Source: a bacterium | GTDB taxonomy: Bacteria > UBA8248 > JACPRG01 > G963555815 | Assembly: GCA_965218795.1 (NCBI GenBank) | Contig: OZ244653.1 | Location: forward strand, 3,456,001-3,520,000 | DNA length: 64,000 nucleotides | Direction of reading: 5' to 3' | Part shown: piece by piece, positions 1 through 64,000 of the stretch | Layout: each line of letters begins with the position of its first letter | Position numbering within the stretch: the first letter of the stretch is position 1 | Notes under the pieces: model-generated | The model's database searches: none | Told to the model about the DNA's origin: nothing | What the model saw: only the letters and a program-made list of their open reading frames with translations | Made by a program: the position numbers and the translations under genes

Positions 1-1225
1 CGAACGCGCCGGAGAAACGGATAAAAAGCTTGTCGGCCTCGCTCAATGCCGATTCGCCCAGGATGACCGCCAGCTCCTCCGCCTCTTTGCCCCGCGCGTA
101 CGCGGCGTAGAGCTGATTCATGGTATCGGCGTGATCCTCGCGCGTCTTGCCGCCGCCGATTCCCTTGTCCTTCAACCTGGAGAGCGAGGGCAAGACGTTC
201 ACGGGTGGATAGAGGCCCTGCCGGTGGAGCTCCCGGCTGAGGATGATCTGACCTTCGGTGATATAGCCGGTGAGGTCCGGGATGGGGTGGGTCTTGTCGT
301 CTTCCGGCATGGAAAGGATCGGAATCTGCGTGATAGAGCCGGCCCTCCCCTCAATTCTCCCCGCTCGCTCGTACAGGGAGGCAAGATCCGTATAGAGGTA
401 ACCGGGATACCCCCGCCTTCCGGGTATCTCTTTGCGGGACGCGGATACTTCGCGAAGCGCTTCGCAATAATTCGTCATATCCGTGAGGATGACGAGGACG
501 TGCATCCCGAGGTCGAAAGCGAGATACTCCGCAGCCGTCAGGGCCAGCCGGGGGGTAATGATGCGCTCGACCGCGGGGTCGTTGGCCAGGTTGACGAACA
601 GGGCGGAGCGCGCGATGGCCCCCGTTTTGTTGAAGTCGCGAATGAAGTAATCCGCCTCCTCGAAGGTAATCCCCATCGCGCAAAAAACGATGGCGAAGTT
701 CTCCCCCCGCCCGAGCACCTTGGCCTGCCGCGCAATCTGGGCGGCCAGACGGGCATGAGGCAGGCCCGCTCCGGAGAAGATCGGAAGCTTCTGCCCCCGG
801 ACGAGGGTGTTCAGTCCGTCGATGGTTGAAATTCCGGTCTGGATGAACTCGGCCGGGTAGTCCCGGGCAAAGGGGTTCAGCGGGTTTCCGTTGATGTCGC
901 GCCGGACCTCGGCCAAAACGGGAGGGCCGCCATCGACTGGCGTGCCGGCGCCCTGGAACACCCTGCCCAGGATGTCGGGCGAGAGCGGCATCTCGATGGT
1001 CTTTCCCAGAAACCGGATCCGGCTCTGATTGAGACCGATTCCGGTGGTCCCTTCGAACACCTGCACAAGAGCCTGGCCGCGGGAAGACATCAGAACCTGC
1101 CCGCGACGTATTTCTCCGGTTTGAAGCACAATCTCGACCAATTCCTGATACTTCGCGTCCTGAACCTCATCGACCACCATCAGAGGCCCCGACAGCTCTG
1201 TGACATTCAAATATTCTTTCAGCAT
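1..1225 (-). CDS. ntpB: V/A-type ATP synthase subunit B (3' end runs off window)
   Basis: Not in the ORF track because it is open-ended. Hand translation from ATG at 1225 gives [21 protein letters not shown]...[25 protein letters not shown]...[14 protein letters not shown], typical of subunit B. Follows subunit A. Confidence 0.95.
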
Positions 1226-1280
1226 GCTTTTCTCTTACTGTGAAATGGACCCAATACTCGGGTTCCAAGGGGAAAATTCT

Positions 1281-3128
1281 TCAAGAATGTTTCTTTTCAC
1301 CCTTGGCGCGCGCTCCTCCTTTTTCATCCCTCTCATCACCGGCTTGGGCGCTGACGGTTCCAGGCTGGGCGGAATCGGCAACCTCCGACTCGATTTCCAA
1401 CAACGTTTTTTCCCACTCATTCTCCACAACGTACTTTGCCCTGGCGATTCGCTCCCGGACAGGGTCCGAGACAATGACATCGAACTCCGCGCCTCCGGCC
1501 AGCCGCTCGGACGCCACATCGTGAAACTTGAGGATCAATCCCAAAAGACCGGTCTGTTTCGAGAGCGAAGCGTAGGCGTCCACCTCATCGAAGGCATTCT
1601 GGTGGAGAAAATCCTCCCGGATCGATCGGGCCGTCTCAAGGAGAAGGCGCTCCTCCAGCGAGAGGGCATCGATCCCGATCAGCCGGACAATTTCCTGTAG
1701 CTCCGCCTCCTTCTGGAGAATTTCCATCCCCCTCAGCCGGTTGGCCAGAAAGCCTTCTCCCGCAAAATCGGAGAAATAAGATGCCAACTGATCCAGGTAA
1801 AGAGAGTAGCTTCGGAGCCAGCTGATGGCCGGGAAGTGCCGCTGATACGCAAGGCCGGCCTCCAGGCTCCAAAAGACCGAGACGGTTCGCAGTGTGTTCT
1901 GGACCACGGGCTCGGAAAGATCACCGCCCTGGGGGGAAACCGCCCCGATCACCGTAACGGTGGCCTCCCTCTTGCCGGAACCCAAGCACTGGATGCGGCC
2001 GGCACGCTCATAGAAGGTTGCCACCCGGGTCCCCAGATAAGCCGGATATCCCTCCTCGCCCGGCATCTCCTCCAATCGCCCGGAGATTTCGCGCATCGCT
2101 TCGGCCCAGCGGGAGGTGGAGTCGGCCATGAGCGCTACGTTGTAGCCCATATCGCGAAAATACTCGGCAATTGTGATTCCCGTATAAACGGACGCCTCAC
2201 GCGCGGCCACGGGCATGTTCGAAGTGTTGGCGATGAGAATGGTTCGCTGCATCAGGGGGAGGCCCGTCCGGGCATCCGTGAGATGGGGGAATTCGAGGAG
2301 GACGTCCGTCATCTCGTTGCCACGCTCGCCGCAGCCGACGTAGACGATGATCTCAGCATCCGCCCACTTGGCCAACTGGTGTTGAATCACGGTCTTGCCG
2401 CTGCCGAACGGCCCGGGGATACACGCGGTGCCTCCCTTCGCCACGGGGAAAAACGTGTCCACCACCCGCTGGCCCGACAGGAGCGGCTCATTGGGCGGAA
2501 ACTTCCTGGCGTAGGGACGCCCCTTCCGCACCGGCCACCGCTGAAGCAGCCCGATCTCCCGGCGCTCGCCTCCCTCGGTTTCGATGACCGCCACCGTATC
2601 CTGTACGCGCATACCGCCCGAGCGGATCTCCGCAATCCTGCCGGCTGTATCGGGCGGTACGAGAATCCGATGTTCAACAGCCTCGGTCTCCTGGACGACG
2701 CCCAGGATGTCGCCTGCCGTGACCGTCTCACCGTCCTCCATGCCGGGGATAAAGTCCCACGTTTTTTCTCTGTCGAGGGCCGGCTGCTCCACCCCCCGGA
2801 CGATGAAATCGCCGACCTGGGCGCGGATTTCATCCAGCGGCCGCTGAATCCCGTCATAAATTCCCCCGAGCAGCCCGGGCCCCAGCTCGACCCCGAGCGG
2901 CATGCCGGTTGAAACAACCGGCTCCCCGGGGGCGACACCGCCGGTCTCTTCGTACACCTGGATCAGCGCGGATTCGCCTTCCAGACCAATGATCTCACCC
3001 ACCAACCCGCCTTCACCCACACGCACGACATCGTACATATGAACGTCGGGCAATCCCTCGGCGGTGACAACCGGCCCGTTGACCCGGACGATGACACCTG
3101 CGCCTGATCCGCGATCATCCTGTTGCAC
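1281..3128 (-). CDS. ntpA: V/A-type ATP synthase catalytic subunit A
   Basis: Walker [18 protein letters not shown] and [10 protein letters not shown] motifs. Confidence 0.97.
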
Positions 3129-3271
3129 AATCTCTTGCCTTTATCGTAGGGCGTTTATCGGCGCCAACGGACCGCTTCGGTTTCGCAGTCCCCCCCCCCT
3201 AGCGCGGCGGCGCCGCAGCCGGATGATTGGAGGGCGTTGCCGTGTCCGCCCCCTTGCTTCTAAACCCCCTT

Positions 3272-3595
3272 CTACTCGACGGCCTGCAAGACCATGCTCG
3301 AGCCCAGGGCTTTTTCCACATTTCGTTTCAACCGTTCCTGACCGCCGCCTCCGGGCGAGGATACGCCGGGAAGGACTGCCACGGCCGGCAGTGACCGGGC
3401 CCGCAACGGTTCCAGGGCATCCCCGGCCCACCGGGCGCATTCCTCTGTCACCAGGAGAACCGCGCAGCCCTCTTTCACGGCGCGGATCACTTGCGCCAAG
3501 GCCGAATCGGGGTCTTCCGCTTCGAGGACTTTCACTCCCAAAGGACGAAAGGCCAGCGTGGAAACGCGGTCCCCTACAAAAAACGCCTTAGACAT
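3272..3595 (-). CDS. V/A-type ATP synthase subunit F
   Basis: 107 aa, VGDR..LAFRPLG start and VEKALG end; lies between subunits C and A. Confidence 0.85.
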   Translation of the reverse strand: MSKAFFVGDRVSTLAFRPLGVKVLEAEDPDSALAQVIRAVKEGCAVLLVTEECARWAGDALEPLRARSLPAVAVLPGVSSPGGGGQERLKRNVEKALGSSMVLQAVE

Positions 3596-4607
3596 AGGGC
3601 CTCCGAAGATCCGTCAGAATGCTTTCGCTGTCTTCGCTACGGGAAATCCCGCTCAGAATTCGGCGGACGTTTTTCACTTCCATCTCGACGCCATGAAGGT
3701 ATCCGATAAGAGGTTCGGGCCCGAATGAAAGGTACTTGGCGGAGTGAACAAACTCGGTCATGTGATCGTCTATCAACTGCTCCAAGCGATGACCGATCTC
3801 GGATTCATCATTCACCCGTTGCAAAGGGTCCAGCAGGCTTTCCAGCGACGTTCCCGCAAAGACCGCGGCCAGTGAGGCGGCGACCCCCGAGCCGCCCCCG
3901 GAAGAAGCCTCCAGGAAATGCGCATACGGCAGCGTCCCCCCAGGGATCAACCACGACTGAACCTCTTGTCGATCGGCGCTTCTCAGCTTCCCCCGAAGGG
4001 CCGTGCTCAGATTCAGCAGATCCGCGCGCAAGGAAAAAAACTGGCGGGCGAATGGAACGGGATGCTCGGAAAGACGCCGAAAGATGATATGGAACATCTC
4101 GGCGTCGAGGAATCGATCAATCACGTGGGGTCGGGTTTCCCGCGCAAGGGCCTCGGACAGCTTCGCAACCGCCTCGCTGTAATCCAAAGGGGGCGTCCCC
4201 GGAAGAAGGAAGTCGGCTTCCTCCAGCATTCGGTCGAGCTGTTCAGGCTCTGCAGAATCACCGAACGCATGCCGGCGCGCCCAACCCTTGAGCCGGAGAA
4301 AATCCCACCGGATGGCGAACGTCCTCGCAATCGGAGCGGCGGGCATCATCAATGAAACTTCACGGATCGACTCTTCGAGACGCTCTTTCAACAGGGCTTC
4401 GATGTCGGGAGGATCTCCGGCGATCCCTTCTCCCCACCACTGGGTGGCGTCGCGCAGCGCCTCCCACGCGCCTTCGACCGATCGGCTCTCCGCCGCCCGC
4501 TCGAAGTGAAACCGCCTGAGGAGGGCGTTCTCCATCACCCGGATCCGGCCCACGGAAAAGATGTAAGCCTCCGCCTCGTTAATGGAACCGGTATACAGAC
4601 CCAGCAT
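3588..4607 (-). CDS. ntpC: V/A-type ATP synthase subunit C (d)
   Basis: GRIRVME N-terminus, FGPEPLIGYL..EMEVKNVR C-terminus, operon position. Confidence 0.9.
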   Translation of the reverse strand: MLGLYTGSINEAEAYIFSVGRIRVMENALLRRFHFERAAESRSVEGAWEALRDATQWWGEGIAGDPPDIEALLKERLEESIREVSLMMPAAPIARTFAIRWDFLRLKGWARRHAFGDSAEPEQLDRMLEEADFLLPGTPPLDYSEAVAKLSEALARETRPHVIDRFLDAEMFHIIFRRLSEHPVPFARQFFSLRADLLNLSTALRGKLRSADRQEVQSWLIPGGTLPYAHFLEASSGGGSGVAASLAAVFAGTSLESLLDPLQRVNDESEIGHRLEQLIDDHMTEFVHSAKYLSFGPEPLIGYLHGVEMEVKNVRRILSGISRSEDSESILTDLRRPYV

Positions 4608-5227
4608 CAGCCGCCCGCCTTCGCGGAACCTTCTTCACCAAAAAGCAGACGGGCGACCCGCTCTTCGAGCCGCTCTCTCACTTGACGGATCATAAGGTCC
4701 AAAGAGAGGTTCACCTCCACCCCACGGCCGCGAAGAACCGCGCCGGACGTCAGATCCGGATCCTCTTCGGCCAGCCGGATCGATCCCTTCCGGCCCTGCG
4801 CCGAGAGCTCACGGTTCAATTTCTCAACGAATGTTGTCCCCCACGCATCCCGATCCGTCCGCGGCAGCGCAAGCGCTTCCTCTCCGGTCTCGACCGCGTT
4901 CAAGAGAGCTTGACGGAGGGCCGAGCGGAATTCATCTCCGGAGGCCGCGAACGCATCCAAGGCAGAACCGAAGGCATCATCCAAGACCGCCTGCTTCTCG
5001 GCCAAAACGGCCTTTCTGGAGACAAGGCGGGCATCGGTGGCCATTCGCTCTTTTCGCGCTTCCGCGTCCTGCCTGGCGCGCCGCAGCAATCTTCGCTCCA
5101 GGTCTTCCGCTTCGACCGCTCCCCGTGAGCGAATCGAATCGGCTTCCCCCCTGGCCGCCGCGACACGCGCCTCGGCTTCGGTCCTCGCCCCATCAAGCAC
5201 ATTCGACCTGATCTCTTCCAGACCCAA
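4607..5227 (-). CDS. ntpE: V/A-type ATP synthase subunit E
   Basis: MGLEEI start, coiled-coil N-half, GAVL..VEVNLS C-terminal domain, operon position. Confidence 0.9.
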   Translation of the reverse strand: MGLEEIRSNVLDGARTEAEARVAAARGEADSIRSRGAVEAEDLERRLLRRARQDAEARKERMATDARLVSRKAVLAEKQAVLDDAFGSALDAFAASGDEFRSALRQALLNAVETGEEALALPRTDRDAWGTTFVEKLNRELSAQGRKGSIRLAEEDPDLTSGAVLRGRGVEVNLSLDLMIRQVRERLEERVARLLFGEEGSAKAGG

Positions 5228-5291
5228 TTTGAAAATCCGAAAAAGTTTGCCGCCGTCATCCGACCGCGCGAAGGGTCGGACCTCCGTTTCA

Positions 5292-5816
<525 letters not shown>

Positions 5817-5872
5817 TCATCTCTCCATCCGCTGTCCTCAGCAGCGCAAACGGCCGGGTCGATGAAATCGAC

Positions 5873-7906
5873 TCAAGTCTCCAAAGCTACATAACGGGGG
5901 GCCGAGCGGAACGGCGCCATCGCCCGGCCTCCTCCTTCATAGAATTTCGAAAAGAATTCGACGTACTGAAGACGCGCGGAATGGATAAAAGCCCCCATCG
6001 AGCTGATCACCAGATTGAAGGCATGCCCGACGATATAAACCAGAGCCATCAACAATACACCGGCATACGGAACCTGGCCCAAGAGCTCCGTCAATGTGTT
6101 CACGACAACCGCGATGACCCCCGTCGCCAATCCCAGGGCAAAGAGCCTCGAATAAGAAAGGATATCGCCAAGATAATTAACAAGGCCGTAAACCCCCAAG
6201 AGGCCTCCGCCAAACTTGGCGAATATGTTCTTGTACTCTCTCCCCCGCGCGAGGATTGTCGTCCCGACCGCGAGGGCGGCCATCCAGTTCGCAACGGGAA
6301 CGAGAAACTCCGGCAGCAGGTCCGCGCCGGAAAGTCCAAAGAAAAGAAATCCCGAAAGAAGGAAAATCTCGACGCCTTCATTCAAAACCGCTTCGCGCGA
6401 TCCTTCTCGGGCGCGGGTTGCAACGAACTTGGCCACCAGTCCGACATAAATCTGAATCACCCCGAGAATCAGAGAAAGAATGAGGAAAGGAACAGGATTC
6501 CTGATCGGGTCCAGCACCAGAATCGAATCCGCCCACCGATCCAGAAAACCAAGGCTTTCGGGGAGGATCTTCGGCGTGTTGCCTAACCAGCCGCCGACGA
6601 ACGCGCCGAATATCAACGCAGAGATACCTCCCAAAAAGAGGAGGCGAAAGAACTTCTTCGCCGTAGGACTCAGCGTCATCTTGCGAAGTCCCCATCCGAA
6701 GAGAAGCGCGATAAGAAGACCGTACCCGGAATCCGTCAGGCAAAGTCCGAAAAAAACAAAGAAAAACGGTGTCAGAAGCGGCGTGGGATCGGCTTCGGAA
6801 TGCTTCGGAAGTCCATAGAGCCCGGTGAGAACCGAGAAAGGGCGCGTGATCGGTGTGTTTTCCAATTGGATGGGAGGGTCGTCACCCGGATCATTCTCAA
6901 AAAACTCCACGTGCGGATGAAGAACAGCTTTGGAGAGGCTTTCCCGGAGCTCTTCTTTCTTATTCTCGAGGATCCAGCCCACCGCCAAAGCGACATCCCC
7001 CGCACGAACGAGCCAGCCCTCGGCCTCCTTGCGGGCTTTCAAAAGCTCAACGTAATCCGATGCGGCCCGGAGCGCTTCCCGATGAGCCGATAGCTGCCGC
7101 GCAATACCGACGACCTCGAGGCGCTCGGCCTCGAGCGCCTCGCTCCTGTCTCGCAATCCCGCGAGAATCTCGGCGGGCGTTCCGGCCCAGGCGATGTCAC
7201 TGCCGGTATCCTCTTCCAATTTTCGAGATACGGCCGGCCTCTCTACAACCGTAAGGGCGGAATCGCGAATCGCCTCATCCGCGGCCTCTTGATCCCCTGC
7301 CAGACAGACAACCAGGAAACGTTCTGTGTCCTTGCCGCCGGCCAGGCTGTCGAAGCAGACCCGCTCGGCCACCTCTCCCAAAGCGTGCCTCAGCGTTGTT
7401 TGTGATCCCACCGGCCCCGTAACCATGAGTACCGCCGCCGACTTCAGCCCCTCGAGCTCCGACAGGCGCACATCCACATCCCGCCAAGGCTCAAGGGCCT
7501 CCGCCAGCTGCTGACCGCGGGTTTCTTCCGCAGAGATTTCCTGGAGCCGGGCCTCCGCCTCACGAACCCGGCCGTAGACTTGATCCAAGGGAAATCCCCG
7601 GAACTGATCGGCAAGGTCCTCAAGATTGAAGCCGGGCTTTGGAGAGAAGAGACTTTTCAGGCCGCCGGGTTCCGGCGCGTGGGCGTCCAGAAAAGCGAGG
7701 CTTCGGCGCAGGGCGGTGGATTCTTTTTCGAGGTCGAACAGGCGAGCCCCCAAGGGTCGGGTGACCGATAGCTCATCGTCTTGCACGGGCCAAGCCTCCG
7801 CGGGGATCAGTTCGACCAGCCCGTTCGACTGAAGGGCGCCCAGAAGCACGGGCGCGGCGCCCGCATGGACAGCCATGAGAACCCGCTGAGCCTTAACGAC
7901 TGCCAC
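5873..7906 (-). CDS. ntpI: V/A-type ATP synthase subunit I (a)
   Basis: Soluble N-half, multi-TM C-half with SYSRLFALGLA and RLQYVEFFSKFY. Confidence 0.95.
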   Translation of the reverse strand: MAVVKAQRVLMAVHAGAAPVLLGALQSNGLVELIPAEAWPVQDDELSVTRPLGARLFDLEKESTALRRSLAFLDAHAPEPGGLKSLFSPKPGFNLEDLADQFRGFPLDQVYGRVREAEARLQEISAEETRGQQLAEALEPWRDVDVRLSELEGLKSAAVLMVTGPVGSQTTLRHALGEVAERVCFDSLAGGKDTERFLVVCLAGDQEAADEAIRDSALTVVERPAVSRKLEEDTGSDIAWAGTPAEILAGLRDRSEALEAERLEVVGIARQLSAHREALRAASDYVELLKARKEAEGWLVRAGDVALAVGWILENKKEELRESLSKAVLHPHVEFFENDPGDDPPIQLENTPITRPFSVLTGLYGLPKHSEADPTPLLTPFFFVFFGLCLTDSGYGLLIALLFGWGLRKMTLSPTAKKFFRLLFLGGISALIFGAFVGGWLGNTPKILPESLGFLDRWADSILVLDPIRNPVPFLILSLILGVIQIYVGLVAKFVATRAREGSREAVLNEGVEIFLLSGFLFFGLSGADLLPEFLVPVANWMAALAVGTTILARGREYKNIFAKFGGGLLGVYGLVNYLGDILSYSRLFALGLATGVIAVVVNTLTELLGQVPYAGVLLMALVYIVGHAFNLVISSMGAFIHSARLQYVEFFSKFYEGGGRAMAPFRSAPRYVALET

Positions 7907-8225
7907 AGATCTCTCTCATCTCTTTGAGTACCAGGTCGACTGCATCCGCCCTTCGGGATTTCACCCATTCTTTCAGGCGGCACAATTCCTCCTGCGACTC
8001 TTGGACGATTCGATCGGCGAGTTCTCTGCCTTCTGATTCCGCGGCCGCAATCAATCGTTCCCGCTCGGCAGCGCACCTGGCTTCAACTGCGGAGATCTGT
8101 TCCGCCGAATCGGCTCGTGCCTTTTCTATCAGCCCCTCCGCCTCTTCCTCGGAACGACGGCTGATCGCCTCGGCCTCCGCTTCCCAGGCCGCAATATCAC
8201 GAATCACCTCACCGATCTTTGACAT
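7893..8225 (-). CDS. V/A-type ATP synthase peripheral stalk subunit H/G
   Basis: Glu/Ala/Arg coiled coil, first gene of the operon. Start at ATG 8225 preferred; the ORF is open from 8288. Confidence 0.75.
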   Translation of the reverse strand: MSKIGEVIRDIAAWEAEAEAISRRSEEEAEGLIEKARADSAEQISAVEARCAAERERLIAAAESEGRELADRIVQESQEELCRLKEWVKSRRADAVDLVLKEMREICGSR

Positions 8226-8426
8226 GGACGCGAGCTTTATGGGTGTCAGTCGAAAAATACAGGCCGGGATCGGCAATGGAGCGACCATTTAATTAAGTTT
8301 TTTCTTCCGCCTGCGCAATCATTTTGTCCGCTCCTCCCACCCGGCAATTCCAACACGGGTAGCCTTTCGATACCACCCCGTCGAATCCCGACCCAGAAGA
8401 CAGGAAGTCGGAGTGAGAGTAGAAGC

Positions 8427-9314
8427 TCACCGTTTCAAGAGATCGACGATCCGTATGAGGTCTTCATTCGAATAGTATTCTAAATTTATTCGTCCTTTAT
8501 TTGTATCTCCGCTAATTGAAACCTTCGTCCCGAACTTTCTCTTCAAGTCCTCCACAGCCTGCCGGACGTGAACATCATTTGCGGCAGCAGGTTTTTCCCG
8601 GCTGGAGCGTTGCGGACGGCTCACAATCGCTTCCGTTTCACGGACGGACAGCCCTTGGGCCTTAATCCGCTCGGCCAGTCCTATTTGGGCAACGGCCGTC
8701 GGAAGGGTCAGAAGGGCTCGGGCATGGCCGGCGGAGATGGTTCCCGAGGCGACATCGGCCTGGAGGGATTTTGGCAATCGCAATAATCTCAAGAAGTTGG
8801 CAACAGTCGACCGATTTTTCCCAACCCTCGCCGCCGCCTCATCCTGCGAGAGACCGAATTCCTCTATCAGCCGGACATAGGCTTCGGCCTCCTCGATTGG
8901 ATTCAAATCCTCGCGCTGGAGATTCTCGATGACCGATACTTCCATAACCTTTCGATCATCCGCCTCCATAATGATCGCCGGGATGGTCTCGAGGCCGGCA
9001 ATCCCTGACGCGCGCCATCGCCGCTCCCCCGCTATGATTTCATACTGGCCGCCAGGCAACGCGCGCAAGATTAGAGGCTGAATCACTCCACCCGCCTTGA
9101 TCGATTCAGCAAGTTCGCGGAGGGCGCCTTCCTCGAACCTTCTTCTGGGCTGATGGCCGCCCGGCTGAATCCTGGACAGTGAAACCTCGGCAACGGTAGC
9201 GCCTGTTTCAGTCCGGCCGATTGCGGGATCCCTTGAAACTGGAGGCATTTCCGGAATGAGTGCCGCCAGGCCTCGACCGAGTCGTTTTTTCTCCATTTTG
9301 GAGTCCTCACGCAA
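8427..9314 (-). CDS. parB: Chromosome partitioning protein ParB/Spo0J
   Basis: LGRGLAALI, QPRRRF, IAGERRWRA and ENLQREDLNPIEEA motifs. Confidence 0.97.
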   Translation of the reverse strand: MREDSKMEKKRLGRGLAALIPEMPPVSRDPAIGRTETGATVAEVSLSRIQPGGHQPRRRFEEGALRELAESIKAGGVIQPLILRALPGGQYEIIAGERRWRASGIAGLETIPAIIMEADDRKVMEVSVIENLQREDLNPIEEAEAYVRLIEEFGLSQDEAAARVGKNRSTVANFLRLLRLPKSLQADVASGTISAGHARALLTLPTAVAQIGLAERIKAQGLSVRETEAIVSRPQRSSREKPAAANDVHVRQAVEDLKRKFGTKVSISGDTNKGRINLEYYSNEDLIRIVDLLKR

Positions 9315-9362
9315 TCCGGTGAACCGTAGATTTTCAGAAGGGAACTCTGCCGTACTGTCCGA

Positions 9363-10124
9363 CTAGCCTCTGGCGATGACCTCCCCCGCCAAGCGAAGAT
9401 AAGCCGCGGCGCCCTTTGAATTGATATCGTACTGGATAATGGGTTTCCCGTAGCTTGGGGCTTCGCTGAGCCTGACATTTCTGGGAACTACCGTATCAAA
9501 TATCTTGCCCTGGAAATTTTCACGGACGTCAGCCGCGACCTGACTTGCCAGCGAGGTCCTGCTATCGAACATCGTCAACAGGACACCCTCTGTCTGCAAA
9601 TTCGGGTTTAGCCCGGACTGGACGCGAGAGACTGTACGGATCAGATTCGAGAGGCCCTCGAGCGCATAGTATTCGCACTGGAGCGGGACGATGATCGAAT
9701 CGGCGGCCACAAGGGCATTGAGGGTCAAGAGTCCGAGGGAAGGCGGACAGTCAATCAGAACGTAACCATAAATTCCTGATATCGGCTGAAGCGCCTCGCG
9801 TAGCCGGAACTCGCGTCTTTCGGCCCGTGCAAGCTCCATTTCAGCAACCGTAAGGTCGATTCCGGACGGCACAAGGTCCAAGAAGCCGAGGGTTGTCTTT
9901 TGGGTAACCGATATGACCGGACTTTGATCGACAAGCATGGCGTAGGCTCCGCCATCGGGTCCCGGGTCTTCGATCCCAAGGCCCGATGTGGCATTTCCCT
10001 GGGGGTCGAAATCTATGAGCAGGGTCTTCCGCTCGACTGCGGCCAGGCAGGCAGCCAGATTGACGGCAGTCGTTGTTTTGCCTACCCCTCCCTTCTGGTT
10101 GACGATCGCGATGGTTCTGGCCAT
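9363..10124 (-). CDS. parA: Chromosome partitioning ATPase ParA/Soj
   Basis: Deviant Walker A KGGVGKTT, DPQGNA, DCPPSLG. Confidence 0.97.
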   Translation of the reverse strand: MARTIAIVNQKGGVGKTTTAVNLAACLAAVERKTLLIDFDPQGNATSGLGIEDPGPDGGAYAMLVDQSPVISVTQKTTLGFLDLVPSGIDLTVAEMELARAERREFRLREALQPISGIYGYVLIDCPPSLGLLTLNALVAADSIIVPLQCEYYALEGLSNLIRTVSRVQSGLNPNLQTEGVLLTMFDSRTSLASQVAADVRENFQGKIFDTVVPRNVRLSEAPSYGKPIIQYDINSKGAAAYLRLAGEVIARG

Positions 10125-10150
10125 TCTTCCTTGGGCCTCAGTCTCGAAGA

Positions 10151-10166
10151 AGTTTCACGTGAAACA
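10151..10166. promoter_or_regulatory. parS: parS site (15/16 match)
   Basis: AGTTTCACGTGAAACA versus consensus TGTTTCACGTGAAACA, just upstream of parA. Confidence 0.9.
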
Positions 10167-10198
10167 ACACAGGAGGCAGTTTACCAAAATTCTGCGGA

Positions 10199-10214
10199 TG
10201 TTTCACGTGAAACA
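10199..10214. promoter_or_regulatory. parS: parS site (perfect)
   Basis: TGTTTCACGTGAAACA within the 22-bp perfect palindrome GGATGTTTCACGTGAAACATCC (10196-10217). Confidence 0.95.
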
Positions 10215-10361
10215 TCCAATCATTTGGAGCGGGAAACGGGCTTTCATGCTCACAATACCCCCTTCGGCTGGTGGAAGAACAGAATTTCCGTCAATAGCTG
10301 AATCACACCAATGGGGGGGCGGGTTTGAATTTCAATCTACGCGACCATAAAGCCTCCAATG

Positions 10362-11012
10362 CTAATCCGTACGCTTCAACCTGACCACCGCTCCCCTATC
10401 CACCTTCAAACGCTTAGCCACAACCGCATGATGATTGGCAAGCATGGGCCCGGCCTCCTTCAGTTCCTTGTCGCCATTCTCGCCCTGCCGAATCAGAAGA
10501 ACGCCCTCCCGATCCAAAAGAGGCCAAACCAGCGGGAGCAGCTCGCCAATCGGGGCAACCGCTCTCGAAAAAACAGCATCAAAACCGCCGATACCGATCC
10601 TCTCTTCCGAGATGTTTTCGACACGATCACAAATGATCCTGAAATTTCCGACACCGATTTCCCTTATCGCTTCCGACAAGAACGCTGATTTGCGGGCGTT
10701 TGACTCCACCATGGACACCCGAATGTTCTGAAACAATATTCCGATCGGGATCCCGACGATGCCCGCTCCCGCGCCAACGTCAAGAACGATATCCCCTGTC
10801 AAGGGTTCCCAAATCTTCAAGAAATCCAAGGTTCCGGGGAGCAGGCGGCGGGCGACCTCCTCCGAATTCCGAAGGCCCGTCAAGCGGACATTGCTGTTCC
10901 ATTTCTCCAGAAGAGTCAGATAATCCGCAAGCGCCAAGGCCTGAGTCTCGTCCAGCGGCACCCCTTCGGCGGAAAAGCACTCTTTTAAGACATCCGTAAG
11001 ATTTGATTCCAT
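10362..11012 (-). CDS. rsmG: 16S rRNA m7G527 methyltransferase
   Basis: WNSNVRLT, LDVGAGAG (SAM-binding), SRAVA; lies between mnmG and parA. Confidence 0.92.
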   Translation of the reverse strand: MESNLTDVLKECFSAEGVPLDETQALALADYLTLLEKWNSNVRLTGLRNSEEVARRLLPGTLDFLKIWEPLTGDIVLDVGAGAGIVGIPIGILFQNIRVSMVESNARKSAFLSEAIREIGVGNFRIICDRVENISEERIGIGGFDAVFSRAVAPIGELLPLVWPLLDREGVLLIRQGENGDKELKEAGPMLANHHAVVAKRLKVDRGAVVRLKRTD

Positions 11013-11020
11013 CGCCGTGT

Positions 11021-12967
11021 TCAGGCGGCTGACCTCCGCAGCCTTTCCAAGTGAACCATAAGGAGACCGATGGCCGAGGGCGTTACCCCGGAAATCCTGG
11101 CTGCCTGACCAAGAGTTCGGGGGCGGATGGCGTCCAGTTTTTCTTCGACCTCTGCCGACAGCCCCGTAATCATTTTAAAATCAAATCCTTCTGGAATCCT
11201 TCGCTCCTCGAGCCCCCGAATTCGATCCACCTGCTTCCGTTGCCTCGCAATGTACCCATCATATTTCACGGCAATCTCGACCTGCTCCACCGCTTCGGGC
11301 GACAGGCCGGCCTCTCCCGCTATCGATGCGTTCTCTTGCAGGTTGGGCGCAAGGGAAATGACGGACTCATAGCTCAGTTCCGGGCGGCGCAGAAGCTCCT
11401 CAAGGGTGGCGGGCGATTGAAGCGGTGGCGTGTTCAGGCGGGCCAGTTTGCGATTGCATTCCGAACCGGGACTCAACCGGGTCGCCCTCAGGAATGAGAG
11501 AGCGCGTTCAACAGCCTCCCGTTTACCTTGAAACTTCACGAAATCGGAATCGCCGACAAGTCCGATTTCACGGCCGAGGTCGCGAAGCCGCATGTCGGCG
11601 TTGTCGTTTCGAAGGAGGAGGCGGAACTCCGCACGCGATGTGAACATTCGGTAAGGCTCTTTCGTGCCCTTGGTCACCAGGTCGTCAATGAGAACGCCGA
11701 TGTACGCCTGTTCCCTGCCGAGCACGACCGGCTCCCTTCTCTGGACCGAAAGGGCGGCGTTGATACCGGCCATGAACCCCTGGGCGGCGGCCTCCTCATA
11801 TCCGGTCGTCCCGTTCAGCTGACCGGCGTGGTAGAGGCCGCGGACGATCTTCGTTTCCAGCGTGGAGCGAAGTTGCGTGGGCGGGATGAAATCATACTCC
11901 ACCGCGTAACCGGGCCTGGTCATCTCAACCTCTTCCAACCCGGCAATGGTGCGGACAAACTGAAGCTGGATGTCTTCGGGCAGGCTCGTCGAGATCCCGT
12001 TGGGATAGACTTCGTGGGTGTCCAGGCCCTCGGGCTCAAGGAAAACCTGATGGCCCTTCTTCTCGGCGAACCGGACCACCTTGTCTTCAATCGATGGGCA
12101 ATACCGCGGCCCAGTGCCGATGATAGCCCCTGAATAAAGGGGCGAGTGCTTCATGTTTTCGCGGATGATCTCGTTCGTCCGCTCATTCGTACAGGTCAAA
12201 TGGCACGGAATCTGCCCTCTCTCGATTCTCTCCGTGGAATAGGAGAATGGGGGGGGCGGCTCATCGCCTGGCTGAACATCAAGCCTTTTAAAATCAATGG
12301 ATTCTCCATCCAGGCGGGGCGGGGTTCCGGTCTTCAGCCGGGCGACTTGAAACCCTTTGGCCTTTAGGTTGTCCGACAGGCCGAGCGCCGGGGACTCCCC
12401 CATCCGACCGGCCCGAATTTGCTGTGACCCGACATGGATCAGGCCGTTCAGGAAGGTCCCGGGGGTCAGGACAATGGTCCGGCCGCAGATCTCTTCTCCG
12501 GCCTCGGTCAGAACACCGCGAACGCGGCCGCCTTCGACCAGAACGTCGACAACCATCCCGCTTTTCAGGGTGAGGCCGGGCTGATGATGCAGAACCTGAA
12601 CGGCGTGAGAGCGATAAAGGTTCCGGTCGGCCTGCGCGCGCAGCGCGCGAACGGCGGGACCCTTCCGGGTGTTGAGCATCCTGAACTGAATGCCCGTGGC
12701 GTCGATCATCTTCGCCATCTCACCGCCGAGCGCGTCGATCTCGCGGACGAGATGGCCTTTCGCAATTCCGCCGATTGCTGGATTGCAGGACATCTGGCCG
12801 ATGCGCTGCAGGTCGCCCGTGACCATCAAGGTGTCTGCGCCCAGACGCGCGGCTGCAAGACAGGCCTCGATTCCCGCGTGCCCCGCGCCGACCACAATGA
12901 CGTCATGCGCCTTCATGTCGTGGAGCCCCTCCCTGATGCCGCAGGCCGCTTGCCCATTGTCAATCAA
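11021..12967 (-). CDS. mnmG: tRNA uridine 5-carboxymethylaminomethyl modification enzyme MnmG (GidA)
   Basis: [40 protein letters not shown]. True start may be the later MKAHDVI. Confidence 0.97.
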
Positions 12968-13151
12968 ATCGTCCGTTTCATTTTATTCCTTTGCGCAAAA
13001 TTTGCCAGCCGGACCCGGGCAGTGAAACGGAAACATGCGGACATTTGTGAAATGCTTCACAAGCAACTGTGGGTGCGGCCGCTTTTGGACCGTTGATCGC
13101 AGACGATGGTGCAGAATCAATCCCGGACCCCTCGGGGCGGAGAACTTCGAT

Positions 13152-14612
13152 TTATTTCCCGATGCAGAAATCGCTGAAGATGCTGTCAAGCAGATCTTCG
13201 GTGAAATCCTTGCCGAGAAGCCCGGCGAGGGCGTTCATGGCCTCGGTGAACTCGATGGCGACAAGCTCGGGCGACACCCCTTTCCGCATCGCTGAGATCC
13301 CGGCTTCCACGGAATCCTGTGCGGCCTTGACGCGCTCCCGATGACGCTCGCGCGTGAGCATGATTTCCCCGCTGACCGAGCCTCCGCGCAAAGCCGTATT
13401 CACCATCGCCTCCTCCAGGACCCCCAGGCCGTCCCCTCGAAGCGAGGACAAGGAAACGACCCGGTCCTTTTCAAAGAAGGGCTTCAGGTCTGCAGGCCCA
13501 ATGGCGGCGGGCAAATCCGACTTGTTCAGAACACCGATGGCCGGCTGTCCTTTCCGTGAGGCGAACTCGCCGAGGATCTTCTCATCCTCTTCCGCCAGAG
13601 CCTCCGAGCCGTCGATGATAATCAGGATCAGCGCAGCCGATTCCACGAGGCGCCGGGCCCGGGCGATCCCCGCCCGCTCTATCGGGTCGTCCGAATCTCT
13701 CAGGCCGGCAGTGTCGATGAAGTGGAACGGGAGCCCCTCAATGACGGCGGTCTCCTCGATCGTGTCCCGTGTCGTTCCCGGGATGGGGCTCGTCAGCGCG
13801 CGGTCTTCCCGAAGAAGCTGGTTGAGCAGGGAGGACTTGCCGACGTTGGGCCTTCCGAGTATCGCAACGGGCGTTCCCTCCCGTATGGCGCGACCCGCGT
13901 GAAAGCTCTCAAGCAAAAGCCGCAGGCGGCCGGCGGCTTCCGCCGTCCGTTCCACCAAGCGTTCGGAAGACTGAATCTCCAGGTGCTCGTCCGGGAAATC
14001 GATGGCGGCTTCGAGTTGGGCCGATACCCCAACGAGCGCCTCCCACACCCCTTCCAGCTCCCTGGAAAGGCGCCCCGAGAGATGCCCCAACGCCGCCCGC
14101 AACGCCGTTTCGGAGCGCGCCGAGATGATGTCCGCAACCGCTTCGGCTTGAACCAGATCCAGCCGCCCATTGAGGAATGCCCGCCGCGTGAACTCTCCCG
14201 GCTCCGCGGGCCGCGCGCCCAGATCCACCAGCACGCGCAGGATCGACCGCAGGGAGAGCGGGCCTCCATGGGCGTGAATTTCGGCCACGTCCTCGCCCGT
14301 GTAAGAGTCGGGACCCGGCATCACGGCCAGAAGACACTCGTCCAGCGGTTCCTCTGTGCAGGGGTTCCTCACCGTGCCGCGTTCAAGCTTCCTGGGAGAA
14401 AACTCGCGAAGGGCCGCCCCCGACGGCGCCCGGAAAATTTCCCGTGCGATACCCAAGGCCTCGGGCCCGCTCAGGCGAATAATCCCGATCGCTCCTTCAC
14501 CCGGGGCGGTGGCGATTGCGGCAATGGTCTGGATGTCCTGACGGGTCGTTGGGTCGTTCGGTTTCAAGCGCAATGGATGGGAAAAGCGGGAAACACCGCC
14601 TTCGGACGGCAT
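13152..14612 (-). CDS. mnmE: tRNA modification GTPase MnmE (TrmE)
   Basis: TIAAIAT, GEFTRRAFLNG, GRPNVGKSS, DTAGLR, C-terminal FCIGK. Confidence 0.97.
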   Translation of the reverse strand: MPSEGGVSRFSHPLRLKPNDPTTRQDIQTIAAIATAPGEGAIGIIRLSGPEALGIAREIFRAPSGAALREFSPRKLERGTVRNPCTEEPLDECLLAVMPGPDSYTGEDVAEIHAHGGPLSLRSILRVLVDLGARPAEPGEFTRRAFLNGRLDLVQAEAVADIISARSETALRAALGHLSGRLSRELEGVWEALVGVSAQLEAAIDFPDEHLEIQSSERLVERTAEAAGRLRLLLESFHAGRAIREGTPVAILGRPNVGKSSLLNQLLREDRALTSPIPGTTRDTIEETAVIEGLPFHFIDTAGLRDSDDPIERAGIARARRLVESAALILIIIDGSEALAEEDEKILGEFASRKGQPAIGVLNKSDLPAAIGPADLKPFFEKDRVVSLSSLRGDGLGVLEEAMVNTALRGGSVSGEIMLTRERHRERVKAAQDSVEAGISAMRKGVSPELVAIEFTEAMNALAGLLGKDFTEDLLDSIFSDFCIGK

Positions 14613-14620
14613 GAATCCAC

Positions 14621-15247
14621 TCAGTACAGAGGAGAAATAATAACGCGTCGGAAGCCGCCCTCCCCTTCGCTGTGCGTCTCCACCTCCTCGTCGTCCCGCA
14701 ACGCCATATGGACAACGCGGCGGTCACGCGAATTCATCGGGCGGCAGGATACCGGCTCCCCCTGGCGTTTGGCTTTCCCGGCCAACCGGTGGGCCAAAAC
14801 CCGCACTTGTTCGGCCGAGCGCTCCCGGTACCCCTCCGCGTCCAAAAGGATGCGAATGCACTCGTGGGACGGCCGGTTCACAATTCGGTCTACCAGATAC
14901 TCCAGCGCATCGAGTGTCTCCCCCCGTCGACCGATCAGGAAATCCAAGCGCTCCCCTCGAATATTCAGATGGGCGTCGGCGCCGTCGAGCTTCGCATCCA
15001 CCGACGCTTCAAACCCCATTCCGCCGATCAGCCGGCTCAGGGTCTCCCGGGCCGCCCGGAGCCTGCCAAGCGAATCGGCATAATGCAACCTCAGACGAAC
15101 ACCGGACCGCCCAAAGATACCCAACAGCTTCCGGTTGCCCTCAATTTCTTCTACATCCACGTCGCCTTCGCTGAGGCCGAGTTGTTCCAGCCCCTTCGCG
15201 AGAGCTTCCTCGCGCGTTTCCCCTTCGATTTCGATTGAGCCCACCAA
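14621..15247 (-). CDS. jag: Jag/KhpB (EloR) RNA-binding protein (Jag-KH-R3H)
   Basis: LIGRRGETLDAL (KH) and RRVVH (R3H); downstream of yidC. Confidence 0.93.
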   Translation of the reverse strand: MVGSIEIEGETREEALAKGLEQLGLSEGDVDVEEIEGNRKLLGIFGRSGVRLRLHYADSLGRLRAARETLSRLIGGMGFEASVDAKLDGADAHLNIRGERLDFLIGRRGETLDALEYLVDRIVNRPSHECIRILLDAEGYRERSAEQVRVLAHRLAGKAKRQGEPVSCRPMNSRDRRVVHMALRDDEEVETHSEGEGGFRRVIISPLY

Positions 15248-15267
15248 AATCTCTCCCGGGGGAAGGC

Positions 15268-17061
15268 CTACGATTTCTTTCCGGCCTTCGAGCGCTTGGA
15301 AGGTTTCCCCTTCATCTTGGGGGCCGCCTTCTTCGCGGAAGGCTTTGGAGCGGGGAGCTCGTTGGTCGCGGCAACTGCAACGACCGCCGCCTTGGGCTTT
15401 CCGACGCCCCGGAGAGTGAAATATTGCTGAATGATACTCAAAACATTATTGGTAAACCAATAAACGACAAGGCCCGCCGGAAACGACCAGAAGAGAAAAG
15501 TGAAAAAGATCGGCATGAACAACATCATTTTTTGCTGGGTCGGGTCCCCCGCCGCGGGCGTCATCTTCTGCTGCAGAAACATGGAAGCGCCCATCAGGAG
15601 AACCAAAACCCTGAAATCGACTCCGGTACCCGGGATGACGAACAGGCCGGTCTCCGGCGCGGAGAGATCATGCATCCAGAGGAACGGCGTTTGGCGGAGA
15701 TCGATCGAACCCAGCAGGGCATTATAAAGGGCGAAAAAAACCGGAATCTGAAGCACCATCGGGAGGCAGCCGCCAAGCGGATTGACCTTGTTCGCCTTGT
15801 ACAGCTTCATGACCTCCTCGTTCATCCGCTGTCGATCTTCTTTGAATATTTCACGGACCTGTTTCATCTTCGGCTGAAGTCTTTGCATGGCCTGCATGGA
15901 TTTCGTGCTTTTCTGTGTCAGCGGATAAAAAAGGATCTTGATCACGAATGTCACGATGATGATCGACAGCCCATAGCTGCCGGTCAGGCCATGGAAAAAA
16001 CGAAGGCCAACAAGCAGGGGTTTGGCGAGGAAGCTGAAAAACCCCAGGTCGATGGCTTCGTTCAGCGAAGAGCCGTATGACTTCAGGAGTCTCACGTCCT
16101 TGGGTCCTGCGAAAAGCGACAGCCTGCCCTCCCCGCTGGCCCCGCCCCGGTACCTCAGTCCGACCAGAACCCCCCCATCGTCGCGAACAACGGCGCCGTC
16201 AAATGCGCTCCGGGGAATCAATGCGGCCATGAAGTATTTACTATGCAGCGAGGTCCACCGAATATCTCCCTGCTGGACCACCGTCTTCCCTTCTTCCAAC
16301 TCGTCCTCGTCGGCGAACATCAACTTACCGCTGCGGTACGTCACCGGCCCCGTCGTGGCATAGTAGTCGTCCTCCCGGCCCTCCGTTGTAATGCCGGGCC
16401 CCCAGACAATCGATACGTCTCCGCTGTCGGGCCCCCCCCGCCACCGAAGGTCCACATCGAAGACATACGAGCCGTGCTCGAAGCGAAGGCTCTTGCTGAT
16501 CGCAACTCCCGAAGGGGACCGGTAGGTGAGCTCGAGGGTTCCCTCGGGATTTTCGGGCGTCAGTGTCAGGCTTTCCCGGTTTGCGGTATATACTCCGCTG
16601 TTTGCCTGATTGCCCAGGGCGCCTCCGTCCAGATACAGGGGGCGCCACTTCACTTCTTGCTCCGGGCGGCCCTTCGCGTTTTCATCCTTGCCCGCTTTTC
16701 CGGTTGAAACCAGGTTTAACGGCTTTCCCTTGGAATCTCGATATTTCAAAAACGTCACTTCCTTGAGCCCGGCCCCCAAAGTCGTGATCGTGATACGGGT
16801 CACGCCGGTGTCCACGGTGATGTCTTTCGCAACCGTGGATTTCGGCGTCTCCTGAGCTCGGAGCGACTTCGGGACGATAGGCGGCGTTTCGGATTTCTCC
16901 GTGTCTTCGGATTCCCTCAACCTGGCCTGTTCCGCAGCCAATTTGCGGGCTTTCTCCTGCAAGGCCCGGCGGGCTTCCATGCGGGGATTAATAAAGAAGA
17001 TTTGATAGCCCAGCAGAACCGCCATGGACAAGACGGCTGCAATAATCGCGCGTTTATCCAT
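15268..17061 (-). CDS. yidC: Membrane protein insertase YidC with Lys-rich C-tail
   Basis: N-terminal TM, large periplasmic domain, NPLGGCLP, PFLWMHDLSAP, GLVVYW. Confidence 0.96.
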   Translation of the reverse strand: MDKRAIIAAVLSMAVLLGYQIFFINPRMEARRALQEKARKLAAEQARLRESEDTEKSETPPIVPKSLRAQETPKSTVAKDITVDTGVTRITITTLGAGLKEVTFLKYRDSKGKPLNLVSTGKAGKDENAKGRPEQEVKWRPLYLDGGALGNQANSGVYTANRESLTLTPENPEGTLELTYRSPSGVAISKSLRFEHGSYVFDVDLRWRGGPDSGDVSIVWGPGITTEGREDDYYATTGPVTYRSGKLMFADEDELEEGKTVVQQGDIRWTSLHSKYFMAALIPRSAFDGAVVRDDGGVLVGLRYRGGASGEGRLSLFAGPKDVRLLKSYGSSLNEAIDLGFFSFLAKPLLVGLRFFHGLTGSYGLSIIIVTFVIKILFYPLTQKSTKSMQAMQRLQPKMKQVREIFKEDRQRMNEEVMKLYKANKVNPLGGCLPMVLQIPVFFALYNALLGSIDLRQTPFLWMHDLSAPETGLFVIPGTGVDFRVLVLLMGASMFLQQKMTPAAGDPTQQKMMLFMPIFFTFLFWSFPAGLVVYWFTNNVLSIIQQYFTLRGVGKPKAAVVAVAATNELPAPKPSAKKAAPKMKGKPSKRSKAGKKS

Positions 17062-17069
17062 CGGTTGCT

Positions 17070-17306
17070 CTAAGGCCGGCCTTCAGGTCGCGGAAGAGGG
17101 TCATATCCACCGGGATGGAAGGGATGACAACGCAGAAATCGTCTGGCGATCAAATAGATGGCCTTCGGAGCGTCGTACTCACGGATTGCCTGCATCGCGT
17201 ACTCGGAGCAGGTCGGGTGGAACCTACACGCTCGAGGAAGAATAGGGGAGAGCAGAAGCTGGTAGAGCCGAATCGGCGCCGCCAGCAGAATTTTTGTCGG
17301 CTTCAT
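17070..17306 (-). CDS. yidD: Membrane protein insertion efficiency factor YidD
   Basis: CRFHPTCSEY and RCHPFHPGGYDP. Confidence 0.95.
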   Translation of the reverse strand: MKPTKILLAAPIRLYQLLLSPILPRACRFHPTCSEYAMQAIREYDAPKAIYLIARRFLRCHPFHPGGYDPLPRPEGRP

Positions 17307-17706
17307 ATCGATCTTCGTTCAGGGCCTGGTCGCTTTTACCCGCGGCAGACGGCTGTCCCGCAACCGCAACGGCGATGGAGCGCTCCAACGCATTCCGCAA
17401 TTCAGCGTAAGAAACATTCCGTGCGCCCGGTTTGGCAATGATCACCATATCCAGACCCACAGCCAAATCCTTCACATGCACCCAGATGGAGCGTAAGCGG
17501 CGCTTCAGCCGATTCCTCGTGACCGCGTTCCCCAGCCGCCTCGATACAGATAAGCCAAGCAGGCTTTCAAGCGACCCGGTCGGGCCCGCTTCCCGGGGCG
17601 TATCGGCATACAGTCTATAAAAGCTTGTGCGATCAGCCGGGGCTTGCGAACATATCCGCCGAAAGTCGCTTTGCTTCAAGCGGGTTCTTGCCCATCGAGG
17701 CTTCAT
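17224..17706 (-). CDS. rnpA: Ribonuclease P protein component
   Basis: GLSVSRRLGNAVTRNRLKRRLR (RNR motif) in the 3' part of ORF 17224..17946. Start at ATG 17706 just after rpmH; the tail overlaps yidD. Confidence 0.88.
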   Translation of the reverse strand: MKPRWARTRLKQSDFRRICSQAPADRTSFYRLYADTPREAGPTGSLESLLGLSVSRRLGNAVTRNRLKRRLRSIWVHVKDLAVGLDMVIIAKPGARNVSYAELRNALERSIAVAVAGQPSAAGKSDQALNEDRYEADKNSAGGADSALPASALPYSSSSV

Positions 17707-17735
17707 TGCTGCTCTCAAACGGTCCGCCGGCAGAC

Positions 17736-17870
17736 TCAAACAGCCAAGCGCTTTCGGCCTTTTTTGCGGCGCCTGCTGAGAACCTTTCGGCCGGACCGTG
17801 ACGACATCCTTGCAAAGAAGCCGTGTGTCCGGGCGCGCTTGATTCTCGAGGGTTGGTACGTCCGTTTCAC
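17736..17870 (-). CDS. rpmH: 50S ribosomal protein L34
   Basis: Below the ORF-track cutoff. Hand translation from GTG: [44 protein letters not shown]. Confidence 0.96.
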
Positions 17871-18216
17871 AGGAGAAACCCTTCTCTGACGGGAGCCTGC
17901 CTTCGCCCTTAGCCCTTGGGGAAATTACGGGGAAGAAACATGCCAAGAACGCGGTTCAGTTTAGGTTCAAGAGCCAAGGGTGTCAAGTGCACAGCTTTTT
18001 CTGTTGAAAACCGCCCATCATTCTGGTATGATCAACCGAGAAAAATGAGGGGTTCCGAATTCATAATCCACAATACCAAAACATTAACTTTCAATGAGTT
18101 GTATATCATTTTCGCGAAATGAGTTCAGATTGCGGAAATTTCCGCATGCAAGGTCTCGGCGTGGAATTCCCAACACATGTTGAAAAACTTCATACATATT
18201 TAATCTCAAGGGGTTC

Positions 18217-19578
18217 ATGATGAATCAATCGAACGTTATCAACATGGATTTGGTCGAGATTTGGCAAACCGGCCTTGAGCATGCCCGAAAATTCATTACC
18301 GAGCAAGCGTTTGAGGTCTGGTTGAAACCGATCAAGCCGGTAGCCCTTGACGGTTCCACGCTCAGCCTCCTTGTTCCAAACCGATTCTTCCGCGACCAGT
18401 TCGAAGGTCGATTCCGGCCGGTGCTCAGCAGGGCCCTGCGGGAGGCTGCCGGTCAGGAAATCCATTTACGTCTGATCATCAGCGAGACCGGAGAGGAAAA
18501 TGCGCCAACGTCACCGCCCCAAAGGCGTAAAGAAAAACCGGCAACTCGAAGGAGCTCGTTCGGAATTCTCAATTCCAAGTACACGTTCGATAGCTTCATC
18601 GTGGGGAGCTCAAACCAATTTGCGCACGCTGCGGCGCGTGCCGTGGCCGAAAGCCCGGCGACTGCCTACAACCCGCTGTTCATTTATGGCGGGGTCGGCC
18701 TCGGCAAAACCCACCTCATGCACGCGATCGGACAGCAGATCATCGAGAAAAACCCAAACGTCCAGCTTCACTACACATCCTCGGAAGATTTCACCATCGG
18801 CCTGATCAATTCCATTCGCCGTGACCGGATGGCGGCTTTCCGCGAGAAATATCGCAAGATGGACGTCCTCCTTGTCGATGATATCCAATTCATCGCCGGC
18901 AAGGACCGCACGCAGGAAGAATTCTTCCACACATTCAACGCCCTTTACGAATCCTTCAAACAGATTATCATTTCAAGCGACAAGTTCCCCAAGGAGATGA
19001 TCGAGCTGGAGGAGCGTCTTCGATCTCGATTCGAGTGGGGGCTCGTCGCGGACATTCAGCCGCCCGATCTTGAGACCAAGGTCGCTATCCTGAACAGGAA
19101 AGCGGAAGAAAACGGTGTCAACCTCCCCCAGGACGTCGCCATGCTCATTGGCCGAAAAATCCGCACCAACGTCCGCGAATTGGAAGGCTGCCTGATCCGC
19201 TTGTCCGCGTTCGGTTCACTGACCAAGCAATCCATCTCGATGGACATGGCGGAGGAAATTCTCCAGCAGATGTTTTACGACGATCAACAATCCATCTCCA
19301 TTGACAACATCCAAAAAGCTGTGGCGGCGCACTTCAGCATCAAGGTTTCCGATCTGAAGTCCAAACGGCGCCACCGCAACATCGCGGAACCGAGACAAAT
19401 CGCGATGTATCTCGCGCGGGACCTGACGGGGGCGTCGCTCTCCGAGATTGGCGGTCGATTCGGCGGAAAGGATCACAGCACGGTCATTCATTCCTGCAAC
19501 AAGATTGCGAAACTCAAGGACAAAGAGACCCGCATCCTCTCCGCAATCAATCAAATACGCAGAGCGCTGAATGTGTAA
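18217..19578 (+). CDS. dnaA: Chromosomal replication initiator DnaA
   Basis: YNPLFIYGGVGLGKTHL, DDIQF, RSRFEWGL, KDHSTVIH. Confidence 0.98.
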   Translation: MMNQSNVINMDLVEIWQTGLEHARKFITEQAFEVWLKPIKPVALDGSTLSLLVPNRFFRDQFEGRFRPVLSRALREAAGQEIHLRLIISETGEENAPTSPPQRRKEKPATRRSSFGILNSKYTFDSFIVGSSNQFAHAAARAVAESPATAYNPLFIYGGVGLGKTHLMHAIGQQIIEKNPNVQLHYTSSEDFTIGLINSIRRDRMAAFREKYRKMDVLLVDDIQFIAGKDRTQEEFFHTFNALYESFKQIIISSDKFPKEMIELEERLRSRFEWGLVADIQPPDLETKVAILNRKAEENGVNLPQDVAMLIGRKIRTNVRELEGCLIRLSAFGSLTKQSISMDMAEEILQQMFYDDQQSISIDNIQKAVAAHFSIKVSDLKSKRRHRNIAEPRQIAMYLARDLTGASLSEIGGRFGGKDHSTVIHSCNKIAKLKDKETRILSAINQIRRALNV

Positions 19579-19760
19579 GACAACTGTTGATTCATCGAGG
19601 GGGAAATGTGTAAAAGTCCGCGCCCGCTGCGCGTCTGTGGATTTATTGAACTCTCTCAACAGGTTCCCGTGCCTTTAAACCCTTCAAAACCAAGGAACTC
19701 CTCCCGGTTTCCACAAATCCACAGCTCCTTCTGCTATTACTTCTTTTTTTATTACTTTAC
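19579..19760 (+). other. oriC: oriC unwinding region (DnaA boxes + DnaA-trios + AT-rich tract)
   Basis: Degenerate boxes TGTGTAAAA (19607) and TGTGGATTT (19636), tandem GTTTCCACA/AAATCCACA (19707-19723), then CTGCTATTACTTCTTTTTTTATT. A further box TAATCCACA lies at 18064, upstream of dnaA. Confidence 0.85.
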
Positions 19761-20918
19761 TTGATGACAAGAACACCGCGCGTTATGCACTTGAAAAAGC
19801 TTTACGCCGAGAATTTCCGGAACCTGCAAATAAACGAGATTGAATTTTCAGAAGGGGCCAATCTGATTATCGGAATGAACGGACAGGGGAAATCCAATCT
19901 CTTGGAAGCTGTTTACTTTTTGGGAAACCTGAAATCCTTTCGGGATGCAAGGAGAGCGAACCTGACCCGGTGGGGATCCGACAGATTTGGTTTGCGGGGC
20001 GAATTCGTTTCCCAGACAACCGGCAGAGGGTTCTCATTGGGGGTGATCTGTGAGCGGGGGAGAGCGCAATACAATATCAATGAAAATACAGCGGAATCCG
20101 TCGAAGATTTTCTATCACAAGTTCGGGTCATGGCGTTTCATCCGGATAGTCTCTCCGTGCTCAAGGGAGGTCCGGGCCGCCGACGGATGTTTATCGATCG
20201 GGGAATTTTCAGTCAAAGGCGGGAACACCTGCGGACCTTGAAGGAATATAACCGGGTTTTAGCTGAGCGGCGTTGGATTCTCAAGAACCGCAAGAAGTCA
20301 ATCCTTGGCGTCTGGACCGAAAAACTGATTGAATTGGGCGTCAAGACGGCAATGATGAGGCGGGATTACTGTCATCGGCTCAACGAGACGGTACTTGAAA
20401 TGGAGCGGTCGCCTGGAGAGGAGGAACCGCCACAGATTGAATATCTGTCATCGATTCCCGGGCTGGATGATGGCGGTCCGGGCTCGACGGAGGAAACCCA
20501 CAGGCAGGCTTTTTCAAGAAGACTGGAAGAGGCCGTCGAGGAGGAGCAAAGGCGCGGGCAGACGCTCACCGGACCCCACCGGGATGATTTCCTTATTTCG
20601 GCCGGCGGAAGAGATCTCTCGAAATTTGGCTCTCAAGGACAGCAGAAAGCGGCGCTTCTCTCGATGATCCTGGCCCAGTCCGATCTGGCCGGCCAGGGCG
20701 AAGCGGGCATGCCGATACTTCTCTTCGATGACGTTGCATCCGAGTTGGATGCGTCGAGGGTCGAGTGGGTTTGTCACATCCTGGCAAGCCGCGGCAATCA
20801 GGTGTTCGTGAGTGCACTGGAGACCGTTCCGATCCGGACGATGAGCGGTCTTGTGCGGACGCTGCTCGTCCGCCGGGGAGAGACGAAAGTAATTGAAGCG
20901 GCCGCCTCATCGGCCTAA
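19761..20918 (+). CDS. recF: DNA replication and repair protein RecF
   Basis: ENFRNL, GMNGQGKSNLLEA, GPHRDD, SQGQQK, LLFDDVASELD. Confidence 0.95.
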   Translation: MMTRTPRVMHLKKLYAENFRNLQINEIEFSEGANLIIGMNGQGKSNLLEAVYFLGNLKSFRDARRANLTRWGSDRFGLRGEFVSQTTGRGFSLGVICERGRAQYNINENTAESVEDFLSQVRVMAFHPDSLSVLKGGPGRRRMFIDRGIFSQRREHLRTLKEYNRVLAERRWILKNRKKSILGVWTEKLIELGVKTAMMRRDYCHRLNETVLEMERSPGEEEPPQIEYLSSIPGLDDGGPGSTEETHRQAFSRRLEEAVEEEQRRGQTLTGPHRDDFLISAGGRDLSKFGSQGQQKAALLSMILAQSDLAGQGEAGMPILLFDDVASELDASRVEWVCHILASRGNQVFVSALETVPIRTMSGLVRTLLVRRGETKVIEAAASSA

Positions 20919-20922
20919 ATAG

Positions 20923-23415
<2,493 letters not shown>

Positions 23416-23502
23416 CGGACTCCCGCCGCCGTACCGCACCGGTGACGGCGTGAACCATCCCCGGTTCGCCGCCCCGTGAAACCCGAATCATGAGGAGAAG
23501 AG

Positions 23503-26028
23503 ATGGCGGAGATTCAGGAGACCCGGATTCCCGTTGCGATCGAAGAGGAGATGAAGTCCTCTTTTATGGACTACGCGATGAGCGTCATCGTCGCGCGGGC
23601 CCTGCCGGATGTTCGCGATGGCCTGAAACCGGTCCATCGGCGAATCCTCGTCACATTGAATGATCTCAACCTCCGCCCCGGGCGGCCTTACCGGAAGTGC
23701 GCCAAAATCGCCGGCGATGTCAGCGGAAACTATCACCCCCACGGCGAGGCCATCGTCTACCCGTCGCTGGTCCGCATGGCTCAGGATTTCTCACTCAGGT
23801 ACCCGCTTGTCGAGGGCCAGGGCAACTTCGGGTCCGTGGACGGGGATCCCCCGGCCGCCATGCGTTACACCGAGTCGCGGATGACGGCTCTCACCGAAGA
23901 GATGCTCCGCGATATTGACAGCGATACGGTCGATTTCGCGCCCAACTACGATGAGACCCTCCGGGAGCCGACGGTTCTTCCGTCGGCCATTCCCAATCTG
24001 GTCATCAACGGCTCGGATGGGATCGCGGTCGGCATGGCCACGAAGATCCCGCCGCACAACCTTGGCGAGATCGTCGACGGGCTTGCGGCGATGCTGGACG
24101 AACCCGACATTCCGGAGGAAAAGCTGCTCGAGCTGATTCCCGGACCCGATTTCCCGACCGGCGGGATCATCAACGGGCGGAAGGGGATCCGGGATGCCTA
24201 TCTGACCGGCCGGGGCCTGATTCAGGTCCGGGCGGAAGCGCGCGTCGAGATCACCAAGCGCATGGGCCGCGAGATCGAATCCATCGTTGTCACGGAGATT
24301 CCCTATCAGGTCAACAAGGCCAAACTCATCGAGAAAATCGCCCAGCTTGTCCGCGACAAGCAGATTGAGGGCATCGCCGATCTGCGGGATGAGTCCGACC
24401 GGGACGGCATGCGAATCGTCATCGAGCTCCGGCAGGGCAGAGTTTCGGACTACATCCTGAACCAGCTGTATAAGCAGACGCCCATGCAGGGGACCTTCGG
24501 GGTCATCATGCTGGCCCTGGTCAGCAACCAGCCGCGGATTCTCCCCCTGAAGTCGATGCTGGAGTTCTTTATCCAGCACCGTCGCGAGGTCGTTGTCCGG
24601 CGGACCCGCTATGACTTGGGGAAGGCCCGCGAGCGCGCCCATATTCTCGAAGGCCTGCTGATCGCGCTGAAGAACATCGATGCGGTCATCAAGCTGATCC
24701 GCGCATCCAAAACGCCCGAGGACGCCCGTAACGGCCTGATGGCCAAATTGAAGGTGACCCATACCCAGGCCCAGGCCATCTTGGATATGCGGCTTCAGCG
24801 CCTCGTTGCGCTGGAGCGGGAGAAAATTCAGGACGAGCACAAGGAACTGCAGAAGAGGATCGCCTACCTGGAGTCCGTCCTTGCGGATGAGAAGCTCGTG
24901 ATCGGGATCATCAGAGACGAGCTGCTGGAGATCAGAAAGAAGTACGCGGATGAGCGGCGGACCCGGATCATCGACGCCACCAGCGAGATCACGCTGGAAG
25001 ACATGCTGATCGAAGAGGACATGGTGGTCACCGTCAGCCAGGACGGCTATATCAAACGGACTGCGGTGTCCCTGTATCGGAGCCAGCGGCGCGGCGGAAT
25101 GGGCGTAAACGGCATGCAGACCCGCCCGGAAGATGCCGTCGAGTCGATCTTCGTGGCGTCCACTCATGATTACATGCTCTTTTTCACATCCCGCGGACGC
25201 CTCCATTGGCTGAAGGTTCACCAACTCCCGCCCGCCGGACGAGACGGCCGCGGCAAGGCCCTCGTCAATCTTCTCCAGCTGAAGGATGGTGAAACCGTTT
25301 CGGGAGCCTTGTCCGTCCGGGAATTCTTGGACGGCAAGTTTGTCCTGATGGTGACCCGCAAGGGGGTAGTGAAGAAAACGGCGCTGCCGCTGTTCGGCAA
25401 CCCGAGGGTCGGAGGGATCATTGCGATCAATCTGGACGATGGCGATGAGCTGGTGCGGGCGCGGATCACCGACGGCTCCCGCCAGATCTTCATCGCCACG
25501 CGGCAAGGCAAGGCCATACGGTTTGAAGAAAGCCAAGTGCGCGCGATGGGCCGAAACGCGGCCGGCGTCAGGGGGATCACCCTGGCCCAGGGCGACGACG
25601 TTGTCGGCGCGGAGGTCGTGACGCCGGAGAGCGTCATCCTCTCCGTCACGGAAAAAGGGTACGGCAAGCGGACCGCCCTGAAGGATTACCGTCTGACGGC
25701 AAGAGGCGGAAAGGGCGTAATCAATCTGAAGATCACCGAGAAGAACGGACCCGTGGTCGCGATCCGGCAGGTGTACGATACCGACGGATACCTGCTGATC
25801 ACGAGCGGAGGCAAAATCATTCGCGGGCGCGTCGAGAAGGTCTCCGTCATCGGCCGCGCCACGCAGGGTGTCCGCCTGATCAACCTGGCGGATGAGGACG
25901 TGCTGGTCTCCATCGCCCGGATCGAGGAAAGGGACGCCCTCGAAGGAGCGGATCTCACGAATGGGGCGGGATCCAACGGCTCCGGCCAACCCGAACCTTC
26001 GGATGGAGCGGACGGAGCCTCCGGATAA
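23503..26028 (+). CDS. gyrA: DNA gyrase subunit A
   Basis: [21 protein letters not shown], GyrA-box variant QRRGGMG. Confidence 0.98.
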
Positions 26029-26049
26029 AATCCGGAAGACCCGAGTGAA

Positions 26050-26145
26050 TTATTTCCATACCACGGGGTCCAGACCGCCCAGCATCCATAAGGCCAGAAG
26101 GCCGACGGCGACAGCGTAAAGCAGGAAGAGCTTCAGTCTTTTCAT
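26050..26145 (-). CDS. Putative 31-aa single-TM small protein
   Basis: MKRLKLFLLYAVAVGLLALWMLGGLDPVVWK*. In-frame ATG also at 26169; no clear SD. Confidence 0.4.
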   Translation of the reverse strand: MKRLKLFLLYAVAVGLLALWMLGGLDPVVWK

Positions 26146-26268
26146 GGAATCGCGTGAGGACAGACCCATTCCGGCGGAAAGAGAAGGGCGCGTTGCAAAC
26201 CAGCCGGAGAATTTTTCAACCGCGTTCATGGTAGCATTCGGGTCTCAGACGCGCAATGAAGGGGGCGT

Positions 26269-28050
26269 ATGCTCGACATTCGAAGGATCAGAGAGGAGAG
26301 CGAGAGCCTCCGGGAAGCCTTGGCCCGCCGGGGCGGCGCGCCCGACTTTGCGCCGATTCTGGAACGGGATACCCGCCGCCGGGCGGTGATCGCCGAGCTT
26401 CAGGCGCATCGCTCCAGACAGAAGGACCTTTCCAGGCAGATCGGAGACTTGAAACGGGAAGGGCGGGATGCCGAGCCGCTCATGGCCCAGGTGCGCGGCA
26501 TGGGCGACCGGATCGCTCCCCTGGAAAGGCAGGTCCGCGAAGAGGCGGAAGCCGTCCGGGGGATGATGCTGGATGTTCCCAACACCCCCCACCCGTCGGT
26601 TCCGGACGGCCGGGATGAGCGCTCCAACAGGGAGGTTCGGCGTTGGGGGTCTTCCCGCGCGTTCAACTTCCAGGCCCGCGATCACCTCGCTGTCGGCGAA
26701 AGCCTCGGCATCATCGATCTGCAGCGGGCGGCAAAGATTGCGGGCGCCCGCTTTCCCCTCATGATGGGCGCGGGCGCCGCGCTGGAGCGGGCCCTGCTGA
26801 ACTTCATGCTGGATCTCCATACCCGCCGGCACGGATATTACGAAGTTCTTCCGCCCTTCCTGGTCAACGCCGAGTCCGCGATCGGCACGGGTCAGCTCCC
26901 GAAATTCGAGGCGGATCTCTTTAAGACCGGAGAAGACGAACTTTACTTGACGCCGACGGCGGAGGTTCCCCTGGCCAACATCCACCGGGATGAAACCCTC
27001 CCCGAGCGGCTGCTCCCCGTCAAATTCACGGCCTTCACGCCCTGCTTCCGCCGGGAGGCGGGCTCGTATGGAAAAGAGACGCGCGGCCTGATCCGCCAGC
27101 ATCAGTTCGGCAAGGTCGAGCTGGTCAAGTTTACGTCCGCGGAAACGTCTTACGATGAGCTGGAGAGCCTCACGGCGGATGCCGAGGAGATCCTCCAGCG
27201 TCTGGAAATCCCGTACCGGGTAGTGGTTTTGTGCGCGGGGGACCTCGGTTTCAGCGCAGCGAAGACGTATGACATCGAGGTCTGGCTTCCTGCCAGGCAG
27301 GGCTACCTTGAAATTTCATCGTGCAGCAACTTCGAGGACTTCCAGGCCCGTCGGATCGGCGTCCGCTACCGCACCCAGGACGGCCGGACGAACTTCGCCC
27401 ACACGCTGAACGGCTCGGGGCTCGCCATTGGCCGGACGATCGTCGCTATCCTGGAGAACTTCCAGCAGCAGGACGGATCCGTCGAGATCCCCATGGTGCT
27501 TCGCCCATATATGGGCGGAATGGAAACCATCACGCGCGCCCGGGGACCTTGGATGACGAAGGGCGGAGCCCAGCCCTTGGTCAAGGTCTCGGAAGAGGCC
27601 GACAAAGAGCCGGGGAGCCAAGAGTCCTCCGGGGACGAAGAGGTCTCAGGGAGCAAGGAGGCCCCGGGAGGCGAAGAGGGCCGCGGGCGCCGCGGCAGGG
27701 GCCGAAGAGGGCGAAATCGGAAGGGCCGCGGCGGCCAGCGGGGCGACGGACAAGGGCAGGGCGAGCGCCGGGATTCGGGCGGACAGACCGGCGGCGAGCG
27801 CGGCCCCGAGGGCAATCAGGGAGAGGGCCGGCAACCCCAGGGCCATCGATCTGAAGGCGGCCGGCCCGGGCGCCAACGGCCCGCAGGCTCGCAGTCTGAG
27901 CCTCAACGATCCGGGGGCAGGCCGGAGCCGCGGTCAACCGAGTCGAAAGCGGCTTCCGACGGAGAATCGCCGTCCGGTCCCGGGGCGGAACGATCTCCGG
28001 GGTCCGGCCAGGAGGCCGGCCGGGTGGACAATCCCTCGCCCGGCCGCTAA
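26269..28050 (+). CDS. serS: Seryl-tRNA synthetase with ~165-aa disordered C-terminal extension
   Basis: PTAEVPL, FRREAGS, RQHQFGKVEL, EISSCSN, HTLNGSGLA; the core ends near PYMGG (~27520). Confidence 0.97.
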   Translation: MLDIRRIREESESLREALARRGGAPDFAPILERDTRRRAVIAELQAHRSRQKDLSRQIGDLKREGRDAEPLMAQVRGMGDRIAPLERQVREEAEAVRGMMLDVPNTPHPSVPDGRDERSNREVRRWGSSRAFNFQARDHLAVGESLGIIDLQRAAKIAGARFPLMMGAGAALERALLNFMLDLHTRRHGYYEVLPPFLVNAESAIGTGQLPKFEADLFKTGEDELYLTPTAEVPLANIHRDETLPERLLPVKFTAFTPCFRREAGSYGKETRGLIRQHQFGKVELVKFTSAETSYDELESLTADAEEILQRLEIPYRVVVLCAGDLGFSAAKTYDIEVWLPARQGYLEISSCSNFEDFQARRIGVRYRTQDGRTNFAHTLNGSGLAIGRTIVAILENFQQQDGSVEIPMVLRPYMGGMETITRARGPWMTKGGAQPLVKVSEEADKEPGSQESSGDEEVSGSKEAPGGEEGRGRRGRGRRGRNRKGRGGQRGDGQGQGERRDSGGQTGGERGPEGNQGEGRQPQGHRSEGGRPGRQRPAGSQSEPQRSGGRPEPRSTESKAASDGESPSGPGAERSPGSGQEAGRVDNPSPGR

Positions 28051-28109
28051 TTTTGGATAAGGCTTTCAACCCATCCAGGCGGAACGGCATGACCGCGAGG
28101 CCTTCCGGC

Positions 28110-28201
28110 GGAGGGATGGCCGAGTGGTTGAAGGCGGCGGTCTTGAAAACCGTTAGGGGCCGAAAGGTCTCTCGGGGGTTCGAATCCCTCTCCCTCCGCC
28201 A
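28110..28201 (+). tRNA. tRNA-Ser(TGA)
   Basis: Acceptor stem GGAGGGA/TCCCTCC, anticodon arm GCGGT-CTTGAAA-ACCGT, long variable arm, GGTTCGAATCC, encoded CCA. Confidence 0.96.
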
Positions 28202-28348
28202 TGGCTCTTGGAGCGTTCCCGGAAAACATTCGCGCGTGATAACATTGGGCGATGGTTCTCGAAAAGGGGACGTTCGACTCGGGGATGATACGCTTGACTG
28301 GCCGGGGGGCCGGATTGAGCCTGTCCCCCGAAGGATTTCGCCGGGGAG

Positions 28349-28375
28349 TGGATTCCTGCTTGCGCAGGAATGACG
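28349..28375. repeat. CGTC-type REP-like palindrome (further copies 29921-29946, 30022-30047, 34074-34099)
   Basis: TGGATTCCTGCTTGCGCAGGAATGACG; family consensus GTCATTCCnGCnnnnGCnGGAATCCA. Confidence 0.8.
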
Positions 28376-28414
28376 AACAAGACCCTAAGGGCTACGAGGC
28401 CGCCCGGTTCGAAT

Positions 28415-28694
28415 GTAGGGGCGGGGGGGCCGGCCTCCGTACCCGCCCTTCAATGGCCGTCCTGCCCGGCCGAGCCTTGGCCTGCTCGCGGCGTTGGGCG
28501 GGTCCACTGCGCCACGGGTCTGCCGGCGCGGAACATGAACATGGGCAGTCCATCCGCTTTTTTGAGCGGAGAGGTGGCCGAGCGGCTGAAGGCGCTCGCC
28601 TGCTAAGCGAGTAGGGGGGGAAACCTCCCTCGAGGGTTCGAATCCCTCCCTCTCCGCCATGGCTTTTGGGGCGGGTACGGAGCCCCGCCCCTAC
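28415..28694. repeat. Inverted pair of GTAG-type REPs (28415-28449 and 28668-28694) enclosing tRNA-Ser(GCT)
   Basis: Both read GTAGGGGCGGGG...CTCCGTACCCGCCC, on opposite strands. Confidence 0.75.
28568..28659 (+). tRNA. tRNA-Ser(GCT)
   Basis: Anticodon arm CTCGC-CTGCTAA-GCGAG, long variable arm, T-loop, CCA. Confidence 0.96.
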
Positions 28695-28746
28695 ACTGGT
28701 TCGCTTGCAGCGATGAGACGGAAATCCGCCCCTTTGTTCTCAACGG

Positions 28747-29766
28747 TCAGGATCGGGTTTCCTGATCGGGGCAATCGGCGCGATGGTGCGCCGCGAGCGA
28801 GGCGCACATCTCGGCCAGCCGCCGGCGAAGGCCGGCCGGTCCCTCGACCGTAACGCTCCCTCCCCATGTCACGAGGTGCCAGAACATTTCCTCGATCCCG
28901 CCGGCCTTGAAGCGCACCGTCAGCGAACCGTCGCCGTTCTCCACGACGGTCTGGCCGGGATGGAACTGAAACGCCCTCGCATCCGGCGCCGCGCAGGTGT
29001 CGAAACGCAGCGCCACCTCGACCGGCTCCTCCTGGAAGGTGCCGAACGAACGCTCGGCGTAGCCCTGCAAGTCGAACGCCGGATCGCGCTCGAACGCTTC
29101 ATCGGCGATCCGGGCCTTGCTCACGTTCGCAAGCCGCCAAAGCCTCGTATCGTTCGCCCAGTCGGTCCGCCCCACCAGGAACGCGCGGTTGCCGTAGAGC
29201 ACCCCGTAGGGCTGGACGCGCTGGCGGCTCCGCTGTCCCGTCGACCGGGAGAGATAGTCGAACTCGATCGTGCGGCGCGCCTTGATGGCGTCGCGCACGA
29301 GCGGGAGCAGGCCCTCTTCGAGGTTTTGTTTCGGTCCGGGCCGCATCGCGAGCCCTTCCGCCTCCATGTGCGCCTCCAGAGCGGATTCGAATTCTTCGGG
29401 GGAGTGACCGCGCGATACGGCACGCAGCTTGGCGGCAAGCTCGCGGAGCCCGCCGGCGCGCTCGGCGAGGCCGGCGCGGTCCAGGCTCCCGGCCGCGGCT
29501 TCGAGTTCCGCCAACTCCTCGGGCGAGACGCGGATGAATTGGAGCAAGTCGGGCGACTGAAGCCGCCAGTGTTTTCGCCGGTCGCCGGTGTCCGCGTCCA
29601 CGGTTTCCAGCGGCCCGAATGCCTCCTCGACGGCATCGCGCATCCGCTCCGCCGTGCGCCGGCTGACGTTGAACTCGTCTTCTATGTCGGCGATGGTCAG
29701 GCCGCCCCGCACCCCCTGGAGGCGAATGGCCAGGCGCAAAAGGTTCTCAAGCCGCTCAAACCGCAT
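28747..29766 (-). CDS. HTH-WYL-WCX transcriptional regulator (PafC/DriD/YafY-like)
   Basis: wHTH (EFNVSRRTAERMRD), WYL domain (FDYLS..VQPYGV..AFLVG..RLWRLANV), WCX tail (LVTWGGSVTVEGP). Confidence 0.9.
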   Translation of the reverse strand: MRFERLENLLRLAIRLQGVRGGLTIADIEDEFNVSRRTAERMRDAVEEAFGPLETVDADTGDRRKHWRLQSPDLLQFIRVSPEELAELEAAAGSLDRAGLAERAGGLRELAAKLRAVSRGHSPEEFESALEAHMEAEGLAMRPGPKQNLEEGLLPLVRDAIKARRTIEFDYLSRSTGQRSRQRVQPYGVLYGNRAFLVGRTDWANDTRLWRLANVSKARIADEAFERDPAFDLQGYAERSFGTFQEEPVEVALRFDTCAAPDARAFQFHPGQTVVENGDGSLTVRFKAGGIEEMFWHLVTWGGSVTVEGPAGLRRRLAEMCASLAAHHRADCPDQETRS

Positions 29767-29843
29767 TCCGCTGCCTCCTCACAGAGCGGCCCGCCCCCCG
29801 CGGTCATCCCGCGAATGTCGGAGGACAACGTCGACCGCCGGAA

Positions 29844-29943
29844 GGTATTGCGTCACTCGAATGAGTCGAAGGACGGCAAAGTCCCGCTCCCGCGTTGCTC
29901 GGAATGTATTCGTCGAGAAATGGATTCCCGCGCAAGCGGGAAT
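29844..29943 (+). repeat. ~100-bp direct repeat, copy 1 (copy 2 at 33997-34096)
   Basis: GGTATTGCG..CTCGAATGAGTCGAAGGACGGCAAAGTC..CTCGGAATGTATTCGTCG.GAAATGGATT; 5 mismatches in the first ~83 bp. Confidence 0.92.
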
Positions 29944-30123
29944 CCAGGAAAAGGACCGCTTGACGAGGCGTCCCCAAACCACGCCCCCCCCGGCCCGTCC
30001 TTCCCGCGGGACCCCCGGTTTGTCATTCCCGCGGATGCGGGAATCCATTACGTTGCCCAGGGCCTCGGTCAGTTGCACGGCTCCCCCCTCTCTGTCCCCC
30101 GACTGAGACATTCGAGGGCAGGC

Positions 30124-30186
30124 ATCCGGGGGTTCTCCTCCCTCTTTGCGAGACATCATTCGTTCGGGAAGATACCTGGTCGTACA
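30124..30186 (-). mobile_element. Probable IS481-family end relic, homologous to 44283-44345
   Basis: Minus strand TGTACGACCAGGTATCTTCCCGAAC...GAACCCCCGGAT aligns with the left part of the IS481 relic at 44.3 kb and begins with TGT. Confidence 0.5.
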
Positions 30187-30187
30187 G

Positions 30188-31465
30188 CTAAAGCGTTTCT
30201 CCCCACGTTGCGAGGGCGCGCGCAAGCAAATCAAGGATTTTTTTCTCGAGCTCTCCGCTCTGCTCCAACCTGATCACTTCCTCGAGATCCCACTCATGAT
30301 AGATTTTGAACCCTGGGATGACGTTGATGTGATCCCGGTTCGTCTCAAGGAACTCAGCTTCGATCCCTTTCTTCTCCGAACTGATCAAGCCATCATTTAC
30401 CCACGAATCGAGTAGAGGCAGCAGTGTGGCGGGATTTGCTGGCTTGTGTTGCTTGGCTAACCCATCCGAGGCCAGGTCGAAGTACGCTTCGTTTTCTAGT
30501 TCTGTGTCGGCCCAGACCAACTTCTTACCCATGTAGGCAAAATGGAGATCTGGTACGATTTCCCATCCGTCCGCTGTAAGATTCAGAAACCTCTTCTTGT
30601 CAACTTTGTAGAAGTCTCTGGCTTGGGTGACGCTGCATCCCGGCCACAGAGCCATCTGGAGTTTCGGTTTCGATGTGTGATTTTTAATTATAAAGGCAAC
30701 TCTCTCAGCGATTTTCCCCGGACGATAGAGGTACCACCAGCCGCGATCTGTACCTGTATCGTACCAACATTCCAGATCGTCCTTGTCTCCCTTTAGCTCA
30801 TTTACCAGAAGGTTTGTCCGCTTCTTTAGTGCTTTAGGCCTGTTACCGCAGAGAGCGAATTTGCGGTAGGGGGTCAGCATAGGATGCTCCTTTTCCACAA
30901 GTGACAGGAAATCGTAGACGATCTCGCGGCTTCCGAAGGGCGCGACGCTGGAATCGGCGTACCTGAGCATACCTTCCAGGACTTCCGCCCACTCCAGGCA
31001 GATCGCCGACTCATGGAGCTTGACATCTTGGATGTCATCCGCCGGCAATGAATTCTTGCTCGGCGACAACTGTTCTTTCCGCACGCCGCCATGTTGGAGC
31101 TTGTTTTCGATTATCAACGTCAATCTGTTTGGGTATTCGACGACTCCGTCGTATCTGGCCTTACGGTCCGACCACTTCACCTCCACCGGCTTCTTAAGAT
31201 CCTCATCGGTGAGAAGGACCGAGATAAGAAGAGGCGGGGGTATTGCTATCCACTCAGTCTGTGTTGAAACGACTGCTGGCTCCCAGGTGACGCCGTTGTT
31301 CGAATTCTCCAGGGGGGCGCACCCCGCCTTCGCCAACACCATTTCACGCAAGAAGTTTTGAAGGCTCGAATCATACTTCAGGATCGAGAGGAACGCCCAG
31401 GTCAAGCGATCTTCGTGCTTGTTTGACTTCGGATAGAATGGATTGAACAGATTTACGCGGCCCAT
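30188..31465 (-). CDS. Putative PD-(D/E)xK-superfamily nuclease with unknown C-terminal domain
   Basis: HEDRLTWAF helix, RYDGVVE..IIENKL..EQL motif, visibly lower GC than its neighbours, SD AGGAG. Confidence 0.6.
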   Translation of the reverse strand: MGRVNLFNPFYPKSNKHEDRLTWAFLSILKYDSSLQNFLREMVLAKAGCAPLENSNNGVTWEPAVVSTQTEWIAIPPPLLISVLLTDEDLKKPVEVKWSDRKARYDGVVEYPNRLTLIIENKLQHGGVRKEQLSPSKNSLPADDIQDVKLHESAICLEWAEVLEGMLRYADSSVAPFGSREIVYDFLSLVEKEHPMLTPYRKFALCGNRPKALKKRTNLLVNELKGDKDDLECWYDTGTDRGWWYLYRPGKIAERVAFIIKNHTSKPKLQMALWPGCSVTQARDFYKVDKKRFLNLTADGWEIVPDLHFAYMGKKLVWADTELENEAYFDLASDGLAKQHKPANPATLLPLLDSWVNDGLISSEKKGIEAEFLETNRDHINVIPGFKIYHEWDLEEVIRLEQSGELEKKILDLLARALATWGETL

Positions 31466-31771
31466 TGGTCGTTCTCCTGTGAAGTTCTTGGTGTACAGAT
31501 AGAGTATTCACCTGACAGTCTGCGCTCCTGTTAGGGGTGGGTGGTTCAGGCGGCTTTTTTCATTTTTTCCTCCTTCGGTCTCTTGGGTTTTGGTAGGCAT
31601 CGGACGAAGACCTCTGCGGGTGTCCTTCCCCGCATGCCGCGGTCCTGCGTGGGGCCGTTTGGTCTTATAGATGTCGAGATACTTGCCCCCCAAAATGTAA
31701 AGCGTCACCGACGGTCAGATTTCTCGGTCTTTTCCAAAAAATATTTAAAACTTGTTTCACTCTGGTCGAGC

Positions 31772-33771
31772 TCACCTCCGAAAGCCCGCCGGCCCTGGAC
31801 GGTCCGGCTTGGCTTCGCATTCGGCGCGCAGCATTTTGGAGAGCGCCTGCGGGTCTTGCAGGCAGTCGAGGATCTCGGCTTTCCGGCGCACGACGGCGAA
31901 GTCGCCCGGGGTCAGGCCGGCAAGGCCCGCGACCGCGGCCGGGGGCGCAAGCGCGAAATAGGCCCGGAACGCCGCCGTCGCCTGTTCGGGGGAAAGGTAA
32001 TCGAACGCGATCTTGAAGGTGAAGCGACGCAGCGTTGCCGTGTCGAGACGTTCCCCGAAGTTGGTCGTGCAGGCGAAGGGCAGGGGGTGGCTTTCCATCC
32101 AGGTCAGCATTTCGTTGACCTGGCTGACCTCCCAGTTTCTCACGGCGAAGCGGCGGTCGGCGAGCAGGGAGTCGGCTTCGTCGAAGACCAGGAAAGCCTC
32201 CGCGTCGCGCGCCTCGGCGAAGGCCGCGGCGATCTCCTTTTCGGTCTCTCCGACAAACATCGACATCAGATCGGACGCCCGCTTTTGCATGGCCTCGAGG
32301 CCGAGCCGTTCGGCCAGGTGACGGACGAACGCGCTCTTCCCCGTGCCGGGCGGCCCTTGCAGGCAAAGCGAGAACCGCCGCGGGCCGCTTCCCGCGAGAC
32401 GGTCCGCGAGCGCGATCGGATCGACGTCGGCCCGGATCAGCGCGGGATCGAACCTCTCCGGCGTCCGTTGACGCGGCGGCGTCACGTCGGACTCCGCGCG
32501 GCGAGGGCGCGCGCTTCTTCTTCGTCCGCTTCGATGCCGTGATGCGCAAGCAGACGCGCCCAGATTCGCGTTCGGACCCGGGGCGGCGGCTGGCGCAGCT
32601 CCAGGGTGAACATCATGCGGCGCAGAAGGGCGGGGCAAGTCTGTCGGACGGCGTTCGAGGTCCACAGCGTGGGCACCGGAGCTTGTTCGAGAAGCCGGTT
32701 CATGAACACCTTCGAGCCTTCGGCCCGGCGTCCGGAGGATCGGAGCGGACCGAAAAACGCCGCCAGGCCGCCGCCCCCGTCGGAAAGCAGGTCTTCCATC
32801 TCGTCGAAAAGCAGGAGAGATCGGCGGCCCGGAGCCGTCAGGCGCTGGGCGAGCCGGAGTTCCTGAAGCCTCTCGCAGCGGGACGGCTCGCCGCCGTCGC
32901 TGTCCGATTCGCCGACGCTGTAGAGCGGCGCTCCCAGCCGGGCGGCCAGGGTCTTGCAGAACTCGGTCTTGCCGGTCCCCGGAGGTCCGTACACGAGGAC
33001 GTTCACGCCCGATTCGCCGGTTCGCAGAGCCCCTTTCAGTATCCGTTCGATGTGATCGCGGTCGTCGGCTATGTGGTCGAAATCCGACCAGTCGAGCTCG
33101 CCCGGACGCGCCTCGTCGAGCAGCAGGCGCTGCGCGTCCGAACCGGCGAGATCCGAAAGCGAGACCAGCCGATCCACCCGGCCGATGAGCGTCAGGTAAC
33201 CGTCGTCGTTGGATACGAGCCCCGATTTCACGAGCGGCGCGTCGGGCGCGAATCGGCTGAGGAGCGCGTTTTCCGATACGCCGAGGAAGCAGGACATCGC
33301 CGGGCTCCTGTCGTTGAGCAAAGCCCTCCGTAACGGATGACCGAATATGCTGTCCGCCATCGACTCGATGATCGGCAGCGTGCGGTAGCGCAGCATGAAC
33401 TCCAGGATCGCCGTATCCGTTCGAGAGAGACGCATCGCCTTTCCGAGATGCCGGAGCCGCCGCGCCGTCCGGTCCGGCCGCGCCCGCATTGCCGCCGTGT
33501 ATTCGTTCCCAAGGGCTTCTCCCAGACGCCGCCATTCCGGCGCGGGGACTCCCCTTTTGGGCCGTTCGTCTCCGAGCGCCGGCAGGTCTTCGAACGCCAG
33601 CTCGCTATTGGCCTCGTCGACCCAGCCCGCCAATTCTCCCGCCACCCGAGAACGGTGACGAAGGCGCGAGGCGGCGTTTGACAGGTAGAAGAGGGCGAGA
33701 CGGCGTTCGTAGGGGGCGAGCATGGCGTACTCCGTGTCCGTGGCTTGCATGAGTAAAGATAGGAAGGCCAT
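31772..33771 (-). pseudogene. Tandem (double) AAA+ ATPase, frameshifted near 32490
   Basis: ORF 32482..33771 carries AAA1 (YGPPGTGKT, LLLFDEMED). The frame of ORF 31772..33535 continues with AAA2 (QGPPGTGKS, FLVFDEADS, CTTN, TLRRF). Confidence 0.85.
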
Positions 33772-33789
33772 GCGTCAGATTCGGACGTA
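33771..33789. promoter_or_regulatory. Candidate WYL-regulator operator
   Basis: TGCGTC-N7-GACGTA pseudo-palindrome. On the minus strand it is followed by TATCTT (-10-like) and an ATG at 33750. Confidence 0.5.
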
Positions 33790-33823
33790 CTCAGGCGTAC
33801 TCACGAATATTTTTTTTGATCAG

Positions 33824-33994
33824 CAATGCGAGCCGGGCTCGGTCCGCGTATCGGCGTGATCTTCGACGGATTAAAGGGTTTGATTGTACGATGAGGAGGC
33901 GGCCCCATGGGGCCGCCTCCTCATCGTGAAACAAAAGTTTTCCTGGGGGTCCAGGGGGGCGGCTTTCAAAAAGCGCCCCCTGGATACTTGTCCT
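33824..33994 (+). repeat. Palindromic repeat element, copy A (contains perfect 40-bp palindrome 33888-33927)
   Basis: Hairpin + GAAACAAAAGTTTT + G/C-rich hairpin; deleted twin at 35012-35119. Confidence 0.9.
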
Positions 33995-33996
33995 GT

Positions 33997-34096
33997 GGTA
34001 TTGCGGCGCTCGAATGAGTCGAAGGACGGCAAAGTCGCGCTCCCGCGCTGCTCGGAATGTATTCGTCGGGAAATGGATTTCTGCTTGCGCAGGAAT
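33997..34096 (+). repeat. ~100-bp direct repeat, copy 2
   Basis: Matches 29844-29943. Confidence 0.92.
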
Positions 34097-34180
34097 GACA
34101 GAACAGGACCATGCAGACCGCGGCCTGGATTGGCGGCCCTGCCGAATCGTGTCTTTGGCCCGGCCTTGTTTCCGCATTTC

Positions 34181-34209
34181 TTGACATCCCCCGGGCCAGG
34201 GCTAAAAAT
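34181..34209 (+). promoter_or_regulatory. sigma70-type promoter for tRNA-Arg/tadA
   Basis: Perfect TTGACA, then TAAAAAT 16-17 bp later, ~40 bp before the tRNA. Confidence 0.6.
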
Positions 34210-34248
34210 AAATCCGCGTAATCACAGAAGATGGAAACTTTGAAACGC

Positions 34249-34325
34249 GCGCCCTTAGCTCAATTGGATAGAGCGTCGGACTACGGATCCGAAGGTTGGG
34301 GGTTCGACTCCCTCAGGGCGTGCCA
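34249..34325 (+). tRNA. tRNA-Arg(ACG)
   Basis: Anticodon arm TCGGA-CTACGGA-TCCGA, GGTTCGACTCC, CCA. Confidence 0.96.
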
Positions 34326-34333
34326 TTTTTGTT

Positions 34334-34831
34334 TTGGGACCCGATTTTCCAGTGCCTGAGCGCGATTCGGGCTGGATGCGCCGGGCCTTGGAGCTTGCCT
34401 GGGAGGCGGCCCGCGAAGAGGAAGTCCCGGTTGGGGCGGTCGTTGTTCTGGGCGATCGGGTCATCGCCGAAGGCCGGAACGAGGTCGAGGCGAGGGGAGA
34501 CCCGACCGCCCACGCCGAGTTTTTGGCCATCCAGCGGGCAGTAACGGAAACGGGGTATTCCCGCCTCGCGGGCGCGACGCTGTATTCGACGCTCGAGCCG
34601 TGCGCCATGTGCGCCGGGGCGGTCCTGCTGGCGCGGGTTTCCCGGCTGATCTTCGGCGCGCGGGATGAGAAGGGCGGCTGTTGCGGCAGTCTCTACGACC
34701 TTTTGACCGACGGGCGGTTCAACCACCGGGTCGAGGTTCAGGGGGGGCTGCTGGCCGATGAATCCGCCCGGCTGCTGCGGGACTTTTTCCGGCCGCGGCG
34801 AAAATCGGCTGGAAGCGGGAACGGGGGCTGA
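34334..34831 (+). CDS. tadA: tRNA-specific adenosine-34 deaminase
   Basis: EVPVGAV, HAE, TLEPCAMC and FFRPRR motifs. Confidence 0.95.
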   Translation: MGPDFPVPERDSGWMRRALELAWEAAREEEVPVGAVVVLGDRVIAEGRNEVEARGDPTAHAEFLAIQRAVTETGYSRLAGATLYSTLEPCAMCAGAVLLARVSRLIFGARDEKGGCCGSLYDLLTDGRFNHRVEVQGGLLADESARLLRDFFRPRRKSAGSGNGG

Positions 34832-34876
34832 CCATCGGTTCAAAGGCCCGGCCCAGGGGCATTGAGAGCGCTCGCC

Positions 34877-34966
34877 GGAGAGATGGCCGAGTGGTTGAAG
34901 GCGGTAGACTCGAAATCTACTGTACGGGCAACCGTACCGGGGGTTCGAATCCCTCTCTCTCCGCCA
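34877..34966 (+). tRNA. tRNA-Ser(CGA)
   Basis: Anticodon arm GTAGA-CTCGAAA-TCTAC, long variable arm, CCA. Confidence 0.96.
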
Positions 34967-35011
34967 AAGAATATATTGAGAAAAAGGATTTATCGTTGGG
35001 CGCACACGCCT

Positions 35012-35119
35012 CAATGCGAGCCGGGCTCGGTCCGCGCGTATCGGCGTGAGCTTCGACGGAGGGTTTGATTGTACGATGAGGGGGCGGCTTTCAAAAAGCG
35101 CCCCCTGGATACTTGTCCT
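35012..35119 (+). repeat. Palindromic repeat element, copy B (internal deletion of copy A)
   Basis: Same ends as 33824-33994; GATGAGG is joined directly to GGGCGGCTTTCAAAAAG. Confidence 0.9.
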
Positions 35120-35143
35120 TGAGAGTTCGCCGGATCCGGTTCG

Positions 35144-36817
35144 TCACGTCCTTCCTCTCCGGTGGGCGTTTTCGGCATCTTGGCTCGGATCGTGCGCGTA
35201 ATCCCGAAGGGCGCCCTCTTGTGAGACCAGTCCCTCCCGAAGGTCTTTCCGAACCGCCTCCGGCGGGCGGTCGCCGGGGGGAAGGTATCCTCCGCCTCCG
35301 GAAGTGACGAGCAGGAACTCATCGCCCGGTTGCAGGATGTATCTGCTTTTCGGATGAGGCCTGACGGAATCGTTGATGATGATTTCGGTTCGGGACCCGG
35401 GTTGGGCTCCCAACATCCCTTCGGCGGGATGATGAACCCTTTCGTAAAGACAGGACAGGCGGACGGGATGCTGCCCCCTAACGCAGCCGCCAACGCGCTG
35501 ACCCAGTCCTCCGCGATATCGTCCGGGGCCGCCGGAATCCACCGCGAGAGATTTTTCCGTGAACAGGATGGGGATTTCCTGCTCTGCAATCTCGATGGGG
35601 GTGTTGGCAACGTTTCCGGGAAACGAGACGGTCGCCTCGCCGTCTTTTCCGAGACGGGCGCCCCATCCGCCGCAGAGGAAACCGAGATAAGAAAATCTCT
35701 CTCCCCACCGGTTGATTCCATCCAGCTGCAGGTCCGAAAGAATCGAGCTGTCCGCCACCACGCGCTCCGCAGCCACGGATGCCAGACACCCGAAGACGGC
35801 CGAAGAGACGAAATAGCCGGTGAGATGCCGCGCCGAAACGGCGGCCGGATAGCTGGCGTTCAACAGGGACCCCTCCGGCGCCTTGAGGCGGACGTGCTGA
35901 AAGGCGCCCGCGTTATTCGGCAGCCCGGGAAACAGTGCGCACTTGATCGAATAGAACGTGTACGCGTATGTGTATGCAAAAGGGACGTTGATCCCCCGGG
36001 GCACCTGCGGGGACGTTCCCTCGTAGTCTACTTCGACTTCTTCCTTCTCTACTGTCACCGCAGCCTGGATGGTCAACGGCTCGTCGAACCCATCGATCCG
36101 GAGGGAATGGGTGTACCGGCCCCGGGGAATCCGCGAGATGGATTCACGGGCGGCATGGGCGGTCCGTGAAAAGATTTCATCCGAAACCTCGGACAGATCC
36201 TTGATGGCGAACTCCTTCACGAATGCGATGAGCTTTTCTCCGCAGACCGCATTGGATGCCGCCAGCGCCCGGATATCCCCCAGGACGGCGCGAGGGACCC
36301 TGGTGTTCTCTCTCAGGATCTCGAATAGATCTTCGTTGGGCCGGCCGGCGCGGTAGAGCTTCAGGATGGGAACGGCCAGGCCCTCCTCGAATACTTCCCG
36401 CGCATCGGCCGAGAACACGTTCCCGCCGATGTCCACGACGTGGCCGGTGCTCCCGGAATAGCCGAGGATCTCATTTCTGTGGAAGACCGGCGTCACCACG
36501 GTCATGTCGTGCTTGTGCCCGGTTGCTTTCCAGGGATCGTTCGTGATGAGAACGTCTCCCGGCTCCAGCGTTTCGGGCGGAAACCGCTTCAGGAAATGAC
36601 CGACGGCCAAGGCCAGGGTGTTGATATGACCCGGCGTTCCGGTATCCGCCTGGACAATCATCCGGCCCCGCCGGTCGAAGACGGCGCAGGATAGGTCTTC
36701 CGCTTCACGAAGCACCGGGGAGAAGGCCGATCGGACCAAAGCGCGGGCCTGGTCGTTGGCCATGGATATCAGCCTCGTCCACAAAAGCTCCAAACGGATG
36801 GCATCCGAAACGGTCAT
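35144..36817 (-). CDS. Hydantoinase B / oxoprolinase family protein
   Basis: SAFSPVLREAEDLS, TNDPW..TGHKHD, HVVDIGG, DSGGPGRYRGGLG, GGGGY. Confidence 0.92.
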   Translation of the reverse strand: MTVSDAIRLELLWTRLISMANDQARALVRSAFSPVLREAEDLSCAVFDRRGRMIVQADTGTPGHINTLALAVGHFLKRFPPETLEPGDVLITNDPWKATGHKHDMTVVTPVFHRNEILGYSGSTGHVVDIGGNVFSADAREVFEEGLAVPILKLYRAGRPNEDLFEILRENTRVPRAVLGDIRALAASNAVCGEKLIAFVKEFAIKDLSEVSDEIFSRTAHAARESISRIPRGRYTHSLRIDGFDEPLTIQAAVTVEKEEVEVDYEGTSPQVPRGINVPFAYTYAYTFYSIKCALFPGLPNNAGAFQHVRLKAPEGSLLNASYPAAVSARHLTGYFVSSAVFGCLASVAAERVVADSSILSDLQLDGINRWGERFSYLGFLCGGWGARLGKDGEATVSFPGNVANTPIEIAEQEIPILFTEKSLAVDSGGPGRYRGGLGQRVGGCVRGQHPVRLSCLYERVHHPAEGMLGAQPGSRTEIIINDSVRPHPKSRYILQPGDEFLLVTSGGGGYLPPGDRPPEAVRKDLREGLVSQEGALRDYAHDPSQDAENAHRRGRT

Positions 36818-36873
36818 CCGACTCTCTCGTTCAAGCGAAGGGAACCCTCGGCGTCCCAGCCAATTGCGGGACG

Positions 36874-38957
36874 CTAACCAAGGGTGACGACAACGTTCAT
36901 GGCAGGGTCGATCTCGATTTCCGAACGATCCCCGATGGTGATTGTAGATTCCCGTTCCTCGATGATGGCCGGGCCCTTGAAGCGATTCCCGGGAAGGAGG
37001 CGGTATTGGTCGTAGATCGGGCAGGATTGGAAGCCCGTCTCTTCCCCGAGAAAGGCATCGCGCGCCTCCTTGGACGCTTCGGGAAGGGGCGCGGCGGCGG
37101 CGGTTTCCGGAAGCGTGCGCTTTGGGATATCCTCCGCGCGGCCCGTTACCCTCACCCGCCAGGTCAGGACCTCGACTTCGCAGTCCTCGTTGGCCACGTG
37201 GTAGATGCGCGTGTACTCCCGTTCATAGCGGTCGCGCAGGTTCTCCGGATCCAGCAGATCCGCCGGGTTCTCCGGAAGCTCTACGGTGATCTCATGGCCC
37301 TGACCGACATAGCGCATGTCGGCCGTGTGCCGGACGGTCGCGGCCTTTGAAACAACTCCCTGGCGGGCCACAGGGTTCGAATGGCCTCCTCCGTCATTTC
37401 CTCCAACAGAGCCCTGATCGCGGCTTCATCGAATTCCGTCAATCGTATCGGGTACGTACGGACCAGATCAAAGGCGGGGGGCGCCACGAGAAACCCCAGA
37501 GCCGAGAGCACCCCAGAAGACGCGGGAAACGCCACGCGGGCGAGCCCCAGGCTGCGCGCCAAACCGTGGGCATGCACCGGACCCGCGCCCCCGAAAGCAA
37601 TCATCGTGAGCCCGTTGAGCGTCCACCCTCTCTCGGTTCCATGAAGCCGTGCGGCTCCCGCCATGTGTTCATTGACGATTTGGTGAATTCCCCATGCGGC
37701 CTCCTCGGTGGTCAGGCCAAGGGGCCGGGCGACCCATTCATTGATGGCGCGTTGCGCCTTATCGGGAAACAGATGGAGCCTGCCGCCGAGAAAAAAATCC
37801 GGATTCAGATATCCCAAGACCAGATCGGCGTCCGTCACGGTGGGTTCAATTCCCCCTCGCCCATAGCAGGCCGGCCCGGGGTCCGCGCCCGCGCTGTCCG
37901 GACCGACTTTCAGCAGGCCCATGGAATCCGTCCGGGCGATGCTGCCGCCTCCCGCCCCCACCTCCACAAGATCGATGACCGGAATGCGGATCGGGAGCCC
38001 GCTGCCCTTTTTGTGGCGGTAGGTTCGCGCCACTTCGAACTCATTCGTCCGGAGCGGCTCGCCATCTCCGATGAGACACAGCTTCGCCGCCGTCCCGCCC
38101 ATGTCGAAAGAAAGGGTTTTGTCCCATTCCAGCGAGCGCGCGATCTGCGCCGCTCCGAAGGCCCCGGCTGCCGGTCCGGATTCCACCACGCGAATGGGAT
38201 ATTTCTCGGCCGTGTTCACCGATGTAATTCCCCCGCTCGACAGCATCACCGCCATCGGATTGCGGACCCCCCGGATTCGAATCTCTTCTCCCAACCGCGA
38301 AAGATAGTTTTTCAGCACAGGACGGGCATAAGCGTTGGCGGCTGTGGTCGAGACCCTTTCGAATTCGCGGATCTCAGGAAGGACATCCGAGGAGAGGGAA
38401 ACGAAGAGTTCCGGTTCCGATTCTCCGATGCGGCCGACCGCACGTTCGTGAAGCGGGTTTCGGTACGCGTGCAGGAAGCAAACCGCAAGACTTTCGATCC
38501 CCTCCTTCCGAAATTCGGCCAGGGCCCTGCCGACTTCTCCCTCGTCGAGGGGCACGACAATCTCCCCTTTTTCGTCGATGCGCTCGGACACTTCTCTTCG
38601 CAGCGCGCGGGGAATCAGGGGTTTTGGCATTTCAAGGAAGAGATCGTACATGTCGAACCGGCGCTCGCGGCCGATTGCGAGGAGGTCCCTGAAACCGCGC
38701 GTTGTCAGCAGGGCCGTCTTTGCGCCCTTCCGTTCGATGAGGAGGTTCGCCACAAGGGTTGTTCCGTGAATGGCGGTCGAAACCAGGGAGGATTCAACGT
38801 TGGCGGCCTCCAGGACTTCGTCCACTCCCGCAACCGCTCCCTGGACGGGATCCTCAGGCGTCGTCAAGGTTTTCCATATGTGGACGCCGCCGGTCTCATC
38901 GTCGCGCAGGACGATGTCGGTAAAGGTGCCCCCTATGTCGATTCCCATCCTGAACAT
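36874..38957 (-). pseudogene. Hydantoinase A / oxoprolinase family protein, frameshifted near 37372
   Basis: ORF 37281..38957 (GIDIGGTFTD, ESGPAAG, DMGGT, GAGGGS) continues in ORF 36874..37371 (ADMRYVGQGHEI, GPAIIEERES). Confidence 0.88.
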
Positions 38958-38990
38958 GGGCTTTCCTTGAGCCCCCTTCCGCTTTCCCGC

Positions 38991-40115
38991 TTAGGGCAGG
39001 GCGGACAGAAAGGCTTCCACCTCATTGAGGGTGTTATAGCAATGGGGCGAGACCCGGACGTGGTCCAACCGTGTCATGACGTGGATATCGGCCGCTTCCA
39101 GCGCCCCGCCAATTTCTTTGGTCGAAATCTCCGGATGCCGGAAACAGATGATGCCCGACCATCCCCCGGGCTCCCGCGGGCTGATCGAAGCATACCCCCT
39201 CCCTTCCAGCCCTTCGGCGATGCGGTCCGTCAGGATTTTCACCTGCTCCGTCACGGCCGGAAGACCGATTTCCAGCAGGAGCTGAACGGCCGCATCGAAC
39301 CCGATGATTCCCGTAAGGTTTTCGGACCCTCCTTCGAATCGCTTGGCGGTCGGAAGGGGGGTCAGATCGTATTGGAGGGGATCCGGGTGCCGGCGGACGC
39401 TCTTCCACCCAATCTGGCGGAGTTTCAGCCTGTCCAGAAGGTCCCTCCGGCAATAGAATCCTGACGTTCCATGCAGCCCCAACAACCATTTGTGGCCGCT
39501 ACAACTCAAGAAATCGATGCATTGCCTGCGGACATCCACCTCCAGAACCCCAAGTCCCTGGATGGCGTCCACGCAAAAATAGATTCCCCGCTCTCGGCAG
39601 AGGCGGCCGATGGCCTCGAGATCGTTCCGCCAGCCATTGAAGAACTCCACGAAACTCAACGCCACTACGCGTGTCCGCTCATCCAGCCTGCGTTCGATGT
39701 CCTCGGGCGTGATTCGCCCATCTCGCGCCGGAACAAATCGCGTTTCCACCCCCTGACTTTCAAGGTTCAGCCATTGAAGCGCATTGCTTGGAAACTCGAG
39801 CTCGGCAGAAACCACGTTATCGCCTTGCGACCATTCGAGCCCCTGCGCAACGGCCGCAATTCCTTCCGTTGTGTTCTTCAGAAAGGCGATCTCTTCGGGA
39901 TCCCCGCCGATCATCCGGGCACAATGTGCTTTGGCTTCGGTTTCGATGCGTTCCTCCCAGCGCGCATACGCCCGATTTCCCCCTTCGACCATCTCGGCAA
40001 GAAAGGTCTGGATTGACTCCCGTACCCGGAGAGATGGCGGGGCCACTGATGCGTGGTTGAGGTAGATCAGCTTGCGGGTGATCGGAAAAAGCTTCCGAAT
40101 CTCGTCCAGTGTCAT
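38991..40115 (-). CDS. Class-V PLP-dependent enzyme (aminotransferase V / C-S lyase-like)
   Basis: YLNHAS, DAIQGLG, SGHKWLLG (PLP lysine), RVSPHCYN; no IscS/SufS catalytic-Cys loop. Confidence 0.88.
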   Translation of the reverse strand: MTLDEIRKLFPITRKLIYLNHASVAPPSLRVRESIQTFLAEMVEGGNRAYARWEERIETEAKAHCARMIGGDPEEIAFLKNTTEGIAAVAQGLEWSQGDNVVSAELEFPSNALQWLNLESQGVETRFVPARDGRITPEDIERRLDERTRVVALSFVEFFNGWRNDLEAIGRLCRERGIYFCVDAIQGLGVLEVDVRRQCIDFLSCSGHKWLLGLHGTSGFYCRRDLLDRLKLRQIGWKSVRRHPDPLQYDLTPLPTAKRFEGGSENLTGIIGFDAAVQLLLEIGLPAVTEQVKILTDRIAEGLEGRGYASISPREPGGWSGIICFRHPEISTKEIGGALEAADIHVMTRLDHVRVSPHCYNTLNEVEAFLSALP

Positions 40116-40650
40116 GAAGCGTCCGCCTATTTTCCCAAGGATGGAGACACGCTACCGCCTGGCTTTCCAATCGACTTGCCCCCTGTCCCGAAGGGCCAAA
40201 AGCGCTTGATTTGCCTGGTCCTGATCCACAGGGGCACATTTTGTTGGCCGGGGGACCGGGGGATCTCCGTCTCCGTGACCCAATGAAGTTGTAACACGGT
40301 TTCAGGGCTTCCTGGTGTTACCTCCATAAATTTTGCGCAGAAATCAAAGTTGCTCAAAAGGCTTGCATTTTCTGGATTTTTCCTTATTTCGAATTGATTT
40401 TCATGATCCGAGAGGAATTCCCTTTTCTGTTGACCATCCTTGCGATTCGTTGGCCGACGCTCGAAATTAGTGATAAATTGTCGAGTCTGATAAACACCTC
40501 GGCAACCGGTGACTGCTAAGAATTCAACTCGAAAAATGGAGTGGTTCCGGCAGACCTCGAGCCAGGTTGTTTTGTGGGGCGTGATTCAAGGGTTGACCGG
40601 AGCACAGCCGAATAAAGCGCCTCTGTTCGCATGGATGCAGAAATTGCTTC

Positions 40651-40742
40651 GGAGAGATGACCGAGCGGCTGAAGGTGCACGACTGGAAATCGTGTAGGGG
40701 GGGAAACCTCCCTCGAGGGTTCGAATCCCTCTCTCTCCGCCA
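40651..40742 (+). tRNA. tRNA-Ser(GGA)
   Basis: Anticodon arm CACGA-CTGGAAA-TCGTG, long variable arm, CCA. Confidence 0.96.
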
Positions 40743-40751
40743 AAAATTCAA

Positions 40752-41029
40752 GTGGGTCGTGCTAGGCGGGGCGTTAGCGGTGCCCTGTCGCCCGAAATCC
40801 GCTACATGCGGGGCTGAATTCCCCACAGCGGCCGGGCCGCACGGTTGGATGTCTCCCGGACGGGAGGCGTTGAGGGCTGGGTCTTGTGCGACGGGCGCCT
40901 GTGAACCCCGTCAGGTCCGGAAGGAAGCAGCGGTAAGCAACGTGTCCCGTGTGCCGCAGGGCTGCCTGGCCTGAGCCGATCGTCCTGGACGCCGCCGGAC
41001 GGGGCGGTCAATGTGGGGTGCACGACCAC
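40752..41029 (+). ncRNA. ffs: Large (Alu-domain-containing) bacterial SRP RNA
   Basis: 5' CGTGCTAGGCGGGG..TAGCGGTGCCCTGT..AATCCGCT resembles B. subtilis scRNA. Helix 8 TCAGGTCCGGAAGGAAGCAGC; closing stem GGTCGTGC/GCACGACC; upstream of dnaX. Confidence 0.93.
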
Positions 41030-41171
41030 GATTTGATTCATCCGGACGGACGCCGGGCCCGCCGGCCGTCCTTCCGGAAAATCCCGGGGTCGATGGGAAA
41101 ATCCGGCGGATTCCTCCCCTTTGCCCCCGGCGAACAGCCGCCCCCTTCTTCCGGAAAAGGCGCCCCGCCTC

Positions 41172-42962
41172 GTGGCCTATCAGGTAACCGCCAGAAAATA
41201 CCGTCCCCAAACCTTCGCCGATCTCACCGGGCAGGACCATATCCGAATGACGCTGCAAAATGCGCTTCGCCGGAAACGGGTGGCGCACGCTTATCTGTTC
41301 TCAGGGCCGCGCGGCGTCGGAAAAACGACCGTCGCGCGTCTGCTCGCCAAATCGGTGAACTGCGAGGCGCGCGTCCGGGCGATGGACGAGGGGGGCCAAT
41401 TGCCCGACGAACCCTGCAACCAGTGCTCATCCTGTCTGGAGATCATCGAGGATCGCTACCCCGACGTGATGGAGATCGACGGGGCGTCCAACACCGGCGT
41501 GGACAACGTGCGCGACCTCCGCGAGCAGGTGCGGTACGCCCCGGCGCGGGGCCGCAACAAGGTCTATATCATCGATGAGGTTCACATGCTCTCCAAGGGG
41601 GCGTTCAACGCGCTGCTGAAGACGCTCGAGGAGCCGCCCGACAACGTCATCTTCATTTTTGCGACCACCGAGCCGGAGAAAATTCCGGCGACCATTCATT
41701 CCCGCTGCCAATCCTTTGAGTTCCACCGCCTGCCGCCGAGCGTGATCATCGACCAGCTGAAACGGGTTGCCGAAGGTGAACACGTTGCAGTGGAAGCGCC
41801 GGCGCTGCACCTGCTGGCCCGCACGGCGGAAGGCAGCATGAGGGATGCCCAAAGCCTGTTCGATCAGGTCGTCGCGTATGCGGGCGGCCTCGAGGACGGC
41901 GCGTCCCTGACGGAAGGGGAAGCGTCCGAGGTGCTCGGCCTGGTCTCCGGCTCGGTCATTCGAAGGATCGCCGGGATGATCGCCGAGGACGACCCCGAAG
42001 GCATCGTCGACACCGTCCGGACCATCTTCAGCGAAGGCCAGGACGTTCGACAGTTCTGTATCTCACTCATGAATTTCTTCCGCGATCTCCTGATTGTCGA
42101 GTCGGTTCGTGACCCGGCCGGTCTTCTGGAAATGACGGAAGAAGAGGCCCGCGAGCTTCCCGATCTGGCGAAGAAGTTCGGGCGCGAAAAGCTCTATCGT
42201 TGTTTTCAAAAGGTGATGGACATGGAGCGGCAGGTTCGATTGGCTCCCAATCCTCAGCCGGTCCTGGAGGTCGCTCTCCTGATGATGGCCGAAATGCGGC
42301 CTTCGTCATCGCTTCAGGCGGTGATGGAGAAGCTGAACGCGGTCGAGGCCGCCATGGCCGCGGGAGCGGTCCAGCCTTCCTCTGATCGAGCGCCTGAAGG
42401 GGAATCCCGCGCTGCGTATGAGCCTCCCGAGGCGCACCCGCCTTCCCCGGAAAATCGAGAAACCGCACCCGAACCCTTCCCCGACACCGGCTCGGCGGAA
42501 ACCGTTCGTGAGGCGGAGCCGCCTCCTTTCAGCCCGGACGCGGACGACCAGCAAGGCCTTTGGAACCGGCTCATACACGAGATTGAAGCCCTGCGTCCGC
42601 CTCTGACCCGGTACTTCGACGATGGGCGGTTGGTATCCGTGGCGGAAGGCGAGGTGACCCTTGGGCTGGTCGGATACAACCTGAATCTTGCCAAGGATCA
42701 CAAGCTGGTGATCCAGGAAGCGGTCAGCCGGGTTTTGGGAAAAGGAAACAAGGTGACGCTGGTTCCCACGGATAGGCCTGGTCAACAGGAGAGAGCAGGG
42801 GAATCCTCCGGCGCCTCCGAGGCCGGCGCCGAAAACGGAGGCCCGCCCGCGCAACCCGGTGAGGTCTCTTCCGACGTGCTGAAACACATGTCGGAGGTTC
42901 TCCGGGACGCGGATGAAATCTTCGGAGAGGGCGACGATGACGACCCGCCGGGCTCACAGTGA
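41172..42962 (+). CDS. dnaX: DNA polymerase III subunit gamma/tau
   Basis: ARKYRP, GPRGVGKTT, Zn cluster, IIDEVHML, SRC. GTG start at 41172 preferred; the ORF is open from 41121. Confidence 0.96.
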   Translation: MAYQVTARKYRPQTFADLTGQDHIRMTLQNALRRKRVAHAYLFSGPRGVGKTTVARLLAKSVNCEARVRAMDEGGQLPDEPCNQCSSCLEIIEDRYPDVMEIDGASNTGVDNVRDLREQVRYAPARGRNKVYIIDEVHMLSKGAFNALLKTLEEPPDNVIFIFATTEPEKIPATIHSRCQSFEFHRLPPSVIIDQLKRVAEGEHVAVEAPALHLLARTAEGSMRDAQSLFDQVVAYAGGLEDGASLTEGEASEVLGLVSGSVIRRIAGMIAEDDPEGIVDTVRTIFSEGQDVRQFCISLMNFFRDLLIVESVRDPAGLLEMTEEEARELPDLAKKFGREKLYRCFQKVMDMERQVRLAPNPQPVLEVALLMMAEMRPSSSLQAVMEKLNAVEAAMAAGAVQPSSDRAPEGESRAAYEPPEAHPPSPENRETAPEPFPDTGSAETVREAEPPPFSPDADDQQGLWNRLIHEIEALRPPLTRYFDDGRLVSVAEGEVTLGLVGYNLNLAKDHKLVIQEAVSRVLGKGNKVTLVPTDRPGQQERAGESSGASEAGAENGGPPAQPGEVSSDVLKHMSEVLRDADEIFGEGDDDDPPGSQ

Positions 42963-42991
42963 ATTGCGAACTCCAAGGAGAACCCCGACCA

Positions 42992-43315
42992 ATGGCTCGT
43001 AATTTCGGGAACATGGGACAGATGATGAAGCAGGCCCAGAAGCTTCAAGAGGATATGCAAAAACTCCAGGATGATCTGGGCGGCCGGACAGTGGAGGGCA
43101 CCGCCGGAGGCGGCATGGTGAAGGCCGTCGTCACCGGCAAGCAGGAGCTGGTTTCCATCGAGATCGAGAAAGACGTTGTGGACCCAGAGGACATCGAAAT
43201 GCTCCAGGACTTGGTGACCGCCGCCGTCAACGAAGCCCTGCGGAAGTCCCGCGAAATGGTCACGGAGCAAATGTCCAAGCTCACGGGCGGGATCAATATT
43301 CCGGGTTTGACGTAA
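42992..43315 (+). CDS. ybaB: YbaB/EbfC nucleoid-associated protein
   Basis: MMKQAQKLQ, GTAGGGMV, EMLQDLV; SD AAGGAG. Confidence 0.95.
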   Translation: MARNFGNMGQMMKQAQKLQEDMQKLQDDLGGRTVEGTAGGGMVKAVVTGKQELVSIEIEKDVVDPEDIEMLQDLVTAAVNEALRKSREMVTEQMSKLTGGINIPGLT

Positions 43316-43379
43316 TGTTTGGCGCACGACCTGAATCACTGGAAAAGCGGCTGGAACGGGAGGAGGCAGTAAAGAATCC

Positions 43380-43650
43380 CAGGGGGACATTTTGAAAACT
43401 GTCCCCCTGAGAACCCCCTCGAAAACTTTTGTTTCACCATAAGGGCTGCCCCTGCGGAGCAGCCCTTATGGTATGAAATGGGTCACTTGGCAGGATGCTG
43501 CGTCTGCCGCTGGACACGTAATGTCCAAGGCAAACGGGCATCCTGCCAAAACGGGTGTTCCGTGCAGAATAGCGGTCCATCAGCTAACATCCAAGCGGCG
43601 CGGGCAGGCCGGGGGCCAAAGGCTCGGCTGTCAAAAGCTTTTAAAAGGGC
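43380..43650 (-). repeat. ~270-bp palindromic repeat element, copy C (inverted twin of copy D)
   Basis: Reverse complement of 46172-46442, roughly 90% identical by eye. Confidence 0.93.
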
Positions 43651-43665
43651 CGAGAGGTTTTCTTC

Positions 43666-44262
43666 TTGGAGAAATTTCCAGCCATCCAGGCCGTCGTGAA
43701 CGAGCTGCGCAAGCTTCCCGGTATCGGTCCCAAAAGCGCCCAGCGAATGGCGTTTCATCTCCTCAAGCGCAGCCGGGAAGACGTTGGAGCTCTGGCGTCG
43801 GCCATCCGCGACCTGAAAGAAAAGGTGCGCTTCTGTTCACGCTGCCACGGCATCGCCGAGGGCGAGCTTTGCGGTTTTTGCGCCGATCCTGCGCGGGACG
43901 CGTCGCTGGTCTGCGTGGTCGAGGAGCCGGGAGACGTCTTCGCCGTGGAGAAGACGGGAGAGTTTCGCGGGCGGTACCACGTCTTGATGGGCGCGCTTTC
44001 CCCCCTGGACGGGATTGGGCCGGAGGAACTGACTATCGCCTCGCTCGAGCGCCGCGTCGGGGAAGACGGCATCAAGGAGGCCATCATCGCGACCAATCCG
44101 AACCTGGAAGGGGACGCGACGGCCATGTATCTGTCGAAGGCCCTTTCCCCCAAAGGGGTGCAGGTCTCTCGAATCGCCCGCGGTCTGCCCGTCGGGACGT
44201 CCCTGGAATTCGCCGATGAGGTGACGCTCACGCGCTCAATCGAAGGCCGCCGGGAGATATAG
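43666..44262 (+). CDS. recR: Recombination mediator RecR
   Basis: LPGIGPKSAQR, C4 zinc finger, TOPRIM, RIARGLPVG. Confidence 0.97.
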   Translation: MEKFPAIQAVVNELRKLPGIGPKSAQRMAFHLLKRSREDVGALASAIRDLKEKVRFCSRCHGIAEGELCGFCADPARDASLVCVVEEPGDVFAVEKTGEFRGRYHVLMGALSPLDGIGPEELTIASLERRVGEDGIKEAIIATNPNLEGDATAMYLSKALSPKGVQVSRIARGLPVGTSLEFADEVTLTRSIEGRREI

Positions 44263-44281
44263 GCTCAGCGCGTCTGAAAAA

Positions 44282-44532
44282 AGTGCAGCCAGGCGCCTTT
44301 CCGGACAAATGATATCTTGCAAAGGAGAAACGAGAACCCCCGGATAACAGGAGAACAGAGGGTAGGCTGGCAGCAGAAATTCAGGCAACAGAGGGCGGGC
44401 TGCGAGAGAAGGGCCTGGACAGTCCCTGAAGTTCTACAACACCGAACAACCCCATCTGAGATATCGAAACCAGGGCCGAAGGCCCATCGAAACCAACAAT
44501 CTATTCGTTAGCCGGGATGGTTACAATGAGAC
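44282..44532 (+). mobile_element. Internally deleted IS481-family relic
   Basis: From 44426 one frame reads LKFYNTEQPHLRYRNQGRRPIETNNLFVSRDG, matching the IS481-type transposase C-terminus YNTERPHxGYRNxGRRPIET. The left part is homologous to 30124-30186. Confidence 0.7.
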
Positions 44533-44627
44533 GCGCTTTTTTCAGTATGGATTCCCCCGAACCATTGTAGGATCGCATTCGTTGTTTGTAAGAAATTTCA
44601 AAAGTCTTCCGGTGTGGGTTCATGTAG

Positions 44628-44644
44628 AATTATCATTGATAATT
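44628..44644. promoter_or_regulatory. Perfect 8-1-8 AT-rich palindrome, candidate operator
   Basis: AATTATCA-T-TGATAATT, 135 bp upstream of the amidohydrolase gene. Confidence 0.45.
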
Positions 44645-44779
44645 TTTGGCAAGCCGTATTCGAAACGGGCAAGACTCCTGGAGGAATACAAATCATGACA
44701 AATCCTCTGAATTTGATGGAAATGATTAAGGATAAGGATTCGTGAGGAACCAGCCGATTGTGATAATAGGATATCTCCC

Positions 44780-46126
44780 ATGAAGCCCGACCTCGTCGTC
44801 AAGAACGCGAAGGTGGTCAACTCGCTGGGAACGTACGAGGGCCACATTCTGATCAAAGACGGTAAGGTCCTGGCGGTGGCTTCGGAACTGAACGGCGAGC
44901 CGGAATCCGTCATCGACGCCGAAGGGCTGCACGTCATCCCGGGAATGGTCGACGATCACGTCCACATGATGGACCCGGGCCACACCGAGCGGGAGGACTT
45001 CACCACCGGCACCAAAGCCTCCGCGCGGGGCGGCGCGACCACCGTCATCGAGCATCACCGCACGCTCCCGCCCGTGTTCTCGGCAGACCTTCTGCGCGAG
45101 AAGAGCGAATACCTGAAAGACAGATCCGTCGTCGATTTCGCCCAGCTCGGCGGGCTGGCGCCTGACAACCTCCATGAGCTTCGGCCCATGTGGGAGGCTG
45201 GCGCGCTCGGATTCAAAGGGTTTCTCGTCGAGCTGCACGGAGCCCCCATGCTGAGCGAGGGGGTTCTCCTCGACATCATGCGCGAGGTGAGATCCTTCAA
45301 CGGGACGTGCCTCTACCATTGCGAAAGCGACACCATCTGCAGGAAGGGCCAGGAGAAGCTCGAAGAAGAGGGCCGGACGGATTACCGGTCCATGCTGGAT
45401 TGGCGTTCGATGGAAGCCGAGTACATGGCGTCCATGGAACTGATCCATCTGGTGGAGCTGACCGGCTGCCAGTCCACCATCGCCCACGTCAGCCAGCCCC
45501 GCATCCTGGAGGCGATCCAGACGGCCCGGCGGCGCGGCGCGCCGATTTACGCCGAATCCTGCCCGCAATATTTCTACATGACCGAAGAAGAAGGCGAGAG
45601 GCGCGGGCCGTGGGCCAAATTCACCCCGCCGCCCCGTCCGGAAGAGGTTCGCGACGGGATGCGCGCGGCGCTCGGGAAGGGCTGGGTGGATATCCTCGCC
45701 ACCGACCACTGTCCTCACGTCAAGGAAGACAAGGAAAAGGGACTCGACAATATTCACGAAGCGCCGTTCGGCATCCCGGGAATCGATACCACTTCCCGCA
45801 TGATGTTGAACGCGGTGAACGAAGGCTGGCTGACGCTCGGGCGCCTCGTGCAGATGATGTGCGAGCAGCCCGCCCGGCTCTACAACATTTTTCCGAAAAA
45901 GGGCGCGCTCCAACCCGGCTCGGACGCCGATCTGCTCATCGTCGATATGGACCGCAAGGAAACGCTCACCAACGATTCCATGGTCAGCAAATGCGGGTGG
46001 ACGACGTACGACGGGATGGAAACGATCGGCGCGCCGGTCCTGACGATGGTCCGCGGCCATGTGGTGATGAAGGACGGCCGCGTCACGGGCGAAGCGGGTA
46101 TCGGCGTCGAAGTGACGCGCGTTTGA
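44780..46126 (+). CDS. Cyclic amidohydrolase (allantoinase / L-hydantoinase / dihydroorotase family)
   Basis: Metal ligands DDHVH, GFKGF, HCES, AHVS, ATDHCPH; DADLLIVD. Confidence 0.88.
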   Translation: MKPDLVVKNAKVVNSLGTYEGHILIKDGKVLAVASELNGEPESVIDAEGLHVIPGMVDDHVHMMDPGHTEREDFTTGTKASARGGATTVIEHHRTLPPVFSADLLREKSEYLKDRSVVDFAQLGGLAPDNLHELRPMWEAGALGFKGFLVELHGAPMLSEGVLLDIMREVRSFNGTCLYHCESDTICRKGQEKLEEEGRTDYRSMLDWRSMEAEYMASMELIHLVELTGCQSTIAHVSQPRILEAIQTARRRGAPIYAESCPQYFYMTEEEGERRGPWAKFTPPPRPEEVRDGMRAALGKGWVDILATDHCPHVKEDKEKGLDNIHEAPFGIPGIDTTSRMMLNAVNEGWLTLGRLVQMMCEQPARLYNIFPKKGALQPGSDADLLIVDMDRKETLTNDSMVSKCGWTTYDGMETIGAPVLTMVRGHVVMKDGRVTGEAGIGVEVTRV

Positions 46127-46130
46127 CAGA

Positions 46131-46443
46131 AACCCCTTGGGGGAGCTTTTTGGAAAAAGTTCCCCCAAGCCCCCTTAAAAACCTTTGACGGCCGAGCCTT
46201 CGGCCCGGCCTGCCCGCGCCGCCTGGGTGTTAGCTGATGGACCGCTATTCTGCGCGGAACACCCGTTTGGGCGGATGCCCGTTTGCCTTGGACATTACGT
46301 ATCCGGCGGCAGGCGCAGCATCCTGCCAAGCAACCCATTTCATACCATCAAGGGCTGTCCCGCAGGGGCAGCCCTTGATGGTGAAACAAAAGTTTTCGAG
46401 GGGGGTTCTCGGGGGGACAGTTTTCAAAATGTCCCCCCGAGAT
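46131..46443 (+). repeat. Palindromic repeat element, copy D (full unit with two outward-facing cores)
   Basis: Core AAAG(G)TTTT-GGGGG..GGGGG-TTTT/AAAA-CCCCC at both ends in inverted orientation. Confidence 0.93.
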
Positions 46444-46570
46444 TTTCTACTGCCTCTTCCCGCTCCGACGTCTCATCCTCAGCGGGGGCGTTGGTCGAAA
46501 CACCGAGGATCATCAACAATCCAAGGAAGAAGATCGGTAGTTGTTTGGTGAATTTCATCCTGATTGAACC

Positions 46571-47437
46571 CTATTGAAGGGTGAAACCCCACCACTGCAG
46601 GGCGAACGAAGCCGCGCTGATGCACGTTGCGTAGATGCCCGCGCCGCGCCTGCCCATTCCAATAGCGATTCCCCCGGCGGCAATGCCCGCCCCGCCGAAC
46701 CAGGGGAAATAGTGATCGGAGGCAAAGCACAGAAGCGCCAAGCCGAGCCCCGTTTTCACCGTCAGGATCCCTTTCCGGTGTTGGGGGTCGTTCTCTTTGG
46801 GGACCGGCTCGATGAAGATCCAGACCGCCAAGGCGAGGGCAATGGACCCTTTGACCGTTCCCGTTCCCGGGATGAAAAGCGGCCAGCCGGTGATTCCGGT
46901 CAGCAGAATCACGACCGCCGCCGCGACGGCCACGCCGCCCAGGTAGACGATCTGTCTGTACAGGCGTTCAGGGGGACCTTCCATGGACCGGAAGACCCCT
47001 TTCTTGCTCATTTCCGGCCCCGATTCCTCCGGCTTTTCCGTTTCACGGAAGTCGGGCGCGGTCCCCGCCATGGCGGAAAGCGGGCCGGCAGCCGGGGCTT
47101 TTCTCTCCCTGGCCACCTGCGCGCGGAATGCCCGCCAGCGACCGATGGTCAGCCACAGGCCGAACAGGTCCACAAACGTCAGAACCGCGATAACCAGCGA
47201 CAGCGTGAGATTGACGAAAATGGGCCGCTCGGTCGCCCGCAGGCTGAAAAAGCCGACGACCATCATCCAGATGAGCCACCCGAAGATTGTCAAGTAGACC
47301 TGGAACGCGTGCGCAGAGGACATTCGGGGGTGTTTCTGAATCGGCGGCCTCATTCGGGCCAACGCATCGAGATCTTTGTTCATTTCAGGGCAGCGTTTTG
47401 AGATGTTGGGGGAGGCGCTTTTCGAGCGCTCGCGCAC
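46571..47437 (-). CDS. Hypothetical multi-pass membrane protein
   Basis: About 6-7 hydrophobic segments; no family recognised; start uncertain. Confidence 0.6.
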   Translation of the reverse strand: MRERSKSASPNISKRCPEMNKDLDALARMRPPIQKHPRMSSAHAFQVYLTIFGWLIWMMVVGFFSLRATERPIFVNLTLSLVIAVLTFVDLFGLWLTIGRWRAFRAQVARERKAPAAGPLSAMAGTAPDFRETEKPEESGPEMSKKGVFRSMEGPPERLYRQIVYLGGVAVAAAVVILLTGITGWPLFIPGTGTVKGSIALALAVWIFIEPVPKENDPQHRKGILTVKTGLGLALLCFASDHYFPWFGGAGIAAGGIAIGMGRRGAGIYATCISAASFALQWWGFTLQ

Positions 47438-47620
47438 CGGCTCCTTTGGGGATGAAAGCCTTGTCTCTGAATCATGATTTTGTGGCGCCCAACCTTTCCG
47501 ATGGCCTGATGAGCAGGCTCGCCAGTGAGGAAAGCGGACACGATGTGCCCCCCCTCAGCAAAACTTTCGTTTCGCGATGGGCGCTGTCCTTCGGGCTGCG
47601 CTCCATCGCAGAAGGCTCTC
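47405..47620 (-). repeat. Diverged repeat element, copy E
   Basis: Shares TTGTCTCTGAATCA, GTGGCGC, CGATGGCCT, AAAACTTTC.TTTC + hairpin with 49211-49370. Confidence 0.7.
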
Positions 47621-47791
47621 GTATTTGTTCCGCGCCAATTCCGGCTGAGCTTGAGTCACTTGCATCCTCCGCAAGCACGACGGGCTTGGCGGACTATCTG
47701 CTGGCTGAAAGCCCGTCCTGGCAAAGAGCCAGTCGCGCCAAGCTCAATGACGGCTTTCTTTTCTTGGATCCGTCTGTCTGCATACGTTGAC

Positions 47792-48097
47792 TCAGAGAAC
47801 TCCGTTCCAGGCCGCGAGGCCTCCGGCCAGGCTTCGCACATTCTCAAAATCCCGGTTGCGGAGAAACTCGGCGACCGAAGCGCTGCGCTGGCCCCTCGCG
47901 CAATAAACGGCAATCTCGGACTCCGGGTCGAGCTCATGCGTCCGTCCCGGCACATCGCCCATGGGTATGCAGACGGCGCCGGGCAGGCCGGGCGTCTCGT
48001 TCACTTCCTCCGGATCCCGGACGTCCAGCAGAATGCTCTCCGGTTTTTCCTGGAGCCTGGCCTTCAGTTCTTCAGGAGAAATTTCGAGCGGCTCCAC
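47792..48097 (-). CDS. Single-domain rhodanese
   Basis: LLDVRDPEE, YCARGQRS, LAGGLAAW. Confidence 0.92.
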   Translation of the reverse strand: MEPLEISPEELKARLQEKPESILLDVRDPEEVNETPGLPGAVCIPMGDVPGRTHELDPESEIAVYCARGQRSASVAEFLRNRDFENVRSLAGGLAAWNGVL

Positions 48098-48100
48098 GGG

Positions 48101-49060
48101 TCATTCGTCCCCAAGCCCGGGCCACAGAGCCTTCGCCACGCAATCAATCGGCCGGACCGACTCGGCCTGGGGAAGAACGCCGGCCATCCCGTCCAAAATG
48201 ACCTGGATGCCTTCGAGGGACGGGACGGGCGGGTCCGGAATGTTCTTCGACCAGAAGCCGTACGTCACTTCGAGGTTTTCATCGTTGCCCATGCTGGGCA
48301 TATTTCTGCGCAGGACGCTCTTGGCCAGACCGGGATCGGACTTGAACGTCTTCACGCCCTCCCTGTAAGCCCGCATGAAGCGGTCGGCCATTTCCCGCTT
48401 ATCCGCGGCGAAGGATTGGAGCGCGAACCCGACCCCGCCCTGATAATTCATCGTCCGGCCGTCCCAGATGAGGTTGCAGCCCTCGCGCACGGTCCGGGCG
48501 CTGAAGGGCAGCGGCAGAATGGCCGCCTCCACCTCTCCGGCGAGAAGGCCCTCGCACGCCGCCTGGAAGCCGTCCCAGTAGGGAACCCGCACGGGGTCGC
48601 CATCCTTCCCCGTCAAACCCCACTCGGCGAACATCAAATCCAGGGTGAAGTCGGCGTTGCCCTTCAGGCTGAACCCGCCGATTTTGCAGCCCTTCAGGTC
48701 GCCGGGTTTCTCAATTCCGTTCTGCGCGACGATGCTCAGGTGGTTGAAGTCGTTCAGGTTGAGGATGATCTCGACGGCCTCGCCTTCGACGGCGGCGCGG
48801 ACAACCGGGTACCCGCCGAACGTGCAGACGTCTACGATGTCCTCGAAAACCACCTGAAGGGTCCGCTTCGCGGGCGGCTCAAAGGTAATGACGGCGTCGA
48901 GCCCTTCTTCGCGAAACAGCCCCGCCTCCCGGGCCAACCAGGGGATGCACTGGTTCGCCGACAGAGCGCCCAATCCGATTCGGATCTTCTCCAGCCCAGG
49001 CATGCGTTGCTCCTCGCCGCGCTCAACCCGATGAAATCCATGGATAGATAAGCGTATCAA
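48101..49060 (-). CDS. ABC substrate-binding protein, SsuA/NMT1/THI5-like (orphan)
   Basis: AREAGLFREEGLD, IEKPGDLKGCKIG, LLAGEVEAA; no permease adjacent; no clear signal peptide. Confidence 0.75.
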   Translation of the reverse strand: MIRLSIHGFHRVERGEEQRMPGLEKIRIGLGALSANQCIPWLAREAGLFREEGLDAVITFEPPAKRTLQVVFEDIVDVCTFGGYPVVRAAVEGEAVEIILNLNDFNHLSIVAQNGIEKPGDLKGCKIGGFSLKGNADFTLDLMFAEWGLTGKDGDPVRVPYWDGFQAACEGLLAGEVEAAILPLPFSARTVREGCNLIWDGRTMNYQGGVGFALQSFAADKREMADRFMRAYREGVKTFKSDPGLAKSVLRRNMPSMGNDENLEVTYGFWSKNIPDPPVPSLEGIQVILDGMAGVLPQAESVRPIDCVAKALWPGLGDE

Positions 49061-49159
49061 GAGACGTTTTCAAAGCAAAGACGGAATAACCGCGATGGTT
49101 TTCTGTGACGATTTTGTGGAGACCGACAGGACCGAATTTCGAATGAGAATAGATTGAAA

Positions 49160-49551
49160 AATTTTTTCCGGGGGGACATTTTGGGCACTGGCGTGCCGGC
49201 CGTTTCGCGGATGAGGATTTGTCTCTGAATCAGATCTTCGTGGCGCATTGCCTTGCGATGGCCTCATCACCAGGCATGCGAGTGCTGAGAACCGACACAG
49301 TGTGTCTCCCCCCAGAGCCCCCTCGAAAACTTTCATTTCTCGGTGGCGTGCTTCGCACGCTATCGCAAAAGCTGGTGCCTTGTCCGGATGCGGGAGCGTT
49401 CCGCAGGAAGGCGCGCATCCGGTCAAAGTCTGCGTTCCGCGCGGTTCGGCGATGTGGTTAGCAAACCGACCCACACCGCGAGCAGGCCCGGCTGGGCCGC
49501 GGAAAGTTCTAGGGGAGTCTGGGGGGCGTCTTACAAGAAGCCCCCCAGGAA
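49160..49551. repeat. Diverged composite repeat element, copy F
   Basis: Minus-strand core with a ~120-bp insert (49160-49340), hairpin, spacer, plus-strand core GGAAAGTTCTAGGGGAGTCTGGGGGG..CCCCCAG (49501-49550). Confidence 0.75.
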
Positions 49552-49560
49552 TCTCTCCCA

Positions 49561-50394
49561 TCATCCCTTTCCCTTCCTTTCATAGGTTTCCAGGCCCGGG
49601 CGGTACTTGCCCGCCGTAAACTGGCCGATTCCTTCCGTTACCCATTCGCCTTGCTGGAGGTACGTGATCTCCCGGCTCTTCGTGAGCGATAGGGCGACGG
49701 CGTCGGTAAACTCCATGTTCTGGCTCATTCGAAACAGTTCCTTGGCCGCGCGCAGGGCGACGGGGTTCTTGTTGCGGAGCTCGTCGGCCAGCGACCGCAC
49801 CTCTTTCATCAAATCACACAGGGGGACAGCCTGGTTGACCAAGCCCATATCGGCGGCCTTTCGGCCGTCGAAGGGCTTTCCGGTCATGATGTAGTAGAGC
49901 GCGTCACGCGGCCGCATCAGCTCGCCGACGACCTTCGTGACCGGGCCCGCGGGAATGCTGCCGAAGTTGATTTCCGGGATTCCAAACGTGGCCTCTTCTG
50001 CGGCGATGGCCAGATCGCATCCGGCGGCGACGGGGATGCCTCCGCCGAAGCACCAGCCGTTGACTGCGGCAATGGTCGGCTTGGGGAACATCCGAAGCTT
50101 TTGTCCCCGCCACTCCTGGGCGAGCGCCTGCGTTCGGTCCCACTCCAGCGGTTTGTCTTTCAGGTCGACGAAGGTTTCCTTCAGGTCCATCCCGGCGCAG
50201 AAGCTATCCCCCGCCCCGGTGAAGACGAGCACATCCGTTGCCTTGTCGAACCGGAGGCGGTCCAGGGCGTCCACCATATCGGCGCTCATGGCCGGACTGA
50301 TGGCGTTCTTCTTTTCCGGCCGGTTCAGCGTGACCGTCGTCACGCCGCCGTCGTTTTCGATCCGTATGGTTTCGTAATCGGGGTAAGCGCCCAT
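49561..50394 (-). CDS. Hydroxycinnamoyl-CoA hydratase-lyase (HCHL)-like crotonase
   Basis: AGMDLKE, KPTIAAVNGWCFGGG, LYYIMTGK, KNPVALRAAK, RPGLETY closely track Pseudomonas HCHL. Confidence 0.85.
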   Translation of the reverse strand: MGAYPDYETIRIENDGGVTTVTLNRPEKKNAISPAMSADMVDALDRLRFDKATDVLVFTGAGDSFCAGMDLKETFVDLKDKPLEWDRTQALAQEWRGQKLRMFPKPTIAAVNGWCFGGGIPVAAGCDLAIAAEEATFGIPEINFGSIPAGPVTKVVGELMRPRDALYYIMTGKPFDGRKAADMGLVNQAVPLCDLMKEVRSLADELRNKNPVALRAAKELFRMSQNMEFTDAVALSLTKSREITYLQQGEWVTEGIGQFTAGKYRPGLETYERKGKG

Positions 50395-50490
50395 GTCTTG
50401 CCGTCTCCTTGTTGGGCTCCTTCCGCGGAGGGCGAATGGAGGTTGGTTCGGTTGCGGATGGATTTGGATGACGTCAACGCCCCGCCGGGG

Positions 50491-50690
50491 TCAGGATGAG
50501 CCTGCTGGCAGGGCCGCATTGAGATGACGTTTCGGCTCGACCTTCACGGGACCGGTTTCATATTCCAGCTCGCCTATTGTGACACGGGCGAAACCGAATT
50601 GCTCGATCGCCCATGCGTTGGTCGTCAAGTGAAGGCTGATGCGCTGGGCCGTGAACTCCGAACCGCCTGAGGCCAACGCCAGCGGAAGTA
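50491..50690 (-). pseudogene. rtcA: 3' fragment of RNA 3'-phosphate cyclase
   Basis: LPLALASGGSEFTAQRISLHLTTNAWAIEQFGFARVTI resembles the RtcA C-terminus. Confidence 0.7.
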
Positions 50691-50858
50691 TGTTCAGCTT
50701 TAAAAGTCTTCTTTTTGTGCCTATTCCAATTTTGGACTTGTCGGACCGTTGCTTCATCATCTGTTTTCGCTTCAAGGTCTTCCCGAGCAACCCAATGAAC
50801 CGACGATAAGAGCTCCAGCCCATAAGGGGTTTCAAATCCTCGATGAGCCGATTCACCT
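50691..50858 (-). pseudogene. darG: C-terminal fragment of DarG antitoxin (DarTG system)
   Basis: With one base restored: VNRLIE(G)FETPYGLELLSSVHWVAREDLEAKTDDEATVRQVQNWNRHKKKTFKAEH. Confidence 0.75.
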
Positions 50859-50861
50859 TCG

Positions 50862-51782
50862 TCAAGCCTTCGGGCCGTGGGGATCGAAGGCGTCGCGGAG
50901 GCCGTCGCCGAGGAAGTTGAAGGCCAATACGGTCAGAAGGATGAAGCAGCCGGGGTAGATGGCCAGCCAGGGAGCCGAGCGGAGGTACTCTTGGGCGTTG
51001 TTCAGCATGTTCCCCCACGAAGGCGTGGGCGGGACAATCCCGAGTCCCAAGAAGCTCAGGACGGATTCATACAGGATGATGTTTCCCACCGAGAGCGTCG
51101 CGGTCACGATAATCGGCGCCACGCAGTTCGGCAGGATGTGCAGGATGAGGATTCGGGCTTCTCCCGCCCCCATCGCCCGACAGGCCTCGACGAACTCCGA
51201 CTGCTTTTGCCGAAGGACCGAGGCCCTCACCAGCCGCGCCATGATCATCCAGTTGAAAAACACGATGATGACGATGAGGCGCAGCACGGCCAGATAGTCC
51301 CCCGGCGGCAGCGGCAGGAGCTTATCCAGCTCAACGGCCGAGAGGATGATCATCAGCGGCAGGATGGGAAGGGAAAGCAGCGAGTCGGTAAAGCGCATCA
51401 GGAGGTTGTCGATCCATCCGCCGCGGTAGCCCGCCACCGCGCCGATGGCGATGCCGATGATGGCCGACGCCAGCGCGGCGATGATCCCGAACGCCAGGGA
51501 AACGCGCCCGCCGTACACGATGCGGGTGAAGACGTCCCGTCCCAGTTCGTCCGCGCCGAACCAGTGCGTGAGCGATGGCGATGCGTACAGCCTGGTCAGG
51601 TCCGTGCCGCCCGGGACGAACCCTGTGACGTAATGGGAGATTAGGGGGGCGCAAAGGGCCAGCAGCGTCAGGACGCCCAGCACGCTTGCGCTGATCAGCG
51701 CAAGCCGGTGGGCGGCGAAATCCCGCAAGACCGGCCGCCACGTCGATGCTCTGTCTGCAAGCCCTGAAATTTCTACAGCCAT
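50862..51782 (-). CDS. oppC: Peptide/nickel ABC permease (OppC/DppC family)
   Basis: HWFGADELGRDV, EFVEACRAMGA, HILPN, GDGLRDAFDP. Confidence 0.93.
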   Translation of the reverse strand: MAVEISGLADRASTWRPVLRDFAAHRLALISASVLGVLTLLALCAPLISHYVTGFVPGGTDLTRLYASPSLTHWFGADELGRDVFTRIVYGGRVSLAFGIIAALASAIIGIAIGAVAGYRGGWIDNLLMRFTDSLLSLPILPLMIILSAVELDKLLPLPPGDYLAVLRLIVIIVFFNWMIMARLVRASVLRQKQSEFVEACRAMGAGEARILILHILPNCVAPIIVTATLSVGNIILYESVLSFLGLGIVPPTPSWGNMLNNAQEYLRSAPWLAIYPGCFILLTVLAFNFLGDGLRDAFDPHGPKA

Positions 51783-51936
51783 TGTTTACTCAGCCCGTCA
51801 ATTGGAGAGGCCTCATCTCTCGCGGCCCTGAGGAACGCGGTGTATTACCGCAGAGAATGGTTTTTGTCCCGCGTTGGAAAATGTAAATCATGATGATTCC
51901 CGCCCGTCGCGGGCAGGCCGAGTTGTACTCGGCCGC

Positions 51937-52106
51937 AAAAAGTTTTTCGGGGGGTCCATAAGGGGGGGGGCACAGTGTCGGCTTTCTGCACCGCATGCCT
52001 CCTCATTCGGGCGCCGGATGGGCGTGCGTCGAAAATGGTTGAGAGTAATGGAAGCCTTCAACCGCGAATTGGCCGGCACGCCAGTGCCCTAAAAAGCCCC
52101 CTTTGG
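51937..52106 (+). repeat. Diverged repeat element, copy G
   Basis: AAAAAGTTTTTCGGGGGG..CACAGTGTCGG..GGCCGGCACGCCAGTGCCC..AAAA.CCCCC; inverse homolog of 49160-49340. Confidence 0.75.
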
Positions 52107-52132
52107 CCCAGCCATCCCTTGATTTCGTCATT

Positions 52133-53095
52133 CTACGCAAGCGATTCCCGCCGTAGCCTCGGGTCGACCAGGCCGTAGGCGAAGTCGGCAATCATGTTGA
52201 AGATGAGCGTCAACGCCGCCAGGCACATGAACGCGATCATCGCTACGTAATAGTCCGAGCCGATTACCGAGTCGTACATCAGCCGCCCCATCCCCGGCCA
52301 GGCGAAGATGGTCTCCGTGATGACCGCCCCGCTGAACAGCTCCGGCACCGACAGAGCCAGGATTGTAATCATCGGCATGGAGGCGTTCTTCAGGGCGTGC
52401 CGTCCGATGATGACCCGTTCGGTCAGCCCCTTGGCTCTCGCCGTGCGGATATAATCCGCCTTCAGTACGTCGAACATGCTGTTCCGCATATAGCGTACCC
52501 ACCGCCCGACGGTCTGAATGCTCAGGACGAAGGCGGGCAGCGTCAGGTGCCAGAGCCGGTCCGAGAAGGAGTTCTGCCCGTACGTTCGGATGCCTCCCGG
52601 CGGAAACCACCCCAGCATCTCCGCGAACAGGATGATCGCCAGAAGCCCGAGCCAAAAGGCGGGGATCGAGATACCCGTAAAGGCGCCCATGTTGACGATG
52701 TAATCGAACGCCGAGTACTGCCGCACGGCGGACCAGATTCCGAGAGGGATCGCCACGATGATACTGATGAGGAATGCCGCGCCCATGAGCCAGAAGGTGT
52801 TCCCGATGCGGCTCGCCAGGATTTCCTCGGTGGGCCGCTTATACGTCCGCGAAAAGCCGAGATCCCCCGAGAGGACCTGCCTCACCCATTTGATGTACCG
52901 GACGTAGATGGGCTGATCGAGGCCGTAGAGCTTTCGGAGGTGGGCGATGTCTTCGGCCGTGATGTTCGGTCTGGAGGTGATCAACAGATCGACCGGGTCC
53001 CCCGGCATGAGGCCGAGCATGTAGTACAGGACGACCGAGAGGATCGCCAGAACCCCGAGCATGTGCAGGAGTCGCTTGAAAAGCTTGTTGCCCAT
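52133..53095 (-). CDS. oppB: Peptide/nickel ABC permease (OppB/DppB family)
   Basis: PGDP, GDLGFS, DYIRTARAKGL, ETIFAWPGMG, DPRLR. Confidence 0.93.
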   Translation of the reverse strand: MGNKLFKRLLHMLGVLAILSVVLYYMLGLMPGDPVDLLITSRPNITAEDIAHLRKLYGLDQPIYVRYIKWVRQVLSGDLGFSRTYKRPTEEILASRIGNTFWLMGAAFLISIIVAIPLGIWSAVRQYSAFDYIVNMGAFTGISIPAFWLGLLAIILFAEMLGWFPPGGIRTYGQNSFSDRLWHLTLPAFVLSIQTVGRWVRYMRNSMFDVLKADYIRTARAKGLTERVIIGRHALKNASMPMITILALSVPELFSGAVITETIFAWPGMGRLMYDSVIGSDYYVAMIAFMCLAALTLIFNMIADFAYGLVDPRLRRESLA

Positions 53096-53491
53096 GAAGC
53101 CCCGATTCGATGAATGAAAAGAGCGGCTTGCAAAATGCAGCTATCGTAGCAGACTCTATGCCGTTTCATCCAAGCCGGGCCAGAGGGGATGGGGAGCGGC
53201 GGGATTCAACCATAGAGGGTTAATCGTCAAATCGATTGAGAGCGGCGGATTGCCGGGATCATCTCTTGATTGGGAGAGAAACAACTCACGTCAGAAGCAG
53301 GAACGAGATTGTCCTTTGGGCGGGCAGCGTTCCTCCAGCCGCGTCTCGAAATACAAGCAGCCGTTTTCGTGACAAAAGAGACATTTTGCGCAAACCGTTA
53401 AAGAGCCAGCAGGGGAAGCGAAAACTTATCGGAATCCTGATTTCTAAGGCGGCGCTGAATGAAGAGAAACGCTCTGGGCAGGCTTTGGAGA

Positions 53492-55192
53492 TCAACTTCC
53501 GCCGGCGAAACGCCACTTCTCCGCGTTCCAGGTGATGGGCGTGTTGGTCCCGGTGGGTTTCCAGTTGAGGAACCTTGGGGTGGTCACGGAGACCTCAACG
53601 TGGAAGTAGAGAGGAATGGCGGGGAGCTCTTCGGTCCAGATTTCCTGCTCCTTTTGAAACAGCTTGAACCGTTTCATCTTGTCGATGGTCGCGGGAATCA
53701 AATGATTGAGGCGGGAGATTTCCTCGTGGACGAAGCCCGAAGTGTTCTGCCCCTGCCAGTTGTTTTTTTCGGAGGGTATGTTCTTGATGGTCCAGACGTT
53801 CTCGCCGTCCGAGGAAGGGTTGAGAACCCATGAGTACATGGCCAGATGGGGAAATTTTCGGTAGCGGACCGTGTCCGAGAAGAACACCTTGGCGGGTTGG
53901 TTCCGGAGGGTCACCTCGATGCCGGCCTTCCGCCAGTCGGACCGGATGATCTGCTGGACCTTCTCGCGCAGCTTGTCGCCCGAGGTCGTCATCAGCACCA
54001 GGCGCAGCTCTTTGCCGTCGGAGTCTCTGCAGATGCCGTTCGGCCCGGGCTCCCATCCGGCTTCCTTCAATAATTTTCTGGCGCGCTCCAGGTCATAGGC
54101 GTATTTCTTCGCATCGGGGTTGTACCCGTAGTGTTTCGCCGGCAGCCAGGTATGGGCCATCTCCTGCTTGCCTTCAAAGAGGGCTTTCACGATCCCCTCT
54201 CGGTTCGTGGCGTAGAGCAAGGCCTGCCGAACCCGCTTGTCGTTCAGGAGGGGGGATTGGGTGTTGACGTCCATGTGTTCCCAGTACATGCCCGGCGTGA
54301 AGTAAATTTTGAATTTCTTGCCGCGGCGCTTTTGGATGTCGAGGCCCTGGTCCAGCGAGAACCCGATCGGCGAGATGGCGTGAATGGCGTTGGAGGCGAG
54401 ATTGGCCTCGAGCGTGCCCGTGTTGGGGATGATCTTGTAAATGACCCGCTCGAAGTGGGGCGGGTCTCCCGGGTAATGGGGATTTCTCTCCAGGACCAGA
54501 TGGTTGCCCGGCTCCCAGTCTTTGAGGCGATAGGGACCGTTGGCAATCGGTTTTGTGTTGAAGAAACTCCCCCTGTACTTCTTCGGGCCCTGTTTCAGGA
54601 TGGGTGCGAGGACGTGTTTCGGCAGGGGATAATGGACGTCTTCATTCGCGCGATAAAAGCGTTCCTTCCAGTACACGACCAGGGTGTAAGGGTCCGGCGC
54701 TTCCATCCGCTCGATCCGGCGGTCGATGTCTCTTGTGATCACCGGCATGCCCTTGGTCATAATGGCTTTGTGGGCGAAGATGAAATCCTCGGCGGTGACA
54801 GGGACGCCGTCTTCCCACTTGAAACCCTTTTTGAGTTTCCACGTCGTTTTCATTCTGCCCTCGGGCAGCAGCTCAATACCGCCGTTTTCGAAGGTGGGGA
54901 TTTCTTCGGCCATCACGGGGCGGAGCTTGAGCGAGTCGTCCCGCATCAGAAGCGAACGGAAGATGGCCCCTCGGATCTCGATGCCCGCCAGCATCTCGCC
55001 GAACATCGGATCCAGGCTGTCCGGCTCCTGGGCGATTCCGACGATGACTTCTTTTTCGGCTTCAGACCCCGGATTGCCCGGCTCATCGCCCCCGCACCCG
55101 GCTGTGAATCCGATAATCAGGACGGTTAAGCAGTGGAAAAGTTTGCGCAACGTTGCCCTCCCGGTGCCTGGGGAATTCGAGATGCGTACCAC
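53492..55192 (-). CDS. Peptide ABC substrate-binding lipoprotein (family 5)
   Basis: Lipobox TAGC, QEPDSLDP, NGPYRL, RVRQAL, ELPAIPLY. Confidence 0.93.
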   Translation of the reverse strand: MVRISNSPGTGRATLRKLFHCLTVLIIGFTAGCGGDEPGNPGSEAEKEVIVGIAQEPDSLDPMFGEMLAGIEIRGAIFRSLLMRDDSLKLRPVMAEEIPTFENGGIELLPEGRMKTTWKLKKGFKWEDGVPVTAEDFIFAHKAIMTKGMPVITRDIDRRIERMEAPDPYTLVVYWKERFYRANEDVHYPLPKHVLAPILKQGPKKYRGSFFNTKPIANGPYRLKDWEPGNHLVLERNPHYPGDPPHFERVIYKIIPNTGTLEANLASNAIHAISPIGFSLDQGLDIQKRRGKKFKIYFTPGMYWEHMDVNTQSPLLNDKRVRQALLYATNREGIVKALFEGKQEMAHTWLPAKHYGYNPDAKKYAYDLERARKLLKEAGWEPGPNGICRDSDGKELRLVLMTTSGDKLREKVQQIIRSDWRKAGIEVTLRNQPAKVFFSDTVRYRKFPHLAMYSWVLNPSSDGENVWTIKNIPSEKNNWQGQNTSGFVHEEISRLNHLIPATIDKMKRFKLFQKEQEIWTEELPAIPLYFHVEVSVTTPRFLNWKPTGTNTPITWNAEKWRFAGGS

Positions 55193-55244
55193 AGATATGG
55201 AGGCGTTCTCGATGTGCCCGCTTCAAAAATTCCGACGGAACCCG

Positions 55245-56913
55245 CTATTTTGAGAACCCCCAGGTTTCAACGTTCCAGGTGACCGGCGTATCCGTTCCCG
55301 TCGGCTTCCAGTTGAGAAATTTCGGGTGCGTGGCCGAAACGTCCACGCGAAAGTAGAGGGGAAGGCAGGGAAGCTCCTCCGTCCAAATTTCCTGCTCGCG
55401 ATGGAACAGCCGGATCCGCTCTTTCCTGTCGATGACCGTCGGGATCAGCTTATCGATCCGGTCCATCTTCTCGTTCGAGAATCCGGGGTTGTTCTGCCCT
55501 TGCCAGTTGTTTTCCTTTGAGGGGATGTTGCCTTTCGTCCAGTAGGATTCCCCATCGGTCGAAGGATTGAACAGCCAGGCGTACATGGCCAGATGGAGAA
55601 ATTTCCGGTAACGGACCGTTTCACCGAAGTACACCTTTGCCGGCTGGTTCCGGAGCGTCACCTCAACCCCTGCGTCTTTCCAGTTTGACCGGATGATCTG
55701 CTGGATCTTCTCGCGGACCTTGTCGCCCGAAGTCGTCATGAGGATGAGGCGCATCTCGAGCCCGTCCGGGTTCCGCCGGATTCCGTCCGGGGAAAGCTTC
55801 CAGCCCGCCTCGTCCAAAAGTTCCCGCGCCCGCCCGGGGTCGTAAGGATACTTTCTGACGTTGGGGTTGTAACCCTCATGCTGAGGCGGCAGCCAGGAAT
55901 GAGCGACCTGCTGTTTGCCCGCAAACAGGGCCTTCACGATCCCTTCGCGGTTCGTGGCGTACGTGAGCGCCTGCCGCACGCGTTTGTCCTTGAGCAGTGG
56001 GGAGTCGTGGTTGAAGTCGATATGTTCCCAGATCATGCCGGGGGTGAAGAATGTTTTGAACTGGTCCCCCCTCCGTTTTTGGAGATCGATGGCCTGGTCA
56101 AAGGAAAACCCGACGGGAGAAATCGCCTGGAGCTCTCCGGAGGCAAGGTTGACCTCCATGGCGCCGGTGTTGGGAATAATCTTGTAGATCAATCGATGAA
56201 ACTTCCCCGGCTTTCCGGGATAGTGCGGGTTTCGTTCCAGGGTGAGGTGATTTCCGGGCTCCCAGGCCGTGAGGCGGTACGGGCCGTTGCCGACGGGCCG
56301 GGTGTTGAAAAAAACTCTCCCGGTAAGCCTTGGGTCCCTGCTTCAAAACCGGTTCCAAAACGTGCTTGGGGAGCGGAAAGTGGACGTTGTCGTTGGCCCT
56401 GGCGAAGTGTTGTTTCCATGTGACCACGAGGGTATACGGGTTCGGGGCTTCCATCTTCCCGATCCGGCGATCCACATCGCGTGTAATGACGGGTATATCC
56501 TTTGACATGATGACCCGGTGGGCGAAGATGAAGTCTTCCGCCGTCACCGGCATGCCATCGTCCCACATGTAGCCTTTGCGGATTCTCCATGTGGTCCGCA
56601 TTCGCCCGTCGGGAAGGAGTTCTACGCCCCCGTTCTCGATCGTAGGGATCTCCTCGGCCAAAACAGGGCGGAGATTCAGCGTGTGGTCCCTCATGGCGAG
56701 TGTCCGGAAGATGGCCCCGCGAATTTCCGTGCCGACCATCATCTCGCCAAAGAGCGGATCCAGGCTGTCGGGTTCCTGGGCGATGCCGATGACGGCCTTT
56801 TTGTTCCTGGGAGGCGTCGGTTGAGCCGGGTCGTCGCTCCCGCAGCCGGACGTCAGCCCAAGAAAAAGGAGGCAGAGGGGAAAAATGAGTCTATGCATGA
56901 AGGATACTCGCAC
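55245..56913 (-). pseudogene. Second family-5 substrate-binding lipoprotein, split by +1 base in an A7 run (56308-56314)
   Basis: ORFs 56098..56913 and 55245..56192 join into a full paralog of 53492..55192 if A7 is A6 (SFFNTRPVGNGPY). Confidence 0.9.
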
Positions 56914-57037
56914 TGATGAAAGATCCGGGCATTCGTAGTATGTAGTATAGAGTACCGGGTGCGGTCGTTTCCCGGCGTCAGCCGGAAACTCCGGCCGCGG
57001 CTGCCCAACTTTGACCCGTTGCGGACAAGGTCTTCAT

Positions 57038-57757
57038 ATGGCGGACCCTGAAAAAACGGCCAAGAAGAGGCGGGCTCGCGTCATCCTGAAGCGTCTGGCC
57101 GCAGCCTATCCCGATGCACGATGCGGGCTTGAATTCAAAGACCCGTTTCAGTTGTTGATCGCCTCCATTCTCTCAGCCCAATGCACGGATGAGCGGGTCA
57201 ATATGACCACACCGGGTCTGTTCGACAAATACCCGACACCGGCTCACTTCGCCCGCGCCGACCGGCGGGCCATGGAACGGAAGGTTCATTCGTGCGGTTT
57301 CTATCGGAACAAGGCCAAAAATATCATTGCCACCTGCAAGATTCTTTGTGCCGATTACAGCGGAGAGGTGCCTTGCGACTTTGAAGATCTCCTGCGGCTT
57401 CCCGGAGTTGGGCGGAAAATAGCCAACATCATTCGGAATGATGCATTCGGTGTTCCATCCATTGCCGTTGACACCCATGTATTCCGGCTGTCGCATCGAT
57501 TCCACCTTGCCGATGCAAAGGATCCCGATCGCACGGAATTTCAGCTGTGCGAGGTCATTCCGAAGGATCTGGTGCTCGGATTCAACCACCTGCTGACCTT
57601 CCATGGCCGCCGGGTTTGCGAAGCGCGGCGGCCCCGTTGCGGAGAATGTCCCGTCCGGAAATTATGTCCCTGGGAGGACAAGGAGCGGTTCATCCAGCCG
57701 GCCTCTAGGGGAAGTTTCAAAATGAAAGACTTGGGGGATATGACCCCGTCGGGATGA
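57038..57757 (+). CDS. nth: Endonuclease III
   Basis: LSAQCTD, HhH LPGVGRKIAN, VDTHV, C-x6-C-x2-C-x5-C Fe-S motif. Confidence 0.95.
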   Translation: MADPEKTAKKRRARVILKRLAAAYPDARCGLEFKDPFQLLIASILSAQCTDERVNMTTPGLFDKYPTPAHFARADRRAMERKVHSCGFYRNKAKNIIATCKILCADYSGEVPCDFEDLLRLPGVGRKIANIIRNDAFGVPSIAVDTHVFRLSHRFHLADAKDPDRTEFQLCEVIPKDLVLGFNHLLTFHGRRVCEARRPRCGECPVRKLCPWEDKERFIQPASRGSFKMKDLGDMTPSG

Positions 57758-57938
57758 GCAACCGTCCAGGGTGTGGGCCCTCAGGACATTCCAGTCGCGA
57801 AGACCACCGAATCATCATGGTCCTTTTTTGACCCGGAACATCGCATTGACCGTTCTGGGAGGGTTCAGGAGAGACCCCTTCAATGGCACGTCGGGGGCAA
57901 TGGAACGGTCTGTTCAAGGTGGAGAGCGACGGCCCGGG

Positions 57939-58862
57939 TTATGGAGTCGCAGTGGGCGAAGGCTCGGGAGACCCTTCCCGCAGTTGCTCGGCGATGCCGG
58001 GAAAGGTGTCCATGACCCGTTCCATTCCAATTTGCGCCAAGGTGTCGTTCGACTGCCAGACGCCTCCGCCTTTGATGAACCGGGGTAACAGGAGGAGGTT
58101 TTCGTTCAGGAATTTCTGCGTTTCATCGAACCTGGCACTCCAAAGAACCCTTCCGTCGCGGACACTGATGAGGTAGATGTCAAAGGATATCGATGAAGGT
58201 TTCTCCGCGGCCAGGGGGTTTCCATCTCGATCGATGTAGCGTGTGATGACCCCGGTCACCACCGCGTCCAGGGCTTCGGGCTCTTCACCCGGCTTCACGT
58301 CGGGCGATCGGAGCTCTCCGGTGATCGGGCTGTCCCCGTCTTCCGGATCTCTCTCCGGCGCCTCGGTCTGGAAAAGGAGGCTCTCTTTGGTGGTGTAAGG
58401 GGCGACCTGCCTCAGGTAATTCGAGACCGCCCGGCCGAGCAGCCGGAGATTTTCCTCCCGATTGACGGTTCCCGACCTGCGGCTTGGGTCAACCCGGAAT
58501 TCGAGATCGATCTCTTCTGTCCTTTCCAGGCGGACAGGGGGCGTCACGGAATAGGTTTTTCGGGTGAGGATCTCTTGGTAAAAAAAGGCGGCCACCTTAT
58601 GCCCCGCTTCCGGGGCATAGGTATTGTTTCGGAAAGGCATGACGGCGATGTGGCGCAGGTTGTATTGCTTGATGTCGGGCCGCACGCTGGATGCAACGTT
58701 CGTCGGAGACATCCGTCCCAGGGCCATGTTGGAACACCCGACGAGCAGCAGGCCCATGACCACCATTCCAAGGGAATGGACAAGCCTCACAGCCCGCTCA
58801 TGCTTTTTCCGGCGTTCATTCATTTTGAATCGCTCTAACCCAATTTGAACTGGAAATTTCAT
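57939..58862 (-). CDS. Putative lipoprotein (CsgG/LpoB-like fold inferred)
   Basis: Lipobox LLVGC, IAVMPFRN, DAVVTGVI, GRVLWSA; start probably a later Met. Confidence 0.65.
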   Translation of the reverse strand: MKFPVQIGLERFKMNERRKKHERAVRLVHSLGMVVMGLLLVGCSNMALGRMSPTNVASSVRPDIKQYNLRHIAVMPFRNNTYAPEAGHKVAAFFYQEILTRKTYSVTPPVRLERTEEIDLEFRVDPSRRSGTVNREENLRLLGRAVSNYLRQVAPYTTKESLLFQTEAPERDPEDGDSPITGELRSPDVKPGEEPEALDAVVTGVITRYIDRDGNPLAAEKPSSISFDIYLISVRDGRVLWSARFDETQKFLNENLLLLPRFIKGGGVWQSNDTLAQIGMERVMDTFPGIAEQLREGSPEPSPTATP

Positions 58863-58892
58863 CCGAAGTTTACACGTTAATGCAAGGGAATT

Positions 58893-59068
58893 ATATACGA
58901 TCTTACCCGCGCGCGCCCTTGGCCTGGTCGTTGGGGCGTGGGTTCACGTGTTGGCGGTCTCGCTTTTATGAGATAGCCCCCAATCTTTTTCGGTGGCCCT
59001 TGCGTAATTGGCCGCGCGATGTTCTCCGGCGTATCGGGAGAATGGGCTCGGGCGGTAAGCTCGTATAT
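58893..59068. mobile_element. 176-bp MITE-like element with terminal inverted repeats
   Basis: ATATACGATCTTACC ... GGTAAGCTCGTATAT (14/15 complementary), TA at both ends, internal hairpins. Confidence 0.5.
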
Positions 59069-59281
59069 CATTATCTAATTTAACGATTTATGCTGAACCC
59101 GGCAAGGTTCATTTTCTTCCGGGCTGAAGATTTCCCGAACGGATACGGCCCACTGCCGGAATGATGCAGGGTGGGCAATGGATTCAATGAAACTGGGATA
59201 TAGCGGGTGAGGGAGGAAAGATATTTAAGATGGAAGAAGGCAAGATGAATGGAGCCGCAGGAGAGCGAAAGGTTGACGATT

Positions 59282-59547
59282 CTATTCGATGAATCCTTCA
59301 GCCTGACCGAACGCTGTTGTCGTCTCGTCGTCTCGCTCGATGGCCGCTCCCTTTTCATCCTCCCGGGTGCGCAACTGCATCTGCTTGACGTGCTCGTGAG
59401 ATTCCCTGATCAGGTCGAGTCGCTCCAGGTGGACTTCGCAGTATCCGTCGGTAACCGGCGGATTTTGGCAGTGAATCACGGAGCAGACGTTTTCCTCTTT
59501 CCCCGCCTGTTTCTCGTTTCTTTCCGCCTTTACGGGTCCGAGTTTTT
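59282..59547 (-). CDS. Start-less reading frame with C-x4-C-x9-C-x2-H motif; possible frameshifted C-terminus of CarD
   Basis: CSVIHCQNPPVTDGYCEVH in the -1 frame relative to carD. Confidence 0.45.
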
Positions 59548-60114
59548 CTATTCCTTGCGGGGAAGCTTGATCCCCAGCGCTTTGTTGACGAGCTTTTCTG
59601 CGTCCTCGAGACTGCACTTTTTCGCCTCTGAAATTTCCCGTGTCAACTGATCCAATGCGTATTGGTAGAGATGCTTGAGCTCTTTGCTGCTGAAGGTGCG
59701 GCCCTTGGAAAACTCGTGGAGATTGCGAACAACTTTCGCCAGACCTCTCACACCTTCTTCGCGAAGCATTCGCTTCTGTTCTTCGTACCGGTTTTTCCAA
59801 GTGCGCCAGTTGAGTTCAACTTTCTCTTCGCTCGCCTTTTTCCTCAAAATAGTCAGTATTTTAGGAACGTCTCCCTCCCGCATCGGCGCGCGCAGCCCAA
59901 ACTGCCGAGCTGCATCGCGCGGCACGAAGACGCTGGCATCGGGCTGCCCATCGAGCTGAATCTCATAAAAGCGTCTCGTCCCGCTGGGAAGCTCCTTATC
60001 CACCAAATCGACGATCTTCCCCTTGCCATGAAGGGGATAGACAATTCTCATCCCTTTGCGGAGCGGACGTTTTGCTTCTTTCGTTTTGGTTGCCATCGAA
60101 TCACCCTGCGGCAC
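59548..60114 (-). CDS. carD: CarD/CdnL-family RNA polymerase-binding regulator
   Basis: IVYPLHGKGKI, VFVP..FGLR, NWRTWKNRY, L..EIS. Confidence 0.88.
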   Translation of the reverse strand: MPQGDSMATKTKEAKRPLRKGMRIVYPLHGKGKIVDLVDKELPSGTRRFYEIQLDGQPDASVFVPRDAARQFGLRAPMREGDVPKILTILRKKASEEKVELNWRTWKNRYEEQKRMLREEGVRGLAKVVRNLHEFSKGRTFSSKELKHLYQYALDQLTREISEAKKCSLEDAEKLVNKALGIKLPRKE

Positions 60115-60536
60115 GTGGAATAATGTAGCAAACCGCTATGTTGGGCTCATGTTTTCCGCAACAGAGCCTAACCGTGAAAGCTCTCTCCAAATGGAGTTGA
60201 TCTATGAGGGTAATACAAAAATGACCCAAAGTCAAGACTCACGGACGGGCTGGGAGACTGATGACCGATTACTTTTGTCTTTATATCGAATTTCTTATCG
60301 CCTTCTGGAACGATCTGGATTTTAGTCTCAAAATACACGGAATTGTTACGAAATAAACGTAAGAACTCGAAATCGCCGCCAAAGACTCCTATCAATTCCA
60401 AATCAATCTGGAAATTTGGAATACATGACGAATGAGGAAGAATTTCGCTCGTTCCCATCAGAATTTGTGAATATAATGGGAGTTATCTTGAAGGCGGTCG
60501 AAATTCTTCGATCTTTTTGCCCTTGAGGGACACGAT

Positions 60537-61979
60537 TTGGATACCGATCGGTTCGTTTCCGAGCTACGAGAGGTCGTCGGAGAAGAATACGTCTTCTCAG
60601 AACCGGAAGAACTGCTGACCTATGAATGTGATGCCCTGAGCATCTTCACCAATCTGCCGGTGGCGGTAGTCCTTCCCAAGACGACGGCGGAGGTTCAGGG
60701 TGTTTTGCGCGCGGCGGTCCGGCACAGCGCCTCCATTGTTCCCCGAGGGGCCGGAACAGGCCTGAGCGGCGGCGCGCTTCCCCACGAAAAGGGGGTATTG
60801 ATCGGGTTCGGCAGGATGAGCCGGATACTGGAAATCGACCTTCCGAATCGCCGGGCCGTCGTGCAGCCCGGCGTTGTCAATCTCCACCTCTCCCAGGCGG
60901 TCCAGGCGGACGGATATTATTACGCGCCCGACCCTTCCAGCCAGGCCGCTTGCACCATTGGGGGAAACGCCGCAGAGAACTCCGGCGGGCCACATTGTCT
61001 GAAATACGGGGTGACCACCAATCACATCCTGGGAATCGAGATGGTTCTTCCCGACGGCGAGGTCGTCGAATTGGGGGGAGAAGTGGAAGACAGCCCGGGT
61101 CTCGATCTCCGGGGCTTCGCCATCGGATCGGAGGGGACCCTGGGTGTCATCACGAAGATTATCGTCCGCCTCCTGCCTTTGCCCGAAGGGGTGAAGACAA
61201 TGGTTGCGGTTTTCAACTCCATGGAGTGCGCCTGCGATGCGGTCTCCGATATCATTGCCGACGGTCTTGTGCCGGCCGCGTTGGAAATGATGGACCGTCA
61301 CACCATTCAGGTCGTGGAGAAGGCGGTCGGGAGTGGCTTTCCGCAAACCGCGGCGGCGGTCTTGCTCATCGAGTTGGACGGGCCCGTGGCCGGGATGGAG
61401 GAGTGGATACGATCGATCGAGACCCATTGCCGCAGAAATGATGCGACCCGGTTTCGGGTTGCGCAGTCCGAGGAGGAACGGGCCAGGCTATGGGCCGGCC
61501 GAAAGAAGGCCTTTGGCGCCTTTGGTCAGGTCAGCCCGAATTTTTATTGCCTGGACGGCACCGTTCCGAGAAGCCGGATTGCAGAGTCCATCAGGCGCAT
61601 CGAGGAAATCAGCCGCAACTATGAGCTTCCCATCGCCAACGTATTTCACGCGGGCGACGGTAACCTCCACCCGCTGATCCTGTTCGATGATCGCAAGCCG
61701 GGGGAAACGGACCGGGTCATCGAGGCAGGCTCGAAGATCCTTCACATGTGCGTCGAGCTGGGCGGTTCACTCAGCGGAGAGCATGGGGTCGGTATCGAAA
61801 AAATGATGGATACCCCCGTTCAGTTCAGCGAGCAGGCGCTTGATACGATGAAGCGTGTCAAGGCGGTATTCGACCCGGAAGGACGCTGCAACCCCGCCAA
61901 GGTGTTTCCCACGCCCGGCCGTTGCGGGGAGGTTCGCGGTGCGGCGCAACGGCGTCTGCCCGCCGGCGTCTGGATTTGA
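60537..61979 (+). CDS. glcD: Glycolate oxidase FAD subunit
   Basis: PRGAGTGLSGG, APDPSSQ..CTIGGN, GSEGTLG, HAGDGNLHP, GEHGVG. Confidence 0.92.
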   Translation: MDTDRFVSELREVVGEEYVFSEPEELLTYECDALSIFTNLPVAVVLPKTTAEVQGVLRAAVRHSASIVPRGAGTGLSGGALPHEKGVLIGFGRMSRILEIDLPNRRAVVQPGVVNLHLSQAVQADGYYYAPDPSSQAACTIGGNAAENSGGPHCLKYGVTTNHILGIEMVLPDGEVVELGGEVEDSPGLDLRGFAIGSEGTLGVITKIIVRLLPLPEGVKTMVAVFNSMECACDAVSDIIADGLVPAALEMMDRHTIQVVEKAVGSGFPQTAAAVLLIELDGPVAGMEEWIRSIETHCRRNDATRFRVAQSEEERARLWAGRKKAFGAFGQVSPNFYCLDGTVPRSRIAESIRRIEEISRNYELPIANVFHAGDGNLHPLILFDDRKPGETDRVIEAGSKILHMCVELGGSLSGEHGVGIEKMMDTPVQFSEQALDTMKRVKAVFDPEGRCNPAKVFPTPGRCGEVRGAAQRRLPAGVWI

Positions 61980-61991
61980 CGATGCCCGTCT

Positions 61992-63386
61992 TTGCTATTG
62001 CGGAAAGGATCGCTGATGGGCGCCCCCAATGAAGCCGCTCAAAGGGTAAGGGAACTCCTCGGACCCGAACGGGTGCGCGACGGGAAGGAGGATCCTTTTT
62101 ATGCTTTCAATGGAGTTTCGCCGCGTCTGATCCTGTACCCTGAACGGCCAGATGAACTGTCGGCCCTTGTCATGGAGGCCAACGCCGCGAGGCTCAGCCT
62201 GATTCCCTGGGGCGGGGGCACAAAGCAGCATCACGGGTATTTCCCAAAGAATTACGATTGGGTGGTCGATCTGGGCCGCTTGCAGGGTGTTTCCGAACAT
62301 CAGGAAGCGGATTTTGTTGTCTCCTTCCACGCAGGCACGACGCTCAGGGCGGCAAATGATTTCTTGCGAAAGAGCGATCAGTTTCTTCCGCTGGATCCAC
62401 TCGAGGGAGACACAGCGACTCTTGGCGGGATATGCGCCGCCAACGCCAGCGGTCCGTTGCGTCTGGGGTACGGAACCCCCCGGGACTTAGTGTTGGGAAT
62501 GGAAGTCGTCATGGCGGACGGAACGCCTGTTCGCTTCGGAGCGAAAGTCGTCAAGAGCGTCGCTGGATTCGATTTGAACAAGCTTTATATCGGCTCCCAG
62601 GGCACATTAGGGTTTATCTCCGAAGTCACACTGAAAACCTATTCCCTCCGAATCGGCGAAGGAGCGCTTCTTGCGGGATTTGAAGAGGCCGGGGCCGCGC
62701 AATCGGCCGCAACCCGGATCCTGTCTGACCGAACCCTGCCGGTGGCCCTGGAATGGCTGACGGGTGAAGAAATGGTCAACGATGAGATTTCGGGCGGGCT
62801 CTCGGATTCCAGGAACATTCTTCTGGTCAGCTATCGGGACAACGAGCAAGGCGTCTTGGGCCAGTTGGACAAAGCCGGGGCGGCCTGCCGGGAATGCGCG
62901 GCCAAGGGAATGGCGAAGCTTGGAGTCGAGGACGCCCAGGTATTCAGAGAGTCGCTGAGCCGAAATGGGCCGTTTCACGCTTCGGCCCGGTGGGACGGGT
63001 TTGTCTGCCGCATGGGGGTGCCATTGACCCGCGTGGGAGAGACGATCGAGCGGTCTCGCGCCATCGGTTGCCAGGACGGGTTTCGGGTTTGGGGGCAGGC
63101 ACAGGCCGGGAACGGGATCATCCGGCTCGGATTCGGTTGGCCGGAAGGTGATTGTGCCCTTCCCACAGACAAAGCCGGGCGCGCCGTCAAGGATCTGCAG
63201 AAAGCCGCTGGGCTCGTTGGCGGGTACGCAGTGATTGAGACTCGATCGCAGGAGTTGCGGGAAAAGCTGGCTCTGTTCGACGAAGAGAGAGTGGAGAAAA
63301 CCGTTTTCCAATTGATGCAAAAGGCAAAACAGGCATTGGATCCTGAAGGCATCATGAATCCCGGCCGGTTTTTCGGAAAAATATGA
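61992..63386 (+). CDS. glcE: Glycolate oxidase FAD-binding subunit
   Basis: GGGTK, TLGG..ANASGP.R..YG..RD, VVKSVAGFDL, DPEGIMNPGR; lies between glcD and glcF. Confidence 0.88.
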   Translation: MLLRKGSLMGAPNEAAQRVRELLGPERVRDGKEDPFYAFNGVSPRLILYPERPDELSALVMEANAARLSLIPWGGGTKQHHGYFPKNYDWVVDLGRLQGVSEHQEADFVVSFHAGTTLRAANDFLRKSDQFLPLDPLEGDTATLGGICAANASGPLRLGYGTPRDLVLGMEVVMADGTPVRFGAKVVKSVAGFDLNKLYIGSQGTLGFISEVTLKTYSLRIGEGALLAGFEEAGAAQSAATRILSDRTLPVALEWLTGEEMVNDEISGGLSDSRNILLVSYRDNEQGVLGQLDKAGAACRECAAKGMAKLGVEDAQVFRESLSRNGPFHASARWDGFVCRMGVPLTRVGETIERSRAIGCQDGFRVWGQAQAGNGIIRLGFGWPEGDCALPTDKAGRAVKDLQKAAGLVGGYAVIETRSQELREKLALFDEERVEKTVFQLMQKAKQALDPEGIMNPGRFFGKI

Positions 63387-63432
63387 AGCTTTCGAATGAA
63401 CGAGTACGGACCTTGTAGAAGACGAGTCACAA

Positions 63433-64000
63433 ATGACAGCCGAGACATCCCTGGAAAAAATGCACCCGGCTGAACCGGGAAGGAAAGGATCCCTGGGGGA
63501 ATCCCCCGCGATGGACCGGCTGCTGGACTGTATCCATTGCGGGCTTTGTCTAAGCTTTTGTCCGACCTATTCCGAGCTTGGCAATGAGATGGATTCTCCC
63601 CGAGGGCGGATCTATCTCATGCGGGCGGCGGAAGAGGGGCGCATCGCCTATACCCCGACGGTCCGAAAGCACATCGACAGCTGTCTGGGTTGTCTGGCCT
63701 GTGAAACGGCCTGTCCTTCCGGCGTTCAATATCACAGCCTCATCGAGGCCGCCCGCACGAAGGTCGAGGCCGCCCGGGAGAACGAGGGCGGGCGAAGCCG
63801 GATTCGCAACTTCGCACTCCGGCGGCTCCTTCCCCATGCCGGTCGCCTGTCGGCCGTCGGCATCCTTCTCGGGTTCTACCGAAGCAGCGGGATGCAGTGG
63901 TTTCTTCGGAGCAGCGGGGTGCTGGATCGACTGGGTCGGCTCGGGGAGTTCGAAGCACTCTCCCCAGCCGCGACGCCGAGGTCCGTGATCCGGAAGGTGG
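63433..64000 (+). CDS. glcF: Glycolate oxidase Fe-S subunit (runs off window)
   Basis: Hand translation: [40 protein letters not shown]. Confidence 0.92.

Follow-up and report, generated by a model that had tools for sequence, protein, structure and literature searches.

A probable composite locus of a decaying DriD-type ATPase module and a stand-alone candidate nuclease between two tRNA genes

Three genes lie between two tRNA genes in the window, the whole 64-kb stretch of bacterial DNA analysed here, and had been predicted to form one nucleic-acid-triggered defence or stress system with an ATPase, a nuclease and a WYL regulator. Our analysis instead favours, with a probability of about 0.7, a composite locus whose two parts move independently of each other, namely a DriD-type ATPase module in decay and an inserted stand-alone candidate defence nuclease. 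Both parts seem to be undescribed. The first would be a two-gene module present in many phyla, in which a WYL activator of the DriD type is paired with a CDC48/p97-like tandem AAA+ ATPase that has a DriD operator; it appears to be decaying in this copy, where the ATPase is frameshifted and part of its lid is lost while regulator and operator are intact. The second would be a methyltransferase-less PD-(D/E)xK nuclease with a C-terminal domain of a DNA-sensing type, most likely a restriction-like defence enzyme directed against foreign, possibly modified, DNA. It was presumably inserted between ATPase and WYL genes that were already in place, as at many unrelated sites.

Layout of the locus and its repeats

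The features of the locus are collected in Table 1. The three genes are co-oriented on the minus strand, as predicted (tandem AAA+, 425-aa ORF, HTH–WYL–WCX), and we also confirmed the GC mismatch (0.67–0.69 for the ATPase, 0.52 for the 425-aa gene and 0.68 for the WYL gene) and the spacers of 300–400 bp, which measure 306 nt between ATPase and nuclease and 421 nt between nuclease and WYL gene. The fall in GC content comes no more than 50 nt from the stop of the ATPase gene. The trio does lie between tRNA-Ser(GCT) and tRNA-Arg(ACG), both on the opposite strand, but the claim that it interrupts an ancestral tRNA pair is conjectural, because no duplicated tRNA 3' end was found (the 3'-terminal 17 nt of tRNA-Ser(GCT) matched at four places, which are the four tRNA-Ser genes themselves) and seven query proteins gave no match to an integrase or transposase. 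A tRNA-targeted integrative element, which would have an integrase gene and such a duplicated 3' end, was rejected. At 30126–30145, 20 nt resemble a tRNA T-arm, which was judged to be chance, and the only Rfam matches were tRNAs and SRP RNA.

Table 1. Positions of the features of the locus within the window
Feature	Position	Strand	Remarks
tRNA-Ser(GCT), left boundary	28568..28659	+	3' end towards the WYL stop, at a distance of 87 nt
DriD-clade wHTH–WYL–WCX transcription factor, 339 aa, intact	28747..29766	-	Pfam WYL, WCX, weak HTH
REP/MITE-like DNA	29844..30047		one 114-nt repeat copy (29844–29957) and a further REP palindrome (30022–30047)
425-aa uncatalogued protein, intact, GC 0.52	30188..31465	-	conservation, models, fold searches
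ATPase C-terminal piece, second AAA domain	31772..32494	-	PF00004 E 4e-22; out of frame with first piece
ATPase N-terminal piece, possible winged-helix N domain and first AAA domain	32482..33723	-	413 aa
Candidate -10 hexamer TATCTT	33756..33761	-	9 nt after operator; putative
DriD-type candidate operator	33771..33789		palindromic half-sites, 7-nt spacer, 47 nt upstream of ATPase start
Two repeat units	33824..34110		one with further copies; the other is the second 114-nt REP-containing repeat (33997–34110)
tRNA-Arg(ACG), right boundary	34249..34325	+	followed by a TadA-like deaminase gene and tRNA-Ser(CGA)

The REPs reported around the genes were found again, with four REP-type palindrome matches in 64 kb, all within 28349–34099 (0 expected). 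The direct repeat is also present, as two 114-nt copies that are 85% identical and flank the ATPase and nuclease genes. It does not delimit the trio, however, because the WYL gene lies outside it, the repeat includes a REP palindrome and a third, partial copy is located at 28337–28384. The other repeat unit on the right-hand side recurs at 35012–35119, 43372–43452 and 46365–46438. The IS-end relic was not borne out: matches of three intergenic stretches to a plasmid collection were short and weak, none of them longer than 54 nt or better than E 0.03.

A DriD-clade regulator and its predicted target

The original prediction of a nucleic-acid-sensing WYL regulator was right in kind, and by homology the protein is such a regulator of the DriD clade. 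In phmmer searches it matched the DriD structures of Caulobacter crescentus (PDB 8TP8, 9PFQ, 7TZV; PMC9186387, PMC10853764, PMC13004042) at E 1.2e-52 (182 bits), in a single aligned stretch over residues 1–320, and PafC only at 1.7e-6. BrxR and CapW chains were absent from its six structure matches at E 0.01. The order of wHTH, helical bundle, WYL and WCX extends over the full length of the protein. The recognition helix is common to both proteins, and the base-reading residues R37, E40 and R41 of DriD are identical, with the same numbering, and kept in 118–119 of 120 homologues. Five of the nine published ssDNA contacts of DriD (Y168, S172, R178, Y192, K202, R204, W206, Y240, R288) are identical in the window protein; as read from the alignment, the others are two Tyr-to-Phe changes and, as a difference from DriD, the replacement of K202 by Asp and of R288 by Glu.

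The candidate operator upstream of the ATPase gene was not part of the original prediction. It matches the published didA site at 16 of 20 positions, which is the best match in the window, agrees with the published form CGXC-N7-GXCG, and is the sole window site with at least 11 of 12 positions, so that a second strong operator was not found in the 64 kb. As at the DriD site, a -10-like hexamer follows closely and a -35 element is not clearly recognisable; in the published didA promoter an xAxxxT hexamer stands at the same distance from the operator as the -10 candidate does in the window (PMC13004042). The WYL gene itself has no operator upstream, and the best score at the nuclease gene of the window was 9/12, giving it no operator of its own. 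In the 120 nt upstream, CGWC-N7-GWCG was present for 10 of 18 ATPase genes (0.30 expected) and for 1 of 22 nuclease genes (0.20 expected). The 12-position score was set after the site had first been noticed, and the count was repeated with the published motif alone; the form CGXC-N7-GXCG was matched in 12/18 ATPase promoters (1.9 expected). The operator evidence predicts the tandem ATPase as a conserved target of mobile DriD-like proteins. Unlike driD, the window WYL gene sits in a variable island.

In Caulobacter, an unknown protein and a TonB-dependent transporter are encoded divergently from driD (PMC12340889), and we rejected the possibility that this neighbour is an ATPase of the window type, as it is a TonB-dependent transporter operon. 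BrxR and CapW, which are repressors, and DdaA, an activator of repair and defence genes (PMC12392091), are also wHTH–WYL–WCX proteins that adjoin defence genes and have a palindromic operator; the DdaA motif, CGWCA-N5-TGWCG, has the same form as the window operator. Unlike the BrxR and CapW systems, the window WYL gene has no BREX or CBASS neighbours. The searched passages of PMC12392091 and PMC9122589 make no mention of an ATPase of this type. In the proposed mechanism, ssDNA from damage or invading DNA would bind the WYL domain, the WYL dimer would bind the operator in the place of a -35 element and recruit RNA polymerase, and the ATPase would be induced together with any defence or repair genes downstream.

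The tandem AAA+ gene ends at 31772 and has its likely start at 33723 (the longest ORF begins at 33771), with two PF00004 domains in two frames. Its C-terminal piece is 96% identical to residues 314–546 of the protein P0122. The predicted frameshift is real but is not the sole lesion. The N-terminal piece stops at the junction of the frame shift and a deletion that removes some 36 residues from the first AAA lid, which are present in 108 of 108 full-length homologues examined. The family has at least 2,283 matches, with one partial match in phages, and no curated name. The best profile matches were IetA (84 bits) and CDC48 (57 bits), and VAT and p97 chains matched at E 1e-21; the protein belongs to the classical AAA clade and is a probable ring-shaped protein remodeller of the CDC48/p97 kind. 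Membership in IetAS was rejected, since the score of 87 bits is far below the IteA profile cut-off of 510 bits and the partner S8 protease was neither found in the window nor annotated in the plasmid ATPase loci. IteA has one domain in 370 aa, whereas the window ATPase has two AAA domains and an N domain of about 240 aa.

The 425-aa nuclease candidate

Motif conservation points to a probable PD-(D/E)xK nuclease as the identity of the 425-aa protein, as had been proposed. A probable PD-(D/E)xK domain (residues 13–200 or so) is followed by a YktB/DUF1054/MotA-CTD-like domain (about 200–425). The reported D..ENK..QL motif corresponds to D106..E120-N-K122..Q132-L133 and is kept in 144–147 of 147 aligned sequences, and the candidate catalytic set E..D..ExK comprises E18, D106 and K122 (each 147/147) and E120 (146/147). 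In the predicted structure (models with pLDDT 90 and 92) E18 starts the first helix, and D106 and E120 are on successive strands. The family forms 818 clusters at 50% identity. The window protein has no Pfam or PADLOC match at E 0.1 and no NCBIfam match; none of 110 homologues matched Pfam and none of 19 matched PADLOC. The nuclease profile gave 0 matches to solved-structure sequences at E 10, and Foldseek searches of PDB with the whole protein and the N domain gave none at E 0.001. The C-terminal fold is common to secretion chaperones, frataxin and YbjN and therefore proves no function; McrB-N and SRA/PUA sensors were not among the 50 matches listed for it, although such a sensor may still be present.

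PDDEXK_4 (PF14281) and the PADLOC candidate PDC-S26 are solo genes of about 400 aa with the same motif order, E(helix)..D..ExK..QL, and PDDEXK_4 genes also adjoin the same kind of ATPase. The profile match covers only 33 columns, however, and the C-terminal domain differs; with no profile score above the family cut-off, membership was rejected. Profile comparison with one PDDEXK_4 sequence was discarded as a wrong-register match (0.4%). The locus differs from McrBC (with its McrB-N sensor) and END nucleases in having no GTPase and no iEndoIII domain. We also rejected a type II restriction-modification enzyme, as no cognate methyltransferase was found in the window, and the only one in 21 nuclease loci (145 called genes and 40/55 extra ORFs scanned) adjoined its own ThaI-family endonuclease.

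Members of the family are mostly solo low-GC genes without a methyltransferase, with GC below the flanks in 21/21 loci. Single insertions occur inside housekeeping runs such as pheA/hisC, hemC/argH and tal/lpd; neighbours elsewhere include Sir2-pAgo, a type I restriction subunit, AbiEii, a PDC-M23B helicase and integrases. No family member was matched in plasmids or phages. In the tree the window nuclease grouped with a solo copy (97/92, locus L020), apart from three copies adjacent to an ATPase.

Gene neighbourhoods and competing readings

In 12 of 16 plasmid loci a WYL gene was no more than two genes away from the ATPase. Among 119 close ATPase homologues, 13 were on contigs equal in exact size to that of one of 119 WYL homologues (0.1 expected), and the pairwise identities within these 13 pairs correlated (Spearman 0.64, permutation p 0.003). 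The same pairing gave 0 for nuclease and ATPase and 1 for nuclease and WYL, on a contig of 1,553 nt that is too short for both genes. Since the operator is upstream of 10/18 ATPases and the WYL gene is nearby in 12/16 loci, the conserved unit consists of WYL, operator and CDC48-like tandem ATPase, surrounded by genes that vary from locus to locus. No description of this pairing was found in the literature, paywalled texts and supplementary tables being largely beyond the search, and no paper was found on WYL with DUF2779.

Pairs of an ATPase and a nuclease are a common defence design. The dedicated three-component system first proposed, in which the ATPase would drive or license the 425-aa nuclease under WYL control, fits the co-orientation and gene order in the window and the nuclease found near an ATPase homologue in 3 of 21 genome loci. 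Those three loci are all from Latescibacterota, with the ATPases on the opposite strand, two of them truncated, and with a WYL protein of another clade (26–27% identity). The nuclease was near a DriD-clade WYL gene in 0/21 genome loci, its family was absent from all 16 plasmid ATPase loci, and the co-oriented trio occurred in neither set (0/21 and 0/16). These co-occurrence counts largely refute the three-component system, which the GC mismatch and the doubly damaged ATPase make still harder to sustain; we consider it highly improbable. Independent acquisition, raised at the outset as a caveat, is the better reading, and the operator stands before the ATPase gene and not before the nuclease gene. 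The trio does match no named system in PADLOC 2.0, NCBIfam or Pfam.

A looser version of the prediction survives, in that ATPase–WYL loci often carry some PD-(D/E)xK-type nuclease. Of the 16 plasmid loci, 11 have such a gene or a RecB-like one about 4 kb or less from the ATPase, if DUF2779 and TM0106 are included. The ATPase–nuclease–WYL order of the window recurs on two plasmids, where the middle protein is unrelated (DUF2779), and in locus L004 a PDDEXK_4 gene is directly downstream of the ATPase. The same observations would fit a damage- or phage-induced promoter module, formed by WYL, operator and ATPase, that selects nuclease cargo, with the 425-aa gene as functional cargo that read-through transcription would express, in the way proposed for DUF2779 or PDDEXK_4 genes at other loci; in that case the ATPase lesion may be unimportant. 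No terminator-like site was found between ATPase and nuclease in the window, and only the ATPase is broken. We nevertheless regard such a platform as quite unlikely: the nuclease has no operator, follows a long spacer and is usually solo, the reading of DUF2779 as a nuclease comes from a Cas4 profile match that is weak (E about 1e-6 to 1e-7), and general clustering of defence genes accounts for the same counts.

The surroundings of the ATPase–WYL pair are defence- or stress-like, as predicted. On the repair side, the plasmid neighbours include an AddAB-like helicase-nuclease, ADP-ribosylglycohydrolase, macrodomain, RtcB, SbcCD and Y-family polymerase genes; the targets of DriD include recA, recJ, dnaG, didA and bapE (PMC9186387). 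Both would agree with a module for SOS-independent repair of DNA or RNA damage, like the DriD regulon, and not for phage defence, with the nuclease as a selfish or neutral passenger; purpose is the sole difference from the composite reading. BREX-2, Tiamat, PDC-M27, PDC-S26-like, HEPN, Sir2 and toxin-antitoxin genes are neighbours too, however, and with no second strong operator present, the window gives no sign of a chromosome-wide repair regulon. A repair-directed module of this kind appears unlikely to us.

Tentatively, and with more doubt than belief, we combine the two parts as follows. There might be a widespread and so far undescribed module, triggered by ssDNA, whose DriD-type activator induces a p97-like tandem ATPase with a winged-helix N domain. 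It might be a landing pad that subjects interchangeable effectors (PD-(D/E)xK, DUF2779, Sir2, ADP-ribosylglycohydrolase, Tiamat, PLD-helicase) to control by damage, and the 425-aa family might be a new single-gene nuclease sensing modified phage DNA via a McrB-N-like C-terminal domain. Cassettes would possibly be captured at the operator itself; locus L003 has five operator-like palindromes between cassettes.

The trio as first drawn is not a new system, and its window copy is a poor test object because the ATPase is damaged. So far, studies of DriD have treated it as a chromosomal DNA-damage regulator. The 425-aa protein would define an uncatalogued, candidate single-gene nuclease family, and through the 19-bp site a link from ssDNA sensing to the induction of defence islands is now testable.

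Layout of the island and lesions of the ATPase gene

As the original prediction held, the tandem AAA+ ATPase gene (in two pieces), the ORF of a probable 425-aa nuclease and the gene for a 339-aa HTH-WYL-WCX protein were all found on the minus strand between tRNA-Ser(GCT) and tRNA-Arg(ACG) (28568-34325). The nuclease gene does differ in GC content, with 0.52 against 0.67/0.69 for the ATPase pieces and 0.68 for the WYL gene in a window of 0.60, and GC falls no more than 50 nt from where the ATPase gene ends. REPs do cluster at the island: the window contains four REP-type palindromes, all inside 28349-34099, with none expected. The direct repeat said to enclose the trio exists (114 nt, with a third partial copy); it flanks the ATPase and nuclease genes and leaves the WYL gene outside. 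The reported IS-end relic was not supported, no duplication of a tRNA 3' end was found at the island, and seven integrase/transposase queries gave no match.

Coordinates of the features (window unless a fetched locus is named)
Feature	Position	Strand	Remark
V/A-type ATP synthase operon	1-8000		presumed from ORF starts; presumably near the origin region (dnaA 18217, gyrB, gyrA)
serS ORF	26269-28050		C-terminal extension of ~165 aa, low-complexity, G/R/E/Q-rich
Four tRNA-Ser genes (TGA, GCT, CGA, GGA)	28110-40742		within 13 kb downstream of serS; region also holds tRNA-Arg(ACG) and tadA
tRNA-Ser(GCT)	28568-28659	+	borders three-gene island
WYL gene	28747-29766	-	
Nuclease gene	30188-31465	-	
ATPase gene	32482-33723, 31772-32494	-	two pieces
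Candidate operator	33771-33790		predicted
MITE-like repeats, second dispersed family	33824-33994, 35012-35119, 43372-43452, 46365-46438		hairpin with 29-nt arms at 33879-33936
tRNA-Arg(ACG)	34249-34325	+	borders three-gene island
Hydantoinase/oxoprolinase A gene	36874-38957		two frames
Large SRP RNA	40757-41025		
Peptide-binding protein gene	55245-56913		two frames; intact paralogue at 53492-55192
Palindrome, L003	7323, 9815, 11329, 14775, 16342		19 bp, operator-like, CGAC-N7-GTCG core
Nuclease, L007 and L012 (two Acidobacteria)	9783-11224 and 8208-9589		follows tRNA-Ser(CGA) by 124-202 nt; this Arg(ACG)-tadA-Ser(CGA) cluster also flanks the island of the window; neither ATPase nor WYL gene present
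Sir2 and short prokaryotic Argonaute pair, L016	6696-9871		directly upstream of nuclease, co-oriented
DUF2779 genes, L027 and L028	7845-9347 and 7861-9360		adjoin ATPase

The ATPase is damaged twice, by an internal deletion and a frameshift. The frameshift that had been predicted is present, as a net change of 2 nt within a short run of CG; it is not the sole lesion, since a median of 35.3 residues is also missing at the junction (109 of the 119 homologues aligned to both pieces). The lost stretch follows the first AAA core, is helical and was kept in all full-length proteins (108/108, each at least 670 aa). P0122, a homologue 96-98% identical to the window ATPase, shares the deletion yet reads in frame, so the net 2-nt shift is the window's own extra change; the deletion, unlike the frameshift, is present in two records. 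Two other window genes are likewise split between frames (a hydantoinase near 37350 and a solute-binding protein near 56250), so the shift could reflect either a mistake in assembly or genuine decay. The nearest profiles, IetA and CDC48, scored far under the cut-off (87 vs 510 bits), and the nearest solved relatives are VAT/p97. The N-terminal 240 residues resemble clusters, in one of which 11% of members have a winged-helix family; the possible winged helix is a lead only.

Genomic neighbours of the ATPase and the nuclease

The ATPase and the WYL gene travel together. The plasmid collection contained 18 ATPase records, of which 16 were analysed (two Ralstonia near-copies were left out). A WYL gene lay at most two genes from the ATPase in 12 of the 16 loci, 4 kb off in one, and was not found within 6 kb in three; six of the nearby WYL genes belong to the DriD clade. 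Four co-oriented loci showed 33-49 nt between ATPase stop and WYL start, against 2,005 nt in the window. When 119 close homologues of each protein were compared, 13 ATPases were on a contig exactly equal in size to that of one of the WYL proteins (0.1 expected), some of these contigs spanning 5-24 kb, and pairwise identities of the two proteins correlated (0.64, p 0.003, among kin and thus non-independent sequences). The association runs in one direction: among 49 plasmid records carrying a DriD-like WYL gene, the ATPase adjoined that gene in 6. The remaining neighbours were variable (DUF2779, PDDEXK_4, AddAB-like, ADP-ribosylglycohydrolase, Sir2, macrodomain, RtcB, Tiamat, BREX-2 and PLD-helicase). 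The DUF2779 proteins adjoining the ATPase in L024, L026, L027 and L028 had no solved relative, and their N-terminal 220 residues weakly match a Cas4/RecB-type profile; ATPase-DUF2779-WYL is a candidate compact system.

The nuclease moves alone. Of its 21 genome loci (33-54% identity), only three had an ATPase homologue nearby. All three are from Latescibacterota, with the homologue on the opposite strand and, in two cases, truncated; where WYL genes were present (two of the three), they were 26-27% identical and of a different clade. No family member was found in the 16 plasmid ATPase loci. The original reading of the three genes as one dedicated system is therefore highly improbable, co-oriented as they are. 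GC of the nuclease gene was below that of its flanks in 21/21 loci, by at least 0.05 in 19. In several loci the gene stood single within housekeeping runs, and in roughly half it adjoined genes of mobile elements, toxin-antitoxin pairs or defence. A single methyltransferase turned up, with a ThaI-family enzyme as its partner. A 34-row tree without the frameshifted L021 grouped the window nuclease with P0002, P0003 and L020 (97/92), the last a solo copy on a long branch; proximity to the ATPase required three changes. That the nuclease came to lie beside the ATPase more than once points to cargo capture, or to defence hotspots being favoured by both; that the locus is a cargo platform is an unlikely explanation overall.

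The WYL protein and a predicted operator

By sequence, the WYL protein is DriD-like: its alignment to DriD spans residues 1-320 (E 1.2e-52; PafC, 1.7e-6 only). R37, E40 and R41, the base-reading residues of DriD (PMC10853764), are identical in it, and 118-119 of 120 homologues conserve them. Of the nine ssDNA contacts of DriD (PMC9186387) it retains five unchanged, has Phe in place of Tyr at two and lacks the remaining two.

A DriD-type operator is predicted before the ATPase gene. The site shares 16 positions with the 20-bp didA site, the best match in 64 kb (next best 14), and is the sole window site with at least 11/12 pattern positions. It ends 47 nt before the likely ATPase start at 33723 (as in P0121), and TATCTT lies 9 nt after it; in DriD promoters the site occupies the -35 place, and its distance to the -10 element is constant (PMC13004042). 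Within 120 nt upstream of 18 ATPase genes (that of the window, that of L003 and those of 16 plasmid loci, with estimated starts where a locus lacked annotation), the published motif alone, CGNC-N7-GNCG, occurred in 12 (expected 1.9) and CGWC-N7-GWCG in 10 (expected 0.30). The same stretch before nuclease genes gave 3/22 (expected 1.8) and 1/22 (expected 0.20), respectively, and no site scoring at least 10 was found upstream of the window's nuclease or WYL gene.

The palindromes of L003 lie between successive defence and toxin-antitoxin cassettes, and two overlap a stop codon, either that of a WYL gene or that of a WCX remnant left by duplication. Similar junctions occur in L004 and L005. The L003 arrangement suggests that cassettes were captured repeatedly where the WYL gene ends.

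Proposed control of the module

We favour, with a probability of about 0.7, a DriD-like WYL protein inducing the ATPase and downstream genes, the ATPase being crippled here and the nuclease having arrived separately. By analogy with DriD, ssDNA would activate the dimer, which would bind the operator and induce these genes. The ATPase, judged from its clade, probably remodels protein or nucleoprotein complexes, and the window copy is crippled. The nuclease would have come separately and probably restricts foreign DNA by itself; it may be induced by read-through, since the stretch ahead of it showed no terminator-like site. That the module serves repair and not defence, a reading that overlaps with this explanation, is doubtful, if somewhat less so than the cargo platform.

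WYL control of defence islands (PMC9122601, PMC12392091) and sensor nucleases without a methyltransferase (PMC12191111) are already known. No description of the ATPase-WYL pairing or the nuclease family was found in open-access literature at title and abstract level, and the passages searched in PMC9122589, PMC10055390 and PMC5172544 yielded nothing further. The locus is less significant than first described, because the three genes do not form a unit and the window copy is damaged; the candidate operator yields a sharp, testable prediction.
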